Part shown: positions 1 through 64,000 of the stretch, in pieces
How positions within the stretch are numbered: the first letter of the stretch is position 1
Layout: every line of letters starts with the position of its first letter
Source: a bacterium
GTDB lineage: Bacteria; Patescibacteriota; Minisyncoccia; 2-02-FULL-40-12; IGHO2-12-FULL-4
NCBI GenBank assembly: GCA_030647955.1
Contig: JAUSIQ010000004.1
Location: forward strand, 36,533 to 100,532
Direction: 5' to 3'
Length of the DNA stretch: 64,000 bases
The notes under the pieces: model-generated
Database searches by the model: none
The model's input: only the letters and a program-made list of their open reading frames with translations
What the model was told of the DNA's origin: nothing
Program-made: the position numbers and the translations under genes

Positions 1-620
1 AATTTTTCTTACTGTGGCACCGAAGACGTGAGATCTTTCAGGATCAAACCTGTCATGCGGACCGTAAATATTCGAGTGTCTAATTACAGTATACTTAGTT
101 CGTCCGAGGCGAGAATAAAATTCGCAAAGTTTTTCGCAGTAGATCTTCATCCAGGCCCCGCCAAAATATTTCGGATAGAATGCTTCATTTAGATCCAGGT
201 CAGTTTCCTTCAGGGGCACCTCACTATTCGGATACATTACCGTACAGCTGGGAAAGATCACTTGTGGGACATGGTAATCGTGAGCGGCGCGGAAGATCCA
301 GTTATTCATAGCGATATTGTCGGTAATATGCACCGCGGGATTGTTTTCCACATCTTTAGCTCCAGAAGTATTGGCGGCCATTTGGACGATAATGTCCCAG
401 GGCCCATAATTTTTTATTAAGTTGCGGACCCTTTCTTCTCTGGTTAAATTACTAGCGTGGAAAAGGTGGGCATCAGCTAGTTGGTAGGGATCGAGGCGTC
501 CATACCGATTGGTTAGATAGGTTCCATGGACATCCAAATCTCCTCGTGTGGCAAGGAGTCGAAAAATATTATAACCTAGAAAACCGCTCGCTCCGCAGAC
601 CAGCACCCTTTTTTTCTTCA
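1..620 (-). CDS. GDP-L-fucose synthase-like (Fcl/ColC family) NAD(P)-dependent 3,5-epimerase/4-reductase; N-terminal part only, gene runs off the window start
   Basis: Reverse-strand translation from ATG at 620 gives MKKKRVLVCGASGFLGYNI...NIYGPHDRFDPERSHVFGATVRK. GxxGxxG Rossmann motif. Colinear with the Fcl motif NLYGPHDNFHPSNSHVIPAL. RBS AAAGGAG upstream. Confidence 0.6.
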
Positions 621-633
621 TGTGAGCTCCTTT

Positions 634-1458
634 CTAAAGAATCGAGCGGGTGATCCCGCCGTCCACGTCAATGCACTGGCCGGTAATAAATTGATTCAGG
701 GGCGAAGCTAAGAAGGCGACGATATTAGCCACATCTTCTGGCTGACCAATTTTACCCAAGGGGCTTTTTTTCTTCTCTTCGTCAAGCATTCTCTGTTCAG
801 CCTCGCTGGCGGTGACGCCATCTCTTTGGGCGCGGTCTAGGACATTTCTCTCCCAGCCGCCACTCTGAATAGTACTGGGACAAACGGTATTTACTAGAAT
901 ACCGTCTTTGGCCAAGACATTGGCCAAGTGTTTGCTGTAATTGAGCATGGCGGCCTTAGCGGCACTGTAGTGCGGGTTATAAAACCCGGGCTGGTGAGCG
1001 GGAACACTGCTGATGTTAACGATACGAGGGGCAGAGGATTTTTTTAAGAAAGGAAGGGCCATCTCGCAAAACCAAAGCATGCTGTAGAAATTAAGATTCA
1101 AGGAGCGCTCCCAATCCTCATCGGTTAAATCGGCGAAACTGCCGAATTTCTCCGCTCCACCCACGTTGTTGACTAAAATATCCAATTTTTTTACCAAGGG
1201 ATAGTCCGCCAACAGTGAGTGGGATGATAAAAATAATTTTTCGATGCTATTCCTATTGGTGACTTCTACAATGCCAATGTTAACGAGGCCTCCTCTTAGA
1301 GAAACTAATTCTTCTTGAGTGGTCCTCAATTTTTTGATATCTCTTCCACAGATAAGCACCGAAGCGCCTTCCGCGACGAATGCTGAGGCAATGGCTTTGC
1401 CGAGTCCGGAACTGCTTCCCGTGACTAAGGTCAGGCGACTCTTTAGTTTTAAATCCAC
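634..1458 (-). CDS. SDR-family short-chain dehydrogenase/reductase
   Basis: TGSSSGLGKAIA cofactor motif and catalytic YSAAKAA (YxxxK). GTG start with AAGGAG RBS. Promoter and terminator lie in 1459-1560. Confidence 0.8.
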   Translation of the reverse strand: MDLKLKSRLTLVTGSSSGLGKAIASAFVAEGASVLICGRDIKKLRTTQEELVSLRGGLVNIGIVEVTNRNSIEKLFLSSHSLLADYPLVKKLDILVNNVGGAEKFGSFADLTDEDWERSLNLNFYSMLWFCEMALPFLKKSSAPRIVNISSVPAHQPGFYNPHYSAAKAAMLNYSKHLANVLAKDGILVNTVCPSTIQSGGWERNVLDRAQRDGVTASEAEQRMLDEEKKKSPLGKIGQPEDVANIVAFLASPLNQFITGQCIDVDGGITRSIL

Positions 1459-1560
1459 GGTTTCTCCTTATTTTTAAAAAACAGTATTGATAATTTATAA
1501 CATATAAGTCGATTCGTCAATTCTTACGTAATTAAAAAAGGTGCGCGGGGCACCTTGGGG

Positions 1561-2154
1561 TTATTTGGTTGGAAGCTTGGTGGGATCAATGTCGCGGACC
1601 TGGAGAATAAAATTAACGAAATCACGAACGGCTCCGTGACCACCCTCGCGTTCGGAAATAAACAGGGCGTTATCTTTAGCCACTCTTTCGGCTTGGGCGG
1701 GAGCGGCGGGCAAGATCACTTTTTTAAGTAAGGGAAGGTCCACTAGATCGTCACCCATAGCGGCACATTGTTTCCATGTGAGGCCGTGGCTTTGTAACCA
1801 GACGTCAACCGCTTCGACTTTCCCTTCGCCATGCCGGCCGCTGAATAAGCTAATCAGTGACCATCCTTGAGGATTTTCCGGTCTCCATGACGATGGTAAA
1901 TTATTCCATTTTTCTACGGCTTGCCTAATAGGTTCGGCGGATTCATCGGCATCGGCAGTGACAAAACATACTCTTAAGCCGATCGCTCGCAGGAGAGATA
2001 TTCCTTGGCCGTCATAATAACTGCGAATTTTAACTTTGTAAGGAAGACCGTCCCAGACGCGGTTATCGGTCATCACACCATCCACATCAAATGCCACGGC
2101 TTTTATGATTCGGGCATAGGTCATGGCATACGGCTTAATGATCTGCATTATCAA
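1561..2154 (-). CDS. HAD-IIIA phosphatase, KdsC family (3-deoxy-ulosonate-phosphate phosphatase-like)
   Basis: AFDVDGVMTDN motif I (DxDGV). Size about 190 aa, typical of KdsC/Kdn-9-P phosphatases. Confidence 0.7.
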   Translation of the reverse strand: MIMQIIKPYAMTYARIIKAVAFDVDGVMTDNRVWDGLPYKVKIRSYYDGQGISLLRAIGLRVCFVTADADESAEPIRQAVEKWNNLPSSWRPENPQGWSLISLFSGRHGEGKVEAVDVWLQSHGLTWKQCAAMGDDLVDLPLLKKVILPAAPAQAERVAKDNALFISEREGGHGAVRDFVNFILQVRDIDPTKLPTK

Positions 2155-2220
2155 CCCCTTTTTAATAAACTGCTCCGATTTTAGAATAAGGTTCTATGAT
2201 TATCAATAGACGTTTTTATC

Positions 2221-3156
2221 TTATGCGTTTGAAAACTGATTTTGGCGGATGATCTGGTAACCCTTAATTAATTCGGCGATTCCGTCCTGGATAGAAAAGA
2301 TGGGTTTAAATCCAGTGGCCTCAATCTTGGCATTGCTGACAATGTAGTCGCGTTTATCGGGGTCTTCTCCGATTTCTGCGTTAATGAAGTAAAAATTAGG
2401 CAGTTGCTCTTTGATTTTCAAGCAGAGCTCTTCCTTACTCAAATTAGCGTTGCTTAAACCCACGTTGTAGGTTTGATGATTCATGGCTTCGAAATTATCC
2501 ATGCAGTGCAGGAAAGCCCTGACGACATCTCGGATATGAATAAAGTTTCGTTTTCGATGAGCCTCGAATAGAACAATAAAATTGTCTTTAACAGCTCGAT
2601 GCACGAAGTCATTGACCAGGAGGTCTAAGCGCATTCTGGGGCTGATGCCGAAAACTGTAGCTAAGCGCAGGGTTATTGCTCGAGGATGAGTTAGTGCCTT
2701 CTTTTCAGCTTCTATTTTAAGCCGTGCATAGAGAGAGACCGGATGTAGGGGGCTTTCTTCTGTACAGTAGCTAGTGCCTTGGCCGCTGCCATATCCGCTA
2801 TTAGTGGTGGGGTAAATTATTCTTTGATCATCGTGCAGCATAAAGATAAGGTCGTCCATCGACTCCTTAATCAGGGAACGAGCTGTCCAAGGATCACGAT
2901 CACAAAGAGGTGCGCCTACTAAGCAAGCCAGGGGGAAAATATATTCAACGTCTTTAGTATGCTGGCGAACTAGAGCGGTGTCTCGGGCATCTCCTTGCAC
3001 TATGGTCAAATTCTTATCATGGCAGCAGTCCAGTAGAGAGGTTTGATGGAACATAAAGTTATCGATTACGGTCACTGCATGCCCGTGTCTCAAAAGCTCA
3101 GGAACTAAGATAGAGCCGATATACCCGGCTCCACCCGTAACAAGGATTTTAGCCAT
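2221..3156 (-). CDS. NAD-dependent epimerase/dehydratase (extended SDR) acting on an NDP-sugar
   Basis: MAKILVTGGAGYIGS Rossmann N-terminus. The start is placed at the internal ATG (3156), which overlaps the upstream stop as ATGA/TAATG and has a GGAGG RBS. Confidence 0.75.
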   Translation of the reverse strand: MAKILVTGGAGYIGSILVPELLRHGHAVTVIDNFMFHQTSLLDCCHDKNLTIVQGDARDTALVRQHTKDVEYIFPLACLVGAPLCDRDPWTARSLIKESMDDLIFMLHDDQRIIYPTTNSGYGSGQGTSYCTEESPLHPVSLYARLKIEAEKKALTHPRAITLRLATVFGISPRMRLDLLVNDFVHRAVKDNFIVLFEAHRKRNFIHIRDVVRAFLHCMDNFEAMNHQTYNVGLSNANLSKEELCLKIKEQLPNFYFINAEIGEDPDKRDYIVSNAKIEATGFKPIFSIQDGIAELIKGYQIIRQNQFSNA

Positions 3157-3666
3157 TATGCTCCTCCGTCTCTGGGTGAAAGAATGGGATTGGTCACTGG
3201 CCAATGAATGTTAAAGCGGGGATCATTCCAGCGGATGCTTATCTGATTTTCCTGGCCGTCATAATATTCCGACCAGTTATAGTGAAAGATAGCCCGGTCG
3301 CTTAATACGGCATGACCGTTTAGGAAGAGAGGGGGAACTAAAACCTGGTAACCGTTGCGTTCCGATAACAGCCAGCCCCACCATTGGCCAAATTGAGGAG
3401 AGTGGGGGTCGTAATTCAACACCACGAGGTAAACCACCCCCTCCAAGCAGGAGATTAGTTTCCAGGTTTTATCATCACCGTGCATTCCTCGCAGAGTGTC
3501 TTTGACTGAACAAGAGAGGCTTTGCAGGACGAAATCGGTTTCTATTCCCGCTGCCTTGTAATCTCTGACATTGTAAACTTCCGTGTTGAAGCCACGCCGA
3601 TCCTTAAAGCGCTCCGTCTCGATCAGCAAAACTTTTTCCAGAGGAGTGGGCTTAACTTTAATCATG
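3156..3666 (-). CDS. dTDP-4-dehydrorhamnose 3,5-epimerase-like cupin (RmlC family) NDP-sugar epimerase
   Basis: MIKVKPTPLEKVLLIETERFKDRRGF... has the RmlC cupin signature. ATG at 3666 with an AAGGAG RBS, 5 nt after the ColD-like stop. Confidence 0.7.
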
Positions 3667-4848
3667 GCGTTTCTCCTTGTTGTTAAATACGATCTCACAA
3701 ATGAACTCGATATCTTCTTTTTCTAAGCTGGGATTATTCGGTAAGAATAAACCACGGTAATGGATGCTGTCGGCGACGAGGCCGCCGAAAACAGGGTAGC
3801 CACCAAACTCGTACCAAAACGGGTGGCGTCCCAAATTGCCGGCTGAAAACATCCGTGTTTCCACGCCGTTCTCTCGCAATGCTGAAACAATTTTGTAACG
3901 CTCTTCATTGCTCTTGGCCAACATCCCAAAATGAATACTGCAAATCACCGAGCTGGGCTCATATTGCTGGTAAACAAAGTGATCACCGAGCCTAGCGCGA
4001 TAAAGCTGGTGATTCTCAAAGCGGCGCTTAATCAACCAATCCATCTTGTCTAGTTGGCGTAATCCGAGAAAGGCATTCAAGTCCGTCGAACGGACATTAA
4101 ATCCAGGGTAATAAAAAACAAAGGGACTGTGAAAATCGTCTACTTTATATTTTCGGACTAAAGACTGATGAGCTTCCGGACTAAGATCTTTGCTCCAGCC
4201 GTGACCGCGCAGCATTAGTAAAAGATCGCGGAAGCGAGGATCATTAGTGGAAACCATTCCTCCCTCAATGGTCGAAATCTGATGGCCAAAGTAAAAGGAG
4301 AAACTCGACATGTTTCCAAAACTGCCTACTTTCTGTCCGCGCCAGCTGGAACCCATCGCCGCACAAGCATCTTCTAAAAGAATAAAATTATATTTTTCGC
4401 GCAGGGCGAAAATTTCCGCCATCTTATTGGGTACGCCGAGAACTTGCACCATTATAACGGTGCTAGGATTATGCTCTTTGAGTAAGTGCTCCAGGTGATT
4501 GAGATCGAGTCCGAAGGTATCCGGATCGGCTTCACACATGATCGGCTCGAAACCGAACTGCATGGCCGGGGCAATAGTGGTGACCCAACCCACGCTCGGA
4601 ACGATCACTTTTTTATTCTTGAGTTGTCCGCTTAATAGCAGGGTGTAGTACATTAAGAGATTAGCGGAAGAGCCGGAGTTGCAAAACACTGAGTAGTTTT
4701 TCCCTACCCAGCGGCTCCATTTTTCTTCGAATTCAGTAGTCAGCTTTCCTTTGGTGAGACGAGGACCGGATAAAATCCATTCGGCCAGAGCCTTCTCGTC
4801 TTCGTGATCAATGGTATCTTCTGCGAGAAAGTATTCGATAGGTAGCAC
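3658..4848 (-). CDS. PLP/PMP-dependent NDP-4-keto-6-deoxyhexose 3-dehydratase (ColD/E1-like, DegT family)
   Basis: ILLEDACAAMGSSWRGQKVGSFGNMSSFSFYFGHQISTIEGGMV is nearly colinear with ColD ILLEDNCESMGATF...SFYSHHIATMEGG. The active-site residue is His rather than Lys, which is the hallmark of 3-dehydratases. Confidence 0.8.
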   Translation of the reverse strand: MLPIEYFLAEDTIDHEDEKALAEWILSGPRLTKGKLTTEFEEKWSRWVGKNYSVFCNSGSSANLLMYYTLLLSGQLKNKKVIVPSVGWVTTIAPAMQFGFEPIMCEADPDTFGLDLNHLEHLLKEHNPSTVIMVQVLGVPNKMAEIFALREKYNFILLEDACAAMGSSWRGQKVGSFGNMSSFSFYFGHQISTIEGGMVSTNDPRFRDLLLMLRGHGWSKDLSPEAHQSLVRKYKVDDFHSPFVFYYPGFNVRSTDLNAFLGLRQLDKMDWLIKRRFENHQLYRARLGDHFVYQQYEPSSVICSIHFGMLAKSNEERYKIVSALRENGVETRMFSAGNLGRHPFWYEFGGYPVFGGLVADSIHYRGLFLPNNPSLEKEDIEFICEIVFNNKEKRHD

Positions 4849-4963
4849 GATAGCTCCTTATTTTTAAAGGTCGATTGGTTTTATAGTAGTATAATAGGTT
4901 GGATCGTCAACCCGCCTAAATTTTTAAAAATAAAAACTTAGGCGGGTCAATATTGACGTAAAT

Positions 4964-5629
4964 TTAATTAGGTGGGATGAGATTCTTTTCTAAACTTTTA
5001 AAATTTTGGATGATTTTGTTTGGCTTAGATTTAGAGAGAGTGTTTTTAGAGTGAAATCCCCAGGTGACAGCGATAGTTTTGAGGTCGACTTTTTGAGCGA
5101 CAAGGATGTCACCGACCGTGTCGGTGATCATGACGGTTTGTTGCGGTTGGGCCCCAGCTTTTTTTATGATAGCTCGCAGGGCCTCTTCTTTAGAATGGCC
5201 CTGGCTGCCGGAGACGAAAAAGAAGTATTTTTCTAAGCGATGCTTTTTTAAAACTTGCATGATTAATTCGCGCGGAGTGGAGGAGGCGATGGCCAGGGGA
5301 TAATGCTTGGATAACTTTTTAACGAGAGAAATAGCAAAAGGGAAAAGTCTGGGATTGGCGTAAGCTTCATCCAGTCCGGCTTGGCGATATTTTTGAAAAT
5401 TCTTGTACTGCTGATCATCTTTGGTGAAAGATCGAAAACTGGCGTGAACGTTGCCATTAAAAAAATCTCGATAAATTATTTTGGTTAACTTTAGACCAAC
5501 GCGAGCAAGAGCTTCTTTGTTAAGTTTAAAGAAGAGGTCAAAAGAATCTACTAAAACACCATCGAAATCAAAAATGATTAGCGATAGAGAGGATTTGGAG
5601 TTGGTTGAAGTTGTAATCGGCATAACCAT
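4964..5629 (-). CDS. HAD-family hydrolase (phosphatase / beta-phosphoglucomutase-like)
   Basis: IIFDFDGVLVDS motif I. The start is uncertain. The ORF overlaps the upstream cupin gene by about 60 nt. Confidence 0.6.
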   Translation of the reverse strand: MVMPITTSTNSKSSLSLIIFDFDGVLVDSFDLFFKLNKEALARVGLKLTKIIYRDFFNGNVHASFRSFTKDDQQYKNFQKYRQAGLDEAYANPRLFPFAISLVKKLSKHYPLAIASSTPRELIMQVLKKHRLEKYFFFVSGSQGHSKEEALRAIIKKAGAQPQQTVMITDTVGDILVAQKVDLKTIAVTWGFHSKNTLSKSKPNKIIQNFKSLEKNLIPPN

Positions 5630-6314
5630 TACTAGTTAATTCTTCTAGGCTCACAATATCAGAAGGTCCCCAGAGTTGTTCGTCATTTCGAGACAGAACT
5701 TGTCCGTTCATGATGGCTAATAAAGTTCGGGGTCCGTGCTGAAGATTGCGAAGTTCGGCGGAATGATTAAGAGAGTGTAAGCAGAGACGAGATTGCCCTA
5801 AGTTTTTATGAATATTATGCTCGGAAGAATGAAAGCGGGTATGAGTGGCCAAGATTTGAAAGGCTTTGTCGGCACCCTCATAGCCTTCGTTGACTCTGCC
5901 ATATTTATCTTCGAGGCGAATAAGATCGTGTTTCATGGGCGGGGTTTCAAATTCCAAGACCCGCACTCCGGTCTTGGAAAGGCCTTGAGTGGAATGAAAG
6001 ACACCGGGTTCGATCATCACAGCATCGAGAGCGGAAAGTTCCATGGATTCGTTTAAAGAAGAAAAGAGAGCGTTGCCTTCTAAAACCACCAGAGCCGTCT
6101 TTTTGCGAGGATGGCAGTGCATGGAGGTCGCTTTGTTGTGACCGATGAAAAGACTCCAGGTTTCCACTTGCGGAGTGCTGATCATGAGATACTCATTTCC
6201 CCAGGGTTTATTGACGGCTAATGTGGAGAAATCAACACTGGCCGTGTGGGCAATAGGCGAGCGTAGCTCGAGATATTTTTTATCCAGTAAAGATTGGGTA
6301 AGCTTCTTGATCAT
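5568..6314 (-). CDS. Cupin-type sugar-phosphate isomerase (mannose-6-phosphate isomerase type II C-terminal-domain-like)
   Basis: KPWGNEYLMIS...HCHPRKKTALVVLEGNA cupin motifs. Confidence 0.55.
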   Translation of the reverse strand: MIKKLTQSLLDKKYLELRSPIAHTASVDFSTLAVNKPWGNEYLMISTPQVETWSLFIGHNKATSMHCHPRKKTALVVLEGNALFSSLNESMELSALDAVMIEPGVFHSTQGLSKTGVRVLEFETPPMKHDLIRLEDKYGRVNEGYEGADKAFQILATHTRFHSSEHNIHKNLGQSRLCLHSLNHSAELRNLQHGPRTLLAIMNGQVLSRNDEQLWGPSDIVSLEELTSNGYADYNFNQLQILSIANHF

Positions 6315-6361
6315 TAAAAATAAATCACAAATTCAAAGCACCAATTTTGGATTTGGAATTT

Positions 6362-6901
6362 TTAGAACTTAGCTAAAATCGCTTTCATTAAATCAGTTAC
6401 ATCGCGGGGGTGGCGCGCGGTGATAATATTTCCATCTATGACTGCCGGCTCATCTACATAGTGCGCCCCGGCGTTTTTTAGATCATCGACGATACCGGCA
6501 TAACAAGTTGCCTTTTTACCCTTCAAGATACCGGCAGAAATTAGCACCCAGGGACCATGACAAAAAGCGGAGACAACCTTTTTTTGCTTATGCATCTCGC
6601 GAATGAAATCTAGAACCGGTTTTTGCTGGCGCACGCGATCAGGAGCCTCAAATCCTCCCGGCACTAAAACCAGGTCATAATTTTTAGCCTTCAATTTGAG
6701 CGAGTCCACTAATTTCCCGTAATAGCGAACAATTAGTTCTAAGGGAAAATTTAATCGGCCCAAAACCGGCTTGGCATCTTTAGTGGCAATATCTACTTCA
6801 AATCCGGCTTCCTTGAGGCGAATGACCGGATAGATTACTTCTTCGTCTTCGTATCCCTCCGCGGTAATGATCACTGCTCTTTTGAGTTGCTTTTTAGACA
6901 T
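6362..6901 (-). CDS. DJ-1/PfpI family protein
   Basis: VLVPGGFEAPD and nucleophile-elbow AFCHGPWVLISAG. Confidence 0.75.
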   Translation of the reverse strand: MSKKQLKRAVIITAEGYEDEEVIYPVIRLKEAGFEVDIATKDAKPVLGRLNFPLELIVRYYGKLVDSLKLKAKNYDLVLVPGGFEAPDRVRQQKPVLDFIREMHKQKKVVSAFCHGPWVLISAGILKGKKATCYAGIVDDLKNAGAHYVDEPAVIDGNIITARHPRDVTDLMKAILAKF

Positions 6902-6924
6902 AGTGGCAATTTAACACGTTTAAA

Positions 6925-6951
6925 TTCTGTTGTGAAGTAAAAACCCGCGGG
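6925..6951 (-). terminator. Rho-independent terminator after the transketolase C-subunit
   Basis: Minus strand reads CAAACCCGCTAACCCGCGGGTTTTTAC. It is a GC hairpin followed by a T-run. Confidence 0.5.
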
Positions 6952-7857
6952 TTAGCGGGTTTGTTGAACTAGTTTTCTAACGTATTCGCAAATCTTTTGA
7001 GGAGTTGGCGGAAGATTGTCGAGATGTGGAGCAAATCCGGCGGATCGCTCTTCTAGAGCCAATACTCGCACATTCTTATCGCTTTGCTGCATAATGTCAT
7101 AGGCGAGACACTTGGCTACCCCGTTTTCAAAGTCTCCATCGAGGACTAGTCCGCCATGTCGCGATCCGGATAAAGCGGATAAAATAGTCTCCGAGACAAA
7201 AAAGGGTTTGAGCCAAAGCAAGTGCACAATATTACAAACAATTCCTTCACTCTCCAAAGTAGCGGCAGCTTCTAGGGCATTAAGGCGAGTCGAAGAGATA
7301 GGGTATAGAGTGATATCCGCTTGAGGATGGATGCGATTAGGCATCTCATAATCAATGGAAAAACTGCGGCGATGTTCGCTGGCACAATACGGAGTGTCGT
7401 CTTCCATGAAGCGATCCCACCCCCGTTGGTATTCCCCTGGAGTCATCGGCGCAAATACTTTAATTCCAGGCATGCGGGTGAAAATGCTGTGGTGACTCCC
7501 CGAAGCTACGGGGCCAATACCTCCATCCATGCCGATGGACCGAATGAATATCGGGCATGAAACATCCCATATATTATTCGATTTTGCGGCGTAACTCAAA
7601 GGAATTATACTATTAAACTGTTGGAAGCCTTGGTAGCGGACAATATAGATTGGACGACGACCGGCCAGAGCTAGACCAACAGCGAAACCTCCGGCGGCAA
7701 CATCGGCCATCGATAATTCGATCAGGCCTTCTTCTTCGGTCATATCCGGAACAGTTCCTCCTACCCACCCTACGGCGGTTAGGCACTGTCCTAGGGCGAC
7801 TCCGTCATTCTTAAGATGATTTCTAGTGAGCTCTTTGATTTTTTCGGCGACAGTCAT
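6952..7857 (-). CDS. Transketolase-family C-terminal subunit (pyrimidine-binding and C-terminal domains)
   Basis: Split-transketolase arrangement. ATG at 7857 overlaps the N-subunit TGA stop as ATGA. Confidence 0.75.
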   Translation of the reverse strand: MTVAEKIKELTRNHLKNDGVALGQCLTAVGWVGGTVPDMTEEEGLIELSMADVAAGGFAVGLALAGRRPIYIVRYQGFQQFNSIIPLSYAAKSNNIWDVSCPIFIRSIGMDGGIGPVASGSHHSIFTRMPGIKVFAPMTPGEYQRGWDRFMEDDTPYCASEHRRSFSIDYEMPNRIHPQADITLYPISSTRLNALEAAATLESEGIVCNIVHLLWLKPFFVSETILSALSGSRHGGLVLDGDFENGVAKCLAYDIMQQSDKNVRVLALEERSAGFAPHLDNLPPTPQKICEYVRKLVQQTR

Positions 7858-8747
7858 GGTTGCTCTCCTGGCAGTTTTTGTGCCCATAACAAACTTATCT
7901 TGTCTTGAGTTTCGATCTCAATATCCTCAGCTTCTCTTTGTAGTCCCAGTCGAGCTACTTCTTCTTTGATAAGAGAGAAACGGTCCCACTCTGGAGGGCC
8001 ATCGCATCCGGTTCCGGCATGCCAGACTGCTCGAGCAGTATGAATGTTCATAAAAGCAGGGAGTTCTTGGCTTAAAATTCTGGTCTGGTGCATGATGAGC
8101 CAAGGATCGTCGGTAATTTCTACGGCACGAAGTTTGAAAGCGCTGGCTACTTCGGCCATATGCCAATTACGACGAACTTTTTTTTCGGTCAGGATGGATA
8201 AATTGTTATCGGCACAGACAAATAAGACGGGAGCTTTCTTTGTGGAAGCCAATCCCAAGGCGGCGAGTACATAATCTTCTTCGGCACTAGCATCGCCCAT
8301 TACTGCTAAAGTTCTTTGGCCGGCGCCAAAAGCATAACCTATCGCAATAGGAACCTGGGTTCCCATGAAGCCGTCATGCCCGAACATTTTAATGGCGGGG
8401 CTATGAATAGAAGCCGAACCACCCATGCCGCTGGTACAGCCTGTAGGGCGGTGAAGTAATTCGTCTCGCAGAGCGGTAGGATCGCCGCCGTATGCTAAAT
8501 AAAGATCATGACAGCGGTGCTGACCAAAAATGGCCGGGTTAGGAAAGGCGACCGCTAAGGCCGAAGAAATAGATTCTTGGCCAAGAGAGAGATAGATAGG
8601 GCATTTGATTAGTTTCTTTTCCGCTGCTTCCTTAACTTTGAATTCAAAAAATCTCGAGAAGCAAACTTTACTGAACATCGCCAGGGTATCCTCCCGACTG
8701 CATTTAGCAGTCAAACCCGGAAGTAGTCCGTAGTCTTTGGAGCGCAT
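7854..8747 (-). CDS. Transketolase-family N-terminal subunit (TPP-binding)
   Basis: TPP-binding GDASAEED and HDGFMG motifs. 297 aa. Confidence 0.75.
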   Translation of the reverse strand: MRSKDYGLLPGLTAKCSREDTLAMFSKVCFSRFFEFKVKEAAEKKLIKCPIYLSLGQESISSALAVAFPNPAIFGQHRCHDLYLAYGGDPTALRDELLHRPTGCTSGMGGSASIHSPAIKMFGHDGFMGTQVPIAIGYAFGAGQRTLAVMGDASAEEDYVLAALGLASTKKAPVLFVCADNNLSILTEKKVRRNWHMAEVASAFKLRAVEITDDPWLIMHQTRILSQELPAFMNIHTARAVWHAGTGCDGPPEWDRFSLIKEEVARLGLQREAEDIEIETQDKISLLWAQKLPGEQP

Positions 8748-8831
8748 TAGTCCCCCTAATTTTTAAATAGCTTTGTTCCTAGAGTAATGAATGATTTGAC
8801 TAGTGTCAACAAGACATTATGTTGTTCGAGA

Positions 8832-10700
8832 CTAATTATGAATAAATGCGTTGAGTGCTTTGCGCGTTATCTCTCCAAAATAGCCGGAGACTGGCCGCAC
8901 ACTGTATTTTTCTTGAAGTCTTTTCACTGCCTCGCGGGTAATATGGCCAAAATAACCCGTAATTAAGTCCGCGGAATAGTTAACCTCGTTGACTAAAAGG
9001 ACCTGGAGCTGTTTGACGTCGTGGCCGATGGAGCCGAGAGTGAGATCTCTGGAGAAACCAGCCAAATTTTCGTTATAAGGCGAGAATGAAGAAGAGGCAG
9101 TTGAAGAACTGTAAGTTACAGTATTGGACTCTGTGCCGATGGAAGAAGAAGAACAAGTATAGTTACTATTACAACCCAAAACCTTATATTTATAGGAATA
9201 ACCATTAACAAAGGCTTCGTCCCCCACTGAACCCCAGGCATGCGTGTCGTTATAAGTATAAGTAGAGCCGTTCTTTAAAGTAGAACCAATCCACACACCA
9301 CAGGCACCAGTTGAAAAATCTCCTCCGTTGACACTCCTATAGACACAGTACAGTGGTGCCCCTGAATCCGGCCAGCTTAAGGTGATTTTTCCAGTACCGA
9401 GAGTAGCTGTTACCGAAGAGGGTGGGTTGTAAGTAACAGGTGTGGGTGTCGGTGTCGGTGTCGGTAAGGCCGGCATAGAGGCCTGTATGGTATATTTAAC
9501 GTTTTGGTTCACGCAATCGATGACATATCCATCGAGCGGAAATTCAGACTGAAGAATATCTACGGTTCCACTGGTAATGGGAGATTTGGGACATGGGGTA
9601 GTGCCATTTTTAGGACTACCTCCCCATATGAATCCTCCGTTGGATTTGTTCACTAAGAATTCACTAAGGCCATCGGGGTCACTGAGTGTTAGAGAATACT
9701 TTACGTTGTCATACTGACCGACAAATAACCGTTCAGCCGCGAGAGAGCTGTTGCTGGGATTGCTAACTGGGGTCGGAGTTGGAACTGGGGTAGAAGTTGA
9801 TGTGGGAGTGGGAGTGGGAGTGGGAGTGGGAGTGGGAGTATGTGATGTAGAAGCCGTAGTCGAAGGGACTGATGACGTTGTGACGGGTGAAGGGGTAAGA
9901 CTGGGAGAGATACTTATGGTCGGTGTCGGAGAAAATGATAAAGAAGCAGTTGGCGATGGCGAATAAGTTACGGTGGGAGTAACAGTGGGGATAGGAGTTG
10001 AAGCTGGATTGACCGTAGAACACTGCCCCACCGTGTCTCCATGGGCGAAGTGTGCTTTGATGGCCGAGGCATCAATGGTGATAGTATTGGCTTCCAGGGG
10101 ATTACCTGACGGATAATGACAGATAACAACTTTACCCACTTCTTTGATGGCGGCATTGGCATCAAGTTTTTCTTCCATTGATGGCTTATGGCCCGGGTTA
10201 ATTCTTTGATAATCAGGAACATCTTTAACGGTATTAAAAGAACTGCCCTTCTGATACCAGTTGAATTCCTTGTTGTTAATACAAAAGACTTTTTTGAAAA
10301 AGTCGGGGTCGTCTTTGACGGCCTGCTCTCCAGTGGTGTTCACCCAGCGGAGCTTGCCGGTATCTTCCCCGCTGATATCTACGCCATAAACTTTGGAGTC
10401 TTTACTCTCGCAATCACGGAAGAGACCAGAGGTGGGGAAGGCCTCCTTTACTTCCTTAGAAACCAATTTTACATTGAAGAACCCTCCCAGATGACCGTAA
10501 AACTTGAAAATCTCGGGATTGAGGAATAAACGCTTGTAGCCCTGGTCATTGATGATGAAGACATCCGGGTCATCGGAGAAGATAGCGCTGATTAAATCGC
10601 CGTCTTTCAAAGCATAATCTGATGGATTAACTGCGAGGACTAGTTCCGTGCTGAAGATCACTAAGAAAAATAATCCCAGAGCCAAGAGTGTTTTGTTCAT
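8832..10700 (-). CDS. Secreted cell-surface protein: signal peptide, conserved N-terminal domain, Thr/Pro-rich linkers, C-terminal putative peptidoglycan-binding (PG_binding_1-like) domain
   Basis: MNKTLLALGLFFLVIFSTELVLA signal peptide. PTPTPTPTPTPT linkers. C-terminal GHDVKQLQVLL...GYFGHITREAVKRLQEKY...GYFGEITRKAL repeats. The N-terminal domain is a paralog of the C-terminal domain of the 41007..42842 protein. Confidence 0.6.
   Translation of the reverse strand: MNKTLLALGLFFLVIFSTELVLAVNPSDYALKDGDLISAIFSDDPDVFIINDQGYKRLFLNPEIFKFYGHLGGFFNVKLVSKEVKEAFPTSGLFRDCESKDSKVYGVDISGEDTGKLRWVNTTGEQAVKDDPDFFKKVFCINNKEFNWYQKGSSFNTVKDVPDYQRINPGHKPSMEEKLDANAAIKEVGKVVICHYPSGNPLEANTITIDASAIKAHFAHGDTVGQCSTVNPASTPIPTVTPTVTYSPSPTASLSFSPTPTISISPSLTPSPVTTSSVPSTTASTSHTPTPTPTPTPTPTSTSTPVPTPTPVSNPSNSSLAAERLFVGQYDNVKYSLTLSDPDGLSEFLVNKSNGGFIWGGSPKNGTTPCPKSPITSGTVDILQSEFPLDGYVIDCVNQNVKYTIQASMPALPTPTPTPTPVTYNPPSSVTATLGTGKITLSWPDSGAPLYCVYRSVNGGDFSTGACGVWIGSTLKNGSTYTYNDTHAWGSVGDEAFVNGYSYKYKVLGCNSNYTCSSSSIGTESNTVTYSSSTASSSFSPYNENLAGFSRDLTLGSIGHDVKQLQVLLVNEVNYSADLITGYFGHITREAVKRLQEKYSVRPVSGYFGEITRKALNAFIHN
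9800..9842 (-). repeat. Coding hexanucleotide microsatellite (GGGAGT)n encoding the (PT)n linker
   Basis: gggagtgggagtgggagtgggagtgggagt on the + strand, inside a CDS. Confidence 0.9.
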
Positions 10701-10767
10701 GTTCTTAATTATAATTCTAACGAGATATAATAAAAAATAAAGTTATAGACAGGCTTGAAATTTAAAA

Positions 10768-10790
10768 ACCGTGAAAATTTTCACGGTCAG
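10768..10790 (-). terminator. Rho-independent terminator after the GHMP kinase gene
   Basis: Perfect palindrome CCGTGAAAATTTTCACGG followed by a T-run on the minus strand. Confidence 0.55.
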
Positions 10791-11779
10791 TAGGGATTGA
10801 AATGGATTGCTTTGCTTCCACCACAATCAAATCCAAAAGGGACAGAGATCAGGTTTTTTAGTTTTTCTTTGACTTGTTCTTGGAGTTCGGGTTTAATAAA
10901 AAAAAGCATAAATCCACCGCTTCCTGCTCCTAATAATTTTCCACCTAAGGCGCCAGCTTGTTTAGCGGCAGCATAGACCTCGTCAATTATAGAGGTGGTG
11001 ATATTTGAAGCCAGGGTGCGTTTAATTTTCCAAGCCTCATCCAGTAACTGACCGAAGTCTTCCATGTTGGCGTTGCTTGTTAGGATGTGGGCGCCCTCTT
11101 CGACCATTTGGAATAATTCTAAAAGTTCAGTTTTATTTTGAGAAACATTTCTAATCTGTTCTTGGGCAATCACCGATGCTTCTCGAGGAAAATTCACGAA
11201 GAAGAGCATGAGATGATTTCTGAATAGATTTAATCGGGGAGCGGAGAGGATAAGGGGGGAGACTCGAAAAATATCTGGTCCTCCGAAATCGATACGATTA
11301 AATCCTCCAAAAGCTGCTATGGTCTGATCTTGCGATCCGACGTTTTCTTTAATAATCTTTTGTTCAATGTGGATAGCTTCCATGGCTAATTGTCTCGGAT
11401 TGATTATTTCTCCCTTGAGACCGTGCAGGGCTTTTAGCAGTCCGACAGTGAAAGCAGAGCTAGAACCCAATCCTGCTCTCCCGGGAAGATCGGCAAAATA
11501 ACTAATGCCCAAGTGTCTATCATTACCGAGATATCTAATCACTTCACGGGCGGAAGGATGTTTAATGTCATCGATCTTTTGAGCTTTTTCCAATTCAGAG
11601 TAGGCAATCCAAAAACGATAGTCCGTGGTAAATGGTTTAGAAAAGTTACAGGTAATATAGCAGTATTGATCGATGGCAGTAGAAATTACTGCTCCAGGAC
11701 CATAGTTTTCATACCAGGCGGGATAATCAGTCCCGCCTCCTAAAAAGGAGATACGGAACGGAGTGCGGGTGACGATCAT
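10787..11779 (-). CDS. GHMP-family sugar kinase (HddA/fucokinase-like)
   Basis: PGRAGLGSSSAFTVGLL is the GHMP ATP-binding motif. 330 aa. Confidence 0.75.
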   Translation of the reverse strand: MIVTRTPFRISFLGGGTDYPAWYENYGPGAVISTAIDQYCYITCNFSKPFTTDYRFWIAYSELEKAQKIDDIKHPSAREVIRYLGNDRHLGISYFADLPGRAGLGSSSAFTVGLLKALHGLKGEIINPRQLAMEAIHIEQKIIKENVGSQDQTIAAFGGFNRIDFGGPDIFRVSPLILSAPRLNLFRNHLMLFFVNFPREASVIAQEQIRNVSQNKTELLELFQMVEEGAHILTSNANMEDFGQLLDEAWKIKRTLASNITTSIIDEVYAAAKQAGALGGKLLGAGSGGFMLFFIKPELQEQVKEKLKNLISVPFGFDCGGSKAIHFNPY

Positions 11780-11863
11780 CCTAGCCTCGATTTTTAAAGT
11801 CCTTTATTTTTTTTTACAACAAAGAAAAATAAAATGGAAGTTGGCAAAGGGAAAAAAGATGGT

Positions 11864-13198
11864 CTAGTTTTTAGCGCGCCAGTTTTTTAATTGACGATGA
11901 ATAGACAGAACCCAAGAGCGGGGCAAAATGGATTTTGCCACGTTTCTTAAATACTGACGGATGATTTTAATAGCTTCGGAAATCTGCCATAAAATAAATT
12001 CTCCTCTGAGCATAGGCCAGAGCTCGCGCAGACTGCGAGGGTTTTTGCGCGTGATGATTTCTTGTAGAAATTTTTTGCGGACACAGAGATAATGAACGGG
12101 TCCGGATAAGAAATTCCAAGTCAGAGTAAGCCGCGGATTGTTTTCAAGAACCTTCAGACAAGTATTGATCCAATGCGGGTCATCGTACTGTTCGCCAGGA
12201 GGGCAGATAAAAATATATTCTCCTCGAGATTTTTCTAGGGCTTCGTTAATAGCCATAACACCATTGTTGGTGATTACCACGTGCTCAAAATTTCTATAAG
12301 ATTGTTTGGCGAGACTCTCTTTCGTTTTAGCCAACCTGATTCCGTCCAGATCAGTCCAACTTATTATTGAGGCTTTTGGAATACGAGTATCCCAGGCGGG
12401 GTCGAATTTTTCCTGTACGGCTAGAAGCTTCAAGCAATGATCGTAACTGATGGTGGGGAAGGGGGTATAAAGGCTTTGTTCCGAACAGTTCAATATTTCA
12501 ATTGGTTTTATGGAATGGGTCCGGTAGATATGGTGAATAGTGGGTGGTACTACCGGATTGAAGAATTGGTTAGTGTCACGGATCAGGGCAGTCACTGGTT
12601 CGGAGCCGTATTCTTGGGGGCGATAGTAGGTCTCCGTACCCTTCAGGGTGGCCCCATCCGCGCCAAAGAGGATGATTTTGGATGCTCCGCCGACCGTGGC
12701 GAGGTAAATTAATTGGGCGAGGGTGTTACCAATCATAAAATGCAATGGATGGGTGATATTGGGCACGCCCTGGCTTCGACTAATGCCGATAAAAAGCAAC
12801 TTGGGATCATATCGGTGGATAAAGTTTTCCAAACTAAAATCGGGACCGAGTAGTTCCGGTTGGCTTTCAAAGAAGGAAGAGGTGAACATGTTTTCATCGC
12901 TACGGTGGAGAAACTCCTCAATCTTGTCAATGACAGGCGGCAATCCGCGATTGATGCCGGCCATCACCACCGAAAAATGCTTGTTTATTTTCTGTAAAAT
13001 ATGGTTCTCCTGGACGAAAAAAGTGTTCATTCCAAAATAGCAGATGTCTGCTTCGCGCAGTTCTCCGATTCTTTTTTCCAGCTCATTAATAGACGGTCCG
13101 GCGGCTAAAATAGCTACGGGGCGACCGTTAATGATTTTTCGAAGATGGGCGAGACGCTTTTCGGTAAATGGCAAATAATCGGGAGAGTTGAAATTCAT
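11864..13198 (-). CDS. DUF115 / motility-accessory-factor (Maf)-like protein, putative nonulosonic-acid transferase, with a degenerate GT2-like C-terminal region
   Basis: RPVAILAAGPSINELEKRI resembles the MptE-like/DUF115 GxGPS motif. The C-terminal segment YRNFEHVVITNNG...GEYIFICPPGEQYDD is GT2-like. Confidence 0.5.
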   Translation of the reverse strand: MNFNSPDYLPFTEKRLAHLRKIINGRPVAILAAGPSINELEKRIGELREADICYFGMNTFFVQENHILQKINKHFSVVMAGINRGLPPVIDKIEEFLHRSDENMFTSSFFESQPELLGPDFSLENFIHRYDPKLLFIGISRSQGVPNITHPLHFMIGNTLAQLIYLATVGGASKIILFGADGATLKGTETYYRPQEYGSEPVTALIRDTNQFFNPVVPPTIHHIYRTHSIKPIEILNCSEQSLYTPFPTISYDHCLKLLAVQEKFDPAWDTRIPKASIISWTDLDGIRLAKTKESLAKQSYRNFEHVVITNNGVMAINEALEKSRGEYIFICPPGEQYDDPHWINTCLKVLENNPRLTLTWNFLSGPVHYLCVRKKFLQEIITRKNPRSLRELWPMLRGEFILWQISEAIKIIRQYLRNVAKSILPRSWVLSIHRQLKNWRAKN

Positions 13199-13204
13199 AG
13201 TAGT

Positions 13205-14146
13205 CTAGGCTTTAGAGGCGACGATAAAGATGTTGGAGGTTATGCGGTGATGGGACAATATATCTTTGTATTTCTGATCAGCATCTTGGATAAGCTGATT
13301 TATCTCCCGACTAGCTTTGGGAGAAAACCCAGAAAAGTTAATTTGAGGCTGGGAAAGACCGAAAGATGAATTAGACTGAGGGGCGTTATTAAAATACCAG
13401 AAGAAGTGATTGAAAAAATTATAGTCCTGCAGAAAATACATTTTATCGATTTTAAAACCCGCTTTTTGACAAAGCTTTTTCAAGCTTTTTGGAGAAAAAT
13501 AGAAGGTATGGGCATCGTGAAAGTAAAATTTACGATAAGCATCCGCCGGCCATAAACTTAGCAGGGCGTCGTGAAGATTGGGAACCTCAATAAACACCTT
13601 TCCGCTAGGGCTTAAAAGATCTTTAGCTTTAGCTAAAAATTGAAGTGGGTTTTGGATGTGCTCTAATGTCTGAAAAGCGGCGATATAATCGAATTTTTTT
13701 TCTTGGAAGTCACAATTTTCCAATGGATCGGTTTTAACCTCAAGGCCGAATTTTTTTTGCACATACCGGGCGCAATGCGTATCCAGTTCTACGCCCGCGC
13801 ACATTTTAAATCGGTCTTTTACTTGAGAAATAAATTGACCAGCCGAACAACCCACCTCCAGGAATGTTTTTTTCTTGCTAAAGAATCTTTTAATAATTCT
13901 TAATCTGTCTCCCTGGAAATTTTTTTCAGTTCTAAATATACCCTCTGGTTTAGAATTTGGTTTTTCTAAATTATTGCTGTGATTTTTTCGGTAATCTTCA
14001 GTGTAATATTGTTTGACGTTAATCTTTTTCTCCTCCAAGATTCCTAATTGGCAAGATGGACAATGAAATACGCGTCGAGATGTACCATCCCGTAGTTGCT
14101 TGGTAAGGATATTCAGTTTGGGCTGCTGACATATAAGACAGATCAT
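13205..14146 (-). CDS. Class I SAM-dependent methyltransferase with N-terminal zinc-ribbon (sugar C/O-methyltransferase-like)
   Basis: CLICQQP...HCPSCQLG zinc ribbon. FLEVGCSAGQF SAM motif I. Confidence 0.7.
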   Translation of the reverse strand: MICLICQQPKLNILTKQLRDGTSRRVFHCPSCQLGILEEKKINVKQYYTEDYRKNHSNNLEKPNSKPEGIFRTEKNFQGDRLRIIKRFFSKKKTFLEVGCSAGQFISQVKDRFKMCAGVELDTHCARYVQKKFGLEVKTDPLENCDFQEKKFDYIAAFQTLEHIQNPLQFLAKAKDLLSPSGKVFIEVPNLHDALLSLWPADAYRKFYFHDAHTFYFSPKSLKKLCQKAGFKIDKMYFLQDYNFFNHFFWYFNNAPQSNSSFGLSQPQINFSGFSPKASREINQLIQDADQKYKDILSHHRITSNIFIVASKA

Positions 14147-14349
14147 ATGCGATGTCTCTTAAAATGCTTTTTTAGGTAAGTTAAAAGGAGGCTGCCTTTA
14201 GTGGCAATTTCATATTCCAAATATTCAAAGTCTTCGGGTAAGTCGATTTCGATAATAGGCGGCATGAGGAAGGGAAGAATTTTATTTCCGTAAACTTTAC
14301 GTTTGTCGGAATAGGGGAGGTAATCTTTGGAGAAGAAATTTAGTTGCAT
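14143..14349 (-). CDS. Small protein (68 aa); its N-terminal 16 aa resemble the N-terminus of the Maf-like protein
   Basis: Own promoter TTGTTA-N17-TATACT with ATG 6 nt downstream, so the mRNA is leaderless. Start/stop overlap with the methyltransferase gene is ATGA. NFFSKDYLPYSDKRKV aligns with NFNSPDYLPFTEKRLA. Confidence 0.4.
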   Translation of the reverse strand: MQLNFFSKDYLPYSDKRKVYGNKILPFLMPPIIEIDLPEDFEYLEYEIATKGSLLLTYLKKHFKRHRI

Positions 14350-14379
14350 CGAAAACAGTATACTATGCTAAGCAATTTG

Positions 14380-14410
14380 TAACAATGCTGAATAAAAAAA
14401 CTCCGCCGGG
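14380..14410 (-). terminator. Rho-independent terminator after the cytidylyltransferase gene
   Basis: Minus strand reads AAACTCCCCGGCGGAGTTTTTTTATT. Confidence 0.55.
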
Positions 14411-14425
14411 GAGTTTTGCTCTAGG

Positions 14426-15169
14426 CTACTGCTTTGATGAATAGTTACTGGATAAGTAACGCCAAAGTGGTCCTGGATCTCGGTTTAGCTCGAACTCTAA
14501 GAATTCCCAATCGCGAGGGTTGTCTGCCTCTGTGGCGTGAGAGGTGGAAAAGCCCAAGATTTTCAGACCAAATGCGGTTTGGTTATTAAGAAGAAATTCC
14601 TGGCGAACAATATCCACGTAACCATTGGGAATATACGCCTTGGGAAATAATTGTCTTGGGAGGCTGTGATATTCTGGGCGGGGATCGTCAGGAAAATATC
14701 CCGAAAAAAATCCTTGGGCATCGATGTGAAACATCTTTTGGGGTGGTTCTGCCGCTTCATGCCCGGAACGAAGAGAATCAGCCTGAGGGTTGACGAGGAA
14801 CTGTTTGGTAGCTTCATCGATTATCGTTGGGTCACGAAAAGGAGTGGTGGGTCTTAAATATACCCAGGTCGTAGGCGCCGTATCGTTTTCAGTAAACCAC
14901 TCTGCCGCATGCCTCAAGGGCGGAAAATCAGCTGAAGAATCTTGGGCAAATTCACTCGGTCTTAAAAATGGAGTCTCTGCTCCAAAGCTTCTGGCAATGA
15001 TCGCAATTTCCTCGGAGTCGGTAGAAACAATCGTGCGGGTGATTTTTTTGGAAAGGCGAGAGGCGATAATCGAGTAGGCGATGAGCGGAAATCCGCCTAG
15101 AAGTTTTATATTTTTTTTGGGAATGGCCTTTGATCCAATGCGAGCGGGAATAAGGGAATAAGTTCCCAT
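14426..15169 (-). CDS. Acylneuraminate (nonulosonate/ulosonate) cytidylyltransferase, CMP-sugar synthetase family (NeuA/KdsB-like)
   Basis: MGTYSLIPARIGSKAIPKKNIKLLGGFPLIAYSI N-terminal signature of CTP_transf_3. Confidence 0.75.
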   Translation of the reverse strand: MGTYSLIPARIGSKAIPKKNIKLLGGFPLIAYSIIASRLSKKITRTIVSTDSEEIAIIARSFGAETPFLRPSEFAQDSSADFPPLRHAAEWFTENDTAPTTWVYLRPTTPFRDPTIIDEATKQFLVNPQADSLRSGHEAAEPPQKMFHIDAQGFFSGYFPDDPRPEYHSLPRQLFPKAYIPNGYVDIVRQEFLLNNQTAFGLKILGFSTSHATEADNPRDWEFLEFELNRDPGPLWRYLSSNYSSKQ

Positions 15170-15214
15170 ATCGTAAACTCCTTTTTAAAGTTGCTGACCT
15201 AGTTGTAAACTTTT

Positions 15215-15245
15215 GGTTTACTATTGTCAATTAAAAACCTCGCCA
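15215..15245 (-). terminator. Rho-independent terminator after the NeuB-like gene, followed by the TTGACA-N17-TACAAC promoter of the cytidylyltransferase gene
   Basis: Minus strand reads AACCTCGCCCTGGCGAGGTTTTTAA. Confidence 0.5.
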
Positions 15246-15253
15246 GGGCGAGG

Positions 15254-16129
15254 TTACAGAGTTTTCTTTCTTCGAAGTTTTTTCTCAATAGGTAACTCAG
15301 AGGCTAGTACGATTTTTTCGGCCTTACCAAGATATGCAGGTAAGGCTCTAATTTCAGTTGCTAAGCGGCCCATGCCCCCTACTTCCAGGCTGGCGGCTTG
15401 GTCCGAGCCCCACATGGCTCGATCAAGAGTAATGTGGCGTTCAACAACACAAGCTCCCAGGGCGGCTGCCACTAGGGAAGGATACGCTCCTACTTCATGA
15501 CCGGAATAACCGATCGGTACTCTCGGATATTTTTTAATGAGTCTCGGAATGTTGGCTAAATTCAATTCCGAAGGATCTGCCGGGTAAGTGGAGGTGCAGT
15601 GCAAAATTACCAATCCCTCTTCTCCTAACAAACTGACCATGCGTTCAATCGCCTGATCGTCCGCCATACCAGTAGAAAGAATTATGGGGCGGCCCTTTGA
15701 TCTGACGTGGATTAAAAGGTCTTTGTCCAGGTTACAGGCCGAAGCGATTTTGTAGCAAGGAGGATTGTAGAAATCTAAGAAATCAACACTAGCTTCATCC
15801 CAAGGAGAGGCAAACCACAAAATTCCTTTTTCTTCGCAATAAGCATCAATTTCATCATACTGCTCTTCGCTAAATTCCAAGCCCCGCTTGAGGTCGCCAT
15901 TGGTGGGACCAAAAGGATTTTCGCGCGGACGAGCCAGCTCTTCCGGTGTGTAAACCACATCCACCGTTCTCTTTTGAAATTTCACCGCATCCCATCCGGC
16001 CTTTACGGCCTCATCAATTAATCTCTTGGCAATATTGATATCGCCGTTATGATTGATGCCAATTTCACCAATAAGAAAACACGGTTGGCCCGGGCCAACT
16101 AATTTATTTCCGATCCATACAGTACCCAT
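15254..16129 (-). CDS. NeuB-family nonulosonic-acid (sialic/Kdn/legionaminic-type) synthase
   Basis: GQPCFLIGEIGINHNGDINIAKRLIDEAVKAGWDAVKFQKRT is the NeuB TIM-barrel signature. 291 aa, so it lacks the C-terminal SAF domain. Confidence 0.8.
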   Translation of the reverse strand: MGTVWIGNKLVGPGQPCFLIGEIGINHNGDINIAKRLIDEAVKAGWDAVKFQKRTVDVVYTPEELARPRENPFGPTNGDLKRGLEFSEEQYDEIDAYCEEKGILWFASPWDEASVDFLDFYNPPCYKIASACNLDKDLLIHVRSKGRPIILSTGMADDQAIERMVSLLGEEGLVILHCTSTYPADPSELNLANIPRLIKKYPRVPIGYSGHEVGAYPSLVAAALGACVVERHITLDRAMWGSDQAASLEVGGMGRLATEIRALPAYLGKAEKIVLASELPIEKKLRRKKTL

Positions 16130-16202
16130 GTCGTCACCTCGAATTTTTCAACGATCTTTTTCGATTGTACGAAAGTATCCGGCCTTATCAATATTGACGA
16201 AA

Positions 16203-16228
16203 TATAAAACCGGTTCAGAGTGAACCGG
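16203..16228 (-). terminator. Rho-independent terminator after the AKR gene, followed by the TTGATA-N16-TACAAT promoter of the NeuB-like gene
   Basis: Minus strand reads AACCGGTTCACTCTGAACCGGTTTTATATTT. Confidence 0.5.
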
Positions 16229-17182
16229 TTAAGAAGAGAGTGGAGGCCAATGGGCGGGATCAACCTGCCTTGGATCATCAATAGCCAGCAACCTCAGCTG
16301 AGATAAAATTTCCTCCCAAAGAGGGCCGGGGGAGGCGGCATTGACCGCAGCCTTTAAGTGCCCGACTTTATTGGTCCCAATCAACGAAGAAGCAATGCGA
16401 TTTTCAGAGGCGACGAAGCAAATAGCCAGTTGTGGTAGGCTCATGCGATGCTTTTTGGCAATCTTTTCCGCTATAGCAGAGTGCTCTTTGAGTTTTTCAA
16501 GACTTGGAGGGAGTTGGTGCACCAAGGGAGTTAGTGATCCTTTTAATAAAACAGAGCGATTAATCACTCCAATATTATTGCGATGCGCTTCGGCTAAAAC
16601 TTCTTTAGCCATTCGCTGATCAAGAATACTATAAGCTACCTGGATAACATCAAAGAAGCCCGTCCTCACGGCTGCCAAGGGGGCTTCTTCACCCCTTGTG
16701 CTAATGCCGGTGTATCTAATTTTACCTTTGTCTTTAAGGTTTTGTAGGATGTCAATCAGTAAACCACTCTCAATTTGCCCTCGAGATCCACCATGAAGAT
16801 AAAGCAGTGGCAGAGAATCTAATTGTAGTTTTCTTAGACTATCTTCCACTTGTTCTTCAATCCTTTTTTGAATCTCGAGAGGTTCGAGTAATTCTCCTTG
16901 TTCTAGGAATTGACCGCATTTGGTTCCCACTAATACGCCTTTTATTTTGGCGATGCCCGATCTCCCAATGCGCTCTTCGGCCAGTTGATAAAAGTTAGCC
17001 GTGTCGAAATAGGTAATGCCCAAATCTACGGCGGTATTAAGAATGTTCTCTGCTTCCTCTTCGGTCGGTAAAGAACGAGAACCAATACCATAAGCAAAGC
17101 CGATTTCTGCTGTTCCGAGGCCAATTCTAGAAATTTTATACTCAGTTCTTCCTAGATGTCGGTAGTTTCCACAGTGGCCCAT
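16229..17182 (-). CDS. Aldo/keto reductase
   Basis: AKR-family N-terminus IGLGTAEIGFAYG. 317 aa. Confidence 0.8.
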   Translation of the reverse strand: MGHCGNYRHLGRTEYKISRIGLGTAEIGFAYGIGSRSLPTEEEAENILNTAVDLGITYFDTANFYQLAEERIGRSGIAKIKGVLVGTKCGQFLEQGELLEPLEIQKRIEEQVEDSLRKLQLDSLPLLYLHGGSRGQIESGLLIDILQNLKDKGKIRYTGISTRGEEAPLAAVRTGFFDVIQVAYSILDQRMAKEVLAEAHRNNIGVINRSVLLKGSLTPLVHQLPPSLEKLKEHSAIAEKIAKKHRMSLPQLAICFVASENRIASSLIGTNKVGHLKAAVNAASPGPLWEEILSQLRLLAIDDPRQVDPAHWPPLSS

Positions 17183-17200
17183 CTTATTCTCCTTTCATGT

Positions 17201-18034
17201 TTACCAACAAGTTCTTCCACCGTCTATAACTAGATTAGCCCCGGTCATATAAGCAGAAGCATTGGAACATAAAAAAAGGATAGCGGCTTTGTACTCATCT
17301 CCGTTGGCCATACGGCCCATGGGGATGAGGTTAGTGAGTCTCTGCACGAAGTCATCTTCTAGGCCGGTATTGTAGATTCCGGCGGGAGAAATAGCGTTCA
17401 CTCTGACTCCTTGGTCGGCCCAATAGGTTGCCAAATATTTTGTTAACCCGATCAGGGCATGCTTGATAACCGAATAGCTCACGGGTTTAACCTGGTGCTC
17501 TCCGGGCTTATCTCCTTCCTTCTGATAAATACGCTGGTCGGGAGCGATGATGGCCAAATCCGAGGCGATGTTTAAAATCACCCCCCTTTTATTTCTAGCC
17601 ATGTGCTGACCGATAACGCGGCTCATGATTAAAGCTCCGGTAACGCTTACCGCAAAATCTTTGTTCCACGCTTCGATCGGCATATTCTCTAAACGACTAA
17701 GATTTTTCCCGCCACCTTCTACTACGGGATTGTTTGCAGCGTTATTGATTAATATTGAGATGGACCCAATTTCGCGAATAATGCGGCTTATAACACGAGT
17801 AACTTCTTTTTCTTTGGTGATGTCCAAGGTGTATCCCCAGACTTTTCTGGGGTAGGAAAATGGAAAATACTGCAAGGCTTTCCCGATGGCTTTATCGTTA
17901 ATATCCAATAATACTACTCGACCATTGCCGTCGAGAATGGCTTCGGCATGTTTTTTGCCCAGGAAACCGGCTCCACCGGTAATGACGGCCAAGTCACCTT
18001 CCAAATCAAACTTGCGAATAGTGCCAAAGGTCAT
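17201..18034 (-). CDS. SDR-family oxidoreductase
   Basis: AVITGGAGFLGKK cofactor motif and YSVIKHA (YxxxK). Confidence 0.75.
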   Translation of the reverse strand: MTFGTIRKFDLEGDLAVITGGAGFLGKKHAEAILDGNGRVVLLDINDKAIGKALQYFPFSYPRKVWGYTLDITKEKEVTRVISRIIREIGSISILINNAANNPVVEGGGKNLSRLENMPIEAWNKDFAVSVTGALIMSRVIGQHMARNKRGVILNIASDLAIIAPDQRIYQKEGDKPGEHQVKPVSYSVIKHALIGLTKYLATYWADQGVRVNAISPAGIYNTGLEDDFVQRLTNLIPMGRMANGDEYKAAILFLCSNASAYMTGANLVIDGGRTCW

Positions 18035-18035
18035 A

Positions 18036-18857
18036 TTATCCTCCTGTTTTAGTCCAGATTTCTTTTACGAAATCCAATTGTCGTTTGGCATCGCCGATAT
18101 AATCTTCTCCGCGCCAGGCTTGTAGAACGAATAGTCCGTCAAAGCCAATGTCATGAAGAGCACGAAAGCACTCTTCGAAATTAACGTCACCCTCACCCAA
18201 GTAAACTGATTGCGTGGAGCCAACTTTGCGATCTTTGAGATGAACCTGTTTAATCATCTTCCCGAGCAGGCGAATGTCTCGCGGCAGATCGTGGCCTAGA
18301 GTAATTAGATTGCCGGTGTCGTAACAGGCGCCAATGCGGGCATCGTCAAAAATTTCAATAAACTCTCGTAACTCATCTCCAGGTAGTTCGGTTTCCAGAG
18401 CAAGTTCAATCCCCAAACCATCGATGTCTTTAAGAAAGCGAGTTAAGCAGGCAAAAACATCGATTTTGTCACGTAGAGTTTTGATTGTAAACTCTTCTAA
18501 GATCGGAATACCGATTAGTTTTATTCTTGAAGAAAAAGCTCCAACTGCTGCACGGCGAAGTATCCTAGAGATTTTTTCATGGGCATTTCTCGTTAGCCGG
18601 TTTTTCATAAAGTAATCGGCGCAGATGGAGTGTACTGGGGTGCCAGACTCTTCAACAATTTTATTGATCATTTCTGACCCAATGTTTTTTTCGATGGGGT
18701 TGTAGTAGCGATCATCCCAGTCCCAAACCCACTCAATGCAATCAAAGCCAAGTTGTTTAGCAATAGGAAATTCTTTTTGCCAGTCTTTGGGAAAAAACTG
18801 CAGGCGTCCGTCTTGAGATGGTGAAAGCCGGCTTTGCATAATACCGAATTTGGCCAT
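18036..18857 (-). CDS. Sugar-phosphate isomerase/epimerase, xylose-isomerase-like TIM barrel
   Basis: AP-endonuclease-2/xylose-isomerase-like TIM-barrel features. 273 aa. First gene of the minus-strand operon. Confidence 0.65.
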   Translation of the reverse strand: MAKFGIMQSRLSPSQDGRLQFFPKDWQKEFPIAKQLGFDCIEWVWDWDDRYYNPIEKNIGSEMINKIVEESGTPVHSICADYFMKNRLTRNAHEKISRILRRAAVGAFSSRIKLIGIPILEEFTIKTLRDKIDVFACLTRFLKDIDGLGIELALETELPGDELREFIEIFDDARIGACYDTGNLITLGHDLPRDIRLLGKMIKQVHLKDRKVGSTQSVYLGEGDVNFEECFRALHDIGFDGLFVLQAWRGEDYIGDAKRQLDFVKEIWTKTGG

Positions 18858-18979
18858 AGTAATCTCCTTGTCAAGGAACGAAATTCTGGCGCAAATTTAA
18901 CATAAACCTTGCTAGTAGGCAACTTTTTAGATATGGTTTTTATTAGAGAGATTCGATCTTTGACAAAGAAGGAGCGACG

Positions 18980-20746
18980 ATGAGCGCCTCAGGATTAGTT
19001 ATGATTAATCTCCCTCGATTTCCGGGCGGAGGGCATACGCATCCCGCCGAGGTAATTGCGGGTATTAAGCCTGCCGATTTGGCCGGGTTAAAAATAGTTT
19101 TTATTAATATGCCTTTGCGTGAGACAGCTGTTCCGAATACGACCCCCGAAGGTCCGTTACTGATGGCCACTAATCTTCGAAAGAATTACGGCGTATATGC
19201 CACGGTTATCGATCTCAATGCTTATCGGATTAAAGACGAGCTGGCCCAAAACAAAGGTTTGACTCATGGGCGACATTTAACACCCGAGGAAACCTTCGAA
19301 TTAATCCAGAAGCATTTTTTGGTTCATGGCGAACCCGACGTGGTGGCTTTATCTGGCATGATCACTACTCTGCGTTGGCAGGAAGCGGTCACGAAGATGA
19401 TCAGAACTATTTTGCCGGATGTTTTTCTGGTTTCTGGCGGTGGTTTGGCAACGGAGCTGAAGGCCGGTCTGTTTAACTATATCTCTGGTCTTGATGCGGT
19501 GGCGCACTCCGAAGGGGACGATGTCGTCGTGAAAATTTGTTTTGATGCCCAGCTGATTAAGAGAAAAGGATTTAACGGAGCATTGCTGGCCGGGAATCTT
19601 GAGCCTTACTATCTTGGTTATACTAAAGGCCGACATCGGCTGATGTACGCCGGGGACCGGCCTCGTGATTTGGATAGTTTGCCTTTCGCTGATTTAGATT
19701 TATTGGCAGAAGATGTGAATGGACACAAGATTCTAGATTATTATTTAGGTAATGATGTCTGGGGTATTGGAGCGAATAATAGCTCCGCCACACCATTTCA
19801 AATGACGCGTAGTACGACTTCGGTTTCTTCGCGGGGTTGTCCCTTTGCCTGTCAGTATTGTTATCGTGGCGCGCAGGGCGAAAGAAAGTGGGGCGTGCGT
19901 TCGGCTGAACATATTTATAAAGAGATGCTTCACCATCAGGAAAAATACGGCATTGATTTCAAGGGATTTCCCGATGATAATTTTGCTGTGACCATTGGAC
20001 GGATTGTGGATTTAGTTCCTCTGCTTGGTCCTTTGGGGATTCGTTGGGGAACTCATACTCGACTCGACGAAGCGGCCGGTCTTAAGCCGATCAGTAGTCG
20101 TCCAGGAGAGTATGTTTTTGAAGATCCACATCGTATCGAGCTGATGGCCAAAGCGGGCTGTGTCTACATCGGCTTTGGTCCCGAGAGCGCTAACAAAGAA
20201 GTATTAGAGGCGATTGGTAAGGGTGGGCATACTTTGACTAACGGATTTGTCCCAAAAGTCGTCAACGGAAAAACATATAATTTCGCTCGCTCGATGATTG
20301 TGGGAATTGAAAACTGTTTGAGATTTGGAATCCATTCCAACTGTACCTGGATTATGGCTCTGCCGACTGAAAATCTCGAACGCTTAAAGGAATCTGTGGC
20401 CTTTATCAAATGGCATGAGGATCTCTATATTCAAAATGGATTGCCAACTGATTCCGTGAATAAAAAAATGTTTACGTTGACCTGGTATCCCGGAACGGAA
20501 ATTATTCGGCATACCAAAGTCAGACAGGAATTGACGAGAGTTTTTGGTGTTACCTTTAACGAGAGATTAGAACCGATTTGTGACGAGAAGTTTTATAAGT
20601 ATTTAATTGAGCTGGACGATGCTACTAAAGTTCTCTACGGTAATAACGATGAGCCGTTGAACTTTGGAGATATGCCCATGGACCAGTTTCTTCAGGCTCG
20701 AGAATATGTCGACTCCGATCAAATTTTCAAAATTTTAGAAATGTAA
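18980..20746 (+). CDS. B12-binding-domain radical SAM enzyme (class B; putative sugar C-methyltransferase/epimerase)
   Basis: CPFACQYC CxxxCxxC radical-SAM motif at about residue 285. It follows an N-terminal region of about 280 aa consistent with a cobalamin-binding domain. AAGGAG RBS. Confidence 0.7.
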   Translation: MSASGLVMINLPRFPGGGHTHPAEVIAGIKPADLAGLKIVFINMPLRETAVPNTTPEGPLLMATNLRKNYGVYATVIDLNAYRIKDELAQNKGLTHGRHLTPEETFELIQKHFLVHGEPDVVALSGMITTLRWQEAVTKMIRTILPDVFLVSGGGLATELKAGLFNYISGLDAVAHSEGDDVVVKICFDAQLIKRKGFNGALLAGNLEPYYLGYTKGRHRLMYAGDRPRDLDSLPFADLDLLAEDVNGHKILDYYLGNDVWGIGANNSSATPFQMTRSTTSVSSRGCPFACQYCYRGAQGERKWGVRSAEHIYKEMLHHQEKYGIDFKGFPDDNFAVTIGRIVDLVPLLGPLGIRWGTHTRLDEAAGLKPISSRPGEYVFEDPHRIELMAKAGCVYIGFGPESANKEVLEAIGKGGHTLTNGFVPKVVNGKTYNFARSMIVGIENCLRFGIHSNCTWIMALPTENLERLKESVAFIKWHEDLYIQNGLPTDSVNKKMFTLTWYPGTEIIRHTKVRQELTRVFGVTFNERLEPICDEKFYKYLIELDDATKVLYGNNDEPLNFGDMPMDQFLQAREYVDSDQIFKILEM

Positions 20747-20753
20747 AAAAATA

Positions 20754-20775
20754 CCCCGCCGTGGCGGGGTTTTTA
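20754..20775. terminator. Bidirectional rho-independent terminator between convergent genes
   Basis: CCCCGCCgtgGCGGGG flanked by A-run and T-run. Confidence 0.7.
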
Positions 20776-20777
20776 GT

Positions 20778-22070
20778 TTATTTAGTTTCGTCTTCGATAG
20801 CGACACTCCTAATCGCTTCGGATACAACATCGATCGCTTCATAAAGAGCATGGGCGTCAATGGTCAGTGGCGGAGCTAGTTTAATAGAGTGCTTAAAAGT
20901 ACAGACCGGCAGGACGCCATTCCCAATGCATTTCATGACTACGCGAGTAGCCGCATCGGTATCGTGGAAAATCAGTCCAGCAATCATGCCTCGCACATTA
21001 ACCATCTTGACTAAGGGAAATCTTATCAGGCCCTCGAGTCCGGCCTGGAAAATATTCATCGTTCTTTGGCGTTCGGCGATAAAGTTCGGATCGCTTAAGA
21101 ATTCAATGTTAGCCAGTCCGGCCGCACAACAGAGCGGATTGCCCGAATGAGTGCCATGCAAATCCGCTTCTTTATCATCGATAATTTCTGCCCTGCTTAA
21201 GACGGCTGAAAGAGGCAGAGAGGAGGTTATGCCTTTTCCTAAGCAGATAATATCGGGCTGAAGATCGCCGTAAGTCATATAACCGTACAGTGGTCCCAGG
21301 CGATAAAATCCAGCCTGCATCTCATCGAAACAAACCAGCGCACCGGAATTTTTGGCAAAAGCATAGAGAGAGTCGATATATTGCTGAGGATAGAACCAGG
21401 CGCCCCATCCCTGGAAAGTTTCCAAAAAGAAGCCGGCAATTTGATCTGCCGGAATTTGGTCTCCAGAAGGAAGGCGAAGGCTCTTTGGATCAAAGCGATC
21501 ATTGGCGCGATAGGGGAAGTCGAGAAAGATCACGTCGCTATCTTTTACTCCCGACCAGTCTCCCTTTTCCGGACTCCCGCAAATGAAATCATTACCCAAA
21601 CCTTGGCCGTGATAGCTTCCGCGGAAGGTAATGATATATCGGCGATGTTGCTTTTTGGCCCATAGTTTGACGAGCTTGTAAGCGGCACCCATTACTTCCG
21701 ATCCCGAGTTTAGTAAGAGGGCTTTGTTGAAGTGCGGAGGAGAGAGCTCCAATAATTTAGACAGAAACTTTTGACGAATATCGGTGGGATAGGTGTAGGA
21801 GAAAAGCAGATTTGCGTCGAGTTGTTTCTTGATGGCCTCTATGATGAAAGGATTGGCGTGACCAGCATTAGCCACAAAAATCCCCGAGGTCATGTCAATC
21901 CACTTATTGCCGTGGTCGTCAAAAACAGAAAAGTCTACGGCTTTATTCCAAGTAATTGGAGTACCATTGGCGGCTAAATGCGGTTCCAGGTCCCAAAGTT
22001 TTTTATAAAGCTCATCTTTTTGGAGAACAAAACCATCTTGAATTTCGCGATAGCGAGTCTTAATAGCCAA
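20778..22070 (-). CDS. Class III PLP-dependent aminotransferase
   Basis: VFDEMQAGFYRLG and GKGITSS motifs carry the conserved Lys. 430 aa. Confidence 0.75.
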   Translation of the reverse strand: MAIKTRYREIQDGFVLQKDELYKKLWDLEPHLAANGTPITWNKAVDFSVFDDHGNKWIDMTSGIFVANAGHANPFIIEAIKKQLDANLLFSYTYPTDIRQKFLSKLLELSPPHFNKALLLNSGSEVMGAAYKLVKLWAKKQHRRYIITFRGSYHGQGLGNDFICGSPEKGDWSGVKDSDVIFLDFPYRANDRFDPKSLRLPSGDQIPADQIAGFFLETFQGWGAWFYPQQYIDSLYAFAKNSGALVCFDEMQAGFYRLGPLYGYMTYGDLQPDIICLGKGITSSLPLSAVLSRAEIIDDKEADLHGTHSGNPLCCAAGLANIEFLSDPNFIAERQRTMNIFQAGLEGLIRFPLVKMVNVRGMIAGLIFHDTDAATRVVMKCIGNGVLPVCTFKHSIKLAPPLTIDAHALYEAIDVVSEAIRSVAIEDETK

Positions 22071-22340
22071 AGTTCACCTCCCAATTAAAAAAAGAACCTG
22101 CGTATAAAATACAGTAAAAGGTGGACAGTGTCAACAAATCTGAAACAACCTGCTCATTTGACCCAAGTCCCCTGCCTGCCGGCAGGCAGGAAGGCAAAAG
22201 ATGAGTATTGAGCGAGACGTATATGGATACGGCGAGCTCAAACGGAATCTTTTAACGCAGGAATTGGGCAAACCTGAAAGGCTAAGCTCGCGTTGAGCCT
22301 GTAGTCTGCGGAGGCTCCGCGAGCTTAGTATGCAGTGTTG

Positions 22341-23630
22341 TTAAGAAAGTTGATCGATTTTCCAGGGGATGCGAGGCCTCACACCATCAAGACGCCAAGG
22401 AAGTTTAAAGTTGCCACGCACACCTTCCGGATCGAGGCGGTCATCTATTTGGAACTTCAGCGCTTCGGGTTCAGTGGCGTGAATCATTTGAGCCAGATCG
22501 GGATTGATCATGCGATAGGCTACTGAAATAATACTTTCATTCAGAAAATCTCCCGGAATTTGGCAGACTGAACGGAAGCGGCCAACGGGATGCTCGCCAT
22601 CTTGCCAGGGTGCATCCAGATTGTTATTGGAGATAAAAATCACGTGGCTCAGTTCGTTAAAGAAGTAAAGTTGTAGCATTAAGCGATGCGCAGGCTGAAA
22701 GACTTCATACTCCACCTCAATGTTTACGGGATCACGCACGTCAAATTGTTTGGAGATTTGGCCGGTCTGGTCCAGGGCGCGCATGGCGCGCATACGCACC
22801 ACGTCATCCCCGGGAGCTTTGTCGGGTTCCCAGATTCTTTCGGCGACGTGATCCATCTTCTGTTCGAGATATTGACTGATAATTTTATCAGTGGGGCCTT
22901 CTAGTAAAATTTTACCTTCGTGCAAGACGATGGTGCGGGTGCAAAGTTTTTGGACGGCATCCATGTTGTGGCTGACGAATAAAATAGTGCGCTGCTGGTT
23001 GCGAGTAACCTCCTCCATTTTGCTCAAACTCTTTTTTTGAAATTGAGCGTCGCCCACAGCCAATACCTCATCGATAATTAAAATGTCCGGCTCCAAATGG
23101 GCGGCCACTGCAAAGGCGAGGCGAACTTGCATTCCGGAGGAGTAGTGTTTTACAGGCGTATCAATAAATTTTTCGACGCCGGCAAATTTAACAATACTGT
23201 CGAATTTTTGGCCGATCTCGATACGACTCATGCCCAGGATTGCTCCGTTTAAGAAGACATTCTCCCTTCCCGTTAATTCCGGATGAAAACCGGTGCCTAC
23301 TTCGAGCATTGAAGCCACCTTGCCCATCATTTTGATCTGGCCGGTAGTGGGGGGGGTAATTTGGCTTAAGATTTTCAAAAGTGTGGACTTACCGGCACCA
23401 TTTGGACCAATAATACCAATGGCCTCTCCTTTTTTAACGGAGAGGTTTATGTCTTTAAGGGCCCAAAACTCCTCTTTGGGTTTAAAAGCTCCGCCCACTT
23501 TCTTTTTGGCAAAGCGCATCGGATGTTTGAAGATGTTAGCGAGAACATCGCGTAAAGCAATATAGCCACCCTGCTGGTGGTTGATGTTGTACCTCTTGGA
23601 AACATTTTTTATTTCAACAGCGTTTGGCAT
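22341..23630 (-). CDS. ABC transporter ATP-binding protein, Wzt/TagH type, with C-terminal (glycan-binding-like) extension
   Basis: Walker A GPNGAGKST. Signature YSSGMQ. Walker B ILIIDE. A C-terminal domain of about 180 aa follows. The start is placed at the internal ATG, 1 nt after the permease stop. Confidence 0.8.
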   Translation of the reverse strand: MPNAVEIKNVSKRYNINHQQGGYIALRDVLANIFKHPMRFAKKKVGGAFKPKEEFWALKDINLSVKKGEAIGIIGPNGAGKSTLLKILSQITPPTTGQIKMMGKVASMLEVGTGFHPELTGRENVFLNGAILGMSRIEIGQKFDSIVKFAGVEKFIDTPVKHYSSGMQVRLAFAVAAHLEPDILIIDEVLAVGDAQFQKKSLSKMEEVTRNQQRTILFVSHNMDAVQKLCTRTIVLHEGKILLEGPTDKIISQYLEQKMDHVAERIWEPDKAPGDDVVRMRAMRALDQTGQISKQFDVRDPVNIEVEYEVFQPAHRLMLQLYFFNELSHVIFISNNNLDAPWQDGEHPVGRFRSVCQIPGDFLNESIISVAYRMINPDLAQMIHATEPEALKFQIDDRLDPEGVRGNFKLPWRLDGVRPRIPWKIDQLS

Positions 23631-23631
23631 A

Positions 23632-24495
23632 TTAAACAATATCAGCAAAATATCTTTCTGTTTTTTTGAAAACGACTACCCCAATAACCAAAGCCAGAAT
23701 TCCAAAAGCCGTGGAAATACCAAGTAGGGTCCAATTAATAGGTGTAGTGCCTAAGATAGAAGAGCGGGCGGCTTTGATTACGCCGGTCATGGGATTTAAG
23801 GCTAAGATCCAAGAATATTTTCCGGCGATGCTTGGAGGGTATATTACCGGAGTAACGAAGAGAAGCATCTGGATGAAGTAAGGTAGGGCGTAGCGTACGT
23901 CGCGGTATTTAACATTGATAGAGGCTAAGAACATGCCGATACCTACGGCGATCATAAAGGTGATGACTAAAAGCAAGGGAAGAATCCAGAACCCCATAAG
24001 GTTTGGTAAGAATTGGTAGTAGGCCATGATGCCAATCAAGACAATGAAAGAAATGGCGAAGTCTACAAAATTAGTGAGGGTGGAGGAGACGGGTAAAATC
24101 AAACGCGGAAAGTAAACCTTGGTCACGATGCCGGTGTTATTAGTTAAGCTAGCGCTAGCGCCGTTTAGCGAAGCGGAGAAAAATTGCCACAAAAGTAATC
24201 CGACAAAAACAAAGATCGGATAGGGCACACCTTCGGAGGGCATTTTTGCAAAGTGGCCGAAAAAGATACTAAAAACCACCATAGTCATGAAGGGTTGGAA
24301 AACCGCCCAGCCCACCCCAATGATGGTCTGTTTGTAGCGTACCTTGATGTCTCTCCAAGTAAAAAAATAGAGCAGTTCGCGGTACTGCCAGAGTTCTTTA
24401 AAATCCTCCCAACTCAAGTGTTTTTTGGGTCGAATAATTGTTTCAGTAGCCATATTATATATTACAACTATAGCAAAAGAACCATTAATTGACAA
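23632..24495 (-). CDS. ABC-2 type polysaccharide/teichoic-acid export permease (Wzm/TagG-like)
   Basis: Six predicted TM helices. ABC-2 permease signature layout upstream of the ATPase. Confidence 0.75.
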   Translation of the reverse strand: MSINGSFAIVVIYNMATETIIRPKKHLSWEDFKELWQYRELLYFFTWRDIKVRYKQTIIGVGWAVFQPFMTMVVFSIFFGHFAKMPSEGVPYPIFVFVGLLLWQFFSASLNGASASLTNNTGIVTKVYFPRLILPVSSTLTNFVDFAISFIVLIGIMAYYQFLPNLMGFWILPLLLVITFMIAVGIGMFLASINVKYRDVRYALPYFIQMLLFVTPVIYPPSIAGKYSWILALNPMTGVIKAARSSILGTTPINWTLLGISTAFGILALVIGVVVFKKTERYFADIV

Positions 24496-24517
24496 CTCAA
24501 GGCGCTTCTGTTATTAT
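24489..24517 (+). promoter_or_regulatory. sigma70-like promoter TTGACA-N17-TATTAT
   Basis: Exact -35 hexamer and 17-nt spacer. Followed by TTGACAAGGAGG RBS context and GTG at 24547. Confidence 0.5.
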
Positions 24518-24546
24518 CCCGGTAGATTTTTTGACAAGGAGGGACC

Positions 24547-24999
24547 GTGAAAACTTCTCTTTGGAGGGATACTACTACTCGTCTTTGTGCGGCTTTAGTT
24601 ATTGTTGTTGTGGGTATAGCTTTCGGGATCGTTTTTTGGTCCAATGAGTTTAATCGAACGGCCAAAGCTGATACCGTGGCTCCTCCGCGAATTGACGTCG
24701 TGGAGACGCAGGATAAGGGGTATTACATCGATTGGCTAGTTCCAAATGAACTCGTGTTCATAAAAGCAACTAGGAATGGTGTGGGACTTCGTCCGTTTAT
24801 TAACAAAAACGGGTACACTGTTTACTCGGATCTTTTCGAGGTGGACAAAGTTTTGGCTCAAGGGGTGCAAGTGGTCGGCAAGACGCATAGGATAAAAAAT
24901 ATTACACCCTTGCTGGGAACGGGTAATCGTTATGGTAGCTACACTACAAGCCTAATGCTTTCTGTCGAATGGCGGACAGTAAAAGTCGAGAAGAATTAG
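24547..24999 (+). CDS. Hypothetical membrane-anchored protein (150 aa)
   Basis: N-terminal TM helix LCAALVIVVVGIAFGIVFW. Strong promoter and RBS. Terminator at 25004-25029. Confidence 0.4.
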   Translation: MKTSLWRDTTTRLCAALVIVVVGIAFGIVFWSNEFNRTAKADTVAPPRIDVVETQDKGYYIDWLVPNELVFIKATRNGVGLRPFINKNGYTVYSDLFEVDKVLAQGVQVVGKTHRIKNITPLLGTGNRYGSYTTSLMLSVEWRTVKVEKN

Positions 25000-25003
25000 T
25001 TCT

Positions 25004-25029
25004 ACCCGGGATTCGTCCCGGTTTTTTTG
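25004..25029 (+). terminator. Rho-independent terminator
   Basis: ACCCGGGAttcgTCCCGGT followed by T7. Confidence 0.65.
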
Positions 25030-25075
25030 TGCAAAAAAGGGAGATGTGGTAAAAGTATGGGGATAACCTCTATGT

Positions 25076-25276
25076 ATGAAGAAATTGCTAAAAGGCTATA
25101 AAAAGGTCATTGGAGTTGTGGGACGAGCAAATACGATTTTAATTTTAACCATTATTTATTGGGCTATTTTGCCGATTTTTTATTTACTTTTGAATTTCAA
25201 AAGAGAGTCTATGAGCGGCTCTACTTGGCGGAATAAGGAAAAAGAATTTTTGAACTCCCATGAGCAGCAGTTTTAG
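25076..25276 (+). CDS. SxtJ-like small membrane protein (short form)
   Basis: VGRANTILILTIIYWAILPIFYLLLNF...STWRNKE resembles the SxtJ-family core (LGxxNxRIILxxxFYLVxTPxGLL...SYWxxRE). Sits immediately upstream of the carbamoyltransferase gene. Confidence 0.4.
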   Translation: MKKLLKGYKKVIGVVGRANTILILTIIYWAILPIFYLLLNFKRESMSGSTWRNKEKEFLNSHEQQF

Positions 25277-25293
25277 ATCATGAAACAGTAAAC

Positions 25294-27051
25294 ATGAAAC
25301 AAGAAACAAAAAATCCAATTTATATCCTAGGTATTTCTTGTTTTTATCACGACTCTGCGGTCGTGCTGATTAAAGATGGGCAACTCATCGCCGCGGCACA
25401 AGAAGAGAGATTTACCAGAAAAAAACACGATGATAGTTTTCCGGCTAAAGCGGTGGAGTACTGTTTGAAAGAAGCAGGTATTACTCCGGCCAATTTATCT
25501 TATGTAGCATTTTATGATAAACCGCTTTTGAAATTTGAGAGGATTGTTACCAGCTTCATTAATTCCTGGCCGCATGGCTACAAAACTTGGTTAAGAGCCA
25601 TGCCGGTCTGGTTAAAAGAAAAACTTTGGACAAAAGTGGCGATCAGTAAAAATTTACCCGGATACAACGGGCCGATCTATTTTACGGAGCATCACATGTC
25701 GCATGCCGCCAGCTCCTTTTTCGTTTCTCCTTTTAAGGAGGCGGCGGTTTTAACAGTGGATGGGGTGGGGGAGTGGGCCACCACTACTTGGGGAGTGGGG
25801 AAAGAAAATAAAATCGAATTAAAAAAAGAAATTCACTTTCCGGAATCGCTCGGTCTTTTTTATAGCATCCTTACCTATTATTTGGGCTTTAAGCCGAATA
25901 GCGCGGAGTATAAGGTGATGGGATTGGCGCCCTATGGTCATCCCAAGTATGTAGAGGTGTTAAGAAATTTGATTAAGATTTATGCGGACGGTAGTTTTGC
26001 TTTGAATAAAAAAGTTTTCAAAGGATTTTATGAACTGGGCGGATTTGAAAAAGCTTTGGCTCGCTACTTTGGTTTTGAGAAAAGAAAGCCGGAAGATCCT
26101 TTGGAACAGAAGCACAAGGACCTGGCGGCTAGTCTGCAATTTATTACCAACGAGGCGATGGTGACCATGGCTAAGCACATTCAAAAAGAAACCGGTTTGG
26201 AAAATTTATGTATGGCCGGCGGAGTGGCCCTGAACTGTGTGGCGAGCTCGGAAGTTTTAAAAAAGTCCGGGTTTAAAAATATTTTTATCCAGCCGGCGGC
26301 GGGGGATGCGGGCGGGGCTTTGGGTGCGGCCTATTACATCTGGCATCAGGTTTTGGGGAACTCAAGAGATTTTGTGCAGAAGCACTGTTTTTATGGTCCG
26401 GAGTTTGGCGACGAACAGATCAAAATCATGCTCGATAAAAAAGAGGTGGTGGCAGAGCATTTAGCAGATGAGTGGTTATTTAATAGAGTGGCTCAACTGA
26501 TTGCCGATCAAAAAGTGATCGGCTGGTTTCAAGGCCGCATGGAGTGGGGTCCACGATCTTTAGGAGCTAGATCCATTTTGGCGGATGCACGCAATAAGGG
26601 AAATTGGCAGAGAGTTAATCTGAAAATTAAATTTCGAGAAAGTTTCCGGCCGTTTGCCCCCAGTGTTTTAGAAGAAGATTCTTTGGAATATTTTGATTTT
26701 GTGGAGCCAGCTCCGTACATGCTTTTCACCGCCAAGGTAAAAAAAGACGATGTGCCGGCCGTAACGCATGTGGACAAAACAGCGCGTTTGCAAACAGTGA
26801 ATCAGGAAACTAATCCGCGCTATCATCGCTTAATCTCGGAATTCAAAAAAATAACCGGTTGCCCGGTAATTATTAATACCTCTTTCAATGTGCGAGGCGA
26901 GCCCATTGTCTGCACTCCCGAAGATGCTTTTAATACATTCATCAAAACCGATTTGGATTTTCTGGTTCTTGGTAATTATCTCTTAGACAAAAAAGAGGTC
27001 ATTAAAAAATATCCCTTCGTCCCTCCTCAAATTTCCTCTTCGGCCGATTAG
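25294..27051 (+). CDS. Carbamoyltransferase (NodU/CmcH family)
   Basis: ILGISCFYHDSAVVLIKDGQLIAAAQEERFTRKKHD is the Carbam_trans_N signature. 585 aa. Confidence 0.85.
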   Translation: MKQETKNPIYILGISCFYHDSAVVLIKDGQLIAAAQEERFTRKKHDDSFPAKAVEYCLKEAGITPANLSYVAFYDKPLLKFERIVTSFINSWPHGYKTWLRAMPVWLKEKLWTKVAISKNLPGYNGPIYFTEHHMSHAASSFFVSPFKEAAVLTVDGVGEWATTTWGVGKENKIELKKEIHFPESLGLFYSILTYYLGFKPNSAEYKVMGLAPYGHPKYVEVLRNLIKIYADGSFALNKKVFKGFYELGGFEKALARYFGFEKRKPEDPLEQKHKDLAASLQFITNEAMVTMAKHIQKETGLENLCMAGGVALNCVASSEVLKKSGFKNIFIQPAAGDAGGALGAAYYIWHQVLGNSRDFVQKHCFYGPEFGDEQIKIMLDKKEVVAEHLADEWLFNRVAQLIADQKVIGWFQGRMEWGPRSLGARSILADARNKGNWQRVNLKIKFRESFRPFAPSVLEEDSLEYFDFVEPAPYMLFTAKVKKDDVPAVTHVDKTARLQTVNQETNPRYHRLISEFKKITGCPVIINTSFNVRGEPIVCTPEDAFNTFIKTDLDFLVLGNYLLDKKEVIKKYPFVPPQISSSAD

Positions 27052-27094
27052 TGCCGATCTGTTTTTTCATGCCAAAAATGATAAAATTGAAGAA

Positions 27095-28177
27095 ATGGAC
27101 TTGTCGAGTAAAAAGAAAATTATCTTTTTTAATTTGCTGACCTTTGCGGGAGTTTTTGTGGTGCTGATTGGATTTTTTGAAATTGGTTTGCGGTTGGTCG
27201 GACGGACGAGTGATAATTTCCTAAAGCAGGATGCGGTGTTGGGATGGACGCATGTGCCGAATAAGAAAGGATGGTCGGTGACTAGAGAGTATCGGGTGCC
27301 GGTGCAATTAAATAATTTTGGTCTAGTAGGGCCGGATACTAGCTTAGAAAAACCAGCCGAGACCTTTCGCGTTGCTTTTGTAGGAGACTCTTTCACCGAA
27401 GCTTTTCAGGTAGAGACTGAGGCAGCCTTTCCGCGCGTAATCGAAAAACGGGTAAATGATTTGGGTAAAAAAGTTGAGACTCTGAATTTTGGAGTGACGA
27501 GCTATGGGACAGTCAAGGAGGACTGGGTAATTAAAAATAGTGCCCTGAGATTCAATCCTGATTTGATAGTGTTGGGATATTTTGTCGGGAATGATTTTGC
27601 GGATAACTTAGCCGGAGACATTAATCCGACCGCACAGTTCAGCTCGAGGAAAAAGTTTACTAATAGCGTAAAGCTATGGTTCAGAAATCACTCCGTGGCT
27701 TATCGCTGGTTTTTAGAAAAAAAATCTCGCAACGCCTTCCTGAGCGATCCTGCTCCCGTTTTTGTTCCGGCTATTTATGGTCCTAATTCCATTTTTGGAT
27801 CAAAATATTCTTCCGCTGCGGAGGAAGGGATGGCTAAAACGAAAACTTATTTAAAAAATATCAGCGATATTCTAAGAGAGCAGGATATTAATTTTTTAGT
27901 TTTAATTTTGCCGGCCAAGGAACAGGTGCATGAAAGGTTACGTTCTTCGGAGGATAGCAATCTCGACTGGGAAAAGCCGAATAGAATGTTAAAAGAATTT
28001 TTTGAACAAGAGAAAATCGCTTATCTTGACACATTGCCAACTTTTCAATCTTGGGCTAAGATCAATCCAGAAGGTTTGGCTTTCTTTAAATTTGATGGCC
28101 ATCCTAATGAAACCGGTCATTTTCTTATTGCGAAAGGCATTTTAAATTATCTAGATCAATATTTTTATGGAAAGTAA
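27095..28177 (+). CDS. Membrane-anchored SGNH/GDSL hydrolase-fold protein
   Basis: N-terminal TM helix. Block I VAFVGDSFTE. Block III GYFVGNDFADN (GxND). Block V FDGHPN. Confidence 0.6.
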   Translation: MDLSSKKKIIFFNLLTFAGVFVVLIGFFEIGLRLVGRTSDNFLKQDAVLGWTHVPNKKGWSVTREYRVPVQLNNFGLVGPDTSLEKPAETFRVAFVGDSFTEAFQVETEAAFPRVIEKRVNDLGKKVETLNFGVTSYGTVKEDWVIKNSALRFNPDLIVLGYFVGNDFADNLAGDINPTAQFSSRKKFTNSVKLWFRNHSVAYRWFLEKKSRNAFLSDPAPVFVPAIYGPNSIFGSKYSSAAEEGMAKTKTYLKNISDILREQDINFLVLILPAKEQVHERLRSSEDSNLDWEKPNRMLKEFFEQEKIAYLDTLPTFQSWAKINPEGLAFFKFDGHPNETGHFLIAKGILNYLDQYFYGK

Positions 28178-28208
28178 GTCATCTATTTTCAAAGAGCTGT
28201 GGTTATAT

Positions 28209-28328
28209 ATGAAACTACGAAAACGCTGGTGGATTGCTCCCATCATCGTTTTTCTGGTGTTGCTTGGTTTCTTGGTCGTCTTCGCTGAAACCTCTGTTTT
28301 CGCGCCGATTATTTACACTTTGTTCTAA
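28209..28328 (+). CDS. DUF5989-like 39-aa membrane protein; below the 60-aa cutoff of the supplied ORF track
   Basis: MKLRKRWWIAPIIVFLVLLGFLVVFAETSVFAPIIYTLF. The KKWW...APxIYTLF pattern matches small proteins that, to my recollection, accompany SxtJ and carbamoyltransferase genes. Confidence 0.45.
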   Translation: MKLRKRWWIAPIIVFLVLLGFLVVFAETSVFAPIIYTLF

Positions 28329-28329
28329 C

Positions 28330-29658
28330 TTGGATATCAAGTCTAAAATCGCGTATTACCGTCAGCATGCCTTTGTAAAAAATGTGTTGCTACTGCAAAG
28401 CGGCAGTTTTGCCGGCAATATTATTCAGGCTCTCGTCGGGGTGTTTATGGCGCGGCTTTTACAGCCGGAACTTTTTGGTGTTTATGCCTTAGCTTTTAGT
28501 CTGGCCGGTTTGATAGGACTCTTTCAGGGGGTGGGGGCACAGGAAGCGATGGCCACGGTGCTGGGAGAAACCTATGCCCGCAAAGATACGGAGCGTACCA
28601 AAGAAGCTCTCGCCTTTCTTTTAAAAATTATTTCCATCACCAGTGCCATCGCGGTGGCCGGCGCATTAATGGCTCCATGGATTGCCGGGAAACTTTATCA
28701 AAATCCGCACATCGGTTCGTACTCCGCTATTATTATTGTGGCGGTAGTTTTCTCCACTACTTTCTTCTCTTTATCTTCCTTGGTTTTACAGGTGGCCGGT
28801 CGCATCAAAGCGATGATGGTTTTGAGCCTTACGGATCAGATGGTGCGCTATGGCTTGTCAGTTGGTTTCGTTTTTCTGGGGCTGGGAATCTGGGGAGCAG
28901 TCAGCGGCCATTTAGCCGGAGCGATCATTGTTTTCATTATCTCGCTTGTCATTTGGGAGCGATTGCGAAGGCAATATCCCATCTTTCCGTCACTACGTAA
29001 ATTATTCAAACAGGCTAAAACCGTTTCGCTAAAAAAATATTTAGGCTTCAGTTTGTGGATCGCCGTGGATCGCAACGTAGCCAGCTTATATGGAATTCTG
29101 CCCGTGGTTTTAACCGGAATTTATGTTAGCTCCACGGAGGTCACCTTTTTTAAATTGGCTTTAGCCTTTGTGAACTTAGCCCTGAGTTTACTCGGTCCGG
29201 TCTCCACTTTGTTGAATGTTGAATTCCCAAAAATGAAAGTGGAAGAGGCGAGTCAGCTGGGCAAAAACTTTGTGCGAGTTTCGGTGTACTCTTTGGTTTT
29301 GTCGATGATTTTAACCGGTGCGGCTTTATTGTTTGCTCCGTTGGCTTTCCGATTTTTCTACGGCGAGAGCTTTATGATGAGCATAAAGTATGTTTATGGA
29401 TTGTTTCTTTACGGGGCGTTATTCGGAGTGGGGGTAGGCTTGGGTCCGATGTGGCGAGCGGTGAATAAAGTAAAAACTTCCATTTTGATCAATTCTATTA
29501 CTTTAGGAGCAGGGATTCCACTGGGACTTTGGCTGATCAAAAACCATGGCTTATGGGGAGCGGTCATTATGGTTACAGTGTGGTATTCTGTCTCCCATTT
29601 TGTTTCTTTCTTTTATCTCGCCAGGCTCCTCAATTCTCGCCAAAGACATGCCTATTAA
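28330..29658 (+). CDS. Wzx-like polysaccharide flippase (MOP superfamily)
   Basis: About 12 TM helices. Wzx-like N-terminus KNVLLLQSGSFAGNIIQALVGVFMARLLQPELFG. TTG start at 28330 is proposed, 1 nt after the small ORF stop. The track ATG at 28234 overlaps that ORF. Confidence 0.6.
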   Translation: MDIKSKIAYYRQHAFVKNVLLLQSGSFAGNIIQALVGVFMARLLQPELFGVYALAFSLAGLIGLFQGVGAQEAMATVLGETYARKDTERTKEALAFLLKIISITSAIAVAGALMAPWIAGKLYQNPHIGSYSAIIIVAVVFSTTFFSLSSLVLQVAGRIKAMMVLSLTDQMVRYGLSVGFVFLGLGIWGAVSGHLAGAIIVFIISLVIWERLRRQYPIFPSLRKLFKQAKTVSLKKYLGFSLWIAVDRNVASLYGILPVVLTGIYVSSTEVTFFKLALAFVNLALSLLGPVSTLLNVEFPKMKVEEASQLGKNFVRVSVYSLVLSMILTGAALLFAPLAFRFFYGESFMMSIKYVYGLFLYGALFGVGVGLGPMWRAVNKVKTSILINSITLGAGIPLGLWLIKNHGLWGAVIMVTVWYSVSHFVSFFYLARLLNSRQRHAY

Positions 29659-30772
29659 ATTCAATAAAAATTTCTTCATAGTGGCGGGAGCGATGGCCGT
29701 GATGCTAGTTTATTTTTTACTGGCCAACCCGGTTTTAAATGACGATGGCTTCCATTACGAAGGTTTTGCGGAATCGGCGGCACAGGGCAAAATCGATTTT
29801 AAAAATTTCTATGGTTTTCAAGGGCTCTCTTTTCTGGCCGTGCCGATTTTTTGGATAACGCATTCTTCGATCTCTATTATCATCACCTCCATAATTTTGT
29901 ATCTACTTTCTCTACCCTTGGCTTATATAATAGGAAGGGAATATTACAAGGATGATCGAGCGGGCATAATTTTTATGAGTCTCATTTTATTGATGCCCTA
30001 TGTTTACACGACCATGATGCGTGGTTTTCAGGAGGCCGCTTTGCTATTTTTCATTCTATTAATCCTTTACGGCAGTATTAAAAAAAAGGCATGGACTCCT
30101 TTGGCTTGGGCGGTGGGAGGGATCGTGAAACCTTTTGCCTTGGTATTGCTTCCGCTGTGGGGGAAAGATTTTCTTAACAAAAAGAAATTAATTTGGGTGG
30201 CGATAGCCGGCATCGTCGGCTTGCTTTATCTCGGGACCAGTTACGTTCAAACTGGACACGTGGTGAATAACGCGGCCATCAATTCTTACGCAGGGAATTT
30301 CGATACGGGTAACCCGCCACCTTTGGAAGAAAGCTTTACGGTGGGTATAAAAGGATTTGGCAGGGTGGTGGCTAATCTTTTGCTCTCTTCTAGGAAAATT
30401 CTCCTTTCACCGCTTGTGATTCTCTTGGGAGGCTTGGCTCTATTAAAATTTAAAACCCTGCGATTGCGCAAGGAAATTATCTTAGTAATTATTTTAAATA
30501 TTCTTTTGGTAGGAAGTTTAACTTTCTCTTTTTCGAAGTATCTTTTGCCGATGGTAGTTTTGCTGGCCTTAGCGTCGGTGTCACTATTGAGAGTAAGTTG
30601 GCTGGTGCAGCTTCCGGTGCTGATTGATTCTTGGTTCGTGTTTAAGCCGATCTACGCTTACTTTGGAAATAATTTTTGGACAAATTTTCCCCTCTATCTT
30701 ATCCCTTTTGGTTTGGTGATAGCTTTGCTGGTAATTAACCAACTCTCTACCAGGGAAGAAGTTTCGGTCTAA
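29648..30772 (+). CDS. Polytopic membrane protein, putative GT-C-fold glycosyltransferase (ArnT/PMT-like) or polymerase
   Basis: Ten or more TM helices. Start at internal ATG 29648 overlaps the flippase stop by 11 nt. Paired with the downstream polyprenyl-P glycosyltransferase gene. Confidence 0.4.
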   Translation: MPIKFNKNFFIVAGAMAVMLVYFLLANPVLNDDGFHYEGFAESAAQGKIDFKNFYGFQGLSFLAVPIFWITHSSISIIITSIILYLLSLPLAYIIGREYYKDDRAGIIFMSLILLMPYVYTTMMRGFQEAALLFFILLILYGSIKKKAWTPLAWAVGGIVKPFALVLLPLWGKDFLNKKKLIWVAIAGIVGLLYLGTSYVQTGHVVNNAAINSYAGNFDTGNPPPLEESFTVGIKGFGRVVANLLLSSRKILLSPLVILLGGLALLKFKTLRLRKEIILVIILNILLVGSLTFSFSKYLLPMVVLLALASVSLLRVSWLVQLPVLIDSWFVFKPIYAYFGNNFWTNFPLYLIPFGLVIALLVINQLSTREEVSV

Positions 30773-30834
30773 ACCCATGGTCCAAACAAAAACCCCGACT
30801 TGTGATTTGCCTACTTTTTTGCTAATTTGTAAAG

Positions 30835-31593
30835 GTGGATGAACAAGATTTTTCCAAGGTTGCGATCAAGCTGATTCCGACCTATAACGAGAAAGAAAAT
30901 ATCGCCTCCCTAACGCAGGCGGTTTTTAATTTGTATCCGCACACTTCGATGATGGTCTTGGATGACAACTCTCCGGATGGTACGGCCCAGGCAGTGCGCA
31001 ATCTCCAAGTGCTTTTTCCGAATTTATATTTAAATCAAAGAACTAGCGATCGCGGCTTCGGCAAATCTTATTTAGAAGGTTTTAAAAAAGTATTGGCCGA
31101 CGATCGTTATAAAGCCATCGTAATGATGGATGCGGATTTTTCTCATGATCCGAAAGTGATTGGTAGTATGCTAGAGAAATTAAAAGATTACGAAGTGGTT
31201 AATGGTTCACGCTATATTTCGGGTGGAAAAATTGAAAACTGGAAGTGGCATCGACGGCTCTTAAGTAATTTTGCCAATTTTTATGTACGCACAATTTTAC
31301 GTGTTCCTTTGCAGGACATGACGACTGGCTTTGTTTGTTTGCGCAAAGATGCTTTACAGCGAGTGGATTTAAATACTATTTATTCAGATGGTTATGCTTT
31401 TTTGGTGGAGTTGAAGTATAAATTACTCCAAACCGGCAGTCGTTTTTATGAGTTTCCGATTGTTTATACAGAGCGTCGCGAGGGTGGCTCAAAGATGTCT
31501 TCGCGGGTGATTTGGGAGTCGATCTGGCTTCCCTGGAAATTATGTTTTAAAACCTCCCCGCTAAAAAAGCAGGTATCTAGTAGAAGTACTTAG
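30835..31593 (+). CDS. GT2 polyprenyl-phosphate glycosyltransferase (DPM1/GtrB/ArnC-like)
   Basis: VLDDNSPDGT and DADFSHDP (DxD) motifs. 252 aa. GTG start. Confidence 0.75.
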   Translation: MDEQDFSKVAIKLIPTYNEKENIASLTQAVFNLYPHTSMMVLDDNSPDGTAQAVRNLQVLFPNLYLNQRTSDRGFGKSYLEGFKKVLADDRYKAIVMMDADFSHDPKVIGSMLEKLKDYEVVNGSRYISGGKIENWKWHRRLLSNFANFYVRTILRVPLQDMTTGFVCLRKDALQRVDLNTIYSDGYAFLVELKYKLLQTGSRFYEFPIVYTERREGGSKMSSRVIWESIWLPWKLCFKTSPLKKQVSSRST

Positions 31594-31605
31594 TAAATAC
31601 TACTT

Positions 31606-31776
31606 TCGAAGGCGTATGAGGTCTGTGGATTGCTTAGCGACTTGTTTTTATAGTCCATTCGTTTCGAATAAGATATAAAAATGAGGAGTTGGTCGGAAAA
31701 GTCTGCTTTTCGGAATCCACAGACCGAACCGAGTGAGTTTTTCTCGCTGGAAGAAAAACGAGCATCCGGAGAAAGT
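31606..31776 (+). ncRNA. Structured RNA element, copy 1 of a two-copy family (second copy 62468-62640)
   Basis: About 85% identity to copy 2 in conserved blocks (CUGUGGAUUGCU, UCCRUUCGUUUCGRAUAAGAU, CUUUUCGRAAUCCAYAGACCG, CUCGCYGGAAG, CGAGCRUCCGGAGAAAG). Three helices show compensatory changes. G-U and U-G pairs occur only in the + strand reading. Confidence 0.55.
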
Positions 31777-31820
31777 AGTGTTTACTAAGCTGGGTTTGGC
31801 CAGTTGTGAATTCATAAAAT

Positions 31821-34094
31821 TTGTGGTATTTTTCGTCTATGCAAGACTCGAAGTTAGCTTCCGTTCTCAAATATGGGCTTTATGCTGTAGCGCTGATGCC
31901 CCTCATTATTTTTAAGGAATATCTCTCCCCATTTCATTTCGGAAAGGTGGTTATTTTTAGAGCCTGGATAGAGATTCTGGCTGTTTTTTATCTCTTTTTG
32001 ATTTTCAAGGATCGCAGCTATCTCCCCAAGACTAATCCCATTTTTTGGGCGGTAACCATTTTTACCGCCATTTTTGGTCTCACCACTTTAACGGGGGCTG
32101 ATATTTACCAGAGTTTTTGGGGCACGTTAGAAAGAATGGGTGGATGGTTTACCTATTTCCATTTCTGGATGTTTTTTGTCATGGCGGTGGGGGTTTTAAA
32201 GAAGCAGGAAGATTGGATTACTTTTTTAAAAATTTCGGTAGTGACCAGTTTTATCTCCACTCTTTACGGTTTCTTACAGAAGACCGACATTGAAGCGGTG
32301 GTCGGGTCGGGAGGACGCTCTAGAATTTTCGGAACGATTGGTAACCCGGCTCTATTTGCAGGGTATGAACTGCTCAATGTTTTCTTTGCTCTACTGTTGG
32401 CATTTTGGAAAAAGATTTCCAAGAATGGGAGAGCTTTCTATGCTGTGATTATGCTGGTTAATCTGATAGCCATCTTCTCTACGGCAGTAAGAGGTTCTTT
32501 GTTGGCGGCTGTAGTCGCCTTAGGACTGTTTTCTTTTTTCTATACTTATTTGGGCGGAGCACAGAAGTGGCGTCGTTTAATGATCGGTGGAGTGGCCTTG
32601 CTGATTATTTTGGAGGGTATTCTAATTCTGAACCACAATGCTTCATTTGTTCAAAATAGTCCCTACCTGTCCCGTTTGTCGGACGCATCTTTAAGTACCA
32701 GAACGGTTAATACGCGTTTTTGGGCATGGGAGTCTGGCATCGACGGATGGAACGACAGTCTAAAAACTATCGTAGTAGGCTGGGGACCGGAGAACTTTAA
32801 TCTACCCTTCTCCAAGCACTTTAATCCGAAGTTTTATCTTGGTCCGGGATCCGAAACTCTTTTCGATCGGGGACACAATATGTTTGTGGAAGTCTTGGTG
32901 ACCATGGGATTAATTGGCTTCCTATCTTATCTGTGGGTGTTTGGAGTTTTATCTGTAGGATTAAGAAAAGTTTTTAAACATGCCAAATCAAGTGATGAAA
33001 AGGTAGCCGCGGCTAGTCTCTCTGCCGGCTTGGCGGCCTATATCATCCATAATGCATTTATCTTCGATACTTCCGCCAATCTCATGATGTTTTTCTTGGC
33101 AGCGGGGTTTATTTATAGCCTGGTACAGAGCTTGGTTCCTGCGGAGGAGACGACGGTTAAAGCTAAAAGAGTGCCATGGCGTGTTACGGCTTTTCCGGCG
33201 ATGCTGACCATTGTGGTTGCTTCTATTTTGGTCATATTCTCTATTCATCAAACTAGTATTAAGCCCGCATTAGCGAACTATGCTTCTACTCGTGGGATCG
33301 TGGCTTCTTGGGGCGGCAAAAATAACGAGGCGGTTAATAAATTCGAGGAGGCCTTGGCTTACAATACTTTTGGTGAGTATGAAATTAGACATCGCTATAC
33401 CCAATTTGTTTTAGAAAATATTTCGAAATTTCCTGCGGAGGAAAGAGCGGATTTACTCTTGGGAGTTATTGATCACGCTAAGAAAAATATCCATGCCGGT
33501 GATAAAGATTATTTACCATATCTTTACATTAGCCGTTCCTACATTCTTTTGGGACGAGGTGATCCCAAGTCTCCTTATAACGATTTGGCCCTGGATAATA
33601 GTCTACACGCTTTGAGTATTGCCCCGGATTTTATCCGTACTTATTTCGAAGTCGGCCAAGCTTATCTAAATAAAAAAGAATTTGCCAAGGCTGGAGAATA
33701 TTTTGAGAAAGCCGCTAAGCTCAACCCGGATGTGGGCATCTCCTATTGGTATTGGGCGGCGACCGTGTTTGATACGGGTGATTTAGACAGAGCTTTGGAA
33801 TTAGTAGATTTGGCTGAAGAGAAGGGCTATGTCTTAACGGACGCGGATTATTTGCGAATACTGGCAGTTTACTCCCAAAAAAATAATTATAAAAGGGTGG
33901 CGGAAATTTACGAAGTGATTGTGATTGAAAGAGGATCGAATATTGCTCAATACAGTGCTTCTTTGGCGGCGACATATCAAAAGATTGGCAATATAGATGG
34001 AGCGGAAAAAATGGCTCGTCGCGCCGCGGAGCTTGATCCAAGCTTTGAATCCGAGGCAAAAAGTTTTATTGAGAGCCTGGGAAGAAAATACTAA
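31821..34094 (+). CDS. O-antigen ligase/polymerase-like (Wzy_C) membrane domain fused to C-terminal TPR repeats
   Basis: Multi-TM N-terminus with RGHNMFVEVLVTMGLIGF (Wzy_C motif). C-terminal TPR-like repeats (AYLNKKEFAKAGEYFEKAAKLNPD). The likely start is ATG 31839. The track uses TTG 31821. Confidence 0.7.
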   Translation: MWYFSSMQDSKLASVLKYGLYAVALMPLIIFKEYLSPFHFGKVVIFRAWIEILAVFYLFLIFKDRSYLPKTNPIFWAVTIFTAIFGLTTLTGADIYQSFWGTLERMGGWFTYFHFWMFFVMAVGVLKKQEDWITFLKISVVTSFISTLYGFLQKTDIEAVVGSGGRSRIFGTIGNPALFAGYELLNVFFALLLAFWKKISKNGRAFYAVIMLVNLIAIFSTAVRGSLLAAVVALGLFSFFYTYLGGAQKWRRLMIGGVALLIILEGILILNHNASFVQNSPYLSRLSDASLSTRTVNTRFWAWESGIDGWNDSLKTIVVGWGPENFNLPFSKHFNPKFYLGPGSETLFDRGHNMFVEVLVTMGLIGFLSYLWVFGVLSVGLRKVFKHAKSSDEKVAAASLSAGLAAYIIHNAFIFDTSANLMMFFLAAGFIYSLVQSLVPAEETTVKAKRVPWRVTAFPAMLTIVVASILVIFSIHQTSIKPALANYASTRGIVASWGGKNNEAVNKFEEALAYNTFGEYEIRHRYTQFVLENISKFPAEERADLLLGVIDHAKKNIHAGDKDYLPYLYISRSYILLGRGDPKSPYNDLALDNSLHALSIAPDFIRTYFEVGQAYLNKKEFAKAGEYFEKAAKLNPDVGISYWYWAATVFDTGDLDRALELVDLAEEKGYVLTDADYLRILAVYSQKNNYKRVAEIYEVIVIERGSNIAQYSASLAATYQKIGNIDGAEKMARRAAELDPSFESEAKSFIESLGRKY

Positions 34095-34108
34095 CCACGC
34101 TCCTATTA

Positions 34109-34141
34109 AAAAATCCGCACAAGGGGGCGGATTCATTTTTT
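34109..34141. terminator. Bidirectional rho-independent terminator between convergent genes
   Basis: AATCCGCacaagggGGCGGATT flanked by A-run and T-run. Confidence 0.7.
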
Positions 34142-35206
34142 AGCTTGGACTAGCTTTAAATCATACTCTACCATCATTTTGACCAAATCAGAGAAACAAA
34201 CTTTTGGTTTCCATCCGAGTGTTATTCTGGCTTTGCGGCTATCGCCTAGAAGATAATTTACCTCCGAGGGACGATAGTACTCGGGATTCACTCTTACTAT
34301 TACTTTGCCCGAACATCTTCCGACGCAATCTAGGCCCTCTCCTTCCCATTCTATCCTCATGTTTAAGTAATAAGCCGCCCCGTCAAGGAAATCGCGTACC
34401 GAATAGCTTTCTCCGGTGGCGATCACAAAGTCACCAGCCTTTGGTTGCTGAAGCATGAGCCACATGGCCTCTACATAGTCTCCGGCAAAGCCCCAATCCC
34501 TTTTGGCGTCCAAGTTTCCCAGTTCTAGGCAGGACTGCAATCCCAACTTTATCTTAGCTAATGAGTAAGTGATCTTTCTGGTTACGAAATGTTTGCCCCG
34601 TCGAGGCGATTCGTGATTAAAGAGAATTCCCGAACAGATGAAAAGATTGTGTCTCTCGCGATAGCCCATGACATAATTTTGATGGGCCTTTAGCTTTGCT
34701 TTCGCGTAAGGACTAACTGGAGCGAAGGGTGAATCTTCGTTCTGGGGCGGAGGAGTGCTTCCGAACATCTCACTGGTCGAGGCCTGGTAAATCCTTACGT
34801 CAGGATTAATTTCTGTGGCGGCGATCACCAGCCGACCAAGTCCGTGATAGTTGATCTCCCAGGTTTCTTCCGGACAGCGAAAAGAGATACCGACGTCGGA
34901 TTGAGCGGCCAGATTATAAATTTCATCGGGTTGGGCCGCCGTTAGCGCTCTTTCGATAGCCGCTATGTCCCGCAAGTCCCCATTGATCAGCTTAATTCTT
35001 TTGGCTAAAACGAGATCCTCGATTCTAAGCATCGGGTCAGTGCTGGATCGTCTCAAGAGGCCGTAAACTTCATATCCTTTAGTCAATAAAAACTCAGCTA
35101 GATAAGATCCGTCTTGGCCGGTAATGCCTGTAATTAGTGCTCTTTTAGCCATAATTTTCCTCAAATTATTAAAAAACTTCTCAGAGTATAAAGTAAAATA
35201 TCCCAT
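34133..35206 (-). CDS. gmd: GDP-mannose 4,6-dehydratase
   Basis: KRALITGITGQDGSYLAEFLLTKGYEVYG is the canonical GMD N-terminus. 357 aa. Confidence 0.9.
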   Translation of the reverse strand: MGYFTLYSEKFFNNLRKIMAKRALITGITGQDGSYLAEFLLTKGYEVYGLLRRSSTDPMLRIEDLVLAKRIKLINGDLRDIAAIERALTAAQPDEIYNLAAQSDVGISFRCPEETWEINYHGLGRLVIAATEINPDVRIYQASTSEMFGSTPPPQNEDSPFAPVSPYAKAKLKAHQNYVMGYRERHNLFICSGILFNHESPRRGKHFVTRKITYSLAKIKLGLQSCLELGNLDAKRDWGFAGDYVEAMWLMLQQPKAGDFVIATGESYSVRDFLDGAAYYLNMRIEWEGEGLDCVGRCSGKVIVRVNPEYYRPSEVNYLLGDSRKARITLGWKPKVCFSDLVKMMVEYDLKLVQAKK

Positions 35207-35226
35207 TGGTCAATTTTAAAACCCGC

Positions 35227-36717
35227 TTAGGCAGCGGGCTTTTGTTTCTTTACTCTAAGTATAAAAACAATTTTATTTTCCTTAACAGTTACAGTAATGG
35301 TCTGACCAGGCCTAATTTTCTCTTGATCAAAAAACTTTCTTAGGGGAGTGGTAACCAGAATTTTTAATTGCTTACTCACGCCCTCGGCCTGTTCCTCTGG
35401 GAACTGTCGGGCTTTGGCGATGATATAGCCTCTTGCTTCCGGATCAATTTCTAGACCGATTAGTTTGGCTTCAAGGCCTAGGATAACTTCATCAATCTGC
35501 ATGTCTAGAATGTCTCGCAAATCTTTTTCGGAGAGATCGTTAAAGGTAACGATCGCATCAATCCTGTTAAGAAATTCTTGGGGAAAAGTTCGCTCTAATT
35601 CTTTTTTAATAGCTAGCCGGATGTCCTCTGTTTTATTGCTGCAAGGACGAAAGCCAATAGCTTTGTTCTTATTGCGTAAAATAGGAGAAATGCTCTTGGC
35701 GCCTAAATTAGATGTAATAACAAAAATGGCTTTTCGAAGATTGGTTTCTTCTCCATTGGCCATCTGGGCGATGCCTTCTTGAAAAACCTGCAAGAAGAAA
35801 TTCCAGATTTGGAAGTGAGCTTTTTCGATCTCGTCTAATACAATAATGAGAATAGGCTCTTCTTCCTGGCTGCTATTTGGTTCTACTAACGTTCGTAATG
35901 CCGTCACGGCGTCTAATGAAGGAGCTGTAGAAGGATTTTCTTGTGGTTCTTCTGCTTTCTCTTCGTTCTCCCCGATTATCTCTCCGAGCATTTCATTGTA
36001 GAATTCCAAGAAAAGAATATTTCTTTTCGTAGTGACGATTTGGATCCGTTCTCTAATCTGGACCTTGAGTAGTTCGGATTCACGAGAAAGTTTGCCTTGT
36101 TTTTCTGCTTCTTCAATCTTGCGGATTTGATCCTGGAAATGGGCGATAGTACGATCCAGGAGTTGCAATTCTCTCAGGGCTAGCTCGAAGCCTCCTTTTT
36201 CTAGCGAAAGCATTAAGTGTTGTCCTGTCAGGAATTCGATCGGAGAAAGCTCCTCTTGATGATCGGGACTCCTTTCTTTAATGGATCTTGTCGCGTTTTT
36301 GCCGATGCGCTTCTCTTTTCTTCCAGGAATTTTAGAATAGAGATTTTGTTTGGAGAGAGCGGGAGGATCTTCGTAGCCAATATAGCCTTGAGGAGAGCCG
36401 ATTAGCTTTGAAACGAAGTGGGCTTGATTATAGGTTTCCATCGACAGCTTGGTGATCGCGTCGGGGGTGCCGTAAAACAACTTGCCTAGTATCCTGCCAA
36501 CTTCTGTCTTGCCTACTTGTGACGGACCCAAAAAGAGAAAAACTCCAATGGGCTTTCGGCGAGTATTTTCGGTGATGTCTTTAAACCCTGATCGAAAATT
36601 TCCATATTGATCTAGAACTGCGGAAATGGCTTCTTCTTGTCCAACAATGTGTTTTCTTAGAAATTTTTCGGCTTCCTCAATGGTTGGAAGCCACGGTCCG
36701 GATAAAGTCTTGGACAT
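35227..36717 (-). CDS. AAA+ ATPase resembling a stand-alone ClpA/ClpB D2 module, with an insertion of about 180 aa rich in coiled-coil
   Basis: Walker A GPSQVGKTE. GYIGYEDPP. Walker B ILIIVLDEIEKAH. Sensor VITSNLG. ClpB_D2-small-like C-terminus. A coiled-coil-like insertion LELALRELQLLDRTIAHFQDQIRKIEEAEK... sits between Walker A and Walker B. Confidence 0.6.
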   Translation of the reverse strand: MSKTLSGPWLPTIEEAEKFLRKHIVGQEEAISAVLDQYGNFRSGFKDITENTRRKPIGVFLFLGPSQVGKTEVGRILGKLFYGTPDAITKLSMETYNQAHFVSKLIGSPQGYIGYEDPPALSKQNLYSKIPGRKEKRIGKNATRSIKERSPDHQEELSPIEFLTGQHLMLSLEKGGFELALRELQLLDRTIAHFQDQIRKIEEAEKQGKLSRESELLKVQIRERIQIVTTKRNILFLEFYNEMLGEIIGENEEKAEEPQENPSTAPSLDAVTALRTLVEPNSSQEEEPILIIVLDEIEKAHFQIWNFFLQVFQEGIAQMANGEETNLRKAIFVITSNLGAKSISPILRNKNKAIGFRPCSNKTEDIRLAIKKELERTFPQEFLNRIDAIVTFNDLSEKDLRDILDMQIDEVILGLEAKLIGLEIDPEARGYIIAKARQFPEEQAEGVSKQLKILVTTPLRKFFDQEKIRPGQTITVTVKENKIVFILRVKKQKPAA

Positions 36718-36799
36718 TCTTGGCCCCCATTTGTTAATGAACGCTTGCTTAATCGTATGCTAGCACTGCTGATTAGTTTTGCAAGATTAAGAGCGTAGA

Positions 36800-38155
36800 T
36801 TAGCGACCGGCACGACGAAAGACGATGTTGGCGGTTTTTAGAATTATGGATAAATCTAGGGCCAAGGAGCGGTGCTTAATATAGAAGAGGTCGTATTGTA
36901 GTTTTTCCGCCGTATCTTTAATAGAGGCTCCATAACGGTACTGGGTTTGAGCCCAGCCGGTTAATCCGGGCTTGATAAGGTAGCGTTCTTCATAAAAAGG
37001 GATGCCGTTCTTTAATTCGTCGTGGAATTCCGGTCTTTCGGCACGCGGACCAACAAAAGACATTTCTCCCTTAAGGATATTCCAAAGCTGAGGTAATTCG
37101 TCCAGACGACTGCGGCGCAAAAAACTACCAATTTTCGTAATACGGGGATCGTTTTCTTGAGCCCAAACTGCTCCGGAGTCTTTCTCTGCGTCGGGAATCA
37201 TAGTGCGGAACTTAATGATCGAAAAATTTTCACCGAGCTGTCCAATGCGAGTCTGACGAAAGAAAATCGGTCCGCGAGAGGTGGAACGGATGGCCAGAGC
37301 GATGAAGGGTGTCAGGATCAGCGTGACTACTCCCAAGACTAACGCAAAAACAATGTCGGCGGTGCGTTTGGCGATTTCATAGAATCTTTTAGTTCCTTCG
37401 GAAAGATTTTCTAGGAACCAAACCTGATCAATATTCGCCAAAAGAATTTTATTACTGATTTTTTCGTAGAAATTGGAGAGAGGATAGAAGTTAATTTTTT
37501 TAGAGAGGAGTTGATAAAAGTTTTTGATCAGGCGGGGTATTTTATAGGCTTCGGGAGAAATAATAATGGTGTTTACTTCCTTGGCTTCTACTTTTTCTCT
37601 CAATTGATCCATGCGGCTAAAGATTTCCACTCCGGGAATGTGGGTCTGTCCGGAAGAGCTAGGGTCTAAGATAGCTTCGAGACGATAGCCGAGTTGGGGG
37701 TTATCGTTTAGAAATTTGGCTAGTTCGATGGATTGTTCATTAAGGCCGACAATGATGGTGGGACTTTTAAACTTACGAGAGGAGAAAAGATAATTAAAAC
37801 CAACGCGGGTTACAAAATCTAATCCGGAGAAAATTATCAAGAATAAAAATAAATTCCGGCGCGGAGCAATTCCCCAGTAGGGCAGGAGGTAGAAAAAAGC
37901 GATAGCCAATACCGCGTTAGTGGCCGCAGTTTTAAAAAAGGTGCTATAAAATTCCGGCCCGTTTTTTAAGAAAGAGAATTCGTAGAGGTTGGCGATGTAG
38001 AAAACAAATAACCAAATAATAAAAAGGATAGAAAAGGGAAGGAGGTGAAAGTTAAACTGATCTTGTAAATCTGTGCCATAGCGCAAAATAAGCGTCGCAA
38101 AAAGTGACGTATAAAGAATGATAATATCGCTGAAAAATAAGAGAGATTTACGCAT
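36800..38155 (-). CDS. Polyprenyl-phosphate glycosyl-1-phosphate transferase (bacterial sugar transferase, WbaP/CpsE-like priming enzyme)
   Basis: N-terminal TM helices. C-terminal Bac_transf signature IIKFRTM...DELPQLWNILKGEMSFVGPRAERPEF. Confidence 0.8.
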   Translation of the reverse strand: MRKSLLFFSDIIILYTSLFATLILRYGTDLQDQFNFHLLPFSILFIIWLFVFYIANLYEFSFLKNGPEFYSTFFKTAATNAVLAIAFFYLLPYWGIAPRRNLFLFLIIFSGLDFVTRVGFNYLFSSRKFKSPTIIVGLNEQSIELAKFLNDNPQLGYRLEAILDPSSSGQTHIPGVEIFSRMDQLREKVEAKEVNTIIISPEAYKIPRLIKNFYQLLSKKINFYPLSNFYEKISNKILLANIDQVWFLENLSEGTKRFYEIAKRTADIVFALVLGVVTLILTPFIALAIRSTSRGPIFFRQTRIGQLGENFSIIKFRTMIPDAEKDSGAVWAQENDPRITKIGSFLRRSRLDELPQLWNILKGEMSFVGPRAERPEFHDELKNGIPFYEERYLIKPGLTGWAQTQYRYGASIKDTAEKLQYDLFYIKHRSLALDLSIILKTANIVFRRAGR

Positions 38156-38227
38156 TTAAGCGGCTAATCAATGAAGTAGAGGCCTCTTTTATAATACTTC
38201 ATTTTACGGTTTTTGTCTATATACAGG

Positions 38228-38325
38228 AACAATTCATCCCGTACGAAGTCCGACTCACGGATTGGAGTCGGCAGAAACCAGAGGTTTCTTACTTCGTTCG
38301 GGATTCATCCCTGTTTCACAGTATT
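38228..38325 (+). promoter_or_regulatory. Structured 5' leader (three nested hairpins) upstream of 38326..38886
   Basis: Outer stem ATCCCGTACGAAGT/ACTTCGTTCGGGAT. Inner stems CCGACTC/GAGTCGG and GAAAC/GTTTC. Confidence 0.35.
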
Positions 38326-38886
38326 TTGTCAGAATCGTGTTCTATGGATAAAAATTATTTAAACGGAATAATTATTCTAGCCGCGCTCGGAGCGGTATTG
38401 GTGGCAACTGTTTCCATGGGAGCTCTGGATAAGCCGAAAGATAATATTGTCGAAGTGGATCATGCGAATCAGGAGCAGGCTTCCTTGTCTCCCAGTCCTA
38501 TGACCAGCTCGCAAGCTTATGTTAGCGCTACTACGGCAGTGACAGCCACGGCTACTCCAGCTCCACTTTTTATTACTTTAACGCCCATGAATCAATCTGG
38601 GCAATCGGGAGTGGCGACTATTTTAACTGATACAGATGGACAAGAACAGGTTTCTTTTAATTTTTCGGGGAAGGTGGCGCTACAACCCGCCGTTATTTAT
38701 GAAGGCAGTTGTACCGATCCTCGGCAAAAAAAGTATGAGTTAAATCCCTTGAAAGACGGAGGAGGAGTGACAATTTTAGATAAAGTTGGATCGCGTCTAT
38801 TGGATTCCCGTAGCGCGCTGGTAATCATGATAGGAGCATCGCTTTCCGAGCCAGAACGCTTCGTGGCTTGTGGAGTAGTTTCTTAA
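38326..38886 (+). CDS. Hypothetical membrane-anchored/secreted protein (186 aa)
   Basis: N-terminal TM or signal helix IIILAALGAVLVATVSMGAL. Ser/Thr/Ala-rich segment. Confidence 0.4.
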   Translation: MSESCSMDKNYLNGIIILAALGAVLVATVSMGALDKPKDNIVEVDHANQEQASLSPSPMTSSQAYVSATTAVTATATPAPLFITLTPMNQSGQSGVATILTDTDGQEQVSFNFSGKVALQPAVIYEGSCTDPRQKKYELNPLKDGGGVTILDKVGSRLLDSRSALVIMIGASLSEPERFVACGVVS

Positions 38887-38985
38887 TAGCGAGTCCTTTC
38901 TGTTTTACATGGCGAGGGTGTTTATTTTATAAGAAAGTGGTATAACCAAACTAACGGGTTGTTTTAAAATTAGGAGTAAGAGCGC

Positions 38986-40047
38986 ATGAGTTTGTCAGAT
39001 ATAAAACCCAAAGTAGGTTTTATCGGCTGTGGGTTTGTTGGTGGCGCCTGGGTAAGTTATTTGGAGCGAGAGCGTCAGTATATCCGAGGACAAGATTTTT
39101 TTTGCTACGATCCGGGCAAAAACATGTTCGATGATGTTAATCAGGCCAATATTGTGGTTATTAGTGTCCCTACGCCGGACAAAAACGGACAGTGCGATCT
39201 TTCCATTGTCTACGAAGCGGTGGCGCGAGTTAAGGATGGAAAGTGGGTGGTGTTGCGCTCGACTGTTCCTCCTGGCACGACGGCTCGCCTACAGAAAAAA
39301 TATCCGAGTTTATATTTTATTTATATTCCGGAATTTTTGACCGAGTCTCGGGCGGAAGAAGATTTTCGCAATCCCGATCGGGTGATTATTGCGCTAGCTG
39401 GAACGAATTTCCAGATTGTCGATACTTTGTTGTCACTGTTTCCCAGGGCACGAACTTTAAGCGTGCCGGGTTATGTGGATACCTATAATTGGCTGGATGC
39501 CACTTCCACGGAAGCGGAGATGGCCAAGTCCTTTGGCAATGTGATGGGAGCGATTAAGGTAACCTTGGCGGAAATCTTTAGTACTGATTGTCGCCTCCTC
39601 GCTTATCAGCTAGCCGAGGAAGGGATCGATACTCGAGTGGATTATGACCGTGTCCGTAAAATGGTGGCGACCGATTATCGCATTGGCGATGCGCACCTGC
39701 AGTCTGGGCATGGTGGCTATCGTGGTTTCGGAGGCTACTGTTTTATTAAGGACACCTATGCGCGGCGTTCAGCGATTGTTGATCGCTTAGTCTGGGTGCA
39801 GAGTCTTGTGACAAAATGCGGAGGAGGCCGAGAGCTCGACAAGTTGTGGAAATTAGGAAGGCTATTGCGACATAACGTGGAATTCTTCGATGCCATGTTG
39901 GCCAGCAATGCCGCCCTTCTTAATCTACAGGGACTAACCGAATTAGAGGCGATGACCCACGCTGCTGCATTATCTGACATTATTAAAAATCGAGAACTAA
40001 AAGACGTTGAAGATTATCTGCCCGAAACCGTGAAAGGAGGAAAATGA
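38986..40047 (+). CDS. NDP-sugar dehydrogenase (UDP-glucose/GDP-mannose dehydrogenase family)
   Basis: IGFIGCGFVGGAW Rossmann motif. VPTP. PEFLTESRAEEDFRNPDRVII. Catalytic Cys motif GFGGYCFIKDT. Confidence 0.75.
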   Translation: MSLSDIKPKVGFIGCGFVGGAWVSYLERERQYIRGQDFFCYDPGKNMFDDVNQANIVVISVPTPDKNGQCDLSIVYEAVARVKDGKWVVLRSTVPPGTTARLQKKYPSLYFIYIPEFLTESRAEEDFRNPDRVIIALAGTNFQIVDTLLSLFPRARTLSVPGYVDTYNWLDATSTEAEMAKSFGNVMGAIKVTLAEIFSTDCRLLAYQLAEEGIDTRVDYDRVRKMVATDYRIGDAHLQSGHGGYRGFGGYCFIKDTYARRSAIVDRLVWVQSLVTKCGGGRELDKLWKLGRLLRHNVEFFDAMLASNAALLNLQGLTELEAMTHAAALSDIIKNRELKDVEDYLPETVKGGK

Positions 40048-40991
40048 TGAGTGGAAAACGCGTCATCGTCACCGGCGGAGCGGGATTTATCGGTTCGCAT
40101 CTAGTGGACGAATTATTATTTTTTAAACACGAAGTGATAGTTATTGATAACCTCTCTCTTGGTAAACGAGAAAATATCCATCCCCGGATTTTCGACGAGC
40201 GTACTTTCTTTCGATACGACATTCGAAACCTGCAGCAGATCCGACCTCTTTTTGATGGGGTAGACTGTGTTTTTCATTTAGCGGCTCATCCACGCATCCA
40301 GCCTTCGATTATTGATCCGATCACTTCTTTTGAAAATAATGTAACAGGAACACTGAATGTTTTGATGGCGGCCAAAGAAGCAGGAGTGAAGAAGCTCGTA
40401 TTCTCCGGTTCATCTTCTGTTTATGGAGACCAGGAATTTTCTCCGCCGTATGGTGAGGATCGTATTCCTAGCCCGAAAAATCCTTATGCGCAATTTAAGC
40501 TGGATAGCGAGCGGCACTGTTTAATGTTTAACAAACTCTATAATTTGCCGGTCGTTTGTTTTCGCTATTTTAATGTCTATGGCGAGAGGCAATCAACAGG
40601 GGGAGCTTACGCTACGGTTGTCGGTATTTTTCTTCGTCAATTAGAGCGGGGTGAGCCCTTGACGATTGTTGGTGACGGAGAGCAATCGCGTGACTTCACT
40701 TATGTGCAAGATGTGGTGCGGGCCAATATCGCCGCGGCTAATTCGTCTTCGGCGGTAGGAGAAGTTATTAATATTGGTTCGGGCGAAGATTTCTCTATTA
40801 ACGAAGTGGCCGGCATGATTGTGGGTAAGGAATTAAAGGGAGTGCAGTATCTGCCAGTTCGTCCAGGGGAGGCACGAGAGACGCTGGCCAATATTTCCAA
40901 AGCTAAGCAGCTATTGGGTTGGCAGCCTTGGGTACGATTGTCGGACTGGTTGAAGTACCAGATTAATAAGGAGCAACCTTCCGCGGTTTAG
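40044..40991 (+). CDS. NAD-dependent epimerase/dehydratase (UDP-glucuronate decarboxylase / 4-epimerase-like)
   Basis: VIVTGGAGFIGSHLVDELL. Start overlaps the upstream stop as ATGATGA. Confidence 0.75.
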   Translation: MMSGKRVIVTGGAGFIGSHLVDELLFFKHEVIVIDNLSLGKRENIHPRIFDERTFFRYDIRNLQQIRPLFDGVDCVFHLAAHPRIQPSIIDPITSFENNVTGTLNVLMAAKEAGVKKLVFSGSSSVYGDQEFSPPYGEDRIPSPKNPYAQFKLDSERHCLMFNKLYNLPVVCFRYFNVYGERQSTGGAYATVVGIFLRQLERGEPLTIVGDGEQSRDFTYVQDVVRANIAAANSSSAVGEVINIGSGEDFSINEVAGMIVGKELKGVQYLPVRPGEARETLANISKAKQLLGWQPWVRLSDWLKYQINKEQPSAV

Positions 40992-41006
40992 AAGTTAACT
41001 TATGTT

Positions 41007-42842
41007 ATGATATTAATAATGCGCTCTAGAATTATCCTATTTTTATTTTTGACGGTATTGCTGACGATACCGTCTTTTGTTTTGGCCGCTAACATCGGCG
41101 ACCAGCAAAACTTTAATGTCAGTTCTATTTATGATGCCAGCGGCAGAAATAATCTTTCGGCTACGTTACGCGCGCAGGGCCAGTACGCCAATTTTTTTAT
41201 TGAAGATGCCTACTGGAGTAGTAAAATATTTTCCGAACAGCAAGAGATTATGCAGAAAGTCCTGAAGCTGTCGGAAGAATTTGATACCAAAATTTACCCC
41301 CTGGAAACTCAATTCTGGGGAGCAGAGCCCAATCCGGGCATTGATGGCGATCCACGCGTGACTATCATTTTATCTAATTTGATCAATACCGCGGGAGGTT
41401 ATTACGATACCGCCAATCAATATTCCCGGACGAGAGTGCCGGACTCCAACGAAAGAGAAATTATTTTTTTGAATATTCGCACCCTGATGCCCGATCAGCG
41501 TATTTATGGTTTTTTGGCCCATGAGTTTCAGCACATGATCACTTTCAATCAGAAAACTTTGTTACGAGAAACGTCTGACGATATCTGGTTTAACGAGGCC
41601 CGCTCGGAGTATGCGCCAACGCAACTGGGTTATAGCGATGCTTATGAAGGCTCTAATTTAAAGCGTAGGGTCAGTGCCTTCATTGCGGAACCGACTGATA
41701 GTCTAACGGAGTGGTCCAACGAGGCAAAAGATTATGGTCAGGTGGCTTTGTTTGCCGAATATGTCGCCGAGCATTATGGGGTTAGTATTTTATCCGATGC
41801 TTTAAAAAATCCAAGATCGGGAATCGATTCTATTAACGAAGCGCTGTTAAAAAATGGCTATAATAAAACTTTTGGAGATGTGTTTTTAAATTGGGCAGTA
41901 GCTAACGGTATTAATGACATTGGTTTGGATCCGGCTTATGGCTATTTTCGAGAAGGATTGAGGCAGGAATTACGCGTGGCTCCCACACAAGTTCTTACTA
42001 GCGTGGATGATCAGTCCGATGTGACGTGGGTACACGAATTTAAAGATTGGCAGGCAAAATGGTTTTGGGTGACGGGATTTCAGTCTGGCCAAAAAAATGT
42101 TCTGCAAGTAAATTTTTCTGGATCGGCTAAGTCTTGGCTAAAAGTAGCCGGTGTTATCTTTTATACCAACGGCAATAAAGAAGTGAAATTTTTCGATGTC
42201 TCAGATTCCGCGGTCAGTACCAACATCTATTTTAATTTGGGAAGCGGAGCAGAAAAAATTATTCTTATTCCGGTAAAGATGGAAAAGTTTTCCGACTTTG
42301 GCGATAAGGAGTCGCTCTCCAAGCTGACCATGAATTTCAAGCGCGTGGCAACTATGCCTTCCTCAACTCCTACGCCCACCCCTACGCCAACGCCGACACC
42401 GAGTCCTTCTCCGACTCCGAAGGTCATGGTAAAGCCAGCCCAGTTTGGATTGAAAGAGGGAGATTTTATCCGGGCAGAAGGAGATAATAATGTTTACATT
42501 ATCAACGATTTTGGCTATAAGCGCCTGGTATTAAATCCCCAGATCTGTTTGCAGTATGCACATTTGGGTAAGAGGGGATGCTTTGCGGCGGTGAAGAAAG
42601 TTTCACCGGAAGTGCGAGATAAATTTATCACTTCCTGGTATTTAACTAATGGAGAAACCGAAGATGGAAAAGTTTATTGGCTTAATCCGACCGGCGAAGA
42701 TAGCGCTGATCTACGGCATCTGCAAATTTCCGGCGCAGACTTTATTGCTCAAGGAGGAAATTTCGCATCCGTATTTTTATTTAACACGCGAGAACAAAAT
42801 TCTTACACACGTGGCTTGGAATTAAAAAGTTTACCGCGGTAA
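41007..42842 (+). CDS. Secreted protein with HEXXH zinc-metallopeptidase-like motif, Thr/Pro/Ser linker and C-terminal domain paralogous to the N-terminal domain of 8832..10700
   Basis: Signal peptide MRSRIILFLFLTVLLTIPSFVLA. FLAHEFQHMI (HExxH). PTPTPTPTPTPSPSPTP linker. C-terminal domain shares DxIxAxxDxxVYIINDxGYKRLxLNPxI...VKxVSxEV...GEDxxxLR with the other surface protein. Confidence 0.55.
   Translation: MILIMRSRIILFLFLTVLLTIPSFVLAANIGDQQNFNVSSIYDASGRNNLSATLRAQGQYANFFIEDAYWSSKIFSEQQEIMQKVLKLSEEFDTKIYPLETQFWGAEPNPGIDGDPRVTIILSNLINTAGGYYDTANQYSRTRVPDSNEREIIFLNIRTLMPDQRIYGFLAHEFQHMITFNQKTLLRETSDDIWFNEARSEYAPTQLGYSDAYEGSNLKRRVSAFIAEPTDSLTEWSNEAKDYGQVALFAEYVAEHYGVSILSDALKNPRSGIDSINEALLKNGYNKTFGDVFLNWAVANGINDIGLDPAYGYFREGLRQELRVAPTQVLTSVDDQSDVTWVHEFKDWQAKWFWVTGFQSGQKNVLQVNFSGSAKSWLKVAGVIFYTNGNKEVKFFDVSDSAVSTNIYFNLGSGAEKIILIPVKMEKFSDFGDKESLSKLTMNFKRVATMPSSTPTPTPTPTPTPSPSPTPKVMVKPAQFGLKEGDFIRAEGDNNVYIINDFGYKRLVLNPQICLQYAHLGKRGCFAAVKKVSPEVRDKFITSWYLTNGETEDGKVYWLNPTGEDSADLRHLQISGADFIAQGGNFASVFLFNTREQNSYTRGLELKSLPR
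42366..42420 (+). repeat. Coding low-complexity repeat encoding the (PT)n/(PS)n linker
   Basis: cctacgcccacccctacgccaacgccgacaccgagtccttctccgactccg. Confidence 0.85.
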
Positions 42843-42909
42843 CCCCTTGTTTTTATGGTCATTTTGCGGTCTGGTATTTTTAATTAAATGTGCTAAAATA
42901 AACAACATT

Positions 42910-43236
42910 ATGAAAATCATTTTACAAGCCAAAAACATCGATTTAACCCCTAGTATTAAGGAGTTTGTCGATGAAAAAGTGGGGATGATCAGTAAGCTTT
43001 TAAACGATAAGGACGAGGAGCTGGCTGAAGCTCGGGTGGAGGTGGGTAAGCCTTCACGGCATCATCAATCCGGTTTTGTATTCTATGCAGAGATTAATCT
43101 AAAGATTGGCAAGCAGCTGTTGCGAGCCACAGAGGAGCATCTCGATTTACACACGGCCATCGATGCCGCTCGGGACAAAATCGAAATGCAGCTGCGTAAA
43201 GTTAAAGAAATAAAGATAAGCGGCCGAAGAAATTAG
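42910..43236 (+). CDS. hpf: Ribosome hibernation promoting factor / RaiA family
   Basis: MKIILQAKNIDLTPSIKEFVDEKVGMISKLL is the classic HPF N-terminus. Start placed at the in-frame ATG 42910. Confidence 0.75.
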   Translation: MKIILQAKNIDLTPSIKEFVDEKVGMISKLLNDKDEELAEARVEVGKPSRHHQSGFVFYAEINLKIGKQLLRATEEHLDLHTAIDAARDKIEMQLRKVKEIKISGRRN

Positions 43237-43257
43237 GGATTAGTATATCATACACGC

Positions 43258-45927
43258 ATGTCATTTCTATCAAAAATTTTCGGTGATTCCAACGAGCGTT
43301 ATGTAAAAAACGCTCGTTTGCTAGTGGAAGAAATAAATAAAAAGGAAGCAGATCTCGAAAAGTTATCCAAAGAAGAAATTCAGGCCAAAACTTCGGGGCT
43401 CAAAAAAAGATTAACCGAAGGAGAAACCACCGACGTCATTTTGCCGGAAGCTTTTGCATTGGTGCGGGAGGCGGCTAAGCGCACGATTGGTCAGCGCCAT
43501 TACGATGTACAGCTGATCGGCGGCATCGCTTTGCACCAGGGAAAAATTGGCGAAATGAAAACCGGAGAAGGAAAAACTTTGGTGGCCACTTTGCCCGTGG
43601 TGCTCAATGCGCTGACCGGCAAGGGGGTGCACGTCGTTACCGTCAACGATTATCTTGCGAGACGCGATACGGCTTGGATGGGACAGATTTATGATTACTT
43701 AGGCTTAACCGTGAGCTGCTTGAATCACGAGACTAGTTATATCTACGATGCTAAGCATATCAGCCAGGAAGAAGAAAAAGATAAAACCCGCGATGAGCTG
43801 GGCAGTTTTAAAGTGGTCCACGAATATCTGCGTCCGATTACCAAGCGTGAAGCTTATGCCGCTGACATTACTTACGGCACCAACAACGAATACGGCTTTG
43901 ACTATTTACGCGACAATATGGTTATGTCTCTGGAGCAAAAGGTGCAAAGCAAAGGACACAACTTTGCCATTGTCGACGAGGTGGACTCTATTTTAATCGA
44001 TGAGGCACGTACGCCGCTAATCATTTCTGCTCCGGACAACGAATCCACCAAGCTGTATGAGACTTTTTCGAAAATCGTCCCCCGTTTTGTAGAAAACGAA
44101 GATTACAACGTCGACGAAAAATTAAAAGCCGTTTCCATTACGGAAAAAGGAATCGAAAAAGTCGAATCAGCTTTGGGCGTGGGCAATATTTATGAAGAGG
44201 GCGGTTTGCGATATGTGCATCACCTTGAACAGGCGCTGCGCTCTCATGTTTTATTTAAACTTGACCGCGACTATGTCGTCAAAGACGGAGAAGTTATTAT
44301 TGTGGACGAATTCACTGGCCGCTTAATGCCGGGCCGTCGCTGGTCCGATGGTTTACACCAAGCCGTGGAAGCTAAAGAAGGCGTGCTAGTGCAGAAAGAA
44401 TCGCGCACGATGGCAACCATCACCTTTCAAAACTATTTTCGTTTATATAAAAAATTAGGTGGTATGACTGGAACGGCCGCTACTTCGGCGGAAGAGTTTC
44501 ACAAAGTTTACAATATCGATGTCATTATCATCCCTTCGAATAAAATTATTCAGCGGGCCGATCTTACCGATCGCATTTACAAAACCGAGGCGGGAAAATT
44601 CCGCGCCGTAGCCAAAGAAGTTAAAGAGAAAAATGCCAAAGGCCAGCCGGTGCTGGTTGGTACGGTTTCCATTCAGAAAAACGAATTACTCTCCAAGTTA
44701 TTGGAGCGCGAAGGTGTTACTCACCAAGTTTTAAATGCTAAAAATCATGAAAGAGAAGCGGAGATTATCGCTCAAGCCGGTAAGTGGGGCGCAGTGACGG
44801 TGGCCACTAACATGGCTGGCCGTGGTGTGGACATTATCTTAGGTGGACAGCCTAATGATAAAGAAGAAGCGGAGAAAGTACGCGCGGCCGGAGGTTTACA
44901 TGTCATTGGCACAGAACGGCACGAAGCTCGTCGTATCGATAATCAGCTGCGCGGTCGCGCTGGCCGTCAGGGTGATCCGGGCTCTTCGCAATTTTTTGTT
45001 TCTACCGAAGATGATTTGGCCAGAGTGTTTGGCGGTGATCGTCTCAAGAATCTCATGGAGCGTTTGGGAGTGAGTGATGAGGACATGATTCAGAACAGTT
45101 TTGTCTCTAGAGCGATTGAGCAGGCGCAATCACGTATTGAAGGCCACCATTTCGATTCTCGTAAATATGTTTTGGAATACGATGACGTCATGAATCGTCA
45201 TCGTACCGCGATCTATAATCTCCGCAATCAAATTTTGGCTGAACCCAATAGTCGCTCCTTAATCTGGGAATACTTGGAGTGGGGTACCCAGCAATTAGTA
45301 ATGGCGCATACAGTCAGTGAAACAGGGGAATGGAATACCAAAGAAATCGACGAAAGTGTCCGGTCTCTAGTTGGTTTAGAAAAATCCATTCTTCCTGAAT
45401 TAGGGGAAGTGGCTAAAACTAAAGACCCGGCCGCTTTGCATGAATGGTTGATGGAGTTTTTGACTAAAGAATACGAAAAGAAGGAAGCGGGTATGGGCGC
45501 AGAGGCAATGCGTCGATTAGAGGGCTTGGTTTTGCTACGAGTCATTGATGAAATTTGGGTTGATCATTTGGAAACGATGGAGTATCTCAAAGAATCGGTG
45601 CGCTTGCGTGCTTATGGTCAGCGCGATCCTTTGGCTGAATACAAAATCGAAGCCCAAAAACTTTTTGATCAACTCCTCACTACTGTTAAATCCCAAGCGG
45701 CGAACTTAATTTTCAAAGTTAGCTTTGTTAGTCCCGTTAGAAGTAGCCCGTCTATAGAGTCCTCTGGACCGCGCTTGCGTGCGGGCGAAGCTTCTAATGG
45801 GATGCAGCAGGCTACGACACCTAAACATGGTTCAGATAGTGATACTCACAACATCGGCCGCAATGATCCCTGTTGGTGTGGTTCGGGTAAGAAGTATAAG
45901 AAATGCCATCTGAATAGGAAAAGCTAG
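43258..45927 (+). CDS. secA: Preprotein translocase ATPase SecA
   Basis: 889 aa. DEAD-motor motifs. Preprotein cross-linking and wing domains. C-terminal zinc finger CWCGSGKKYKKCH. Confidence 0.95.
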   Translation: MSFLSKIFGDSNERYVKNARLLVEEINKKEADLEKLSKEEIQAKTSGLKKRLTEGETTDVILPEAFALVREAAKRTIGQRHYDVQLIGGIALHQGKIGEMKTGEGKTLVATLPVVLNALTGKGVHVVTVNDYLARRDTAWMGQIYDYLGLTVSCLNHETSYIYDAKHISQEEEKDKTRDELGSFKVVHEYLRPITKREAYAADITYGTNNEYGFDYLRDNMVMSLEQKVQSKGHNFAIVDEVDSILIDEARTPLIISAPDNESTKLYETFSKIVPRFVENEDYNVDEKLKAVSITEKGIEKVESALGVGNIYEEGGLRYVHHLEQALRSHVLFKLDRDYVVKDGEVIIVDEFTGRLMPGRRWSDGLHQAVEAKEGVLVQKESRTMATITFQNYFRLYKKLGGMTGTAATSAEEFHKVYNIDVIIIPSNKIIQRADLTDRIYKTEAGKFRAVAKEVKEKNAKGQPVLVGTVSIQKNELLSKLLEREGVTHQVLNAKNHEREAEIIAQAGKWGAVTVATNMAGRGVDIILGGQPNDKEEAEKVRAAGGLHVIGTERHEARRIDNQLRGRAGRQGDPGSSQFFVSTEDDLARVFGGDRLKNLMERLGVSDEDMIQNSFVSRAIEQAQSRIEGHHFDSRKYVLEYDDVMNRHRTAIYNLRNQILAEPNSRSLIWEYLEWGTQQLVMAHTVSETGEWNTKEIDESVRSLVGLEKSILPELGEVAKTKDPAALHEWLMEFLTKEYEKKEAGMGAEAMRRLEGLVLLRVIDEIWVDHLETMEYLKESVRLRAYGQRDPLAEYKIEAQKLFDQLLTTVKSQAANLIFKVSFVSPVRSSPSIESSGPRLRAGEASNGMQQATTPKHGSDSDTHNIGRNDPCWCGSGKKYKKCHLNRKS

Positions 45928-46001
45928 AATTTAACCCATTACTTTATGGATAAAGCATCTTCGAATATCGACTACGCCTCTCGTGGTTGTAACTTGTCCG
46001 C

Positions 46002-46036
46002 TTGCATTTTAAATGGATGTACATTATAATGTACAT
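46002..46036 (+). promoter_or_regulatory. Promoter TTGCAT-N17-TATAAT overlapping a 20-bp perfect palindrome ATGTACATTATAATGTACAT (probable antitoxin autoregulatory operator)
   Basis: The palindrome spans 46017-46036 and embeds the -10 box. ATG at 46037 coincides with the predicted transcription start, so the mRNA is leaderless. Confidence 0.55.
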
Positions 46037-46381
46037 ATGAATATAAAACACACAATTCCTATATCACAGGCCCGTAAAGAGATATTTTCTATTGCTGAAC
46101 AGGTACAACAACCTGGCCAACATTTTACATTGACTGAAAATGGTAGGCCCAAAATTGTTGTTTTATCAGCATTAGAATTTGAGTCGTTGGTTGAGACTGT
46201 TGATGTACTTCGTGCCCTTCCTGACCTTGAAGATGATATTGCTGAAGCCAAAGAAGAATATAGACGCGGTAACCATGTGACACTTGATGACATGCTTGTT
46301 GGTGAGGGGTATGTCAAAATGAAAAAAAGAAAGAAAGGACATGAATTACAAAGTCATTCTACCAAAAAGGGTCGCAGATAA
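46037..46381 (+). CDS. Type II antitoxin, Phd/YefM family
   Basis: ISQARKEIFSIAEQVQQPGQHFTLTENGRPKIVVLSALEFESLVETVDVL. Lys-rich C-terminal tail. Overlaps the toxin gene. Confidence 0.6.
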   Translation: MNIKHTIPISQARKEIFSIAEQVQQPGQHFTLTENGRPKIVVLSALEFESLVETVDVLRALPDLEDDIAEAKEEYRRGNHVTLDDMLVGEGYVKMKKRKKGHELQSHSTKKGRR

Positions 46382-46592
46382 TCTTGCTAGAATTGAAAAG
46401 CGATATCGTGATCAACTCTACGTCGCATTAAAAGGACTTGAAAAAAGTCCTTTGTTGGGCAAAAAACTATGGGGTCAATATAGTAAATATCGCTCATTAC
46501 GCGTTAGTGATTATCGCATAGTTTATCAGGTAAGAGCATCTGAGCTGGTAGTTTTAATTATTAAGATAGGTAATCGACAGGGAATTTATTAA
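46341..46592 (+). CDS. Type II toxin, RelE/ParE (YoeB-like) family
   Basis: 83 aa, MNYKVILPKRVADNLARI...YRIVYQVRASELVVLIIKIGNRQGIY. The stop lies inside the bidirectional hairpin region 46590-46645. Confidence 0.65.
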   Translation: MNYKVILPKRVADNLARIEKRYRDQLYVALKGLEKSPLLGKKLWGQYSKYRSLRVSDYRIVYQVRASELVVLIIKIGNRQGIY

Positions 46593-46647
46593 AAATGAAT
46601 ATTCCAAAAATATTCTGGCTATGTTAAATAAAAAAGCCCGGAGGGGC

Positions 46648-46971
46648 TTATCTGAAGCGAATTACTCGGAATGAGTGCCTGGTACCGTCTGTCTCGTGTA
46701 GTTCTAGTGCAATCCACTTATCTCTGAGTAGTACCTTTCCGTTTGTTACTGCTTGGATCTTATTAATGGCCTCGCGCAATGAGACGCTTTTACCATTTAA
46801 TTCATCTGCTACTCTTTTTACTTTGCTCGGTATAGGGATAGAGGCGCCCACAAATCCAGGATGAGGATCAAAAAATTCTCTTATGGCATTAAGATTCGTG
46901 CTCATTTCGTTTCCCCTTTTTTGTAAGAGGAACAGCCTTCGGAGTGATAGGGCTCTCGGTACATTTTCCAA
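46648..46971 (-). CDS. Hypothetical small protein
   Basis: ORF only. Likely start at internal MSTNLNAIREFF. Terminator AAGCCCctccGGGCTTTTTT lies downstream on the minus strand. Confidence 0.3.
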   Translation of the reverse strand: MENVPRALSLRRLFLLQKRGNEMSTNLNAIREFFDPHPGFVGASIPIPSKVKRVADELNGKSVSLREAINKIQAVTNGKVLLRDKWIALELHETDGTRHSFRVIRFR

Positions 46972-47243
46972 CTACACCGACATTCTTCACAGCGCATCCC
47001 GATAGCGCTGCCGTCTTGGTCACGACGTAAAATTCTGACCCGACCTTTCTTGGTCTCGATGACCCTTTTTTCAAGTTGCGAGACATCTTTTTCGCGCGGT
47101 TCGCGGTACGGGTCTAGCACCCCAGATAGAGCCCGTAAGTCTCTTACGGTGAATGTGGATAGTGGCAAAGATTCCACCTTATTTTTAAGCTTCCGAACGC
47201 GCTCCATAAACTGCTCTCTCGCTTCTGTCTCTGAATCTATCAT
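46902..47243 (-). CDS. Hypothetical small protein with C-terminal Cys/His cluster (zinc-ribbon-like)
   Basis: CEECRCSWKMYREPYHSEGC. Overlaps the downstream small ORF. Possible second TA-like pair (speculative). Confidence 0.3.
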   Translation of the reverse strand: MIDSETEAREQFMERVRKLKNKVESLPLSTFTVRDLRALSGVLDPYREPREKDVSQLEKRVIETKKGRVRILRRDQDGSAIGMRCEECRCSWKMYREPYHSEGCSSYKKGETK

Positions 47244-47312
47244 CGTGCTACCCCTATTTATTCTGGACTGGGGAAATAGTAAAATAAAGCCAGTCTGTTG
47301 TAAATAGTAAGT

Positions 47313-47960
47313 ATGACCAATAAAAAATCCCCGGCTCCCATTATTGTGGCGTTGGATGGGATGACAAAGAAGGAGGCTTTAAAAATGGCTCAAGAGCTAA
47401 AAGGTTTAGTGTGGGGTTTTAAGGTTAACGATCTGTTGTTTGAGGGAGTAGAGATTATTAAAAAACTAAAAAAGTTTGGAAAAGTTTTCGCCGATGCCAA
47501 ACTGCATGACATTCCTAATACTGTGGCCAATAGTGTGGCAAGATTGTCCAAAGCCGAAGCAGATTTAATTACCGTGCATGCTTCGGGAGGAGTGGAGATG
47601 ATGCGGGCGGCAAAGAAAGTAGCAGGGAAAAGCAAGCTTATCGCCGTAACAGTATTAACTTCGCAGAAGAGTGGAAAATCAGTTGGGCAATTGGCCAAAG
47701 ATGCTCAAAAAGCGGGAGTAGATGGTGTGGTTTGTTCTGCGGACGAATTAAAGAAAGTTAAAAAGCTGAAGAATTTAATAAAAGTGGTGCCGGGGATTAG
47801 GCCGGAGTGGTACAAAAGCAAAGACGATCAGCAAAGAATTGCTTCTCCGCGCCAGGCTTTGGAAAATGGCGCTGATTTTTTGGTGATCGGGCGGCCCATT
47901 ACCCAATCACCGAGTCCTTTGGCCGCGCTTAAAAAAATCTTGGCGGAGGTAAAAATTTAA
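47313..47960 (+). CDS. pyrF: Orotidine-5'-phosphate decarboxylase
   Basis: IIVALDGMTKKEAL and DAKLHDIPNTVANSV (DxKxxDIPNT motif). 215 aa. Confidence 0.85.
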   Translation: MTNKKSPAPIIVALDGMTKKEALKMAQELKGLVWGFKVNDLLFEGVEIIKKLKKFGKVFADAKLHDIPNTVANSVARLSKAEADLITVHASGGVEMMRAAKKVAGKSKLIAVTVLTSQKSGKSVGQLAKDAQKAGVDGVVCSADELKKVKKLKNLIKVVPGIRPEWYKSKDDQQRIASPRQALENGADFLVIGRPITQSPSPLAALKKILAEVKI

Positions 47961-47977
47961 GATAAGATCAGAGAACC

Positions 47978-48760
47978 ATGGAAAACAAAACAATCAAATT
48001 AATTTCGTTAAATACCTGGGCAGGACGATCCATGTATTTACTGATGAAATTTTTTCAGTGCTATGCCGATAAGGTGGATATTTTTTGTTTACAGGAGATG
48101 TATGACACAGATCAAAATATTGTGGACGAAAAGCATCCCGAGGAGCATGTTTGTGGAAAACTATTTCCCAAAGTATCCAATGAACTGAAAGATTTTGAAG
48201 GGTCTTTCGCTTATTTCGACGATGATCCTAATCGCATGAGTTTGGCTATTTTTGTGCGGCGGGGCTTACCCATCAAGACGATCGAAGATTTTGTGGTTTA
48301 CAAACCGGAAAAACCTCAGGAAACCGGCAGTTCTATTATTTCGCCCCGCAAATTACAATATCTTACTCTGGAAAAAGATGGTAAAGAGTTTATGATTGCC
48401 AACTTTCATGGTCTTTGGATTCCCGCACCCAAAACCGATACTCCGGAAAGAATCGCACAGTCACAAGTGCTAAATGATTTTCTAGATAAATTTAATTGCT
48501 CTAAAGTTCTGTGCGGAGATTTTAATCTTTTGCCGGACACCCAGTCGGTGAAAATGATTGAGAAAAATATGCGTAATTTAGTTACGGAAAATAATATTCA
48601 ATCTACTCGCACGATTTTGTATCGCAATATTTATCAGCCCGACGAGCCTAAATTCGCTGACTATATTTTTACCTCTCCTGATGTAAAGGTAGTGGACTTT
48701 AAAGTTTTGCCGGATATTTGCTCTGACCACTCTCCGCTTTATTTAGAGTTTGGGATTTAA
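47978..48760 (+). CDS. Endonuclease/exonuclease/phosphatase (EEP) family protein
   Basis: LISLNTW, CGDFNLLPDT and SDHSPL catalytic motifs. Confidence 0.75.
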   Translation: MENKTIKLISLNTWAGRSMYLLMKFFQCYADKVDIFCLQEMYDTDQNIVDEKHPEEHVCGKLFPKVSNELKDFEGSFAYFDDDPNRMSLAIFVRRGLPIKTIEDFVVYKPEKPQETGSSIISPRKLQYLTLEKDGKEFMIANFHGLWIPAPKTDTPERIAQSQVLNDFLDKFNCSKVLCGDFNLLPDTQSVKMIEKNMRNLVTENNIQSTRTILYRNIYQPDEPKFADYIFTSPDVKVVDFKVLPDICSDHSPLYLEFGI

Positions 48761-48811
48761 TTTCATCAATGCGGATAAGTTTCTATTAAACAATTCTTCA
48801 CAATTGGTATA

Positions 48812-49207
48812 ATGCATTTCATGGACACAACCAAGAAGAAGATATTAATTGTTGATGACGATGCCAGTATTACAGAAATTTTTACTGATAAACTAGTGGC
48901 GAGCGGTTTTTCGGTTCTAGTGGCTCGAGATGGAGAAAGTGGCTTGAGCTTGGCTTTGCATGAGCATCCGGATTTGGTTTTTTTGGATATCTTGATGCCC
49001 AAGATGGATGGTCTAGCCGTGCTGAAGGAATTAAAAAAAGACGACTGGGGGCAGATGGTGCCAATTTTCATGTTGACTAATATCGGAGAAACGGAGAAAA
49101 TATCGGAAGCCCTCAATGACAAGGTCACCGGCTATTTTATTAAAGGCACCACGGAGCTGGATGAAATCGTGGGAGTAGCGAGGACCACATTGGGGCTAGC
49201 GAGCTAA
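48812..49207 (+). CDS. Stand-alone response-regulator receiver domain (CheY-like)
   Basis: KILIVDDDASITEIF...DLVFLDILMPKMDG...MLT. Extended -10 TGGTATAAT sits immediately 5', so the gene is possibly leaderless from ATG 48821. Confidence 0.8.
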   Translation: MHFMDTTKKKILIVDDDASITEIFTDKLVASGFSVLVARDGESGLSLALHEHPDLVFLDILMPKMDGLAVLKELKKDDWGQMVPIFMLTNIGETEKISEALNDKVTGYFIKGTTELDEIVGVARTTLGLAS

Positions 49208-49818
49208 TGGATCTCAAATCTACTTACAACCGAATCGCGGAGGATTGGTATAAAGAGCACTCCGATGATACATTTGGGAAACCGATGGCCGACAAGTTTG
49301 CGGCGCTGCTTCATCCTGGCGATAGTGTTTTGGATGTAGGATGTGGAGCGGGGACAAAAGCGAAGTATCTGACCAAACATGGTCTAAAGGTAACGGGCAT
49401 TGATTTTTCAGATAAACTTTTGGCTATCGCGATGCGAGAAGTTCCGGAGAGTCGTTTCATTTTGATGGACATGCACGAGGTAGATCAGCTGGTAGAAACA
49501 TTTGATGGGATTTTTCTCAGTGCGGTATTATTGCATGAACCCAAAGATCGTTTTCGTGAAACTTTGGGCTCTATGCTGACACGTTTGAAATCTGGCGGTT
49601 ACGTTTTTATCACCCTAAAAGAAAAACCGCTGGGCAAGAAAGACGAGGAAACCGAGGTAGAGCATGATTATGGCTACGAATACCGAAGATTTTTTAGTTA
49701 TTATACTTCCGATGAGATTAAGGAGCACTGCGAGGCATTGGGGCTGGAGATAGTAAGTCTGGAAACAGTGGATAGCGGAAAAAGGAACTGGATCTTTGTT
49801 ATTGCTAAAAAAACATAA
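49207..49818 (+). CDS. Class I SAM-dependent methyltransferase
   Basis: VLDVGCGAGTKAKYL motif I. Overlap with upstream and downstream genes is TAATG. Confidence 0.75.
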   Translation: MDLKSTYNRIAEDWYKEHSDDTFGKPMADKFAALLHPGDSVLDVGCGAGTKAKYLTKHGLKVTGIDFSDKLLAIAMREVPESRFILMDMHEVDQLVETFDGIFLSAVLLHEPKDRFRETLGSMLTRLKSGGYVFITLKEKPLGKKDEETEVEHDYGYEYRRFFSYYTSDEIKEHCEALGLEIVSLETVDSGKRNWIFVIAKKT

Positions 49819-50531
49819 TGCCTAAATTAATTTTCGACATTGAGACGATTGGAGAAGACTTTGATCGACTGGACGATACTACCCAGGAAATTTTGACGCG
49901 CTGGATTAAAAAAGAATCGGATGGAGAACCGGAATACCAAACCGCTCTGGAAGAATTAAAAAACGGGATGGGTTTCTCGCCGCTGACCGGAGAGATCGTG
50001 GCTATCGGAGTTTTAGACTCAGAAAAGGATAAAGGCGTGGTCTATTATCAGCATCCCGGAAAAGAAGGGGAAGAATCTGAAGAGGATGGGATTAAGTTTA
50101 AGGCGATGAGCGAAAAAGAAATGCTTGAGAAGTTCTGGGAAGGAGCCAAAAGTTACGATGAATTTGTTACATTTAATGGCCGGGGTTTTGATGTGACGTT
50201 TATTATGGTGCGTTCGGCGGTACATGGTATTCGTCCAAGCAAGGATCTGCTTTCTAATCGTTATCTATCGTTACAGAAATTTGGCTCGAAGCATGTCGAC
50301 TTGCTCGATCAGCTTTCTTTTTACGGAGCAGTCTATCGCAACAAAGGTAACTTGCACATGTGGACGCGGGCTTTTGGTATCACTAGTCCGAAAGCGGGCG
50401 GCGTGACCGGGGATGATGTCGGTCGTCTTTTTAAGGAAGGGGAGTTCTTGAAGATTGCTCAATACAATGTCGGAGACCTTCGGGCTACTCGAGATCTTTA
50501 TCGTACGTGGGAAGAGTATTTGCGGTTTTAA
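49818..50531 (+). CDS. RNase H-like 3'-5' exonuclease (DEDDy, PolB-exonuclease-related / YprB-like)
   Basis: Exo I LIFDIETIG. Exo II FNGRGFDVTFI. Exo III YNVGDLRATRDLY. Confidence 0.6.
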   Translation: MPKLIFDIETIGEDFDRLDDTTQEILTRWIKKESDGEPEYQTALEELKNGMGFSPLTGEIVAIGVLDSEKDKGVVYYQHPGKEGEESEEDGIKFKAMSEKEMLEKFWEGAKSYDEFVTFNGRGFDVTFIMVRSAVHGIRPSKDLLSNRYLSLQKFGSKHVDLLDQLSFYGAVYRNKGNLHMWTRAFGITSPKAGGVTGDDVGRLFKEGEFLKIAQYNVGDLRATRDLYRTWEEYLRF

Positions 50532-50584
50532 GATAATGTAGTACGGTAGTAGTAGATACTTAAAAACAAAGAGAGGAGGGCGTT

Positions 50585-50929
50585 ATGGCAGGCTTTATTG
50601 TTGTTTTTATTTTTATCTTTTGCGCCTTCCTGGCTATGGGGTTTATATCAAGGCGGCGATGGAAGCGTGGACCGGCGATAGTAATTGTAATAACCGATCG
50701 TGCTTATCGGGCCGGATATGATTCGGTCAAGATGGGTTTTCAGGAAATAAACTTTAAGAACATGCCGGTTAGTGGTAGGCAAACTGCTAGAGACTTAAAA
50801 GTATACGAAGAGCATTATTTAAAAGGACGAGCGGCGGCTCTTGCGGAAGTGGCGCAAGAGACGAAGCCTACTCCTCCCTCGCCTCAACAAGGCAAGGATA
50901 AGCGAGGTGTATTGAGACGCATAAAATAA
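50585..50929 (+). CDS. Hypothetical small membrane protein
   Basis: N-terminal TM helix FIVVFIFIFCAFLAMGFI. Basic/Pro-rich tail. Terminator at 50945-50972. Confidence 0.35.
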   Translation: MAGFIVVFIFIFCAFLAMGFISRRRWKRGPAIVIVITDRAYRAGYDSVKMGFQEINFKNMPVSGRQTARDLKVYEEHYLKGRAAALAEVAQETKPTPPSPQQGKDKRGVLRRIK

Positions 50930-50944
50930 TTTGCATAAAAAAAC

Positions 50945-50972
50945 GGAGCATCGCGGGATGCTCCTTTAAAAT
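50945..50972 (+). terminator. Rho-independent terminator
   Basis: GGAGCATCgcggGATGCTCC followed by TTTAAAAT. Confidence 0.6.
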
Positions 50973-51019
50973 CGGCACAGCCTACATTTTTTAATTATCT
51001 GTATGTTATACTGCAATTA

Positions 51020-54000
51020 ATGAAGGAATCTTCTCAAAAATTTGCAGATTATTACAAGAAGCTGAATGCGGAGCAGAAGGCGGCAGTGGATACGGTGGAA
51101 GGACCGGTTATGGTGATCGCCGGACCGGGAACGGGTAAGACACAGGTGCTTACTTTGCGCGTGGCGAACATTTTATTAAAAACCCAGGTGAATCCGGGGA
51201 ATATTTTGGCGATGACTTTTACAGAAAGCGGAGCGGCAGAAATGCGCCAGAGGCTTTCGGCGATTATTGGCCGTACCGCTTATCAGGTCAATATTTTTAC
51301 CTTTCATAGTTTTTGCAACGACCTCATTCAAACCTACCCCGAAGAATTTCCGGCGATTTTGGGGCGCAAACCGTCCAACGAAATTGAGCAAATCGAGCTG
51401 GTTAAAAAAGTAATTGACGAGACTGATTTGAAACTACTCCGGCCCTTTGGAGAAACTTATTTTTATCTGCGTGAGGCGAGAAGGATGATCAGTCATCTTA
51501 AGCGTGAAGGTGTGGGTCCGGAGGATTTTCGGAATCGTTTAGCGAAAGAAGAAAAAGCTTTTGCGGCGATCGACGATCTTTACTACGATTCCGGCCGTTA
51601 TAAAGGGAAGATGAAAGGAAAATATACAGACTGGAAAAAACAGATTGATAAAAATGTGGAGCTTGCGGAAATGTATCGCGGCTACCAAGAGGCTTTGGTG
51701 GAGGCGAAGCAATACGACTACGACGATATGATTTTAGAAGTAGCCAAGACTCTGGCAAAAAACGAATCATTTCTTCTTCGTCTTCAGGAACAGTTTCAAT
51801 ATTTTTTGGTGGACGAACATCAAGATACCAACAATGCTCAAAACAAAGTACTGGAATTGTTGAGTGGTTTTTTTGATCAGCCTAATTTGTTTGTGGTGGG
51901 GGATGAGAAGCAAGCAATCTTTCGTTTCCAGGGCGCCAGTTTGGAAAATTTTCTCTACTTTAAAAAACTTTATCCGGGAGCGAAGTTAATTACCTTGAAG
52001 AGCAATTATCGCTCGACCCAGCCCATTTTAGATGCGGCGCATGATCTGATTGGTAATAACCAGCGAAAACTTTCCGATGTTTTGGAGGGGGTGGCGGAGG
52101 GTTTGGTTTCAGCTACGGTGCATCCTAAAAAATTAGTCGAGGTTTATTCCTTTAAACAGACCGAGGCGGAGCATTATTTTGTCTCTCAAAAAATTTCTGA
52201 ACTATTGAAAGAGGGAATCTCTCCGGAAGAAATTGCGGTAATCTATCGCGATAACCGCGATGCCTTTGAAGTGGGTGGAATGTTGGATAAGCACGGCGTT
52301 CCTTTTAGAGTGGAGTCTGGAGAAAATATTTTAGCTAGTTTGGAAATTCGTAATCTCATTAACGTTTTACGCTTTTTAAACGACTTCTCTTCGGAGGAAA
52401 AATTGTTTGAAATTTTGAGCACTGATTTTTTAGGAATCCCCGCTTTGGACGTTTATCGACTTCATGCCCCGGGAGTGCGCAGTGTTTCTTTGTTGGAGCT
52501 ATTGCAGAGTGAAAGACGGTTGCAGTCAGCGGGAGTGGAGCAGATTCAAAAAGTAAAGACGTTGGGTGAAAACCTTTTACGCTGGCAGAAGTTATCCCGA
52601 AATACGGGCCTGCTCACGCTTTTTGAAACGGTGATTAGAGAATCCGGATTTCTGGCTACCTTACTGGCGCAAAAAAACTCGGCGATTGGGTTAACGAGAC
52701 TCGAAGCACTCTTTCGAGAAGTGAAAAGATTAGTATTTAATCATCCTCAAACTACTTTGGCGGATTTTGTGCGCTATCTGGATAATTTGGAAGAGCATCA
52801 AGTGGGCATCAAAGCGGGAGCTTTGGGCTATACTCCGAAAGCAGTGCGTTTAATGACCGCTCACGGCGCCAAGGGCTTGGAATTTGATCATGTCTTTATC
52901 GTAAACTGTTTTGATGGACACTGGGGTAATCGTCGTATTCCTAAATTAATTAAGCTGCCAAGCCTTGGCCTATCCACCGACAACACCTCCCCTCACCCAG
53001 ACCCGGGGAACCAGTCCCGTCGGTTCCCCCACCAGAGTGGGTCCCCCTCCGCTACTGGGTACGGGGAGGAGTTGTCGGTTCTAGGGGGGGGATCCCCGGA
53101 ATTAGATGATGAGCGACGACTCTTTTACGTTGCCATCACTCGTGCCAGAAAAATGGCTTACCTTTCTTATGCTTTACAAGGAACCAATCAAAAGACCCAG
53201 TCACCTTCTCAATTTTTGGAAGAAATTAAACCAGAGCTGAAGGGTAAAGGAGAGGTTTCGATCTACGAAGAAAGATTGGAAAAAAATCGCGCCATATTTT
53301 ATGAAGCTCCGCGCAGTCCGGGTTTTTCCATTTTCGAAAAAGATTATCTCAACGAGCTGTTTTATCGCCGCGGATTGTCGGCCACGGCGCTGAATAATTA
53401 TCTCGCTTGTCCATGGCGATATTTTTATCTTAATCTGCTGAAAATCCCGCGAGCGAAAAGTAAGTCGCAGATGTACGGCACGGCTGTGCATGCCGCCCTG
53501 AAAGATTTTTTCAATGCTTTAAAGGATGGCCAACCCGATTTGAATTTTCTTCTCGAACGCTTTAAAGAAGCTTTAGAGAAAGAACCATTGCTGACTCAAG
53601 AAGCGGCTCAAGTTTTAGTCCGAGGAAACGAAGTTTTAGCGGCTTACTATAATTTTTACCAATCCCGGTTCAGCGCGTATGCTACTCAAAACGAGTTTAA
53701 AGTTACGGGAGTGACACTGGAAGTGGGCGGAAGACAGATTAATTTAACGGGGTCTTTGGATAAGATTGAATATCTGGCCGGAGGGAAAGAAATGAACGTG
53801 GTGGATTACAAAACCGGAAAACCACGAACCCGCAATGAGTTGGAGGGCAAGACTAAAAACGCTACGGGAGATTACAAAAGACAGCTTACTTTTTACAAGC
53901 TACTTTTAGATGAAATGCCCGGGTTTTCGGCCAAAATGATTTCAGGAGAAATAGATTTTGTGGAACCGGACAAAAGCGGCAAGTTTCATAAAGAGAGATT

Positions 54001-60545: not shown

Positions 60546-60884
60546 GTGATGACTAAGCTCACGCTAGTGCTCTTTATTATTTTTTGTCTAATCGATGGCG
60601 GCATGACGGTTTATCGTTGGAATACTGTTGAACATGCTTCTTTGCTTCGCTTCGAAGGTGGCATAAGTTTTTTGGTCTGGAACATGATGGTTATCTTTGG
60701 CCCCTGGTTCGGAATGCTTTCGATCAAGATGCCGTTGATGGTTGGAGCAGTTCTAGTGGTTCAGCGGATATTAATTTATGCCTGGTCCAAGTACTTACTA
60801 ATGCCTGCTTGTTTGATAGTTATACTTTTTTTAATGTTTTTCCAGGTGATGGCTTTGATCGCTATCACTAGATTGTTTCTATGA
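60546..60884 (+). CDS. Hypothetical polytopic small membrane protein (112 aa, 3-4 TM helices)
   Basis: Hydrophobic segments. GGGGTGAGTG RBS-like sequence upstream. Confidence 0.4.
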   Translation: MMTKLTLVLFIIFCLIDGGMTVYRWNTVEHASLLRFEGGISFLVWNMMVIFGPWFGMLSIKMPLMVGAVLVVQRILIYAWSKYLLMPACLIVILFLMFFQVMALIAITRLFL

Positions 60885-61005
60885 TTAAACCGAGTTCTTC
60901 TCGGTTCTTTGCTGCCCGCTTCTGTTTGACTTTTGCCCATTTTTAGTGTATTATTAAGAGTAGAGGATCTTTGACGTTTTATATGACGGATCGGAGGAGG
61001 ACATC

Positions 61006-61401
61006 ATGGCAACTGAAACACGGTCGTCGGAAAGCGAGAGTCGGTTGGCGAACTGGGCCCGGCTCACTGATCGGACCCGAGAGAGGTTGGCGGCGGATGG
61101 GCCGGGAAGAAAAGAGGCCGTGCTGTGGATGCGTGAACTCCAACCCTTCGATCTTCTCCGAATCACGGTTGAGGGGTGCCTGATCTATCTGGTCGAGATC
61201 AAGGACGTTACGGATCCATTCAATTTTCGTGGATGGGTGGTTCAGACTACCCATGCTTCCACTACGGCGATTGTTCTGGGAGAGTGTCGGTTGGATGTGG
61301 CGGTTATGATAGGTGAGCCCTTTACCTTCATGATCCGTCCCGGACACTACATCCCGGCAGTCAATGTCGTTTTTATAGAAATCTTGGAGCGGCGCGATTA
61401 G
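61006..61401 (+). CDS. Hypothetical GC-rich protein (131 aa)
   Basis: About 55% GC. RBS GGAGGAGGA. Followed by a double-hairpin terminator. Confidence 0.35.
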   Translation: MATETRSSESESRLANWARLTDRTRERLAADGPGRKEAVLWMRELQPFDLLRITVEGCLIYLVEIKDVTDPFNFRGWVVQTTHASTTAIVLGECRLDVAVMIGEPFTFMIRPGHYIPAVNVVFIEILERRD

Positions 61402-61418
61402 TTCCTCGCGCCGCTCCG

Positions 61419-61468
61419 CCCCCCACTTTCTAAAAGACCAGAAAGTGGGGGGCTTTTAAATTTTTTTT
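61419..61468 (+). terminator. Rho-independent terminator
   Basis: CCCCCCACTTTCTaaaagaccAGAAAGTGGGGGG followed by CTTTTAAATTTTTTTT. Confidence 0.7.
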
Positions 61469-61511
61469 ATTTAGCTTAGGATGGAAATAATCAATTTAAC
61501 TTTCTATAAAA

Positions 61512-62201
61512 ATGAAAATTTTAGTAATTTTAATTATTATCGCAGTCGTGGCCGTGGGAACATGGTTTTTCTTAAAGGATCGGGGAGAAGAAGTTGGTCT
61601 TAGTCCTTCGCCTACTCCTTCTGTCGAAGTAACCACTTCTCCATCTTCTTCTGCTGAACCTATTATGGACGTACAAGAAAAAGTAGCGGTGAAGATGGAA
61701 ACCGCTCGCGGGACAATTGAGTTGGAACTTTACTCTAAAGTGGCCCCGAAAACAGTTTTGAATTTTATCAGCTTAGCGCAAAAGGGTTATTATGACGGTA
61801 CCAAGTTTCACCGCGTAGTGGATGATTTTGTGATACAGGGCGGAGATCCGTTGTCTCGTACTGATGATCCGCGCGTAGGCACGGGCGGACCGGGCTATAT
61901 GTTCGAGGATGAAATTAATCCCAAGGTTTTGGGAGTACCAGCCGAAGTGATCACGCAGTACGAAGCGGCAGGGTATAAGTATGATTACAATCTAAAATCT
62001 TTGCCGAATATGGTGGGGGCGATTTCCATGGCTAATGCCGGTCCGAACACTAACGGCAGTCAGTTCTTTATCATTACCACTAAAGACCAGCCCTTCTTAA
62101 ACGGTAAGCACACGGTGTTTGGAAAAGTAACCAAAGGGATGGATGTGGTATTGAAAATCAAGCAAGGCGACTTGGTTAAAAAAGTAACGGTTAGTTTATA
62201 A
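61512..62201 (+). CDS. Cyclophilin-type peptidyl-prolyl cis-trans isomerase with N-terminal membrane anchor/signal
   Basis: [15 protein letters not shown] and [16 protein letters not shown] cyclophilin motifs. N-terminal hydrophobic helix. Confidence 0.85.
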
Positions 62202-62467
62202 AAAGAAAAGGGGCCGGCAGCATCGCGTGCTACCGGCCCGGGCGACCGTCCACATAATGCCATGAGCCTACGGTCCCGAAGCTCCGGCAGACCCCGACTG
62301 GCTTAATTCTCTTTTGGGTCTGGGGTGACCCTTGGAGAATATTTCCCGCGTCGCTTACAGAAGAAGTAGAATCGGCGGGAAATGGTCGCGACTCAACTCC
62401 TGTGTTAATAATAGCATATTAGGCCCCGCCTTGTCAATAGTGATTATGTAGCGCAGTGCATGTTGCT

Positions 62468-62640
62468 TTCGTAGGCTCTGCGGGCTGTGGATTGCTCGCG
62501 AACCTCCGTTTGCAGCCCATCCGTTTCGGATAAGATGCAAACGGAGGTTCGCTGGACGGAAAGATACTGATCTTTTCGAATCCATAGACCGCAAAGAGCG
62601 AAGTTGGCTCGCCGGAAGCCAACGAGCGTCCGGAGAAAGC
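62468..62640 (+). ncRNA. Structured RNA element, copy 2 (paralog of 31606-31776), 38 nt upstream of the RecB-family nuclease gene
   Basis: Same conserved blocks as copy 1. A 17-bp perfect helix GCGAACCTCCGTTTGCA/TGCAAACGGAGGTTCGC replaces the 10-bp U/A-rich helix of copy 1. Hairpin ATCCGtttCGGAT corresponds to ATTCGtttCGAAT in copy 1. Confidence 0.55.
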
Positions 62641-62677
62641 AATATGCACGAAGCTTTTATGCTAAACTGCGATCAAG

Positions 62678-64000
62678 ATGACTACCAAGCAAAAACTCAC
62701 CGCCGAGCATTTCTATAAATTTTTCCAATGCCCGCACTGGCTGTGGTATGACTTGTATGAAGATCAGCAAAAGAAAAAAGGCGTTCCTCCGCTGATGAAC
62801 ATGATCTATGAGGACGGACTTAAGCATGAAAAGAATGTCATGCAGTCGCGTAAGTTCGACGAGTTACCCGCGGGGGCGTCGCAAGATTTGGACGAATCTT
62901 TTTTGGCAACCGTGGAGTTGATGAAAAAAGGGCGTAATATTTATCACGGGGTGTTGATGGATGAGCATTGGGTGGGTATTCCGGATTTGCTCGAGGCGCG
63001 ACCGATGAGCGAGTTGGGGATGAGTGGAGCCCGTTCCAAGTTTGGGGACCACTATTATGTTGTCTATGACGTCAAAAGCGGCAAAGAGTTGCGCGATGAA
63101 TATAAATTTCAATTAGTTTTTTACAGTTTGATTTTAGAGCGTATTCAGGGAGTGCGGCCCAAGGAGGCTTTCATCGTTAATGGTGATGGAGAAGAGCGCT
63201 CATTCTTGATTGATGATTTCTTGGACTATTTTCATCTCACTCGAGAGACGATCGAGAAGATTCTGGACGGAGAAAAACCGCCTCCATTTTTAAAAAGCGG
63301 TTGCAAAAGAACACCGTGGTATAGTTTGTGCGTATCGGAAGCGGAAAGCTGTCGCGACGTTTCTTTGATTTACCGCTTGAGCCAGATGGACCAAAAAGAA
63401 CTTTACAATGTTGGGATTAAAACGATTGATGACTTTGCCAATACGAGCATGGAGACCCTCCAATCAAAGTTGGAGGGTTGGAATTTTGATAAACTGATCC
63501 GCTTTCACAATCAGGCCCAATCTTTGGTGCGCGATGAGCCGCTCATTTTAAAGCATCCTGCTTTTCCCAAAGTAAAAACCGAGATCTATTTTGATATTGA
63601 AAGTGACCCTACTCAAAACATAGATTATCTTTTGGGTATCCTTGTGAAAAATACGGAGACGGACAAAACTGAATATAAAGACTTTTTTGCCAACGATAAA
63701 TCGGAAGAGGAAAAGATTTGGAAAGAGTTTATTGAATTTTTGGATAAGCAAGATGATTTTGTGATTTACCACTATGCTTTTTATGAGCGGCAGGTTTTTG
63801 ACCGGCTTTATTTGCGCTACGGAGCGCCGAGTGAAGTGGTAGAGAAGTTTAAGAATAATACGATTGATCTGCATCGCTCGGTAGTGGATACCGTCATCTT
63901 GCCTTTGTATTTTTATAGTCTCAAAGACGTGGCGCGCTATATCGGCTTTCAATGGAAGGCGGCAGATGCCGGCGGAGCGGAATCGGTGGTATGGTACAAC
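62678..64000 (+). CDS. RecB-family nuclease (TM0106-like: PD-(D/E)xK/Cas4-like N-domain plus RNase H-like exonuclease C-domain); 3' end beyond the window
   Basis: MTTKQKLTAEHFYKFFQCPHWLWYD N-terminus. VVYDVKSGKE (D/ExK). Four Cys (CPHW...GCKRTPWYSLCVSEAESC). C-terminal IYFDIESDP DEDD motif. No stop before the window end. Confidence 0.6.
   Translation, partial: MTTKQKLTAEHFYKFFQCPHWLWYDLYEDQQKKKGVPPLMNMIYEDGLKHEKNVMQSRKFDELPAGASQDLDESFLATVELMKKGRNIYHGVLMDEHWVGIPDLLEARPMSELGMSGARSKFGDHYYVVYDVKSGKELRDEYKFQLVFYSLILERIQGVRPKEAFIVNGDGEERSFLIDDFLDYFHLTRETIEKILDGEKPPPFLKSGCKRTPWYSLCVSEAESCRDVSLIYRLSQMDQKELYNVGIKTIDDFANTSMETLQSKLEGWNFDKLIRFHNQAQSLVRDEPLILKHPAFPKVKTEIYFDIESDPTQNIDYLLGILVKNTETDKTEYKDFFANDKSEEEKIWKEFIEFLDKQDDFVIYHYAFYERQVFDRLYLRYGAPSEVVEKFKNNTIDLHRSVVDTVILPLYFYSLKDVARYIGFQWKAADAGGAESVVWYN

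Follow-up and report, generated by a model that had tools for sequence, protein, structure and literature searches.

We give roughly even chances to the proposal that two tandem genes on the minus strand of the window, the 64,000-nucleotide stretch of bacterial DNA analyzed here, encode the core of a phosphosugar-dependent ulosonic acid pathway, in which a heptose 7-phosphate would be condensed with PEP to a C10 ulosonate 10-phosphate. The genes that carry this proposal are the following.

15254–16129, minus strand: predicted SAF-less NeuB-family PEP-condensing ulosonate-phosphate synthase (291 amino acids; Pfam NeuB)
14426–15169, minus strand: predicted CMP-ulosonate synthetase (247 amino acids; CTP_transf_3, PF02348, E-value 1e-16)
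14143–14349, minus strand: 68-amino acid ORF, a chimeric remnant of the 3' end of another CMP-synthetase gene and the 5' end of a transferase-like gene
1561–2154, minus strand: divergent YrbI/KdsC-type HAD phosphatase, candidate ulosonate-phosphate phosphatase by profile scores and motifs

The preliminary description of this DNA had named a 291-residue NeuB-family synthase without a SAF domain, and this gene is real. The Pfam NeuB profile (PF03102) matched with an E-value of 2e-71 and 240.6 bits, residues 37–272 spanning profile positions 1–241 of 241, a complete TIM-barrel domain, and the same Pfam search returned no SAF match. The score against the NeuB_NnaB equivalog (TIGR03569) was 225 bits compared with a cutoff of 399.65, the alignment stopping at profile position 278 of 329, and the score against PseI (TIGR03586) was 192.1 bits compared with 340.25. 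An identity as a NeuB, PseI, or LegI equivalog was rejected, as the scores lie under the cutoffs and the protein falls outside their clade. Residues Glu-25, Lys-53, Gln-55, Lys-129, Ser-132, Ser-154, Tyr-186, Ser-213, His-215, Glu-234, His-236, and Asp-247 of Neisseria meningitidis NeuB (NmNeuB) correspond to Glu-22, Lys-50, Gln-52, Lys-127, Ser-130, Ser-152, Tyr-182, Ser-209, His-211, Glu-230, His-232, and Asp-243 of the window synthase. The metal-binding histidine pair and the PEP-binding and catalytic positions are thus all kept, with the exception of Glu-134. The same positions are invariant in 79 family members, apart from Ser-154 (serine in 76 of the 79). The Glu-134 position is occupied by Cys-132 in the window synthase and by serine, cysteine, or alanine across the family. 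The best sequence match in the PDB is a Leptospira protein (PDB entry 6NCS, E-value 3e-39).

We compared the synthase with the Kdn-9-P synthetase of Prymnesium parvum, a SAF-less, Man-6-P-specific enzyme that has been characterized biochemically (PMC6200933). The two share 36% identity (144 bits; the P. parvum enzyme and NmNeuB score 79 bits), and identities between the family and this enzyme range from 33 to 37%; similarity of about 35% does not settle which substrate is used. In neighbor-joining trees, the core family was monophyletic (99% bootstrap) and formed a clade with its long paralogues and the P. parvum enzyme (98%), outside of which fell NmNeuB, SpsE, 6NCS, and the SAF-bearing paralogues; a direct sister relation to the P. 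parvum enzyme received 63%. These trees used a small reference set without Bacteroides thetaiotaomicron BT1714, human NANS, or LegI, and the grouping with Kdn-9-P synthases rests on the one characterized reference from P. parvum. The window synthase and the P. parvum enzyme also have in common the KFQKR motif, the P-x-x-N-P...G-x-T-x-G...LEF loop, and a serine or cysteine in place of Glu-134 of NmNeuB. The phylogeny, which the preliminary description had put forward as a check, places the synthase with Kdn-9-P synthetase and apart from NmNeuB and SpsE.

Members of the synthase family are 52–79% identical across more than 15 phyla, CPR bacteria and Myxococcota among them, and one contig labeled Pacearchaeota (DPANN archaea), with more than 8000 database relatives within the E-value cutoff and at least 569 genome hits. 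The family is a widespread orthologous group without a characterized member. Its internal identity, set against the 33–37% shared with Kdn-9-P synthetase, suggests that this group is a distinct one.

The most constant neighbor of the family is a YrbI/KdsC-type phosphatase. A YrbI-type HAD was found in 69 of 86 family loci (47 of the 53 whose flanks extend 8 kb or more in each direction); in 58 loci, no more than 3 kb separates it from NeuB. It is often fused to the CMP-synthetase in a protein of about 400 residues, a gene cluster seen over 38 loci with a median length of 394 residues. Several family HADs score above the TIGR01670 subfamily cutoff; none exceeds the equivalog cutoff for KDN-9-P phosphatase or KdsC, with 74–127 bits against the KDN-9-P phosphatase model compared with 264 bits for the genuine BT1713. 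By sequence, they classify as YrbI-subfamily phosphatases to which the profile scores assign no specificity. The KdsC-type HAD of the preliminary description stands as a YrbI/KdsC-like protein with DxD and GDxxxD motifs, but it is divergent: it reaches 61–65 bits with the models for KdsC and KDN-9-P phosphatase, in each case under cutoff (64.8 bits for the KDN-9-P phosphatase equivalog NF058599, cutoff 180), carries an insertion of about 25 residues, and shares 29% identity with the Kdn-9-P phosphatase of B. thetaiotaomicron. A distance of 13 kb separates it from NeuB, while relatives have an adjacent or fused phosphatase. A phosphatase partner points to a phosphorylated substrate. Together, the equivalog scores, the clade with Kdn-9-P synthetase, the common motifs, and the constant phosphatase neighbor make a predicted route through a phosphorylated intermediate, rather than a Neu, Pse, or Leg route, well supported, and the preference of the preliminary description for a phosphosugar is upheld.

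The tandem CMP-sugar synthetase is likewise genuine. Its best NCBIfam match is PseF (113 bits, cutoff 205.7), its nearest relatives in the PDB are the NeuA CMP-sialate synthetases 9FTB (E-value 1.5e-24), 6IFD, and 1EYR, and it is 49–60% identical to the syntenic gene of CPR relatives. In the adjacent remnant, residues 15–66 are 50% identical to the C terminus of a Wolfebacteria CMP-synthetase (E-value 1e-10), and residues 1–17 resemble the N terminus of the transferase family. Terminator-like hairpins follow the AKR (16230–16208), NeuB (15255–15236), and CMP-synthetase (14417–14397) genes, and a promoter-like site (10 of 12 positions) lies at 16191–16164. These signals are consensus matches only.

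The tandem pair is embedded in a larger set of genes, listed here with their best domain matches.

22341–24495, minus strand: Wzt/Wzm-type ABC polysaccharide exporter, two ORFs (ABC_tran and Wzt_C; ABC2_membrane)
20778–22070, minus strand: class-III (omega-type) aminotransferase (Aminotran_3; acetylornithine/omega-transaminase family matches)
18980–20746, plus strand: B12-binding radical-SAM enzyme, probable C-methyltransferase (Radical_SAM and B12-binding domains)
18036–18857, minus strand: xylose-isomerase-like TIM-barrel enzyme, putative tailoring epimerase/dehydratase of a sugar or keto-sugar (AP_endonuc_2, E-value 3e-24)
17201–18034, minus strand: SDR oxidoreductase, conserved synthase partner (adh_short_C2, E-value 3e-41)
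16229–17182, minus strand: aldo-keto reductase (AKR), putative tailoring enzyme (Aldo_ket_red, E-value 4e-39)
13205–14146, minus strand: SAM-dependent methyltransferase (Methyltransf_23, E-value 6e-24)
11864–13198, minus strand: two-domain glycosyltransferase of 444 amino acids, candidate CMP-ulosonate transferase (Cst-II/MptE-Maf-like N terminus and GT-A C terminus)
10787–11779, minus strand: GHMP sugar kinase (GHMP_kinases_N and _C; nearest to the D-glycero-D-manno-heptose-7-P kinase HddA)
6952–8747, minus strand: split TPP-dependent E1/transketolase-superfamily enzyme (ORFs 7854–8747 and 6952–7887)
34133–35206: GDP-mannose 4,6-dehydratase

The flanks named in the preliminary description are confirmed, with the TIM-barrel enzyme, SDR, and AKR upstream and the methyltransferase, putative transferase, and GHMP kinase downstream. 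The closest relatives of the window repeat the SDR, AKR, TIM-barrel enzyme, class-III aminotransferase, B12-radical-SAM enzyme, methyltransferase, transferase, GHMP kinase, and HAD. Of the 86 loci, 31 have a homologue of the SDR (at least 38% identity), which in 24 cases lies no more than 3 kb from NeuB; the identity is 51–53% in loci L088 and L089 and on the Azospirillum thermophilum plasmid. The AKR is 58–60% identical to the syntenic genes of L087 and L088, the B12-radical-SAM enzyme 55–57% to genes beside NeuB in L086 and L087, the methyltransferase 52% to the gene behind the CMP-synthetase in L088, and the GHMP kinase 52–57% to its counterparts in L086, L087, and L088; the kinase's best NCBIfam match, HddA (E-value 6e-37, 128 bits), is far under the cutoff of 600. 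The TIM-barrel enzyme, for which the nearest NCBIfam model is L-ribulose-5-P 3-epimerase (under cutoff), has homologues in 22 of 86 loci, and its domain also occurs in fusions, with GFO in L089 and with a NeuB+SAF protein in L007. The class-III aminotransferase has counterparts of 63–67% identity in L086 and L088 and of 38% identity in L087, and such an enzyme also adjoins SDR-NeuB-HAD on a Methylomagnum plasmid. The split TPP enzyme matches both E1_dh/TPP_enzyme_C and Transket_pyr/Transketolase_C; split transketolase-type pairs recur beside family NeuBs (L084, L085/86, L089, and L090), and no direct sequence match was found between the window pair and that of L086. A tailored, for instance methylated, ulosonate, as had been suggested, is a reasonable expectation, given that the SDR, AKR, methyltransferase, B12-radical-SAM enzyme, and class-III aminotransferase each have a counterpart of 51–67% identity in one or more CPR relatives, and the TIM-barrel enzyme one of 30–34%. 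The product is probably aminated, contrary to the “deaminated” route of the preliminary description.

For the candidate transferase, the match to Pfam MptE-like (DUF115) is weak (20.4 bits, cutoff 34.6), although 14 of 28 homologues match this family (best E-value 7.5e-7), and the family profile matches GT2 structures. An AlphaFold2 model (pLDDT 86) searched with Foldseek matched Cst-II (PDB entry 2X63; probability 1.0, E-value 1.3e-4, TM-score 0.45 normalized to the target) as well as GT-A folds, and the sequence search found no solved Maf structure. The transferase is syntenic in L086 and L088 with 46–47% identity. The model suggests a sialyltransferase-like N-terminal domain. The protein is the candidate for CMP-ulosonate transfer, and the Wzt/Wzm exporter is the likely export route for the glycan, as predicted from its domains.

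The identity of the sugar that enters this pathway is suggested by a recurrent link with GmhA, the sedoheptulose-7-P isomerase. Four distinct proteins fuse NeuB to a SIS_2 (GmhA) domain (P0042, P0081, P0241, and P0317); two of these, P0042 and P0081, are 67–68% identical to the window synthase, and the fused SIS_2 domain, at 209.0 bits, comes just short of the gmhA cutoff (209.45). Single ORFs also encode HAD-GmhA fusions, in at least four cases (L050, L035, L009, and L029). Of the 86 loci, 29 contain GmhA, in 19 of them no more than 3 kb from NeuB, and the loci with GmhA are scattered over the family tree, the clade of the window among them (L082, L084, L087, and L089). GmhA was not found in the 64-kb window or within 5 kb in a large Anaerolineae sub-clade. 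A Chloroflexia operon (L007) has the order CMPsyn/HAD-NeuB-TIM-GFO-SDR-GmhA, with neither a heptose kinase nor a nucleotidyltransferase among its annotated neighbors. On the two sides of the fusion gene of L084 are a transaldolase and a split transketolase, enzymes that make sedoheptulose-7-P. In the CPR relatives L087 and L088, gmhA is accompanied by a GHMP kinase and an NTP-transferase and could belong to an ordinary GDP-heptose branch instead. We found no description in the literature consulted of a GmhA-NeuB pathway or of a C10 ulosonate made from heptose.

From the domain identities, catalytic residues, phylogenetic placement, gene fusions, and neighborhood statistics observed here, we infer an order of steps, the aldose phosphate, each tailoring reaction, and the acceptor. 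The SAF-less NeuB-type enzyme would condense PEP with a terminally phosphorylated manno-type aldose, which the family-wide GmhA gene fusions suggest to be D-glycero-D-manno-heptose-7-phosphate, formed from sedoheptulose-7-P via GmhA. This condensation would yield a 3-deoxy-C10-ulosonate 10-phosphate, from which the YrbI/KdsC-type HAD phosphatase would take off the phosphate. The SDR, TIM-barrel enzyme, and AKR (or GFO) may then tailor the sugar, joined in CPR-type clusters by the class-III aminotransferase, methyltransferases, and the B12-radical-SAM enzyme. The CTP_transf_3 enzyme would form the CMP-sugar, the Cst-II/Maf-like-GT-A transferase would add it to a surface glycan, and the neighboring Wzm/Wzt would export that glycan. 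More tentatively, and with a little less than even confidence, we propose that the NeuB family, GmhA, the YrbI-type phosphatase, and the CMP-synthetase together constitute an undescribed pathway from sedoheptulose-7-phosphate to a CMP-activated 3-deoxy-ulosonic acid of ten carbons (a “deculosonic” acid), the sugar being further aminated and C- or O-methylated in the CPR/DPANN clusters.

The preliminary description had instead favored a bacterial Kdn-9-P synthase, with Man-6-P and PEP converted to Kdn-9-P, Kdn, and CMP-Kdn and with neighboring enzymes that methylate, aminate, or reduce the product. We regard this as rather unlikely, yet, with gmhA missing from the window itself, it stays in contention. 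The closest characterized relative of the synthase is a Man-6-P-specific enzyme, a YrbI-type phosphatase partner is found in B. thetaiotaomicron as well, many family loci, such as those of the Anaerolineae type, have no nearby gmhA, and a GmhA-like isomerase could in principle make Man-6-P from Fru-6-P. The window carries a GDP-mannose 4,6-dehydratase and a weakly phosphomannose isomerase-like cupin (5568–6314). The earlier link of this cupin to mannose-6-P isomerase is not borne out, however: its matches are sub-threshold (Cupin_2, 21.8 bits, gathering cutoff 27.2; MannoseP_isomer, 18.7 bits, cutoff 23.6), and none of 88 related loci searched has a homologue. The phosphatase scores below the KDN-9-P phosphatase and KdsC equivalog cutoffs and the gap between the identity within the family and that to Kdn-9-P synthetase also speak against Kdn, and a Man-6-P substrate does not account for gmhA as a neighbor or for the fusions of GmhA with NeuB and with HAD. 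The comparative evidence, with recurrent GmhA fusions and GmhA neighbors in the family, favors a GmhA-linked substrate. Another phosphosugar, such as ManNAc-6-P (as in animal-type Neu5Ac-9-P synthesis), arabinose-5-P, or a sugar phosphate first remodeled by the TIM-barrel, SDR, transketolase-like, and aminotransferase enzymes, giving a backbone that is neither Kdn nor a simple heptose adduct, appears improbable. The TIM-barrel domains fused to NeuB-type and GFO proteins, and the split transketolase-like pairs and class-III aminotransferases that recur next to NeuB, do suggest substrate remodeling before or after condensation. Nevertheless, no UDP-GlcNAc 2-epimerase, ManNAc kinase, or KdsD-type isomerase is among the window ORFs, and the GmhA fusions suggest that NeuB takes the GmhA product directly and in unmodified form.

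A Leg/Pse-type 5,7-diamino nonulosonate made from an NDP-hexosamine, with NeuB as a LegI/PseI equivalent acting on an unphosphorylated sugar, is in our judgment very improbable. It would draw on the following block.

3658–4848, minus strand: DegT/DnrJ/EryC1 aminotransferase (DegT_DnrJ_EryC1, E-value 7e-70)
3156–3698, minus strand: RmlC-like gene (dTDP_sugar_isom, E-value 7e-44)
2221–3204, minus strand: epimerase/dehydratase (Epimerase, E-value 4e-27)

The earlier statement that no DegT-type aminotransferase is present is contradicted by this block, to which the class-III enzyme at 20778–22070, conserved in relatives, is added. The block's matches to RfbH/PseC/LegC, rmlC, and LegB models are all under cutoff, and it has no conserved counterpart in the six CPR/DPANN relative loci examined; it probably represents an NDP-sugar branch of its own within the glycan locus. 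In favor of the Leg/Pse route are the DegT aminotransferase and the SDR-type epimerase/dehydratase with their sub-threshold PseC/LegC/LegB matches, SDR and GFO partners that resemble PtmA and PtmF, as is usual in Leg clusters, and, in A. thermophilum, the position of the family gene next to a legB-legC-neuC operon in divergent orientation. Compared with a Pse/Leg cluster, the locus has the DegT and epimerase/dehydratase genes but lacks, among the annotated ORFs of its 42 kb, an N-acetyltransferase (as previously reported), a hydrolase or 2-epimerase of the NeuC/LegG/PseG type, and a SAF-type synthase. The subthreshold PseI and NeuB/LegI scores of the synthase, its position outside their clade, and a near-universal phosphatase partner without a role in Leg/Pse pathways all argue against this route.

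Sialic-acid-like sugars influence recognition, susceptibility to phages, and attachment to hosts, and to our knowledge, all of their well-characterized backbones have eight or nine carbons and known precursors. If the GmhA coupling reflects the substrate, a C10 ulosonic acid made by a Kdn-like phosphorylated route would extend the chemical space of surface glycans, with a new C10 backbone class widespread on the surfaces of uncultured ultra-small bacteria, DPANN archaea, Chloroflexi, Myxococcota, and Acidobacteria and a concrete surface structure for study in episymbiotic CPR bacteria. The cultured carriers A. thermophilum and Methylomagnum ishizawai make the question directly testable. Such a pathway might relate to the unassigned C10 ulosonic acid marker ions (a diacetamido sugar) that microbial surveys have reported without linked genes (preprint 10.64898/2026.04.20.719630).

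Among known systems, NeuB, LegI, and PseI (N. meningitidis NeuB, PDB entry 1XUZ; PseI, PDB entry 8H2C) share the TIM-barrel fold and the metal- and PEP-binding residues with the window synthase, which differs in having no SAF domain, a cysteine or serine for Glu-134, scores under their cutoffs, a position outside their clade, and a phosphatase partner. The Leptospira “NeuB” 6NCS is similarly SAF-less and about 290 residues long, but it lacks the KFQKR motif and the loop, keeps an acidic residue at the Glu-134 position, and falls outside the clade of the window protein and Kdn-9-P synthetase. Animal NANS has a C-terminal antifreeze-like (SAF) domain and uses ManNAc-6-P, for which the window has no supply genes. 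The logic of the NANS/NANP/CMAS route is nonetheless alike, with a phosphosugar and PEP giving an ulosonate 9-phosphate that is dephosphorylated and activated with CMP (PMC6200933). The GDP-/ADP-D-glycero-D-manno-heptose pathway (GmhA, HddA/HldE, GmhB, and HddC) has GmhA in common at the family level and an HddA-like GHMP kinase in the window; however, in operons such as L007, L050, and L089, the companions of GmhA are NeuB, a KdsC-type HAD, and a CMP-synthetase instead of a kinase, GmhB, and a nucleotidyltransferase, and the HADs fused to GmhA are of the YrbI/KdsC type, with no GmhB-type model among their matches. The Kdn pathways of B. thetaiotaomicron (BT1714, BT1713, and CMP-Kdn synthetase) and P. 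parvum (PMC6200933) are alike in their SAF-less synthase of about 300 residues, sugar 6-phosphate, YrbI/C0-type HAD, and CMP-transferase. They differ in that the window proteins share about 35% (synthase), 25% (CMP-synthetase), and 29% (phosphatase) identity with them and that the window family has its own partners (GmhA, SDR, TIM-barrel enzyme, and GFO or AKR) and multiple GmhA fusions. The family product is probably not Kdn, and the module is an uncharacterized variant of known pathway logic.

The NeuB-family synthase gene lies in one long sugar-biosynthesis block on the minus strand of the window, which runs from ~18.9 kb down to ~0.6 kb.

Genes of the block in transcription order, followed by two genes beyond it
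18036-18857, minus: AP_endonuc_2 TIM-barrel protein, first in transcription order
17201-18034, minus: SDR
16229-17182, minus: aldo-keto reductase (AKR)
15254-16129, minus: NeuB-family synthase
14426-15169, minus: CTP_transf_3 cytidylyltransferase
14143-14349, minus: 68-aa ORF
13205-14146, minus: SAM methyltransferase
11864-13198, minus: 444-aa protein
10787-11779, minus: GHMP kinase
8832-10700, minus: PG_binding protein, 622 aa
6952-8747, minus: split TPP enzyme
Between the split TPP enzyme and the DegT gene, minus: DJ-1, cupin and HAD_2 genes
3658-4848, minus: DegT aminotransferase
3156-3698, minus: RmlC-like protein
2221-3204, minus: epimerase/dehydratase
1561-2154, minus: KdsC-like HAD
After the KdsC-like HAD, minus: second SDR, last gene of the block
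18980-20746, plus: B12-radical-SAM gene, diverging from the block
20778-22070, minus: class-III aminotransferase, beyond the B12-radical-SAM gene

Farther along the window we found a Wzt/Wzm exporter, a carbamoyltransferase, a flippase and glycosyltransferases, and in the same outer region an O-antigen-ligase-like protein, a GDP-mannose dehydratase and an initiating sugar transferase. With exporter, flippase, ligase-like and transferase genes around it, the NeuB module belongs to a surface-glycan locus of ~42 kb. The carbamoyltransferase and an SGNH/AlgX-like acyl-hydrolase (25294-27051 and 27095-28177, plus strand) adjoin the ABC exporter, which suggests that the exported glycan is O-carbamoylated and O-acylated. 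The preliminary description had reported no DegT aminotransferase, overlooking the gene at 3658-4848; the row of DegT, RmlC-like cupin and SDR-type epimerase/dehydratase genes (2221-4848, minus strand) probably forms an NDP-(amino)deoxy-sugar branch of its own within the same glycan. It was right about the acetyltransferase: among the annotated ORFs we found none, and likewise no NeuC/LegG/PseG-type gene. The PG_binding protein sits mid-operon, and its sole recognizable feature is a C-terminal peptidoglycan-binding domain. Because the window cupin, HAD_2, DJ-1, PG-binding and TPP-subunit genes gave no tblastn matches in 88 related loci, we place them outside the conserved module.

Both focal genes are as originally described. 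The NeuB Pfam profile is fully covered by the synthase, which ends after it and has no SAF domain, and the second gene encodes a CMP-sugar synthetase whose closest solved structures are NeuA enzymes. Of the promoter and terminator assigned to each gene, we recovered terminator-like hairpins after NeuB and the CMP-synthetase (and after the AKR) and a promoter-like site before NeuB, all of them consensus matches only. The window NeuB falls short of the curated score cutoffs of both the NeuB/LegI-type and the PseI-type synthases and is no demonstrable member of the Kdn-9-P synthase, NeuB, LegI or PseI equivalogs. The protein itself is recorded from an NCBI MAG, and its closest relatives (72-79% identity) are from Parcubacteria-type CPR (among them Yanofsky-, Wolfe- and Sungbacteria). 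A genome scan returned at least 569 relatives, the best 80 of which (52-65% identity) are spread over very different phyla, namely Saccharibacteria, Nitrospirota, Chloroflexota, Acidobacteriota, Myxococcota, Planctomycetota, Melainabacteria, Verrucomicrobiota, and Gemmatimonadota; a family NeuB also occurs on a Pacearchaeota-labelled contig.

The Kdn-9-P synthetase of Prymnesium parvum is a biochemically characterized, Man-6-P-specific enzyme without SAF (PMC6200933), and we took its coding sequence from the supplement of that paper. The window NeuB matches it at 36% identity and 144 bits, whereas the same enzyme gives only 79 bits against NmNeuB and lower scores still against PseI, SpsE, and 6NCS. 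In neighbour-joining trees the family was monophyletic (99% bootstrap) and formed one clade with long paralogues and the Kdn-9-P synthetase (98%), outside which fell NmNeuB, Bacillus subtilis SpsE, the Leptospira SAF-less 6NCS and SAF-bearing paralogues of the same loci. The proposed comparison with reference synthases thus groups the synthase with the Kdn-9-P enzyme, relative to a reference set of one characterized Kdn-9-P synthetase and three PDB fragments that lacks BT1714 (the B. thetaiotaomicron Kdn-9-P synthase), human NANS, and LegI. The family and the Kdn-9-P synthetase have in common a KFQKR motif and a basic, Pro/Gly-rich loop with LEF at its end. At the position of NmNeuB Glu134 both have Ser/Cys, whereas every canonical enzyme has an acidic residue. 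The remaining metal, PEP and catalytic positions are kept in the window NeuB and are invariant in 79/79 family members, save Ser154, which is Ser in 76 of the 79.

We assessed gene neighbourhoods by tblastn over 86 non-redundant loci. We found a YrbI/KdsC-type HAD phosphatase in 69 of them, no more than 3 kb from NeuB in 58, and in 47 of the 53 loci with at least 8 kb of sequence on either side. In the CMP-synthetase gene cluster (38 loci, median 394 aa) the phosphatase forms the C-terminal domain. Several stand-alone family HADs pass the TIGR01670 YrbI-subfamily cutoff; no family HAD reached the KdsC or KDN-9-P phosphatase equivalog cutoffs, whereas true BT1713 (the B. thetaiotaomicron phosphatase) scores 264 bits. 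The Neu, Leg, and Pse routes use unphosphorylated sugars, and a phosphatase would be without a role there. Its linkage to NeuB across family loci consequently supports the phosphorylated-intermediate part of the preliminary description, a route resembling the Kdn or animal-type one.

The sugar phosphate that enters this route is a separate question. Four distinct proteins (P0042, P0081, P0241, and P0317) are NeuB-SIS_2 fusions, two of which (P0042 and P0081) share 67-68% identity with the window NeuB; the fused SIS_2 domain scores 209.0 bits against a gmhA equivalog cutoff of 209.45. YrbI-type HAD-GmhA fusions in a single ORF occur in L050, L035, L009, and L029 (Myxococcota-type and other loci). 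The TIM-barrel domain is fused to a GFO oxidoreductase in L089, the Pacearchaeota-labelled contig (12476-14314; AP_endonuc_2+GFO_IDH_MocA, 612 aa), and to a NeuB+SAF paralogue in the Chloroflexia locus L007 (18840-20750; NeuB+SAF+AP_endonuc_2, 636 aa); through these two proteins the TIM-barrel enzyme appears to be linked directly with the synthase step. Judged by domain architecture, several kinds of fusion (NeuB-SIS_2, HAD-GmhA, CMP-synthetase-HAD, and TIM-barrel) tie the pathway steps together. GmhA-like genes were found in 29/86 loci, 19 of them with the gene within 3 kb of NeuB, and their carriers are scattered over the entire family tree, including the window's own sub-clade. A six-gene signature of GmhA, HAD, CMP-synthetase, SDR, TIM-barrel enzyme, and GFO recurs in Chloroflexia, Myxococcota and the archaeal contig. 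The L007 operon reads CMPsyn/HAD-NeuB-TIM-GFO-SDR-GmhA, and among its annotated neighbours we found neither a heptose kinase nor a nucleotidyltransferase. In L084 a transaldolase and a split transketolase, enzymes that produce sedoheptulose-7-P, come after the NeuB fusion gene.

The simplest reading of these fusions and neighbourhoods, to which we give about an even chance, is a GmhA-coupled route. GmhA would produce D-glycero-D-manno-heptose-7-P, NeuB would add PEP to give a C10 3-deoxy-ulosonate 10-phosphate, the HAD would take off the phosphate, and the cytidylyltransferase would activate the sugar. The Man-6-P of the preliminary description would start a Kdn route instead, and the NeuB-SIS_2 and HAD-GmhA fusions, together with GmhA genes near NeuB, argue against it. 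The cupin read as mannose-6-P-isomerase-like is not supported in that role either, its Cupin_2 and MannoseP_isomer matches falling under the Pfam gathering scores. Several caveats nevertheless apply to the window itself. The 64 kb contain no gmhA detectable by tblastn with two GmhA domains, and the KdsC-type HAD at 1561-2154, although real, is divergent in sequence and 13 kb from NeuB. In two CPR relatives gmhA adjoins a GHMP kinase and an NTP-transferase and may feed a GDP-heptose branch, and a GmhA-type enzyme could conceivably convert Fru-6-P to Man-6-P. The window GHMP kinase has the heptose-7-P kinase HddA as its closest model (128 bits, far under the cutoff), a weak hint that heptose-7-P is made somewhere in the organism. 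Given these caveats, we rank the heptose-7-P route, at its even chance, above the Kdn route from Man-6-P, which is rather unlikely and still a serious rival.

Our literature search found no paper on a GmhA-NeuB pathway or on a deculosonic, dec-2-ulosonic or ten-carbon sugar of this kind, and nothing relevant on nonulosonic acids in CPR. Unassigned C10 ulosonic acids activated with CMP have been reported from Magnetospirillum in a 2026 preprint (10.64898/2026.04.20.719630); they are diacetamido sugars with no genes linked to them.

Among the closest relatives (L086, L087, L088, and L089), the products of genes that keep synteny with NeuB have an identity to the window proteins of 41-60% for the CMP-synthetase, 38-67% for the class-III aminotransferase, 55-57% for the B12-radical-SAM enzyme, 52-57% for the GHMP kinase, 46-47% for the 444-aa protein, and 30-34% for the TIM-barrel enzyme. 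The AKR shares 58-60% in L087/L088 and 24% in L086, the SDR 51-53% in L088/L089 and 30% in L086, and the methyltransferase 52% in L088 and 22-25% elsewhere. The conserved omega-type aminotransferase argues for an aminated final sugar, the opposite of the "deaminated" product first proposed. The tailoring set would oxidize, aminate, and methylate the sugar at positions that we can only infer. The family SDR/GFO partners bear a resemblance to PtmA/PtmF. We dropped a reading of Campylobacter jejuni PtmF as a SIS isomerase, since in the Plesiomonas paper PtmF is a 326-aa oxidoreductase and PtmA an SDR.

The 444-aa protein had been called a "Maf-like" transferase. Half of its homologues match MptE-like, most being ~600 aa long with a GT2 domain, but its own match is sub-threshold. 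Sequence search against the PDB gave no matches, whereas its family profile matches GT-A structures. In an AF2 model (pLDDT 86), Foldseek matched the N-terminal domain to the CMP-sialic-acid transferase Cst-II (probability 1.0, E 1.3e-4) and the C-terminal part to GT-A folds, making a CMP-ulosonate transferase plausible and lending the "Maf-like" label partial support. The 68-aa ORF and the start codon of the methyltransferase overlap (ATGA). Residues 15-66 of the ORF resemble a CMP-ulosonate synthetase C terminus, with 50% identity to the Wolfebacteria orthologue (E 1e-10) and only 32% to the resident CMP-synthetase, and residues 1-17 are similar to the N terminus found in the family of the 444-aa transferase. 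The ORF has the look of a chimeric scar from replacement of the NeuB/CMP-synthetase cassette.

Two cultured bacteria carry related loci, M. ishizawai RS11D-Pr (NeuB orthologue WP_221067100) and A. thermophilum CFH 70021 (NeuB orthologue WP_245987099). A plasmid of the methanotroph Methylomagnum ishizawai has the order split transketolase, class-III aminotransferase, SDR, NeuB, HAD. In Azospirillum thermophilum, NeuB precedes a CMPsyn-like/HAD fusion, with an SDR (52%) and a TIM-barrel enzyme ~5-8 kb downstream beyond an IS21 insertion. In this plasmid locus (NZ_CP029359, 1-18822; L091) the family NeuB and the degenerate fusion are divergent to an operon that holds most of the genes for legionaminic acid (legB, legC, neuC, acetyltransferase, nucleotidyltransferase, CMP-synthetase, and SDR). 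The arrangement could represent two adjacent ulosonate pathways or a hybrid.

Split TPP-dependent transketolase/E1-type pairs adjoin the family NeuB in L084 (4674-5703), L085 (17472-19239), L089 (1-2022), and the M. ishizawai locus L090 (4886-6696), and one lies in the window (6952-8747, minus strand). Their carriers are CPR bacteria, a DPANN-labelled archaeal contig and the cultured methanotroph. The pairs might serve to supply sedoheptulose-7-P or to lengthen the chain by two carbons. Six loci from Acidobacteriota and several other phyla (L017, L019, L026, L031, L047, and L053; at ~8-14 kb in each) place NeuB and a KdsC-type phosphatase beside a YerE-like TPP enzyme of ~605 aa, along with CDP-glucose pathway genes, a DegT-like protein and FkbM methyltransferases. 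None of the six has a CMP-synthetase; a branched higher-carbon sugar might there be built with the free ulosonate as 2-oxo-acid donor. Directly beside the ulosonate cluster of the complete Sungiibacteriota genome CP066690 (L087, 16954-18357), a reverse transcriptase accompanies a bAvd accessory gene, and the two together resemble a diversity-generating retroelement.

Every functional statement made here is drawn from gene context, sequence and phylogeny, and on that basis we infer that the module would work along the lines of Kdn synthesis in B. thetaiotaomicron and P. parvum, and also of the NANS/NANP/CMAS route in animals.

Follow-up and report, generated by a model that had tools for sequence, protein, structure and literature searches.

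A putative cobalamin-type radical SAM enzyme in a Patescibacteriota glycan locus and its possible role in tailoring a CMP-activated ulosonic acid

What would a radical SAM (rSAM) enzyme do inside a locus for a cell-surface glycan, and on which molecule would it act? This question is raised by a gene in a 64-kb stretch of bacterial DNA, referred to here as the window. The initial annotation of the gene proposed a cobalamin-dependent sugar-tailoring enzyme embedded in a glycan locus, and the embedding was confirmed: a ~40-kb glycan locus (~600 to 41000) surrounds the gene and contains genes for NeuB, a CMP-sugar cytidylyltransferase, Wzm/Wzt, a flippase, GT2, Wzy_C-TPR and a priming transferase, as well as a GDP-mannose dehydratase, DegT and an RmlC-like gene. 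No tRNA was found within the 64-kb window. To our knowledge, a radical SAM enzyme is not part of any ulosonic-acid pathway described so far.

The gene, its protein and its family

The rSAM gene and the elements within and around it are as follows.

18858..18979: intergenic region of 122 bp from which the sugar operon (minus strand) and the rSAM gene diverge, with the AAGGAG at 18969-18974
18980..20746, plus strand: rSAM gene, B12-domain type, 588 aa
19085..19579, plus strand: N-terminal Rossmann/flavodoxin-like cobalamin-type domain, ~residues 36-200, placed by Pfam, TokK alignments, secondary structure and motif conservation
19811..20407, plus strand: radical SAM partial TIM-barrel core, ~residues 278-476
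19838..19861, plus strand: [4Fe-4S]/SAM cluster motif C287-P-F-A-C291-Q-Y-C294
20417..20743, plus strand: C-terminal domain, largely helical and ~110 residues long, containing one Cys
20753..20770: hairpin ACCCCGCC-GTGG-CGGGGT, flanked by a T-run on either strand and thus an intrinsic terminator for both directions, where the rSAM and aminotransferase genes converge

The ORF begins with ATG, and AAGGAG, a strong ribosome-binding site, ends 5 nt upstream of it. The Logan gene call also gives 588 aa, and the NCBI call (MDO8495058.1) uses Met8 as the start, for a protein of 581 aa. Both flanking genes (18036-18857 and 20778-22070) are on the minus strand, so the gene does lie opposite to its neighbors, as first described. 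It is not a chance ORF because hundreds of full-length homologues exist, with 45-70% identity and E = 0; the best of them are from Yanofskybacteria (70% identity).

The protein is a member of the radical SAM superfamily. It has a CX3CX2C motif (C287-x3-C291-x2-C294), a partial TIM barrel with structural matches to BioB, LipA, PFL-AE, HemN and others, and a match to Pfam Radical_SAM (PF04055) at residues 283-476 (E 3.8e-15; 56.9 bits against a cut-off of 29.5) that is shared by 63/63 family members. The CPFACQYC motif had been placed at about residue 285 and runs from C287 to C294. All three Cys are unchanged throughout a set of 63 close and 22 cross-phylum sequences; the R285-G286 directly before the motif is also invariant, and R296 follows two residues past it. 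The AF2 model has a pLDDT of 90.4 and a pTM of 0.90.

The region ahead of the cluster, which had been assigned to a B12-binding domain from its size and position, proved to be an N-terminal Rossmann-like domain of the B12 type. Pfam B12-binding (PF02310) matches residues 117-184 with an E of 7e-07 and 29.5 bits, slightly under the cut-off of 32.1, and it is found in 48/63 family members at E<=1e-3. The C-terminal domain is kept within the family, with N494, F498, T501, Y503, P504, D547 and K550 as invariants. Since it holds a single Cys, it has no SPASM/twitch auxiliary-cluster motif. The initial annotation had raised the prospect of anaerobic sulfatase-maturase (anSME) relatives, and none turned up: there is one Cys after residue 480, SPASM was not matched in Pfam or NCBIfam, and anSME was not among the structural matches listed. 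An anSME/SPASM maturase was therefore rejected.

The curated B12-rSAM equivalogs compared were BchE, HpnJ, HpnR, PhpK, ApyD, BzaD, TsrM-type, KedN5, ladderane and TIGR04295. No NCBIfam cut-off was reached by the protein or by its nearest sister proteins (~440 aa). The best scores, 49 bits for BchE (cut-off 481) and 45 bits for HpnJ, were all far under the cut-offs. Literature searches that paired radical SAM enzymes with nonulosonic/ulosonic acids, their synthases (NeuB, sialic acid synthase) or Patescibacteria yielded no pertinent paper. The protein thus belongs to an uncharacterized family with no curated model or known paper, and it remains an uncharacterized member of a very large, mostly uncharacterized enzyme class. 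The family is plentiful in Patescibacteria and is also present in cultured Roseibium and at least five further lineages. The enzyme had been framed as a B12-requiring step in a small-genome organism, and this framing is too narrow, as Roseibium, Polyangiaceae and others carry the family.

Cobalamin-binding signatures

Motifs for cobalamin binding were taken from the structures of OxsB, TsrM and TokK and scored in the 63 close and 22 cross-phylum sequences, where they were invariant or nearly so. The downstream motif on the beta3-alpha3 loop, A123-x-S125-G126-M127-I-T129-T130 (A123-L-S125; family form [A/G]-x-S125-G-[K/M]127), aligned to A70-x-S72 of TokK, and its Ser125 is present in 63/63 close and 20/22 cross-phylum sequences. 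Position 127 is Lys in about half of the family and Met in about half and, therefore, the lower face of the cobalamin is not clearly of one type. The Gly-Gly motif, G153-[G/N]-G155 (G153-G-G155 here), is invariant and aligned to V-A-G-G of TokK; this motif lies on beta4 and shapes the pocket for the dimethylbenzimidazole tail. S177-E178-G179-D180 aligned to G-E-G-E of TokK, with Glu178 invariant and G179-D180 a conservative variant; it is the candidate counterpart of the Gly-Glu motif that opens alpha5, although either Gly-Glu pair of TokK could be the defined one. R285, before the first Cys, is at the position of TokK R204, which touches the cobalamin tail, and R296, two residues after the third Cys, is at the position of OxsB R323.

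The lack of a DxHxxG-like motif had been suggested as a sign against cobalamin binding. The beta1-alpha1 loop (residues 44-56, 13 residues) has no His, and a His occurs there in 1/63 and 0/22 sequences. This is expected, since the solved B12-rSAMs all bind cobalamin base-off/His-off without DxHxxG, and the motif is therefore not a valid test of B12 binding.

Sequence comparisons led to the same class of enzymes. The protein shares its three-part architecture with the C-methylases TokK, CysS and ThnK (PDB 7kdx, 9n1b). For the N-terminal domain, sequence comparison gave a single significant partner, residues 59-127 of TokK (E 9e-5 to 7.6e-10): the family profile matched TokK at 7.6e-10, and the profile of the N-terminal domain, searched against the PDB, found the TokK cobalamin domain (9e-5) as its sole relevant match and did not match AprD4. 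The A-x-S, GG, H-x-E-G-[E/D] and R-G-C...CX3CX2C motifs all line up with TokK. The NCBIfam models whose matches reach the N-terminal domain are methylases, HpnR (117-186) and rSAM_ocin_1 (115-324). AprD4 and ArsL demonstrate that a B12-type domain alone is not proof of cobalamin binding. No cobalamin transport or salvage genes were found within the 64-kb window, and a literature search on cobalamin use in CPR yielded nothing useful.

Gene neighborhood in the window and across orthologous loci

The following neighbors in the window bear on the substrate.

1561..2154, minus strand: HAD phosphatase resembling KDN-9-P phosphatase and KdsC
11864..13198, minus strand: 444-aa protein with a weak, sub-cut-off MptE/Maf-like (DUF115) match (E 4.8e-4)
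13205..14146, minus strand: SAM methyltransferase of class I whose N-terminus carries a CxxC...CxxC Zn ribbon
14426..15169, minus strand: CMP-sugar cytidylyltransferase, PseF/KdsB-like
15254..16129, minus strand: NeuB-family PEP-condensing ulosonate synthase, 290 aa (Pfam NeuB, 2.2e-71)
16229..17182, minus strand: aldo-keto reductase, a locus-specific accessory (3/35 loci)
17201..18034, minus strand: SDR of the gluconate-5-dehydrogenase/KduD-like sugar-acid type, one gene away from the rSAM gene
18036..18857, minus strand: xylose-isomerase-like TIM barrel, best match L-ribulose-5-P 3-epimerase, divergent from the rSAM gene
20778..22070, minus strand: class III aminotransferase, ArgD/BioA-like, a locus-specific accessory convergent with the rSAM gene

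All the ulosonic-acid partner enzymes in the window score under the curated equivalog cut-offs, including those for NeuB and PseI. The NeuB-like protein matches sialic and pseudaminic acid synthases in the PDB and lacks the C-terminal part of the NeuB/PseI models. The window shares a NeuB synthase, a HAD, a PseF/KdsB-like CMP-transferase and Wzm/Wzt or a flippase with the NeuB/PseI/LegI and the KDN-9-P/Kdo-8-P routes. It differs from these routes in its short NeuB (290 aa) and in a conserved core without PseB/PseC- or LegB/LegC-type genes. The class III aminotransferase and the SDR together could aminate the sugar acid. The 444-aa protein may be the transferase for the CMP-sugar; it had no NCBIfam match and no similarity to the TagF-like and flippase proteins seen repeatedly at the other loci.

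Conserved synteny was examined in the 35 orthologous loci whose flanks extend 6 kb or more in each direction. Partners were counted by per-reference BLAST/phmmer, because single-linkage clustering of stop-to-stop ORFs merged NeuB, cytidylyltransferase and SDR. The NeuB-like synthase is the most conserved pathway partner (31/35 loci), and the CMP-sugar cytidylyltransferase was found in 29/35. The cytidylyltransferase gene mostly adjoins or overlaps the rSAM gene outside the window, as seen in Roseibium, Polyangiaceae, Opitutia, Sphingomonadales and many CPR loci, and an overlap of the rSAM gene with a partner gene is seen in Roseibium. A KdsC/KDN-9-P-phosphatase-like HAD is present in 18/35 loci, usually far nearer to the rSAM gene than in the window. 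The SDR also occurs in 18/35, often directly adjoining the rSAM gene. It is not an obligate partner, since the loci of Roseibium, Polyangiaceae, Planctomycetota, Opitutia, Nitrospirae and Sphingomonadales showed no SDR in their flanks. The xylose-isomerase-like TIM barrel was counted in 7/35 full loci and 17 loci overall. In 23 loci from relatives with ~25% identity, NeuB was found once and the cytidylyltransferase not at all. Among the orthologous loci, two had no NeuB within 10 kb (L021, L023) and one had none of the partners (L022).

This synteny strengthens the sugar-tailoring role first proposed and changes its likely substrate. An NDP-sugar had been suggested; the conserved partners, NeuB, cytidylyltransferase, HAD and SDR, point to a CMP-activated ulosonic acid instead of an NDP-hexose. 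The class III aminotransferase and the Zn-ribbon methyltransferase had been put forward as partners next door. The Zn ribbon is real, and its gene lies five genes away; neither gene is conserved, as the aminotransferase occurs in 4/35 loci and the window-type Zn-ribbon methyltransferase in 3/35. Class I SAM methyltransferases as a class do recur in the loci.

Candidate reactions and their significance

Four things are established: the fold of the protein, its cluster motif, its motifs for cobalamin binding and the gene linkage kept across loci. From these we infer the cobalamin occupancy, the substrate, the site of attack and the outcome of the reaction. The near-universal siting of the gene beside genes for the synthesis and CMP activation of a sugar acid indicates that the enzyme probably modifies an unreactive carbon of a sialic-acid-like surface sugar acid. 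The best explanation, to which we assign a probability of about 0.42, is that this rSAM protein, cobalamin-type (class B) in architecture, is devoted to tailoring an ulosonic acid (sialic-acid-, KDN- or Kdo-like) that depends on NeuB, is CMP-activated and feeds a cell-surface glycan, and that it acts most likely as a C-methylase. In the proposed mechanism, a [4Fe-4S] cluster on C287/C291/C294 would reductively cleave SAM, and the resulting 5'-deoxyadenosyl radical would attack the sugar acid at an unactivated sp3 carbon and remove a hydrogen there. Cobalamin, held base-off/His-off in the N-terminal domain, would then finish the reaction. The likeliest outcome would be methyl transfer from methylcobalamin, e.g. 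-CH2OH to -CH(OH)CH3 as in GenK and Fom3.

GenK, GenD1 and Fom3, all class B rSAM methylases, offer a functional analogy: their targets are sp3 carbons that are unactivated and bear a hydroxyl. GenK and GenD1 methylate carbons of aminoglycoside sugars, and Fom3 methylates C2 of CMP-linked cytidylyl-2-hydroxyethylphosphonate. The Fom3 substrate is made by a cytidylyltransferase, and a gene for such an enzyme is the close companion of the rSAM gene here; by analogy with Fom3 acting on a CMP conjugate, the substrate would most probably be the CMP ester. The comparison is one of function, since the three enzymes have no detectable specific sequence relation to the rSAM protein, and they serve actinomycete antibiotic pathways instead of cell-surface ulosonic acids. 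We know of no C-methylated ulosonic acid.

The GenK/Fom3-type methylation of the initial annotation therefore stands as a reasonable first guess and is not a given. In TokK, W76 lies under the cobalt and W215 between the cobalamin and the cluster, and such Trp residues are a hallmark of TokK-type radical methylases. By sequence alignment, these positions are taken by Thr129 (invariant) and Arg296 (62/63 and 22/22), an environment closer to the polar ones of TsrM and OxsB, which do not methylate by a radical route. Membership in the TokK/CysS/ThnK-type subclass was rejected because this Trp pair is missing, and methylase activity as such is untouched by the rejection. Sugar methylation also does not need an rSAM enzyme, since several class I SAM methyltransferases are already in the clusters.

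One alternative is that the enzyme binds cobalamin without methylating, like OxsB, HpnJ or BchE, and catalyzes a rearrangement, ring contraction, oxidation or epimerization with cobalamin as an electron sink or radical relay instead of a methyl carrier. The cobalamin motifs are as compatible with this as is the small or polar lower face, a feature of enzymes without radical methylation. OxsB (PDB 5ul4), the top Foldseek match (6.5e-15), likewise has an Arg after its Cys motif, at the position of Arg296 (Cys-loop+2), and a small/polar residue below the corrin, and the top NCBIfam scores are those of BchE and HpnJ. However, these similarities are all weak and generic to the superfamily, and OxsB differs in its 16% identity, extra N-terminal domain, CX4CX2C motif and nucleotide substrate. 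The Lys/Met split at position 127 also leaves the lower face without a clear type, and the prior favors methylation since most characterized members of the class are methylases. We consider a non-methylating reaction unlikely, though a serious rival to C-methylation.

Another serious rival, of similarly low probability, is a cobalamin-independent 1,2-diol dehydratase like AprD4, which would deoxygenate the ulosonic acid with the SDR as its AprD3-like ketoreductase. The product could be a 9-deoxy acid like legionaminic or pseudaminic acid, with a sugar phosphate as the starting material, and the B12-like domain would be structural or substrate-binding. AprD4 (PDB 6fd2) had the highest fold similarity of all to the rSAM protein in structure comparison, has a Rossmann-like domain yet no cobalamin, and partners the NADPH-dependent reductase AprD3. 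An SDR in half of the loci, many of them CPR, and the polar Thr129 and Arg296 in place of the TokK Trp residues are consistent with such an enzyme, and freedom from cobalamin would suit organisms unable to make B12. Against it, the cobalamin-binding motifs are all invariant across phyla, and the N-terminal domains (in proteins of ~455 aa and 588 aa) have no detectable similarity, with the domain profile finding TokK instead of AprD4. The NCBIfam AprD4 model (NF033070) gave 17.1 bits against a cut-off of 500 (E 0.0019), in the core (272-408) only. The aligned AprD4 stretch, SFGCPYPCRFYC, is CX3CX3C, and its first Cys is not preceded by Arg, whereas RGCPFACQYC here is R-G-CX3CX2C. Finally, the loci of six lineages do not have an SDR in their flanks. 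A function unrelated to the sugar acid, as a protein, lipid or cofactor modifier or an anSME/SPASM-type maturase, would agree with the monocistronic opposite-strand gene with its own ribosome-binding site and terminator and with loci L021, L022 and L023, but is very improbable given the NeuB and cytidylyltransferase linkage across at least six phyla and its absence from the loci of distant relatives, the gene overlap in Roseibium, and the lack of a SPASM/twitch Cys cluster and of anSME matches in Pfam, NCBIfam and the PDB.

Nonulosonic and ulosonic acids (sialic, legionaminic, pseudaminic, Kdo, KDN) are key surface determinants, and we know of no nonulosonic or ulosonic pathway that uses radical chemistry. 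The place of the rSAM gene in the operon logic of a NeuB and CMP-transferase pathway, in hundreds of Patescibacteria and in cultivable Roseibium, points to an undescribed modification and a new substrate class. Tentatively, and with somewhat less than even odds, the family may carry out radical C-H functionalization of a CMP-activated ulosonic acid (C-methylation, deoxygenation or rearrangement) and so define an unrecognized class of sialic-acid-like sugars. If tailoring of a CMP-activated ulosonic acid is the correct reading, the biosynthesis of nonulosonic or ulosonic acids would gain its first radical SAM step. Such sugars would be displayed on the surface of a large fraction of Patescibacteria and some free-living bacteria, e.g. 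Roseibium, and many ultra-small, cofactor-scavenging bacteria would spend scavenged B12 on a surface glycan. The question is testable by genetics and glycan mass spectrometry because orthologues are present in Roseibium hamelinense ATCC BAA-252. The family thus gives a handle on the surface sugars of CPR bacteria and on their dependence on scavenged corrinoids.

Architecture and family of the radical SAM protein

The gene has the following features, and both flanking genes (18036-18857 and 20778-22070) are on the minus strand, in agreement with the opposite orientation noted in the initial annotation.

18969-18974, AAGGAG, five bases before the radical SAM ATG
18980-20746, plus strand, radical SAM gene, 588 aa, ATG start
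20753-20770, bidirectional hairpin terminator, right after the radical SAM stop codon

A Logan gene call also has the 588-aa form; the NCBI call of the same gene starts at Met8, giving 581 aa (MDO8495058.1, annotated 'radical SAM protein'). The CPFACQYC motif, previously placed near residue 285, was found as C287-x3-C291-x2-C294. Pfam matched Radical_SAM to residues 283-476 (E 3.8e-15) and B12-binding to residues 117-184 (E 7e-7; 29.5 bits, slightly below the gathering score of 32.1). An AlphaFold2 model built from the 63-sequence family alignment (pLDDT 90.4, pTM 0.90) had three parts: a beta/alpha domain (approximately residues 38-200), a radical SAM barrel (approximately residues 278-476), and a C-terminal domain that is largely helical and, having just one Cys, carries no SPASM/twitch cluster. 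The best 17 Foldseek matches in the PDB were all B12-domain radical SAM enzymes (OxsB at 6.5e-15, TsrM, TokK, AprD4, CysS, and MgmA), and generic radical SAM enzymes appeared only from E-values of at least 7e-5. The tabulated fold comparison gave values of 22.7 for AprD4, 21.6 for TsrM, 20.1 for CysS, 18.8 for MgmA, 16.4 for TokK, and 15.4 for OxsB. In AprD4, a radical SAM 1,2-diol dehydratase, the Rossmann-like domain binds no cobalamin (PMC12931638). Therefore, the fold proves the architecture and not the cofactor; the B12-domain architecture proposed in the initial annotation was confirmed, but its certainty about B12 was not. No new architecture is evident, and the protein belongs to a very large, mostly uncharacterised known class.

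There were 786 matches among the 5.8 billion proteins searched. The best 120 were full-length with 57-70% identity, and the named ones among these were Patescibacteria (Yanofsky-, Azam- and Parcubacteria). From these best homologues, the window is inferred to be patescibacterial DNA. Only 81 clusters among 1.84 billion cluster representatives had E<=1e-30; approximately 12 were full-length at >500 bits, and scores then fell to generic B12-domain radical SAM proteins of about 440 aa. No curated NCBIfam model covers the family or was reached by the protein (BchE, 49 bits vs a cut-off of 481; HpnJ, 45 bits vs 578), and the generic proteins likewise scored under every curated cut-off. Relatives were encoded in 569 stretches from one-genome-per-species contigs. 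Orthologues (45-70% identity) were mostly from Patescibacteria, with others in Roseibium, Polyangiaceae, Planctomycetota, Opitutia, Nitrospirae, Sphingomonadales, and a gammaproteobacterium. Across these phyla, 108 positions never vary, which suggests one conserved function.

Some homologues carry inteins inside the CX3CX2C cluster motif, matching window residues 287-294 (nt 19838-19861). The intein lies directly ahead of the third Cys in P0054 and P0057 (913 and 919 aa; CPFSCAF/C...HN/CYRG), ahead of the second Cys in P0132 (886 aa; CPFA/C...HN/CKFC), and ahead of the third in the distant relative P0165. Thus, a cluster-ligating Cys is the +1 splicing nucleophile, with two insertion sites.

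The putative cobalamin site

The initial annotation used a DxHxxG-like motif as a criterion for B12 binding. Solved enzymes of this class all bind cobalamin base-off/His-off, without that histidine (PMC12931638, PMC9204698), and the criterion is, therefore, inapplicable. The cobalamin motifs defined in a review (PMC9204698) were tabulated in 63 close sequences and 22 from across phyla, and were found to be invariant or nearly so, the Gly-Glu motif as a candidate placed by alignment.

Residues 44-56, long His-free beta1-alpha1 loop, 13 residues
A/G123-x-S125-G126-[K/M]127, then invariant T129-T130, downstream cobalamin-binding motif, beta3-alpha3 loop
G153-x-G155, Gly-Gly motif, beta4
S177-E178-G179-D180 (aligned residues), candidate Gly-Glu motif, alpha5
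R285, Arg before the first Cys
R296, Cys-loop+2 position, linking both cofactors

In TokK, the Arg ahead of the first Cys, R204, touches the cobalamin tail (PMC9204698). When the N-terminal domain was profiled by itself, the only match among the relevant PDB sequences was the TokK cobalamin domain (E 9e-5); AprD4 was not detected. The AprD4 NCBIfam model matched the barrel only (17 bits vs a cut-off of 500), and the aligned AprD4 stretch, SFGCPYPCRFYC, is CX3CX3C without the Arg, in contrast to R285 and CX3CX2C here. Because of the conserved motifs, the match to TokK and not AprD4, and the differing AprD4 model and cluster motif, the protein probably binds cobalamin. An AprD4-like enzyme, sharing the fold but not the cofactor, is unlikely. 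No cobalamin transport or salvage genes were found within the 64-kb window.

Linkage to ulosonic-acid synthesis and the surrounding glycan locus

ORFs were called in 60 orthologous loci and searched with the window proteins, and these partners were counted wherever each side had 6 kb or more of flank (35 loci). A NeuB-like synthase was present in 31 of the 35 and a CTP_transf_3 cytidylyltransferase in 29, followed by an SDR (18), a KdsC/KDN-9-P-phosphatase-like HAD (18), DegT (9), a TIM-barrel epimerase (7), an AKR (3), and a GHMP kinase (1). The partners named in the initial annotation fared poorly: the class III aminotransferase occurred in 4 loci and the Zn-ribbon methyltransferase in 3, and the latter exists in the window but lies five genes off rather than next door. 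TagF-like transferases (22 loci), flippases (20 loci), and SIS_2 isomerases (13 loci) also recurred. Among 23 loci of relatives at about 25% identity, NeuB was found in 1 and the cytidylyltransferase in 0, which makes the linkage a specific feature of this family. Contigs annotated with Pfam agreed, with the radical SAM gene divergent from NeuB, SDR, and HAD and the cytidylyltransferase directly downstream. The order in Roseibium sp. is NeuB, HAD, methyltransferase, (TylF-like methyltransferase), radical SAM, cytidylyltransferase, and the last two genes overlap. In Polyangiaceae and Opitutia this pair alone was detected, and it looks like the deepest unit.

This linkage upholds a sugar-tailoring role, and a radical SAM enzyme unrelated to sugar is very improbable. 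The NDP-sugar substrate proposed earlier was not upheld, as the conserved partners are predicted to make and CMP-activate an ulosonic acid. The window partners resemble NeuB/PseI, PseF/KdsB, KDN-9-P phosphatase/KdsC, L-ribulose-5-P 3-epimerase, and gluconate-5-dehydrogenase/KduD. Since all score under the NCBIfam equivalog cut-offs, the predicted pathway leads from a sugar phosphate to a CMP-ulosonic acid by a divergent route and differs from the classical Pse, Leg, and Neu pathways. Nothing was found in the literature searched linking a radical SAM enzyme to nonulosonic-/ulosonic-acid biosynthesis.

The Roseibium clusters keep an FNR-like FAD/NAD oxidoreductase (L042 5282-6322; L036 and L051 equivalents), a possible electron donor for the radical SAM enzyme or its cobalamin. 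They also keep a large 620-640-aa TPR protein beside an MCP-PilZ gene (L042 12494-14362; L036 and L051 equivalents), which hints that these cultivable hosts glycosylate flagellin or a surface protein. In Roseibium hamelinense (L051 6960-9290, minus strand), the NeuB domain lies inside a 776-aa fusion protein with an N-terminal CBS-pair region like that of arabinose-5-phosphate isomerase KdsD and about 300 C-terminal residues without assignment.

The large glycan locus spans approximately 0.6-41 kb of the window. It encodes NeuB, the CMP-sugar cytidylyltransferase, GHMP kinase, SDR, AKR, a sugar-phosphate-epimerase-like TIM barrel, Wzm/Wzt, a carbamoyltransferase, an SGNH protein, a flippase, GT2, Wzy_C-TPR, GDP-mannose dehydratase, a priming transferase, DegT, an RmlC-like gene, and a split transketolase-like pair.

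6952-8747, minus strand, split transketolase/E1-like TPP enzyme pair (310 and 296 aa), adjoining (with 3156-6314, minus strand) DJ-1/PfpI, cupin, HAD, DegT aminotransferase, RmlC-like epimerase, and NAD epimerase
10787-11779, minus strand, HddA-like heptose-7-phosphate kinase homologue, adjoining the 444-aa protein
11864-13198, minus strand, 444-aa protein, weak MptE/Maf-like (DUF115) match and no other
25294-28177, plus strand, NodU/CmcH-type carbamoyltransferase (585 aa), then SGNH/AlgX-like protein
28234-29658, plus strand, flippase ORF
29546-30772, plus strand, 408-aa ORF, no family match
31821-34094, plus strand, 757-aa protein, Wzy_C (O-antigen-ligase or PglL-like) domain fused to TPR repeats
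35227-36717, minus strand, 496-aa AAA_2 (Clp/Cdc48-subfamily) ATPase, between GDP-mannose 4,6-dehydratase and the priming sugar transferase

The TPP pair and its neighbours suggest that the locus encodes a second pathway, possibly making a branched-chain or amino-deoxy sugar. With the carbamoyltransferase and the SGNH/AlgX-like protein, the glycan probably bears O-carbamoyl and/or O-acyl groups as well. The DUF115 family includes flagellin nonulosonic-acid transferases; close relatives of the 444-aa protein and the HddA-like kinase were found in one other orthologous locus only. As listed, the flippase and 408-aa ORFs share about 110 nt; the latter probably starts further downstream, and its product may be a polymerase-like membrane protein. 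The Wzy_C-TPR protein, which recurs near the radical SAM cluster in other Patescibacteria (nine orthologous loci, among them L003 at 1-1901), could transfer the glycan onto a protein or lipid acceptor. It is unusual to find an AAA_2 ATPase among glycan genes.

Proposed reaction chemistry

The radical SAM enzyme would take hydrogen from a sugar-acid carbon that is not activated. Two points favour the CMP ester as the substrate: the gene is closely paired with that of the cytidylyltransferase, and Fom3 offers a precedent by acting on cytidylyl-2-hydroxyethylphosphonate (PMC8158854). Cobalamin would complete the reaction, most likely via methyl transfer, as GenK and GenD1 do onto sugar carbons (PMC5461906). 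A cobalamin-type methylase is, tentatively, given a probability of about 0.4.

Radical methylases have hydrophobic residues at the positions of TokK Trp76 (below cobalt) and Trp215 (between cluster and cobalamin), whereas TsrM and OxsB have polar ones (PMC12931638, PMC9204698). Here, these positions align with Thr129, which is invariant, and Arg296, respectively. Therefore, the protein is not a methylase of the TokK/CysS type, and the methylase reading as a whole becomes less probable, though still the likeliest. At position 127, equivalent to MetH Leu806, OxsB Asn186, and TsrM Arg69, the family is split about evenly between Met and Lys. Other cobalamin-dependent chemistry, by a non-methylating enzyme like OxsB, is supported by the polar lower face and by Arg296, as OxsB also has Arg at Cys-loop+2; such chemistry is rated as unlikely as an AprD4-like reaction. 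Since a cultured host, R. hamelinense ATCC BAA-252, carries an orthologue, the family is a well-defined, testable lead.

Follow-up and report, generated by a model that had tools for sequence, protein, structure and literature searches.

Dispersed structured elements with a covarying fold, candidates for a mobile RNA module, in CPR bacteria of groundwater

The Correia elements of Neisseria (CREE/NEMIS) have fixed 26-bp terminal repeats and a TA target duplication, and are present in many near-identical copies. Their transcripts fold as long hairpins that are cut by RNase III, and some of them carry -10-like TATAAT boxes. The IVS of 23S rRNA are sporadic inserts of about 100-200 nt, the ends of which pair in a long stem, and they are excised by RNase III. 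The RNAs of mobile elements (HEARO, bridge, retron, and group II RNAs) are 150-300 nt long; their structure is needed by the selfish element, and their ends are often paired. In comparative screens for non-coding RNAs, multi-copy motifs with inconsistent orientation are filed as candidates for mobile or repeat sequences (PMC11109978). Here we describe a previously undescribed family of elements with a complex conserved fold. Two copies lie in the analysed window, that is, the whole stretch of 64,000 nt from GCA_030647955.1 (contig JAUSIQ010000004.1, 36,533-100,532 forward), and positions are given relative to this window.

An earlier note had singled out two segments, 31606-31776 and 62468-62640, as copies of a structured RNA with compensatory base changes. 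All of the blocks and helices that it listed were found at their positions in both segments, which align with 81% identical columns (MAFFT, wider segments) or 83% (core). RNAalifold on the two copies yields 54 pairs, 11 of which are changed on both sides; these include ATTCG/CGAAT replaced by ATCCG/CGGAT, GTTTTTC/GAAAAAC replaced by GTTGGC/GCCAAC, and pairs in the long variable hairpin. Folding stability relative to shuffled sequences corresponds to z = -5.1 and -7.0 for the two copies. The proposed boundaries proved to be too short, since the element is closed by a stem outside them (P1) and extends over 31589-31789 and 62450-62655 (Table 1). The similarity of these copies to other copies in BLAST covers about 31581-31791 and 62448-62660, respectively. 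In copy 2, P1 is continued by an additional AGC/GCT pairing past a small internal loop. In copy 1, the TAG stop codon of the upstream GT2 gene (31591-31593) is located inside the 5' strand of P1, and the C-terminal tail of the GT2 protein, 7-9 aa longer than in relatives, extends into the element. The stop codon of the GT2 gene appears to have been replaced through insertion of copy 1. Gene callers also read ORFs through the element (L129) and extend neighbouring genes into it, as in the GT2 tail.

Table 1. Features of the two window copies and of the genes next to them
Feature	Position	Strand	Remarks
Copy 1, whole element with full P1	31589..31789	+	201 nt; CM match 31596-31784, 215 bits; P1 extension read from sequence
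Copy 1, P1 5' strand CTTAGTAAATACTACTTTC	31589..31607	+	19 bp with 31771-31789, one U.G
Copy 1, P1 3' strand GAAAGTAGTGTTTACTAAG	31771..31789	+	partner of 31589-31607
Copy 1, 5' joining strand GAAGGC... (conserved) and P2a 5' strand	31608..31622	+	family G(A/G/U)AG(G/A)C kept; GG/CC covaries to GA/UC
Copy 1, P2 5' strand CTGTGGATT	31623..31631	+	partner 31714-31722; near-invariant across the family
Copy 1, P3 long variable hairpin	31633..31692	+	predicted fold; covariation in helices 4 and 5
Copy 1, P3b apical module CCATTCG-TTT-CGAATAAGAT, conserved	31657-31669	+	within P3
Copy 1, P4 hairpin, short loop	31696..31711	+	without UAUAAU loop motif; helix 6: 8/8 pairs covary
Copy 1, P2 3' strand AATCCACAG and P2a 3' strand	31714..31725	+	predicted fold and covariation
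Copy 1, 3' domain: GAGYGA, P5, CGAGCATCCGGA	31726..31770	+	blocks 100% conserved in an orthologous pair elsewhere
Copy 1, P5 hairpin, loop TCGCTGGAA	31737-31759	+	helix 8: 6/7 pairs covary
Gene upstream of copy 1: GT2 / polyprenol monophosphomannose synthase	30835..31593	+	Pfam PF00535
Gene downstream of copy 1: Wzy_C (O-antigen-ligase-like) + TPR membrane protein	31839..34094	+	ATG 31839 set by alignment with relatives
Copy 2, whole element: P1 and distal AGC/GCT extension	62450..62655	+	206 nt; CM match 62459-62648, 214 bits; flank pairing
Copy 2, P1 5' strand GTGCATGTTGCTTTC	62456..62470	+	partner 62635-62649, one G.U
Copy 2, P1 3' strand GAAAGCAATATGCAC	62635..62649	+	partner of 62456-62470
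Copy 2, P2 5' strand CTGTGGATT	62485..62493	+	partner AATCCATAG at 62579-62587, one pair G.U
Copy 2, P3: 17-bp GC-rich hairpin	62498..62552	+	cap ATCCG-TTT-CGGAT at 62519-62531
Copy 2, P4 hairpin CGGAAAGAT-ACTG-ATCTTTTCG	62557..62578	+	predicted fold
Copy 2, P2 3' strand AATCCATAG	62579..62587	+	partner of 62485-62493
Copy 2, P5 hairpin GTTGGC-TCGCCGGAA-GCCAAC	62603..62623	+	predicted fold
Gene upstream of copy 2: cyclophilin-type peptidyl-prolyl isomerase	61512..62201	+	Pfam scan
Gene downstream of copy 2: TM0106-family RecB-like nuclease	62678..64000	+	truncated by the window edge; L080 protein 487 aa

Across the family the element is 145-240 nt long and folds as one strand, in which a three-way junction is closed off by the P1 stem of about 22 bp. 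The inner (CUUUUG/AAAAAG) and outer (AGCUUGG/CCAAGCU) parts of P1 are conserved; the middle is a block of about 7 bp that is variable between elements and yet always complementary within one. P1 ranges from 12 to 47 bp and reaches into non-conserved sequence. Pairing amounts to at least 87% at positions 1-15 and to 85-92% at positions 19-21, and is random past position 24. With a median length of 22 bp and at least 85% pairing up to position 21, the stem forms about two helical turns of nearly perfect duplex. One arm of the junction, P2a/P2 (CUGUGGAUU/AAUCCACAG), carries an exchangeable apical module, which has a long form consisting of P3 and P4 and a short form consisting of P4 alone. The other arm is the 3' domain with GAGCGAG, the P5 hairpin with a CGCUGGAA loop, and CGAGCGUCCGGA. 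Purine-rich internal loop sequence is conserved, and the non-Watson-Crick positions are purine-purine in the element-sense orientation. GNRA and UNCG are rare among the hairpin loops; GAA triloops (GCGAAGC), which are very stable in DNA too, account for several of them. In about 60% of the members, the P4 loop contains a UAUAAU motif, in DNA letters G-TATAAT followed by a pyrimidine-rich stretch and CA; the motif is absent from both window copies. A pseudoknot scan over covarying column pairs gave a signal swamped by subfamily structure. Several other candidate features were rejected. An apparent 12-codon ORF through P3/P4 is conserved neither in frame nor in sequence, and for a guide RNA the variable segments match flanking DNA no better than chance, all of them being internally paired. 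Likenesses to the group I intron P/Q/R/S elements, the hammerhead CUGANGA...GAAA core, SRP domain IV, and RNase P P4 were dropped, since their pairing schemes are at odds with that of the element and their Rfam models yielded no match.

A covariance model (CM) was built from the pairwise alignment of the window copies, as the earlier note had proposed. Apart from these copies, the best CM score in the 64-kb window is 17 bits, and an nhmmer profile of the family found no extra copy there. Elsewhere, 50 further matches (45 distinct sequences) were recovered within 341 kb of loci on groundwater metagenome contigs of Parcubacteria, so that the supposed two-copy family has many more members, and its helices covary among them. 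The hosts are some Parcubacteria of groundwater, Candidatus Yanofskybacteria-like CPR bacteria. Across the family, 95.6% of the pair cells are paired, compared with 40-52% when the partners are slid; changes on both sides are observed in 36 of the 54 pairs, and the observed values were reached in none of 500 shuffles. Covariation is present in every helix, with P2a, P3, P4, and P5 strongly covarying besides P1. The family is real and is selected for a shared fold by compensatory change.

The earlier assertion that the element belongs to no known RNA family was borne out. Rfam 15 (4,227 models) produced no match at gathering thresholds in the whole window, both copies included. At E values up to 10, the window, the two copies, and the 62190-62470 spacer gave chance matches only, the best being P35, whose 25.5 bits (E = 0.071) fall short of its gathering score of 70, and the others chance hairpins. 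No tRNA or tmRNA was found in a scan of the window. Single-block DNA patterns gave 31 and 48 matches to viral contigs, about the number expected by chance, none of which was confirmed by nhmmer; three more viral-contig scans gave 0, 0, and 3 matches, all rejected by the CM. These scans provide no evidence for a phage vehicle of the element. A two-block pattern run against GTDB representative contigs gave a single match, in Bryobacteraceae, which was rejected by the CM; apparently, the source genome and its relatives are outside the GTDB representatives, or are divergent in those two blocks. A search of the literature on structured RNAs or MITEs in CPR/Patescibacteria found nothing relevant.

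Selection can be followed at an orthologous site between prfB and ftsE, occupied in two loci (L089 and L120). All conserved blocks of these two copies are identical, and their P4 and P1 stems are completely re-paired with full compensation, whereas identity at four-fold sites in the flanking genes is no more than 48-49%. By this comparison, the orthologous copy is under purifying selection.

All copies are intergenic. Several contigs contain 2-3 of them per 10-20 kb, and the density in carriers is about one per 10-30 kb, with none in 16-21 kb of several relatives. Where the two neighbours are co-directional, 18 copies run antisense to them and 12 sense; in 8 others the arrangement is mixed. 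The antisense copies are as intact as the sense ones. The neighbours are unrelated, mostly housekeeping genes without a functional theme, e.g., those for MreB, RF2, FtsE, ParB, and RecB-like proteins. Copy 1 and several other copies sit in glycan gene clusters, and a XerC/D-like tyrosine recombinase is encoded beside elements at three loci. The element is tied neither to the orientation nor to the function of the adjacent genes. The upstream spacer is often only a few nucleotides long, and several copies are located directly 3' of a stop codon. A shared upstream module was considered for the many copies that are separated by about 250 nt from the upstream gene, but these stretches are mutually unrelated.

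Various sites occupied by the element are empty in related genomes. The site of copy 2 is a spacer of 44-49 nt without an element in L082 and L083, and the site of copy 1 is a spacer of 55-63 nt without an element in L126, L127, and L128. In addition, L084 has a copy between the genes for DUF8128 and TrwB-like proteins that is missing from L082, L083, and L087. At these three sites, the relatives have only 12-63 nt between the genes, or the genes overlap. Copies occupy new intergenic sites at which close relatives have no element; such behaviour is that of a mobile or repeat sequence, although at any individual site the empty state may reflect a loss in the relative rather than a gain. In 39 copies, no direct repeat consistently borders the maximal inverted repeat, and comparisons of filled and empty sites revealed no target-site duplication. 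Neither transposase, nor reverse transcriptase, nor HUH genes were found near any copy examined (Pfam, window ORFs and 10 neighbour ORFs). Copies on the same contig fall into different sequence clusters, which are old and common to several genomes; over the columns that they share in the family clustering, the two window copies have 74% identity. One pair of copies is mosaic, with a 47-nt identical stretch, and no burst of near-identical copies within a genome was seen. The orientation is constant at 6 loci with independent assemblies and at 3 orthologous sites, which is a small sample. The local GC skew of the element-sense strand is positive at 14 loci and negative at 23, tracking gene orientation only.

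The proposal that the RNA is read from the + strand receives moderate support. In 35 of 42 copies, folding of the element-sense strand gives the lower MFE (p = 6e-5), whereas the excess of G.U over A.C (33:22 in P1, 24:14 in the inner helices) is significant in neither set. No promoter conserved across copies was found upstream of P1, where the best sigma-70-like matches average 6.5/12, compared with 6.0/12 on the opposite side, at scattered distances. Likewise, P1 is followed by no U-tract or intrinsic terminator. Because over half of the copies are antisense and yet intact, with no conserved promoter, a strand-specific RNA would need a promoter that is not seen. The TATAAT motif of the P4 loop was not favoured as a promoter, as it has no -35 or extended -10 element and no directional preference; among the copies that bear it, 10 point to a downstream gene and 12 into a convergent gene. 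The window copies end 29-49 nt before the start codons, and the GGAG of the 3' block is 47-70 nt away from them.

With moderate confidence, we interpret the family as non-coding, repeat-like dispersed structured elements that are probably mobile and act as a single strand, most likely as RNA. The earlier note had left three options. A mobile, dispersed structured module is favoured over a novel sRNA or a shared cis-regulatory leader, as contigs may carry several copies, the copies lie in either orientation to their neighbours, and close relatives have empty sites. The leader, which would control the downstream genes as a riboswitch or otherwise, is suggested by the location of both window copies upstream of a gene on the same strand. 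It is already contradicted and extremely improbable: 18 antisense against 12 sense copies, among neighbours that are unrelated housekeeping genes, argue against it, as do copies directly after stop codons, the lack of an expression platform or terminator, the distance of the GGAG from the start codons, and the presence of the same genes without the element in relatives. The doubts of the earlier note about a metabolite riboswitch were well founded for the same reasons, namely antisense copies and unrelated neighbours across the family. We also consider it quite improbable that the copies are independently transcribed, vertically inherited sRNA genes, i.e., non-mobile paralogues of one RNP or regulatory RNA. 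The old clusters shared by several genomes, the orthologous copies conserved under selection, and the complex fold with conserved loops would all conform to this explanation, but it has to account for the missing promoter and terminator, upstream spacers of a few nucleotides, a copy that overlaps a stop codon, three independent sites empty in close relatives, and a density that is unusual for such genes (one copy in every 10-30 kb or so of a carrier, and stretches of 16-21 kb without any in several relatives).

It is possible, if on the unlikely side, that the element is a DNA or single-stranded-DNA mobile element, the hairpins of which are recognised by a transposase or recombinase encoded in trans, with RNA being incidental; possible comparators are a MITE like Correia, an integron attC or CTX-phi attP substrate, and a REP/RAYT-like unit. 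The sense strand folds better in most copies, however, and the branched five-helix fold with purine-rich loops and all helices covarying is not needed by any known DNA transposon end. An inverted repeat of 12-47 bp running into non-conserved sequence is unlike a fixed transposon end, even though P1 looks like conserved-end terminal inverted repeats, with GTAG...CTAC termini in some copies. The presence/absence polymorphism at three sites and the tyrosine recombinase genes adjoining elements at three loci would agree with such mobility, but no target-site duplication and no transposase in the scanned window or neighbour ORFs were found, the GC skew is unbiased (14 versus 23), and the copies are old and divergent, without a recent burst, one orthologous copy being under purifying selection. 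The absence of orientation preference, promoter, and terminator, the insignificant excess of G.U over A.C, and the frequent GAA triloops are in line with DNA as the acting molecule. Inversion in place is highly improbable. Here, the arms of P1 would be inverted recombinase sites (conserved arm, 7-bp crossover block, second arm), and the internal TATAAT promoter would be flipped for adjacent, e.g., surface-glycan, genes. The size of about 200 bp with arms of about 22 bp is similar to that of known invertible promoters, the 7-bp block differs from element to element and always matches within one, both orientations are seen across loci, and the P4 motif of about 60% of the copies, the glycan clusters around copy 1 and several others, and the recombinase at three loci could be read in the same way. 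This mechanism nevertheless accounts for P1 only, while P2a, P3, P4, and P5 covary strongly as well; both window copies lack TATAAT, no -35 is seen elsewhere, and the motif faces convergent genes (12 copies) as well as downstream ones (10). Moreover, the same orientation recurs in 6 independently reassembled loci and 3 orthologous sites, and most neighbours are housekeeping genes.

For the reading that we prefer, a dispersed and probably mobile element acting most likely as RNA, the folded molecule would be element-sense RNA, corresponding to the + strand in both window copies. From its length of about two helical turns, the P1 duplex could be a site of RNase III-type processing or an insulating stem. 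Processing at P1 would release the conserved core from whichever transcript contains it, and the core, as an RNA that is bound by protein or acts by itself, may serve to maintain the element and not to regulate the adjacent glycan-ligase or RecB-like gene. A bolder version, which we regard as distinctly unlikely, is a new CPR-specific class of mobile structured RNA with a three-way-junction core active as a self-processing ribozyme or an RNP subunit, which would spread without an adjacent protein gene and be kept by selection after insertion.

The CPR/Patescibacteria constitute a large share of bacterial diversity and have tiny genomes, and almost no biology of their non-coding RNAs has been described. 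In a genome of about 1 Mb, the element takes a noticeable part of the scarce intergenic space, which needs an explanation. The puzzle is that a complex covarying fold is conserved at orthologous sites despite repeat-like behaviour. If the element is RNA, it represents a new class with a complex fold, a candidate ribozyme or RNP, and a selfish RNA module under selection at the level of the host or of the element; action as DNA would instead imply a structure-specific system of mobilisation that has yet to be recognised. CPR genomes could also be annotated better with a model of the family, since gene callers run ORFs through the element and extend neighbours into it. Finally, the compensatory changes spotted by eye in the earlier note had singled out a genuine family.

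Among the known systems, Correia and the enterobacterial ERIC/IRU likewise lie between genes in either orientation, as non-coding repeats with inverted ends and a length of about 100-200 bp, and Correia and ERIC also have long and short forms differing by an internal module. In contrast to Correia, the element described here shows no duplication, its P1 is variable in length and contains a variable but paired block, and its copies are old and divergent; moreover, it has a branched, covarying five-helix interior under purifying selection and a CPR host. The REP/RAYT units (palindromes of 20-40 nt with a GTAG head) were rejected as a model: the element is 145-240 nt long and branched, with GTAG...CTAC in a minority of copies. 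No Y1 transposase (RAYT) was found among the scanned ORFs of the window and neighbours. PATE of the IS200/IS605 type, which have non-inverted ends and follow the orientation of the replication strand, were also rejected, as the element has inverted ends and a skew of 14 versus 23. Invertible promoters (fimS, Bacteroides capsular polysaccharide) are also about 200 bp in size and bounded by inverted repeats of about 20 bp; like the element they can contain TATAAT, occur in either orientation, and often lie near surface-glycan genes, but they differ in view of its extensive internal covariation, the window copies without TATAAT, the absence of a -35, and constant orientation at replicate and orthologous loci.

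The 23S IVS are similar in their sporadic distribution and in ends paired into a long stem, by analogy with which the element might be excised; unlike the element, which is intergenic between protein genes, they are located inside rRNA genes and have no conserved branched interior. The HEARO/IscB omega-RNA, the TnpB omega-RNA, the IS110 bridge RNA, the retron msr-msd, and group II introns are multi-copy and have a complex fold, as does the element. However, omega, bridge, retron, and group II RNAs are adjacent to a partner gene (IscB, TnpB, DEDD recombinase, or reverse transcriptase), none of which lies beside the element according to Pfam, and they possess a free guide or template segment, whereas the variable segments of the element are all internally paired. 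The Rfam models of these families gave no match. As regards the mobile or repeat candidates of the Breaker laboratory, the element resembles them in having multiple copies per genome with an orientation inconsistent with neighbours (PMC11109978). As a rule, such candidates are associated with genes for a transposase, an integrase, a nuclease, or a helicase, and the element has no such consistent neighbour; unlike them, it is nearer to the large functional non-coding RNAs in its covariation and in the complexity of its fold.

The two similar segments of the window noticed in the earlier note are genuine, and they are much richer than had been described, as they belong to a family of structured elements, not previously described, that occurs in multiple copies in Parcubacteria. 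All listed sequence blocks and helices can be read in 31606-31776 and 62468-62640; these limits are too short, since the folds include an outer closing stem that carries both copies to the boundaries tabulated below. The aligned copies (MAFFT) have 81% identical columns over the wider regions and 83% in the core. The claim of compensatory changes between them holds for 11 of the 54 shared RNAalifold pairs, which still pair after changes on both sides, and both folds are far more stable than dinucleotide shuffles (z-scores -5.1 and -7.0). A covariance model (CM) built from the two copies scored them at 215 and 214 bits, and the rest of the 64-kb window at no more than 17 bits (filters off). By a repeat finder, the window has just two substantial dispersed repeats, of which the element is one. 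The other, a hairpin-forming 79-nt unit unrelated to it in sequence, has copies 84% identical, with compensatory changes of its own (CCATCAAAG/TTTGATGG vs CCACCAAAG/TTTGGTGG), and both copies end in GGGGAG(A/G)TG, like a ribosome-binding site and start codon.

Further copies were sought in JGI metagenomes and IMG/VR with a pattern of two blocks taken from the element's 3' half, which matched 37 JGI loci, mostly from groundwater, and none in IMG/VR. The CM, applied to 341 kb of metagenome loci, yielded 50 matches (45 distinct), and the family is thus not limited to two copies; several contigs carry two or three, on either strand. Standard pairs fill 95.6% of pair cells in the family alignment, falling to 40-52% with the 3' partners slid by one to three columns, and 36 of the 54 pairs have double-sided changes, so covariation extends beyond the first two copies. 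None of 500 shuffles reached any observed measure of pairing or covariation; the fold is under selection. Copy density was taken from DNA fetched via neighbouring proteins and not via the element itself. By the copy counts in these loci, a copy occurs about every 10-30 kb in carriers, and presence among relatives is patchy; the distribution is repeat-like and orientation-free.

The closing stem P1 has a median length of 22 bp (range 12-47 bp). Counted from the inner end, its pairing is at least 87% at positions 1-15, dips at 16-18, where roughly one copy in four forms a 3x3 loop (GUA opposite GAA or GGA) and the others UUG/CAA pairs, returns to 85-92% at 19-21, and is random past position 24. 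The inner end (CUUUUG/AAAAAG) and the outer part (AGCUUGG/CCAAGCU) are conserved, and the middle ~7 bp differ in nearly every copy with complementarity kept. Through a purine-rich loop, GAA opposite GGA, P1 leads to a three-way junction. One arm consists of the variable, covarying P2a and of P2 (CUGUGGAUU/AAUCCACAG), near-invariant in the sampled set, which bears an exchangeable apical module: in the long form P3, a variable stem with the cap CCCAU-hairpin-AUAAGAU, together with P4; in the short form (~145 nt) P4 only, and in a few copies other hairpins instead. The other arm is the 3' domain, comprising GAGCGAG, the P5 hairpin with loop CGCUGGAA, and then CGAGCGUCCGGA. About 60% of the copies, in either form, have a P4 loop that starts with G-UAUAAU and ends in a pyrimidine-rich stretch plus CA; the P4 loops of the two window copies are short and lack UAUAAU. 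Read as DNA, G-TATAAT...CA is similar to a -10 box with a start site; neither an accompanying -35 element nor a directional preference was found. One copy in contig L089 has, compared with its orthologue in L120, an extra ~49-nt hairpin between P2a and P2; therefore new helices can join without loss of the conserved blocks. A divergent member in L126, the closest sampled relative (CM score 21 bits), has the same architecture, with a long P1, the junction and P5 loop CUCGCUGGGG, and keeps the pairing of P2 in a wholly different sequence; the family is therefore wider than sequence-anchored searches could reach.

Locations of element copies and associated features (positions in the window or in contigs from metagenome assemblies, L-numbers)
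Feature	Location	Details
Copy 1	window 31589-31789, +	between GT2 polyprenol monophosphomannose synthase and Wzy_C+TPR membrane protein
GT2 stop codon TAG	window 31591-31593	inside copy 1 P1
Copy 2	window 62450-62655, +	between cyclophilin and TM0106-family RecB-like nuclease (downstream)
GC-rich spacer	window 62202-62458	257 nt, cyclophilin stop to copy 2
Terminator-like hairpin	window 62211-62239	in GC-rich spacer
79-nt repeat	window 57783-57861; 58571-58649	
P4-loop motif examples	L098:1077-1277; L089:2880-3071; L120:1283-1425	L089 copy has the extra hairpin
Head-to-head pairs	L092:2425-2867; L106:2-342	5' ends facing, 45-75 nt apart
Divergent member	L126:1224-1376	
Copies of different subfamilies	L113:7642-7843; L113:8946-9168	47-nt identical internal stretch in common
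XerC/D-like genes	L091:257-1213; L095:2037-2831; L107:1245-2168	
Gene calls through copies	L129:4952-6211; L129:8714-8914	
Three copies	L113, L108	
Two copies	L114, L099, L096, L084, L092	
Copy count	window, 64 kb	2
Copy count	L084, 21.5 kb	2
Copy count	L129, 19.5 kb	2
Copy count	L126, 7.7 kb	1, divergent
Copy count	L082, L083, L087, L127, L131, 12-21.5 kb each	0
Cyclophilin/RecB site	window; L082 and L083	476 nt; 44 and 49 nt
GT2/ligase site	window; L126; L127/L128	245 nt; 55 nt; 63 nt
DUF8128/TrwB-like site	L084	198 nt, antisense short-form copy
Orthologous copies	L089/L120; L099/L108; L108/L114	prfB/ftsE; beside mreB; beside murG

All copies are intergenic. Their neighbours across the family include MreB, RF2, FtsE, ParB, MurG, GT4 glycosyltransferases, methyltransferases and an XerC/D-like recombinase, and the element is independent of neighbouring gene function. 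It is also non-coding, because its stems vary by compensation and not by codon; a scan of ORFs from the window and around other copies found no partner gene adjoining it. The 3' end usually lies within ~20 nt of a neighbouring gene, and some P1 stems overlap stop codons. The C-terminal tail of the GT2 protein beside copy 1 exceeds those in L126 and L127 by 7-9 residues and is unrelated to them; from this comparison, the original gene end appears to have been replaced by the insertion. Public gene calls run through two copies in L129 (an epimerase call of 419 aa, whose counterpart in the sister contig L130 has 237 aa, and an ORF of 66 aa overlying a short-form copy) and are probably artefacts of annotation due to the element. 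Three contigs have orthologous XerC/D-like tyrosine recombinase genes, 77-88% identical, beside an element, arranged differently each time; the association may be coincidental or may point to a mobilising enzyme. A surface-glycan gene cluster (flippase, GT2, Wzy_C, sugar transferase, epimerases, carbamoyltransferase) occupies much of the window, and GC skew of the window's + strand is positive throughout. The closest relatives of the RecB-like nuclease are labelled Candidatus Yanofskybacteria, Parcubacteria group or Patescibacteria group, depending on the source; the window contig is also present in a Logan assembly (L080).

Three sites hold the element in one genome and are empty in relatives. 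The cyclophilin/RecB site has a reverse-strand gene instead in L084, L087 and L088, and the DUF8128 and TrwB-like genes overlap or lie 12-15 nt apart in L082, L083 and L087. No target-site duplication was seen at these sites, nor at maximal inverted-repeat ends in 39 copies. Relatives, with spacers of 44-49 nt, lack the GC-rich spacer that precedes copy 2; it has a fold z-score of only -2.2, no Rfam match and no homologue in any collected locus, and beside the element it may represent another insertion or non-coding feature.

A reading of the copies as decaying insertions is opposed by orthologous copies, compensated stems, the cluster pattern and exchange between copies. The orthologous copies of L089 and L120 have identical conserved blocks, including the P4 loop GUAUAAU(A/U)UUUCAC, and compensated replacement has changed the variable block of P1 and seven of the nine pairs of the P4 stem. 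In the flanking genes, identity at four-fold degenerate sites is only 48-49%. Copies on one contig fall into different sequence clusters, each shared between contigs, and by sequence there is no recent burst of copies; the stretch shared by two L113 copies suggests recombination or gene conversion. The earlier judgement against a classic metabolite riboswitch stands, and the shared cis-regulatory leader entertained with it is excluded too, because, where both neighbours are visible, 18 copies are antisense to two co-directional genes, 12 sense and 8 between convergent or divergent genes, neighbours are varied, sigma-70-like matches 5' of the element score no higher than those on its other side and are scattered in distance, no U-tract follows P1, and antisense copies score as high with the CM as sense copies. 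An inverton, with the P1 arms as inverted tyrosine-recombinase core sites, would fit the P1 layout of a conserved arm, a 7-bp matching block and a conserved arm; it is unlikely, because it leaves the other four covarying helices unexplained, TATAAT is absent from the window copies, TATAAT-bearing copies face a gene in 10 cases and run into a convergent gene in 12, and orientation is constant at six replicate and three orthologous loci.

That the element is read as RNA from the + strand had been argued from wobble pairs. The strand has moderate support, the sense strand being more stable in 35 of 42 copies (mean difference 4.2 kcal/mol; Wilcoxon p = 6e-5), of which composition is not the cause, as G+U content is 0.51; the wobble argument is not, as the excess of G.U over A.C (33:22 in P1, 24:14 in inner helices) is not significant. 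The main rival, a DNA or single-stranded-DNA mechanism, draws on this ratio, on the lack of a promoter, on orientation independent of neighbours and on hairpin loops that are seldom GNRA or UNCG and often GAA triloops, all of which are against RNA or neutral. However, besides strand stability, the recurrent non-Watson-Crick positions are purine-purine in the element-sense orientation, and the branched junction with conserved loops is like those of functional RNAs. Local GC skew relative to the element (14 positive, 23 negative) mirrors gene orientation only and gives no sign of the replication-strand bias that characterizes IS200/IS605 elements. On balance, we favour action as RNA of the element-sense strand.

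Precedents for release by stems of RNase III type are rRNA precursors, the intervening sequences of 23S genes, and Correia elements when transcribed. P1 could be such a double-strand-specific processing or insulating stem, because about two helical turns are kept whatever the sequence and pairing extends into non-conserved flanks; its processing would free the conserved core from any host transcript. The near-invariant P2, junction strands and loop motifs have the look of protein recognition surfaces or a catalytic core.

No known family accounts for the element: Rfam 15 has no match at gathering thresholds in the whole window, and at E up to 10 only chance hairpin matches to both copies. The 64-kb window has no tRNA or tmRNA genes, and no account of a comparable element in CPR bacteria turned up in the literature collection searched. 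Adjacent protein genes define omega-RNAs, bridge RNAs, retrons and group II introns, and none of these was present beside the element among the ORFs scanned. In behaviour it comes closest to the Correia/NEMIS and ERIC repeats and to the class that ncRNA screens call 'mobile/repeat sequence candidate' (PMC11109978), although it belongs to none of them by sequence or defining features: in contrast to intergenic repeat systems, it has no visible target duplication, apparently no fixed termini, no burst of near-identical copies and no associated transposase among the scanned ORFs, and it has a complex fold under purifying selection. It is thus an undescribed family of a known kind, the dispersed structured intergenic repeats, and there is a non-negligible chance that its core represents a new class of functional RNA.
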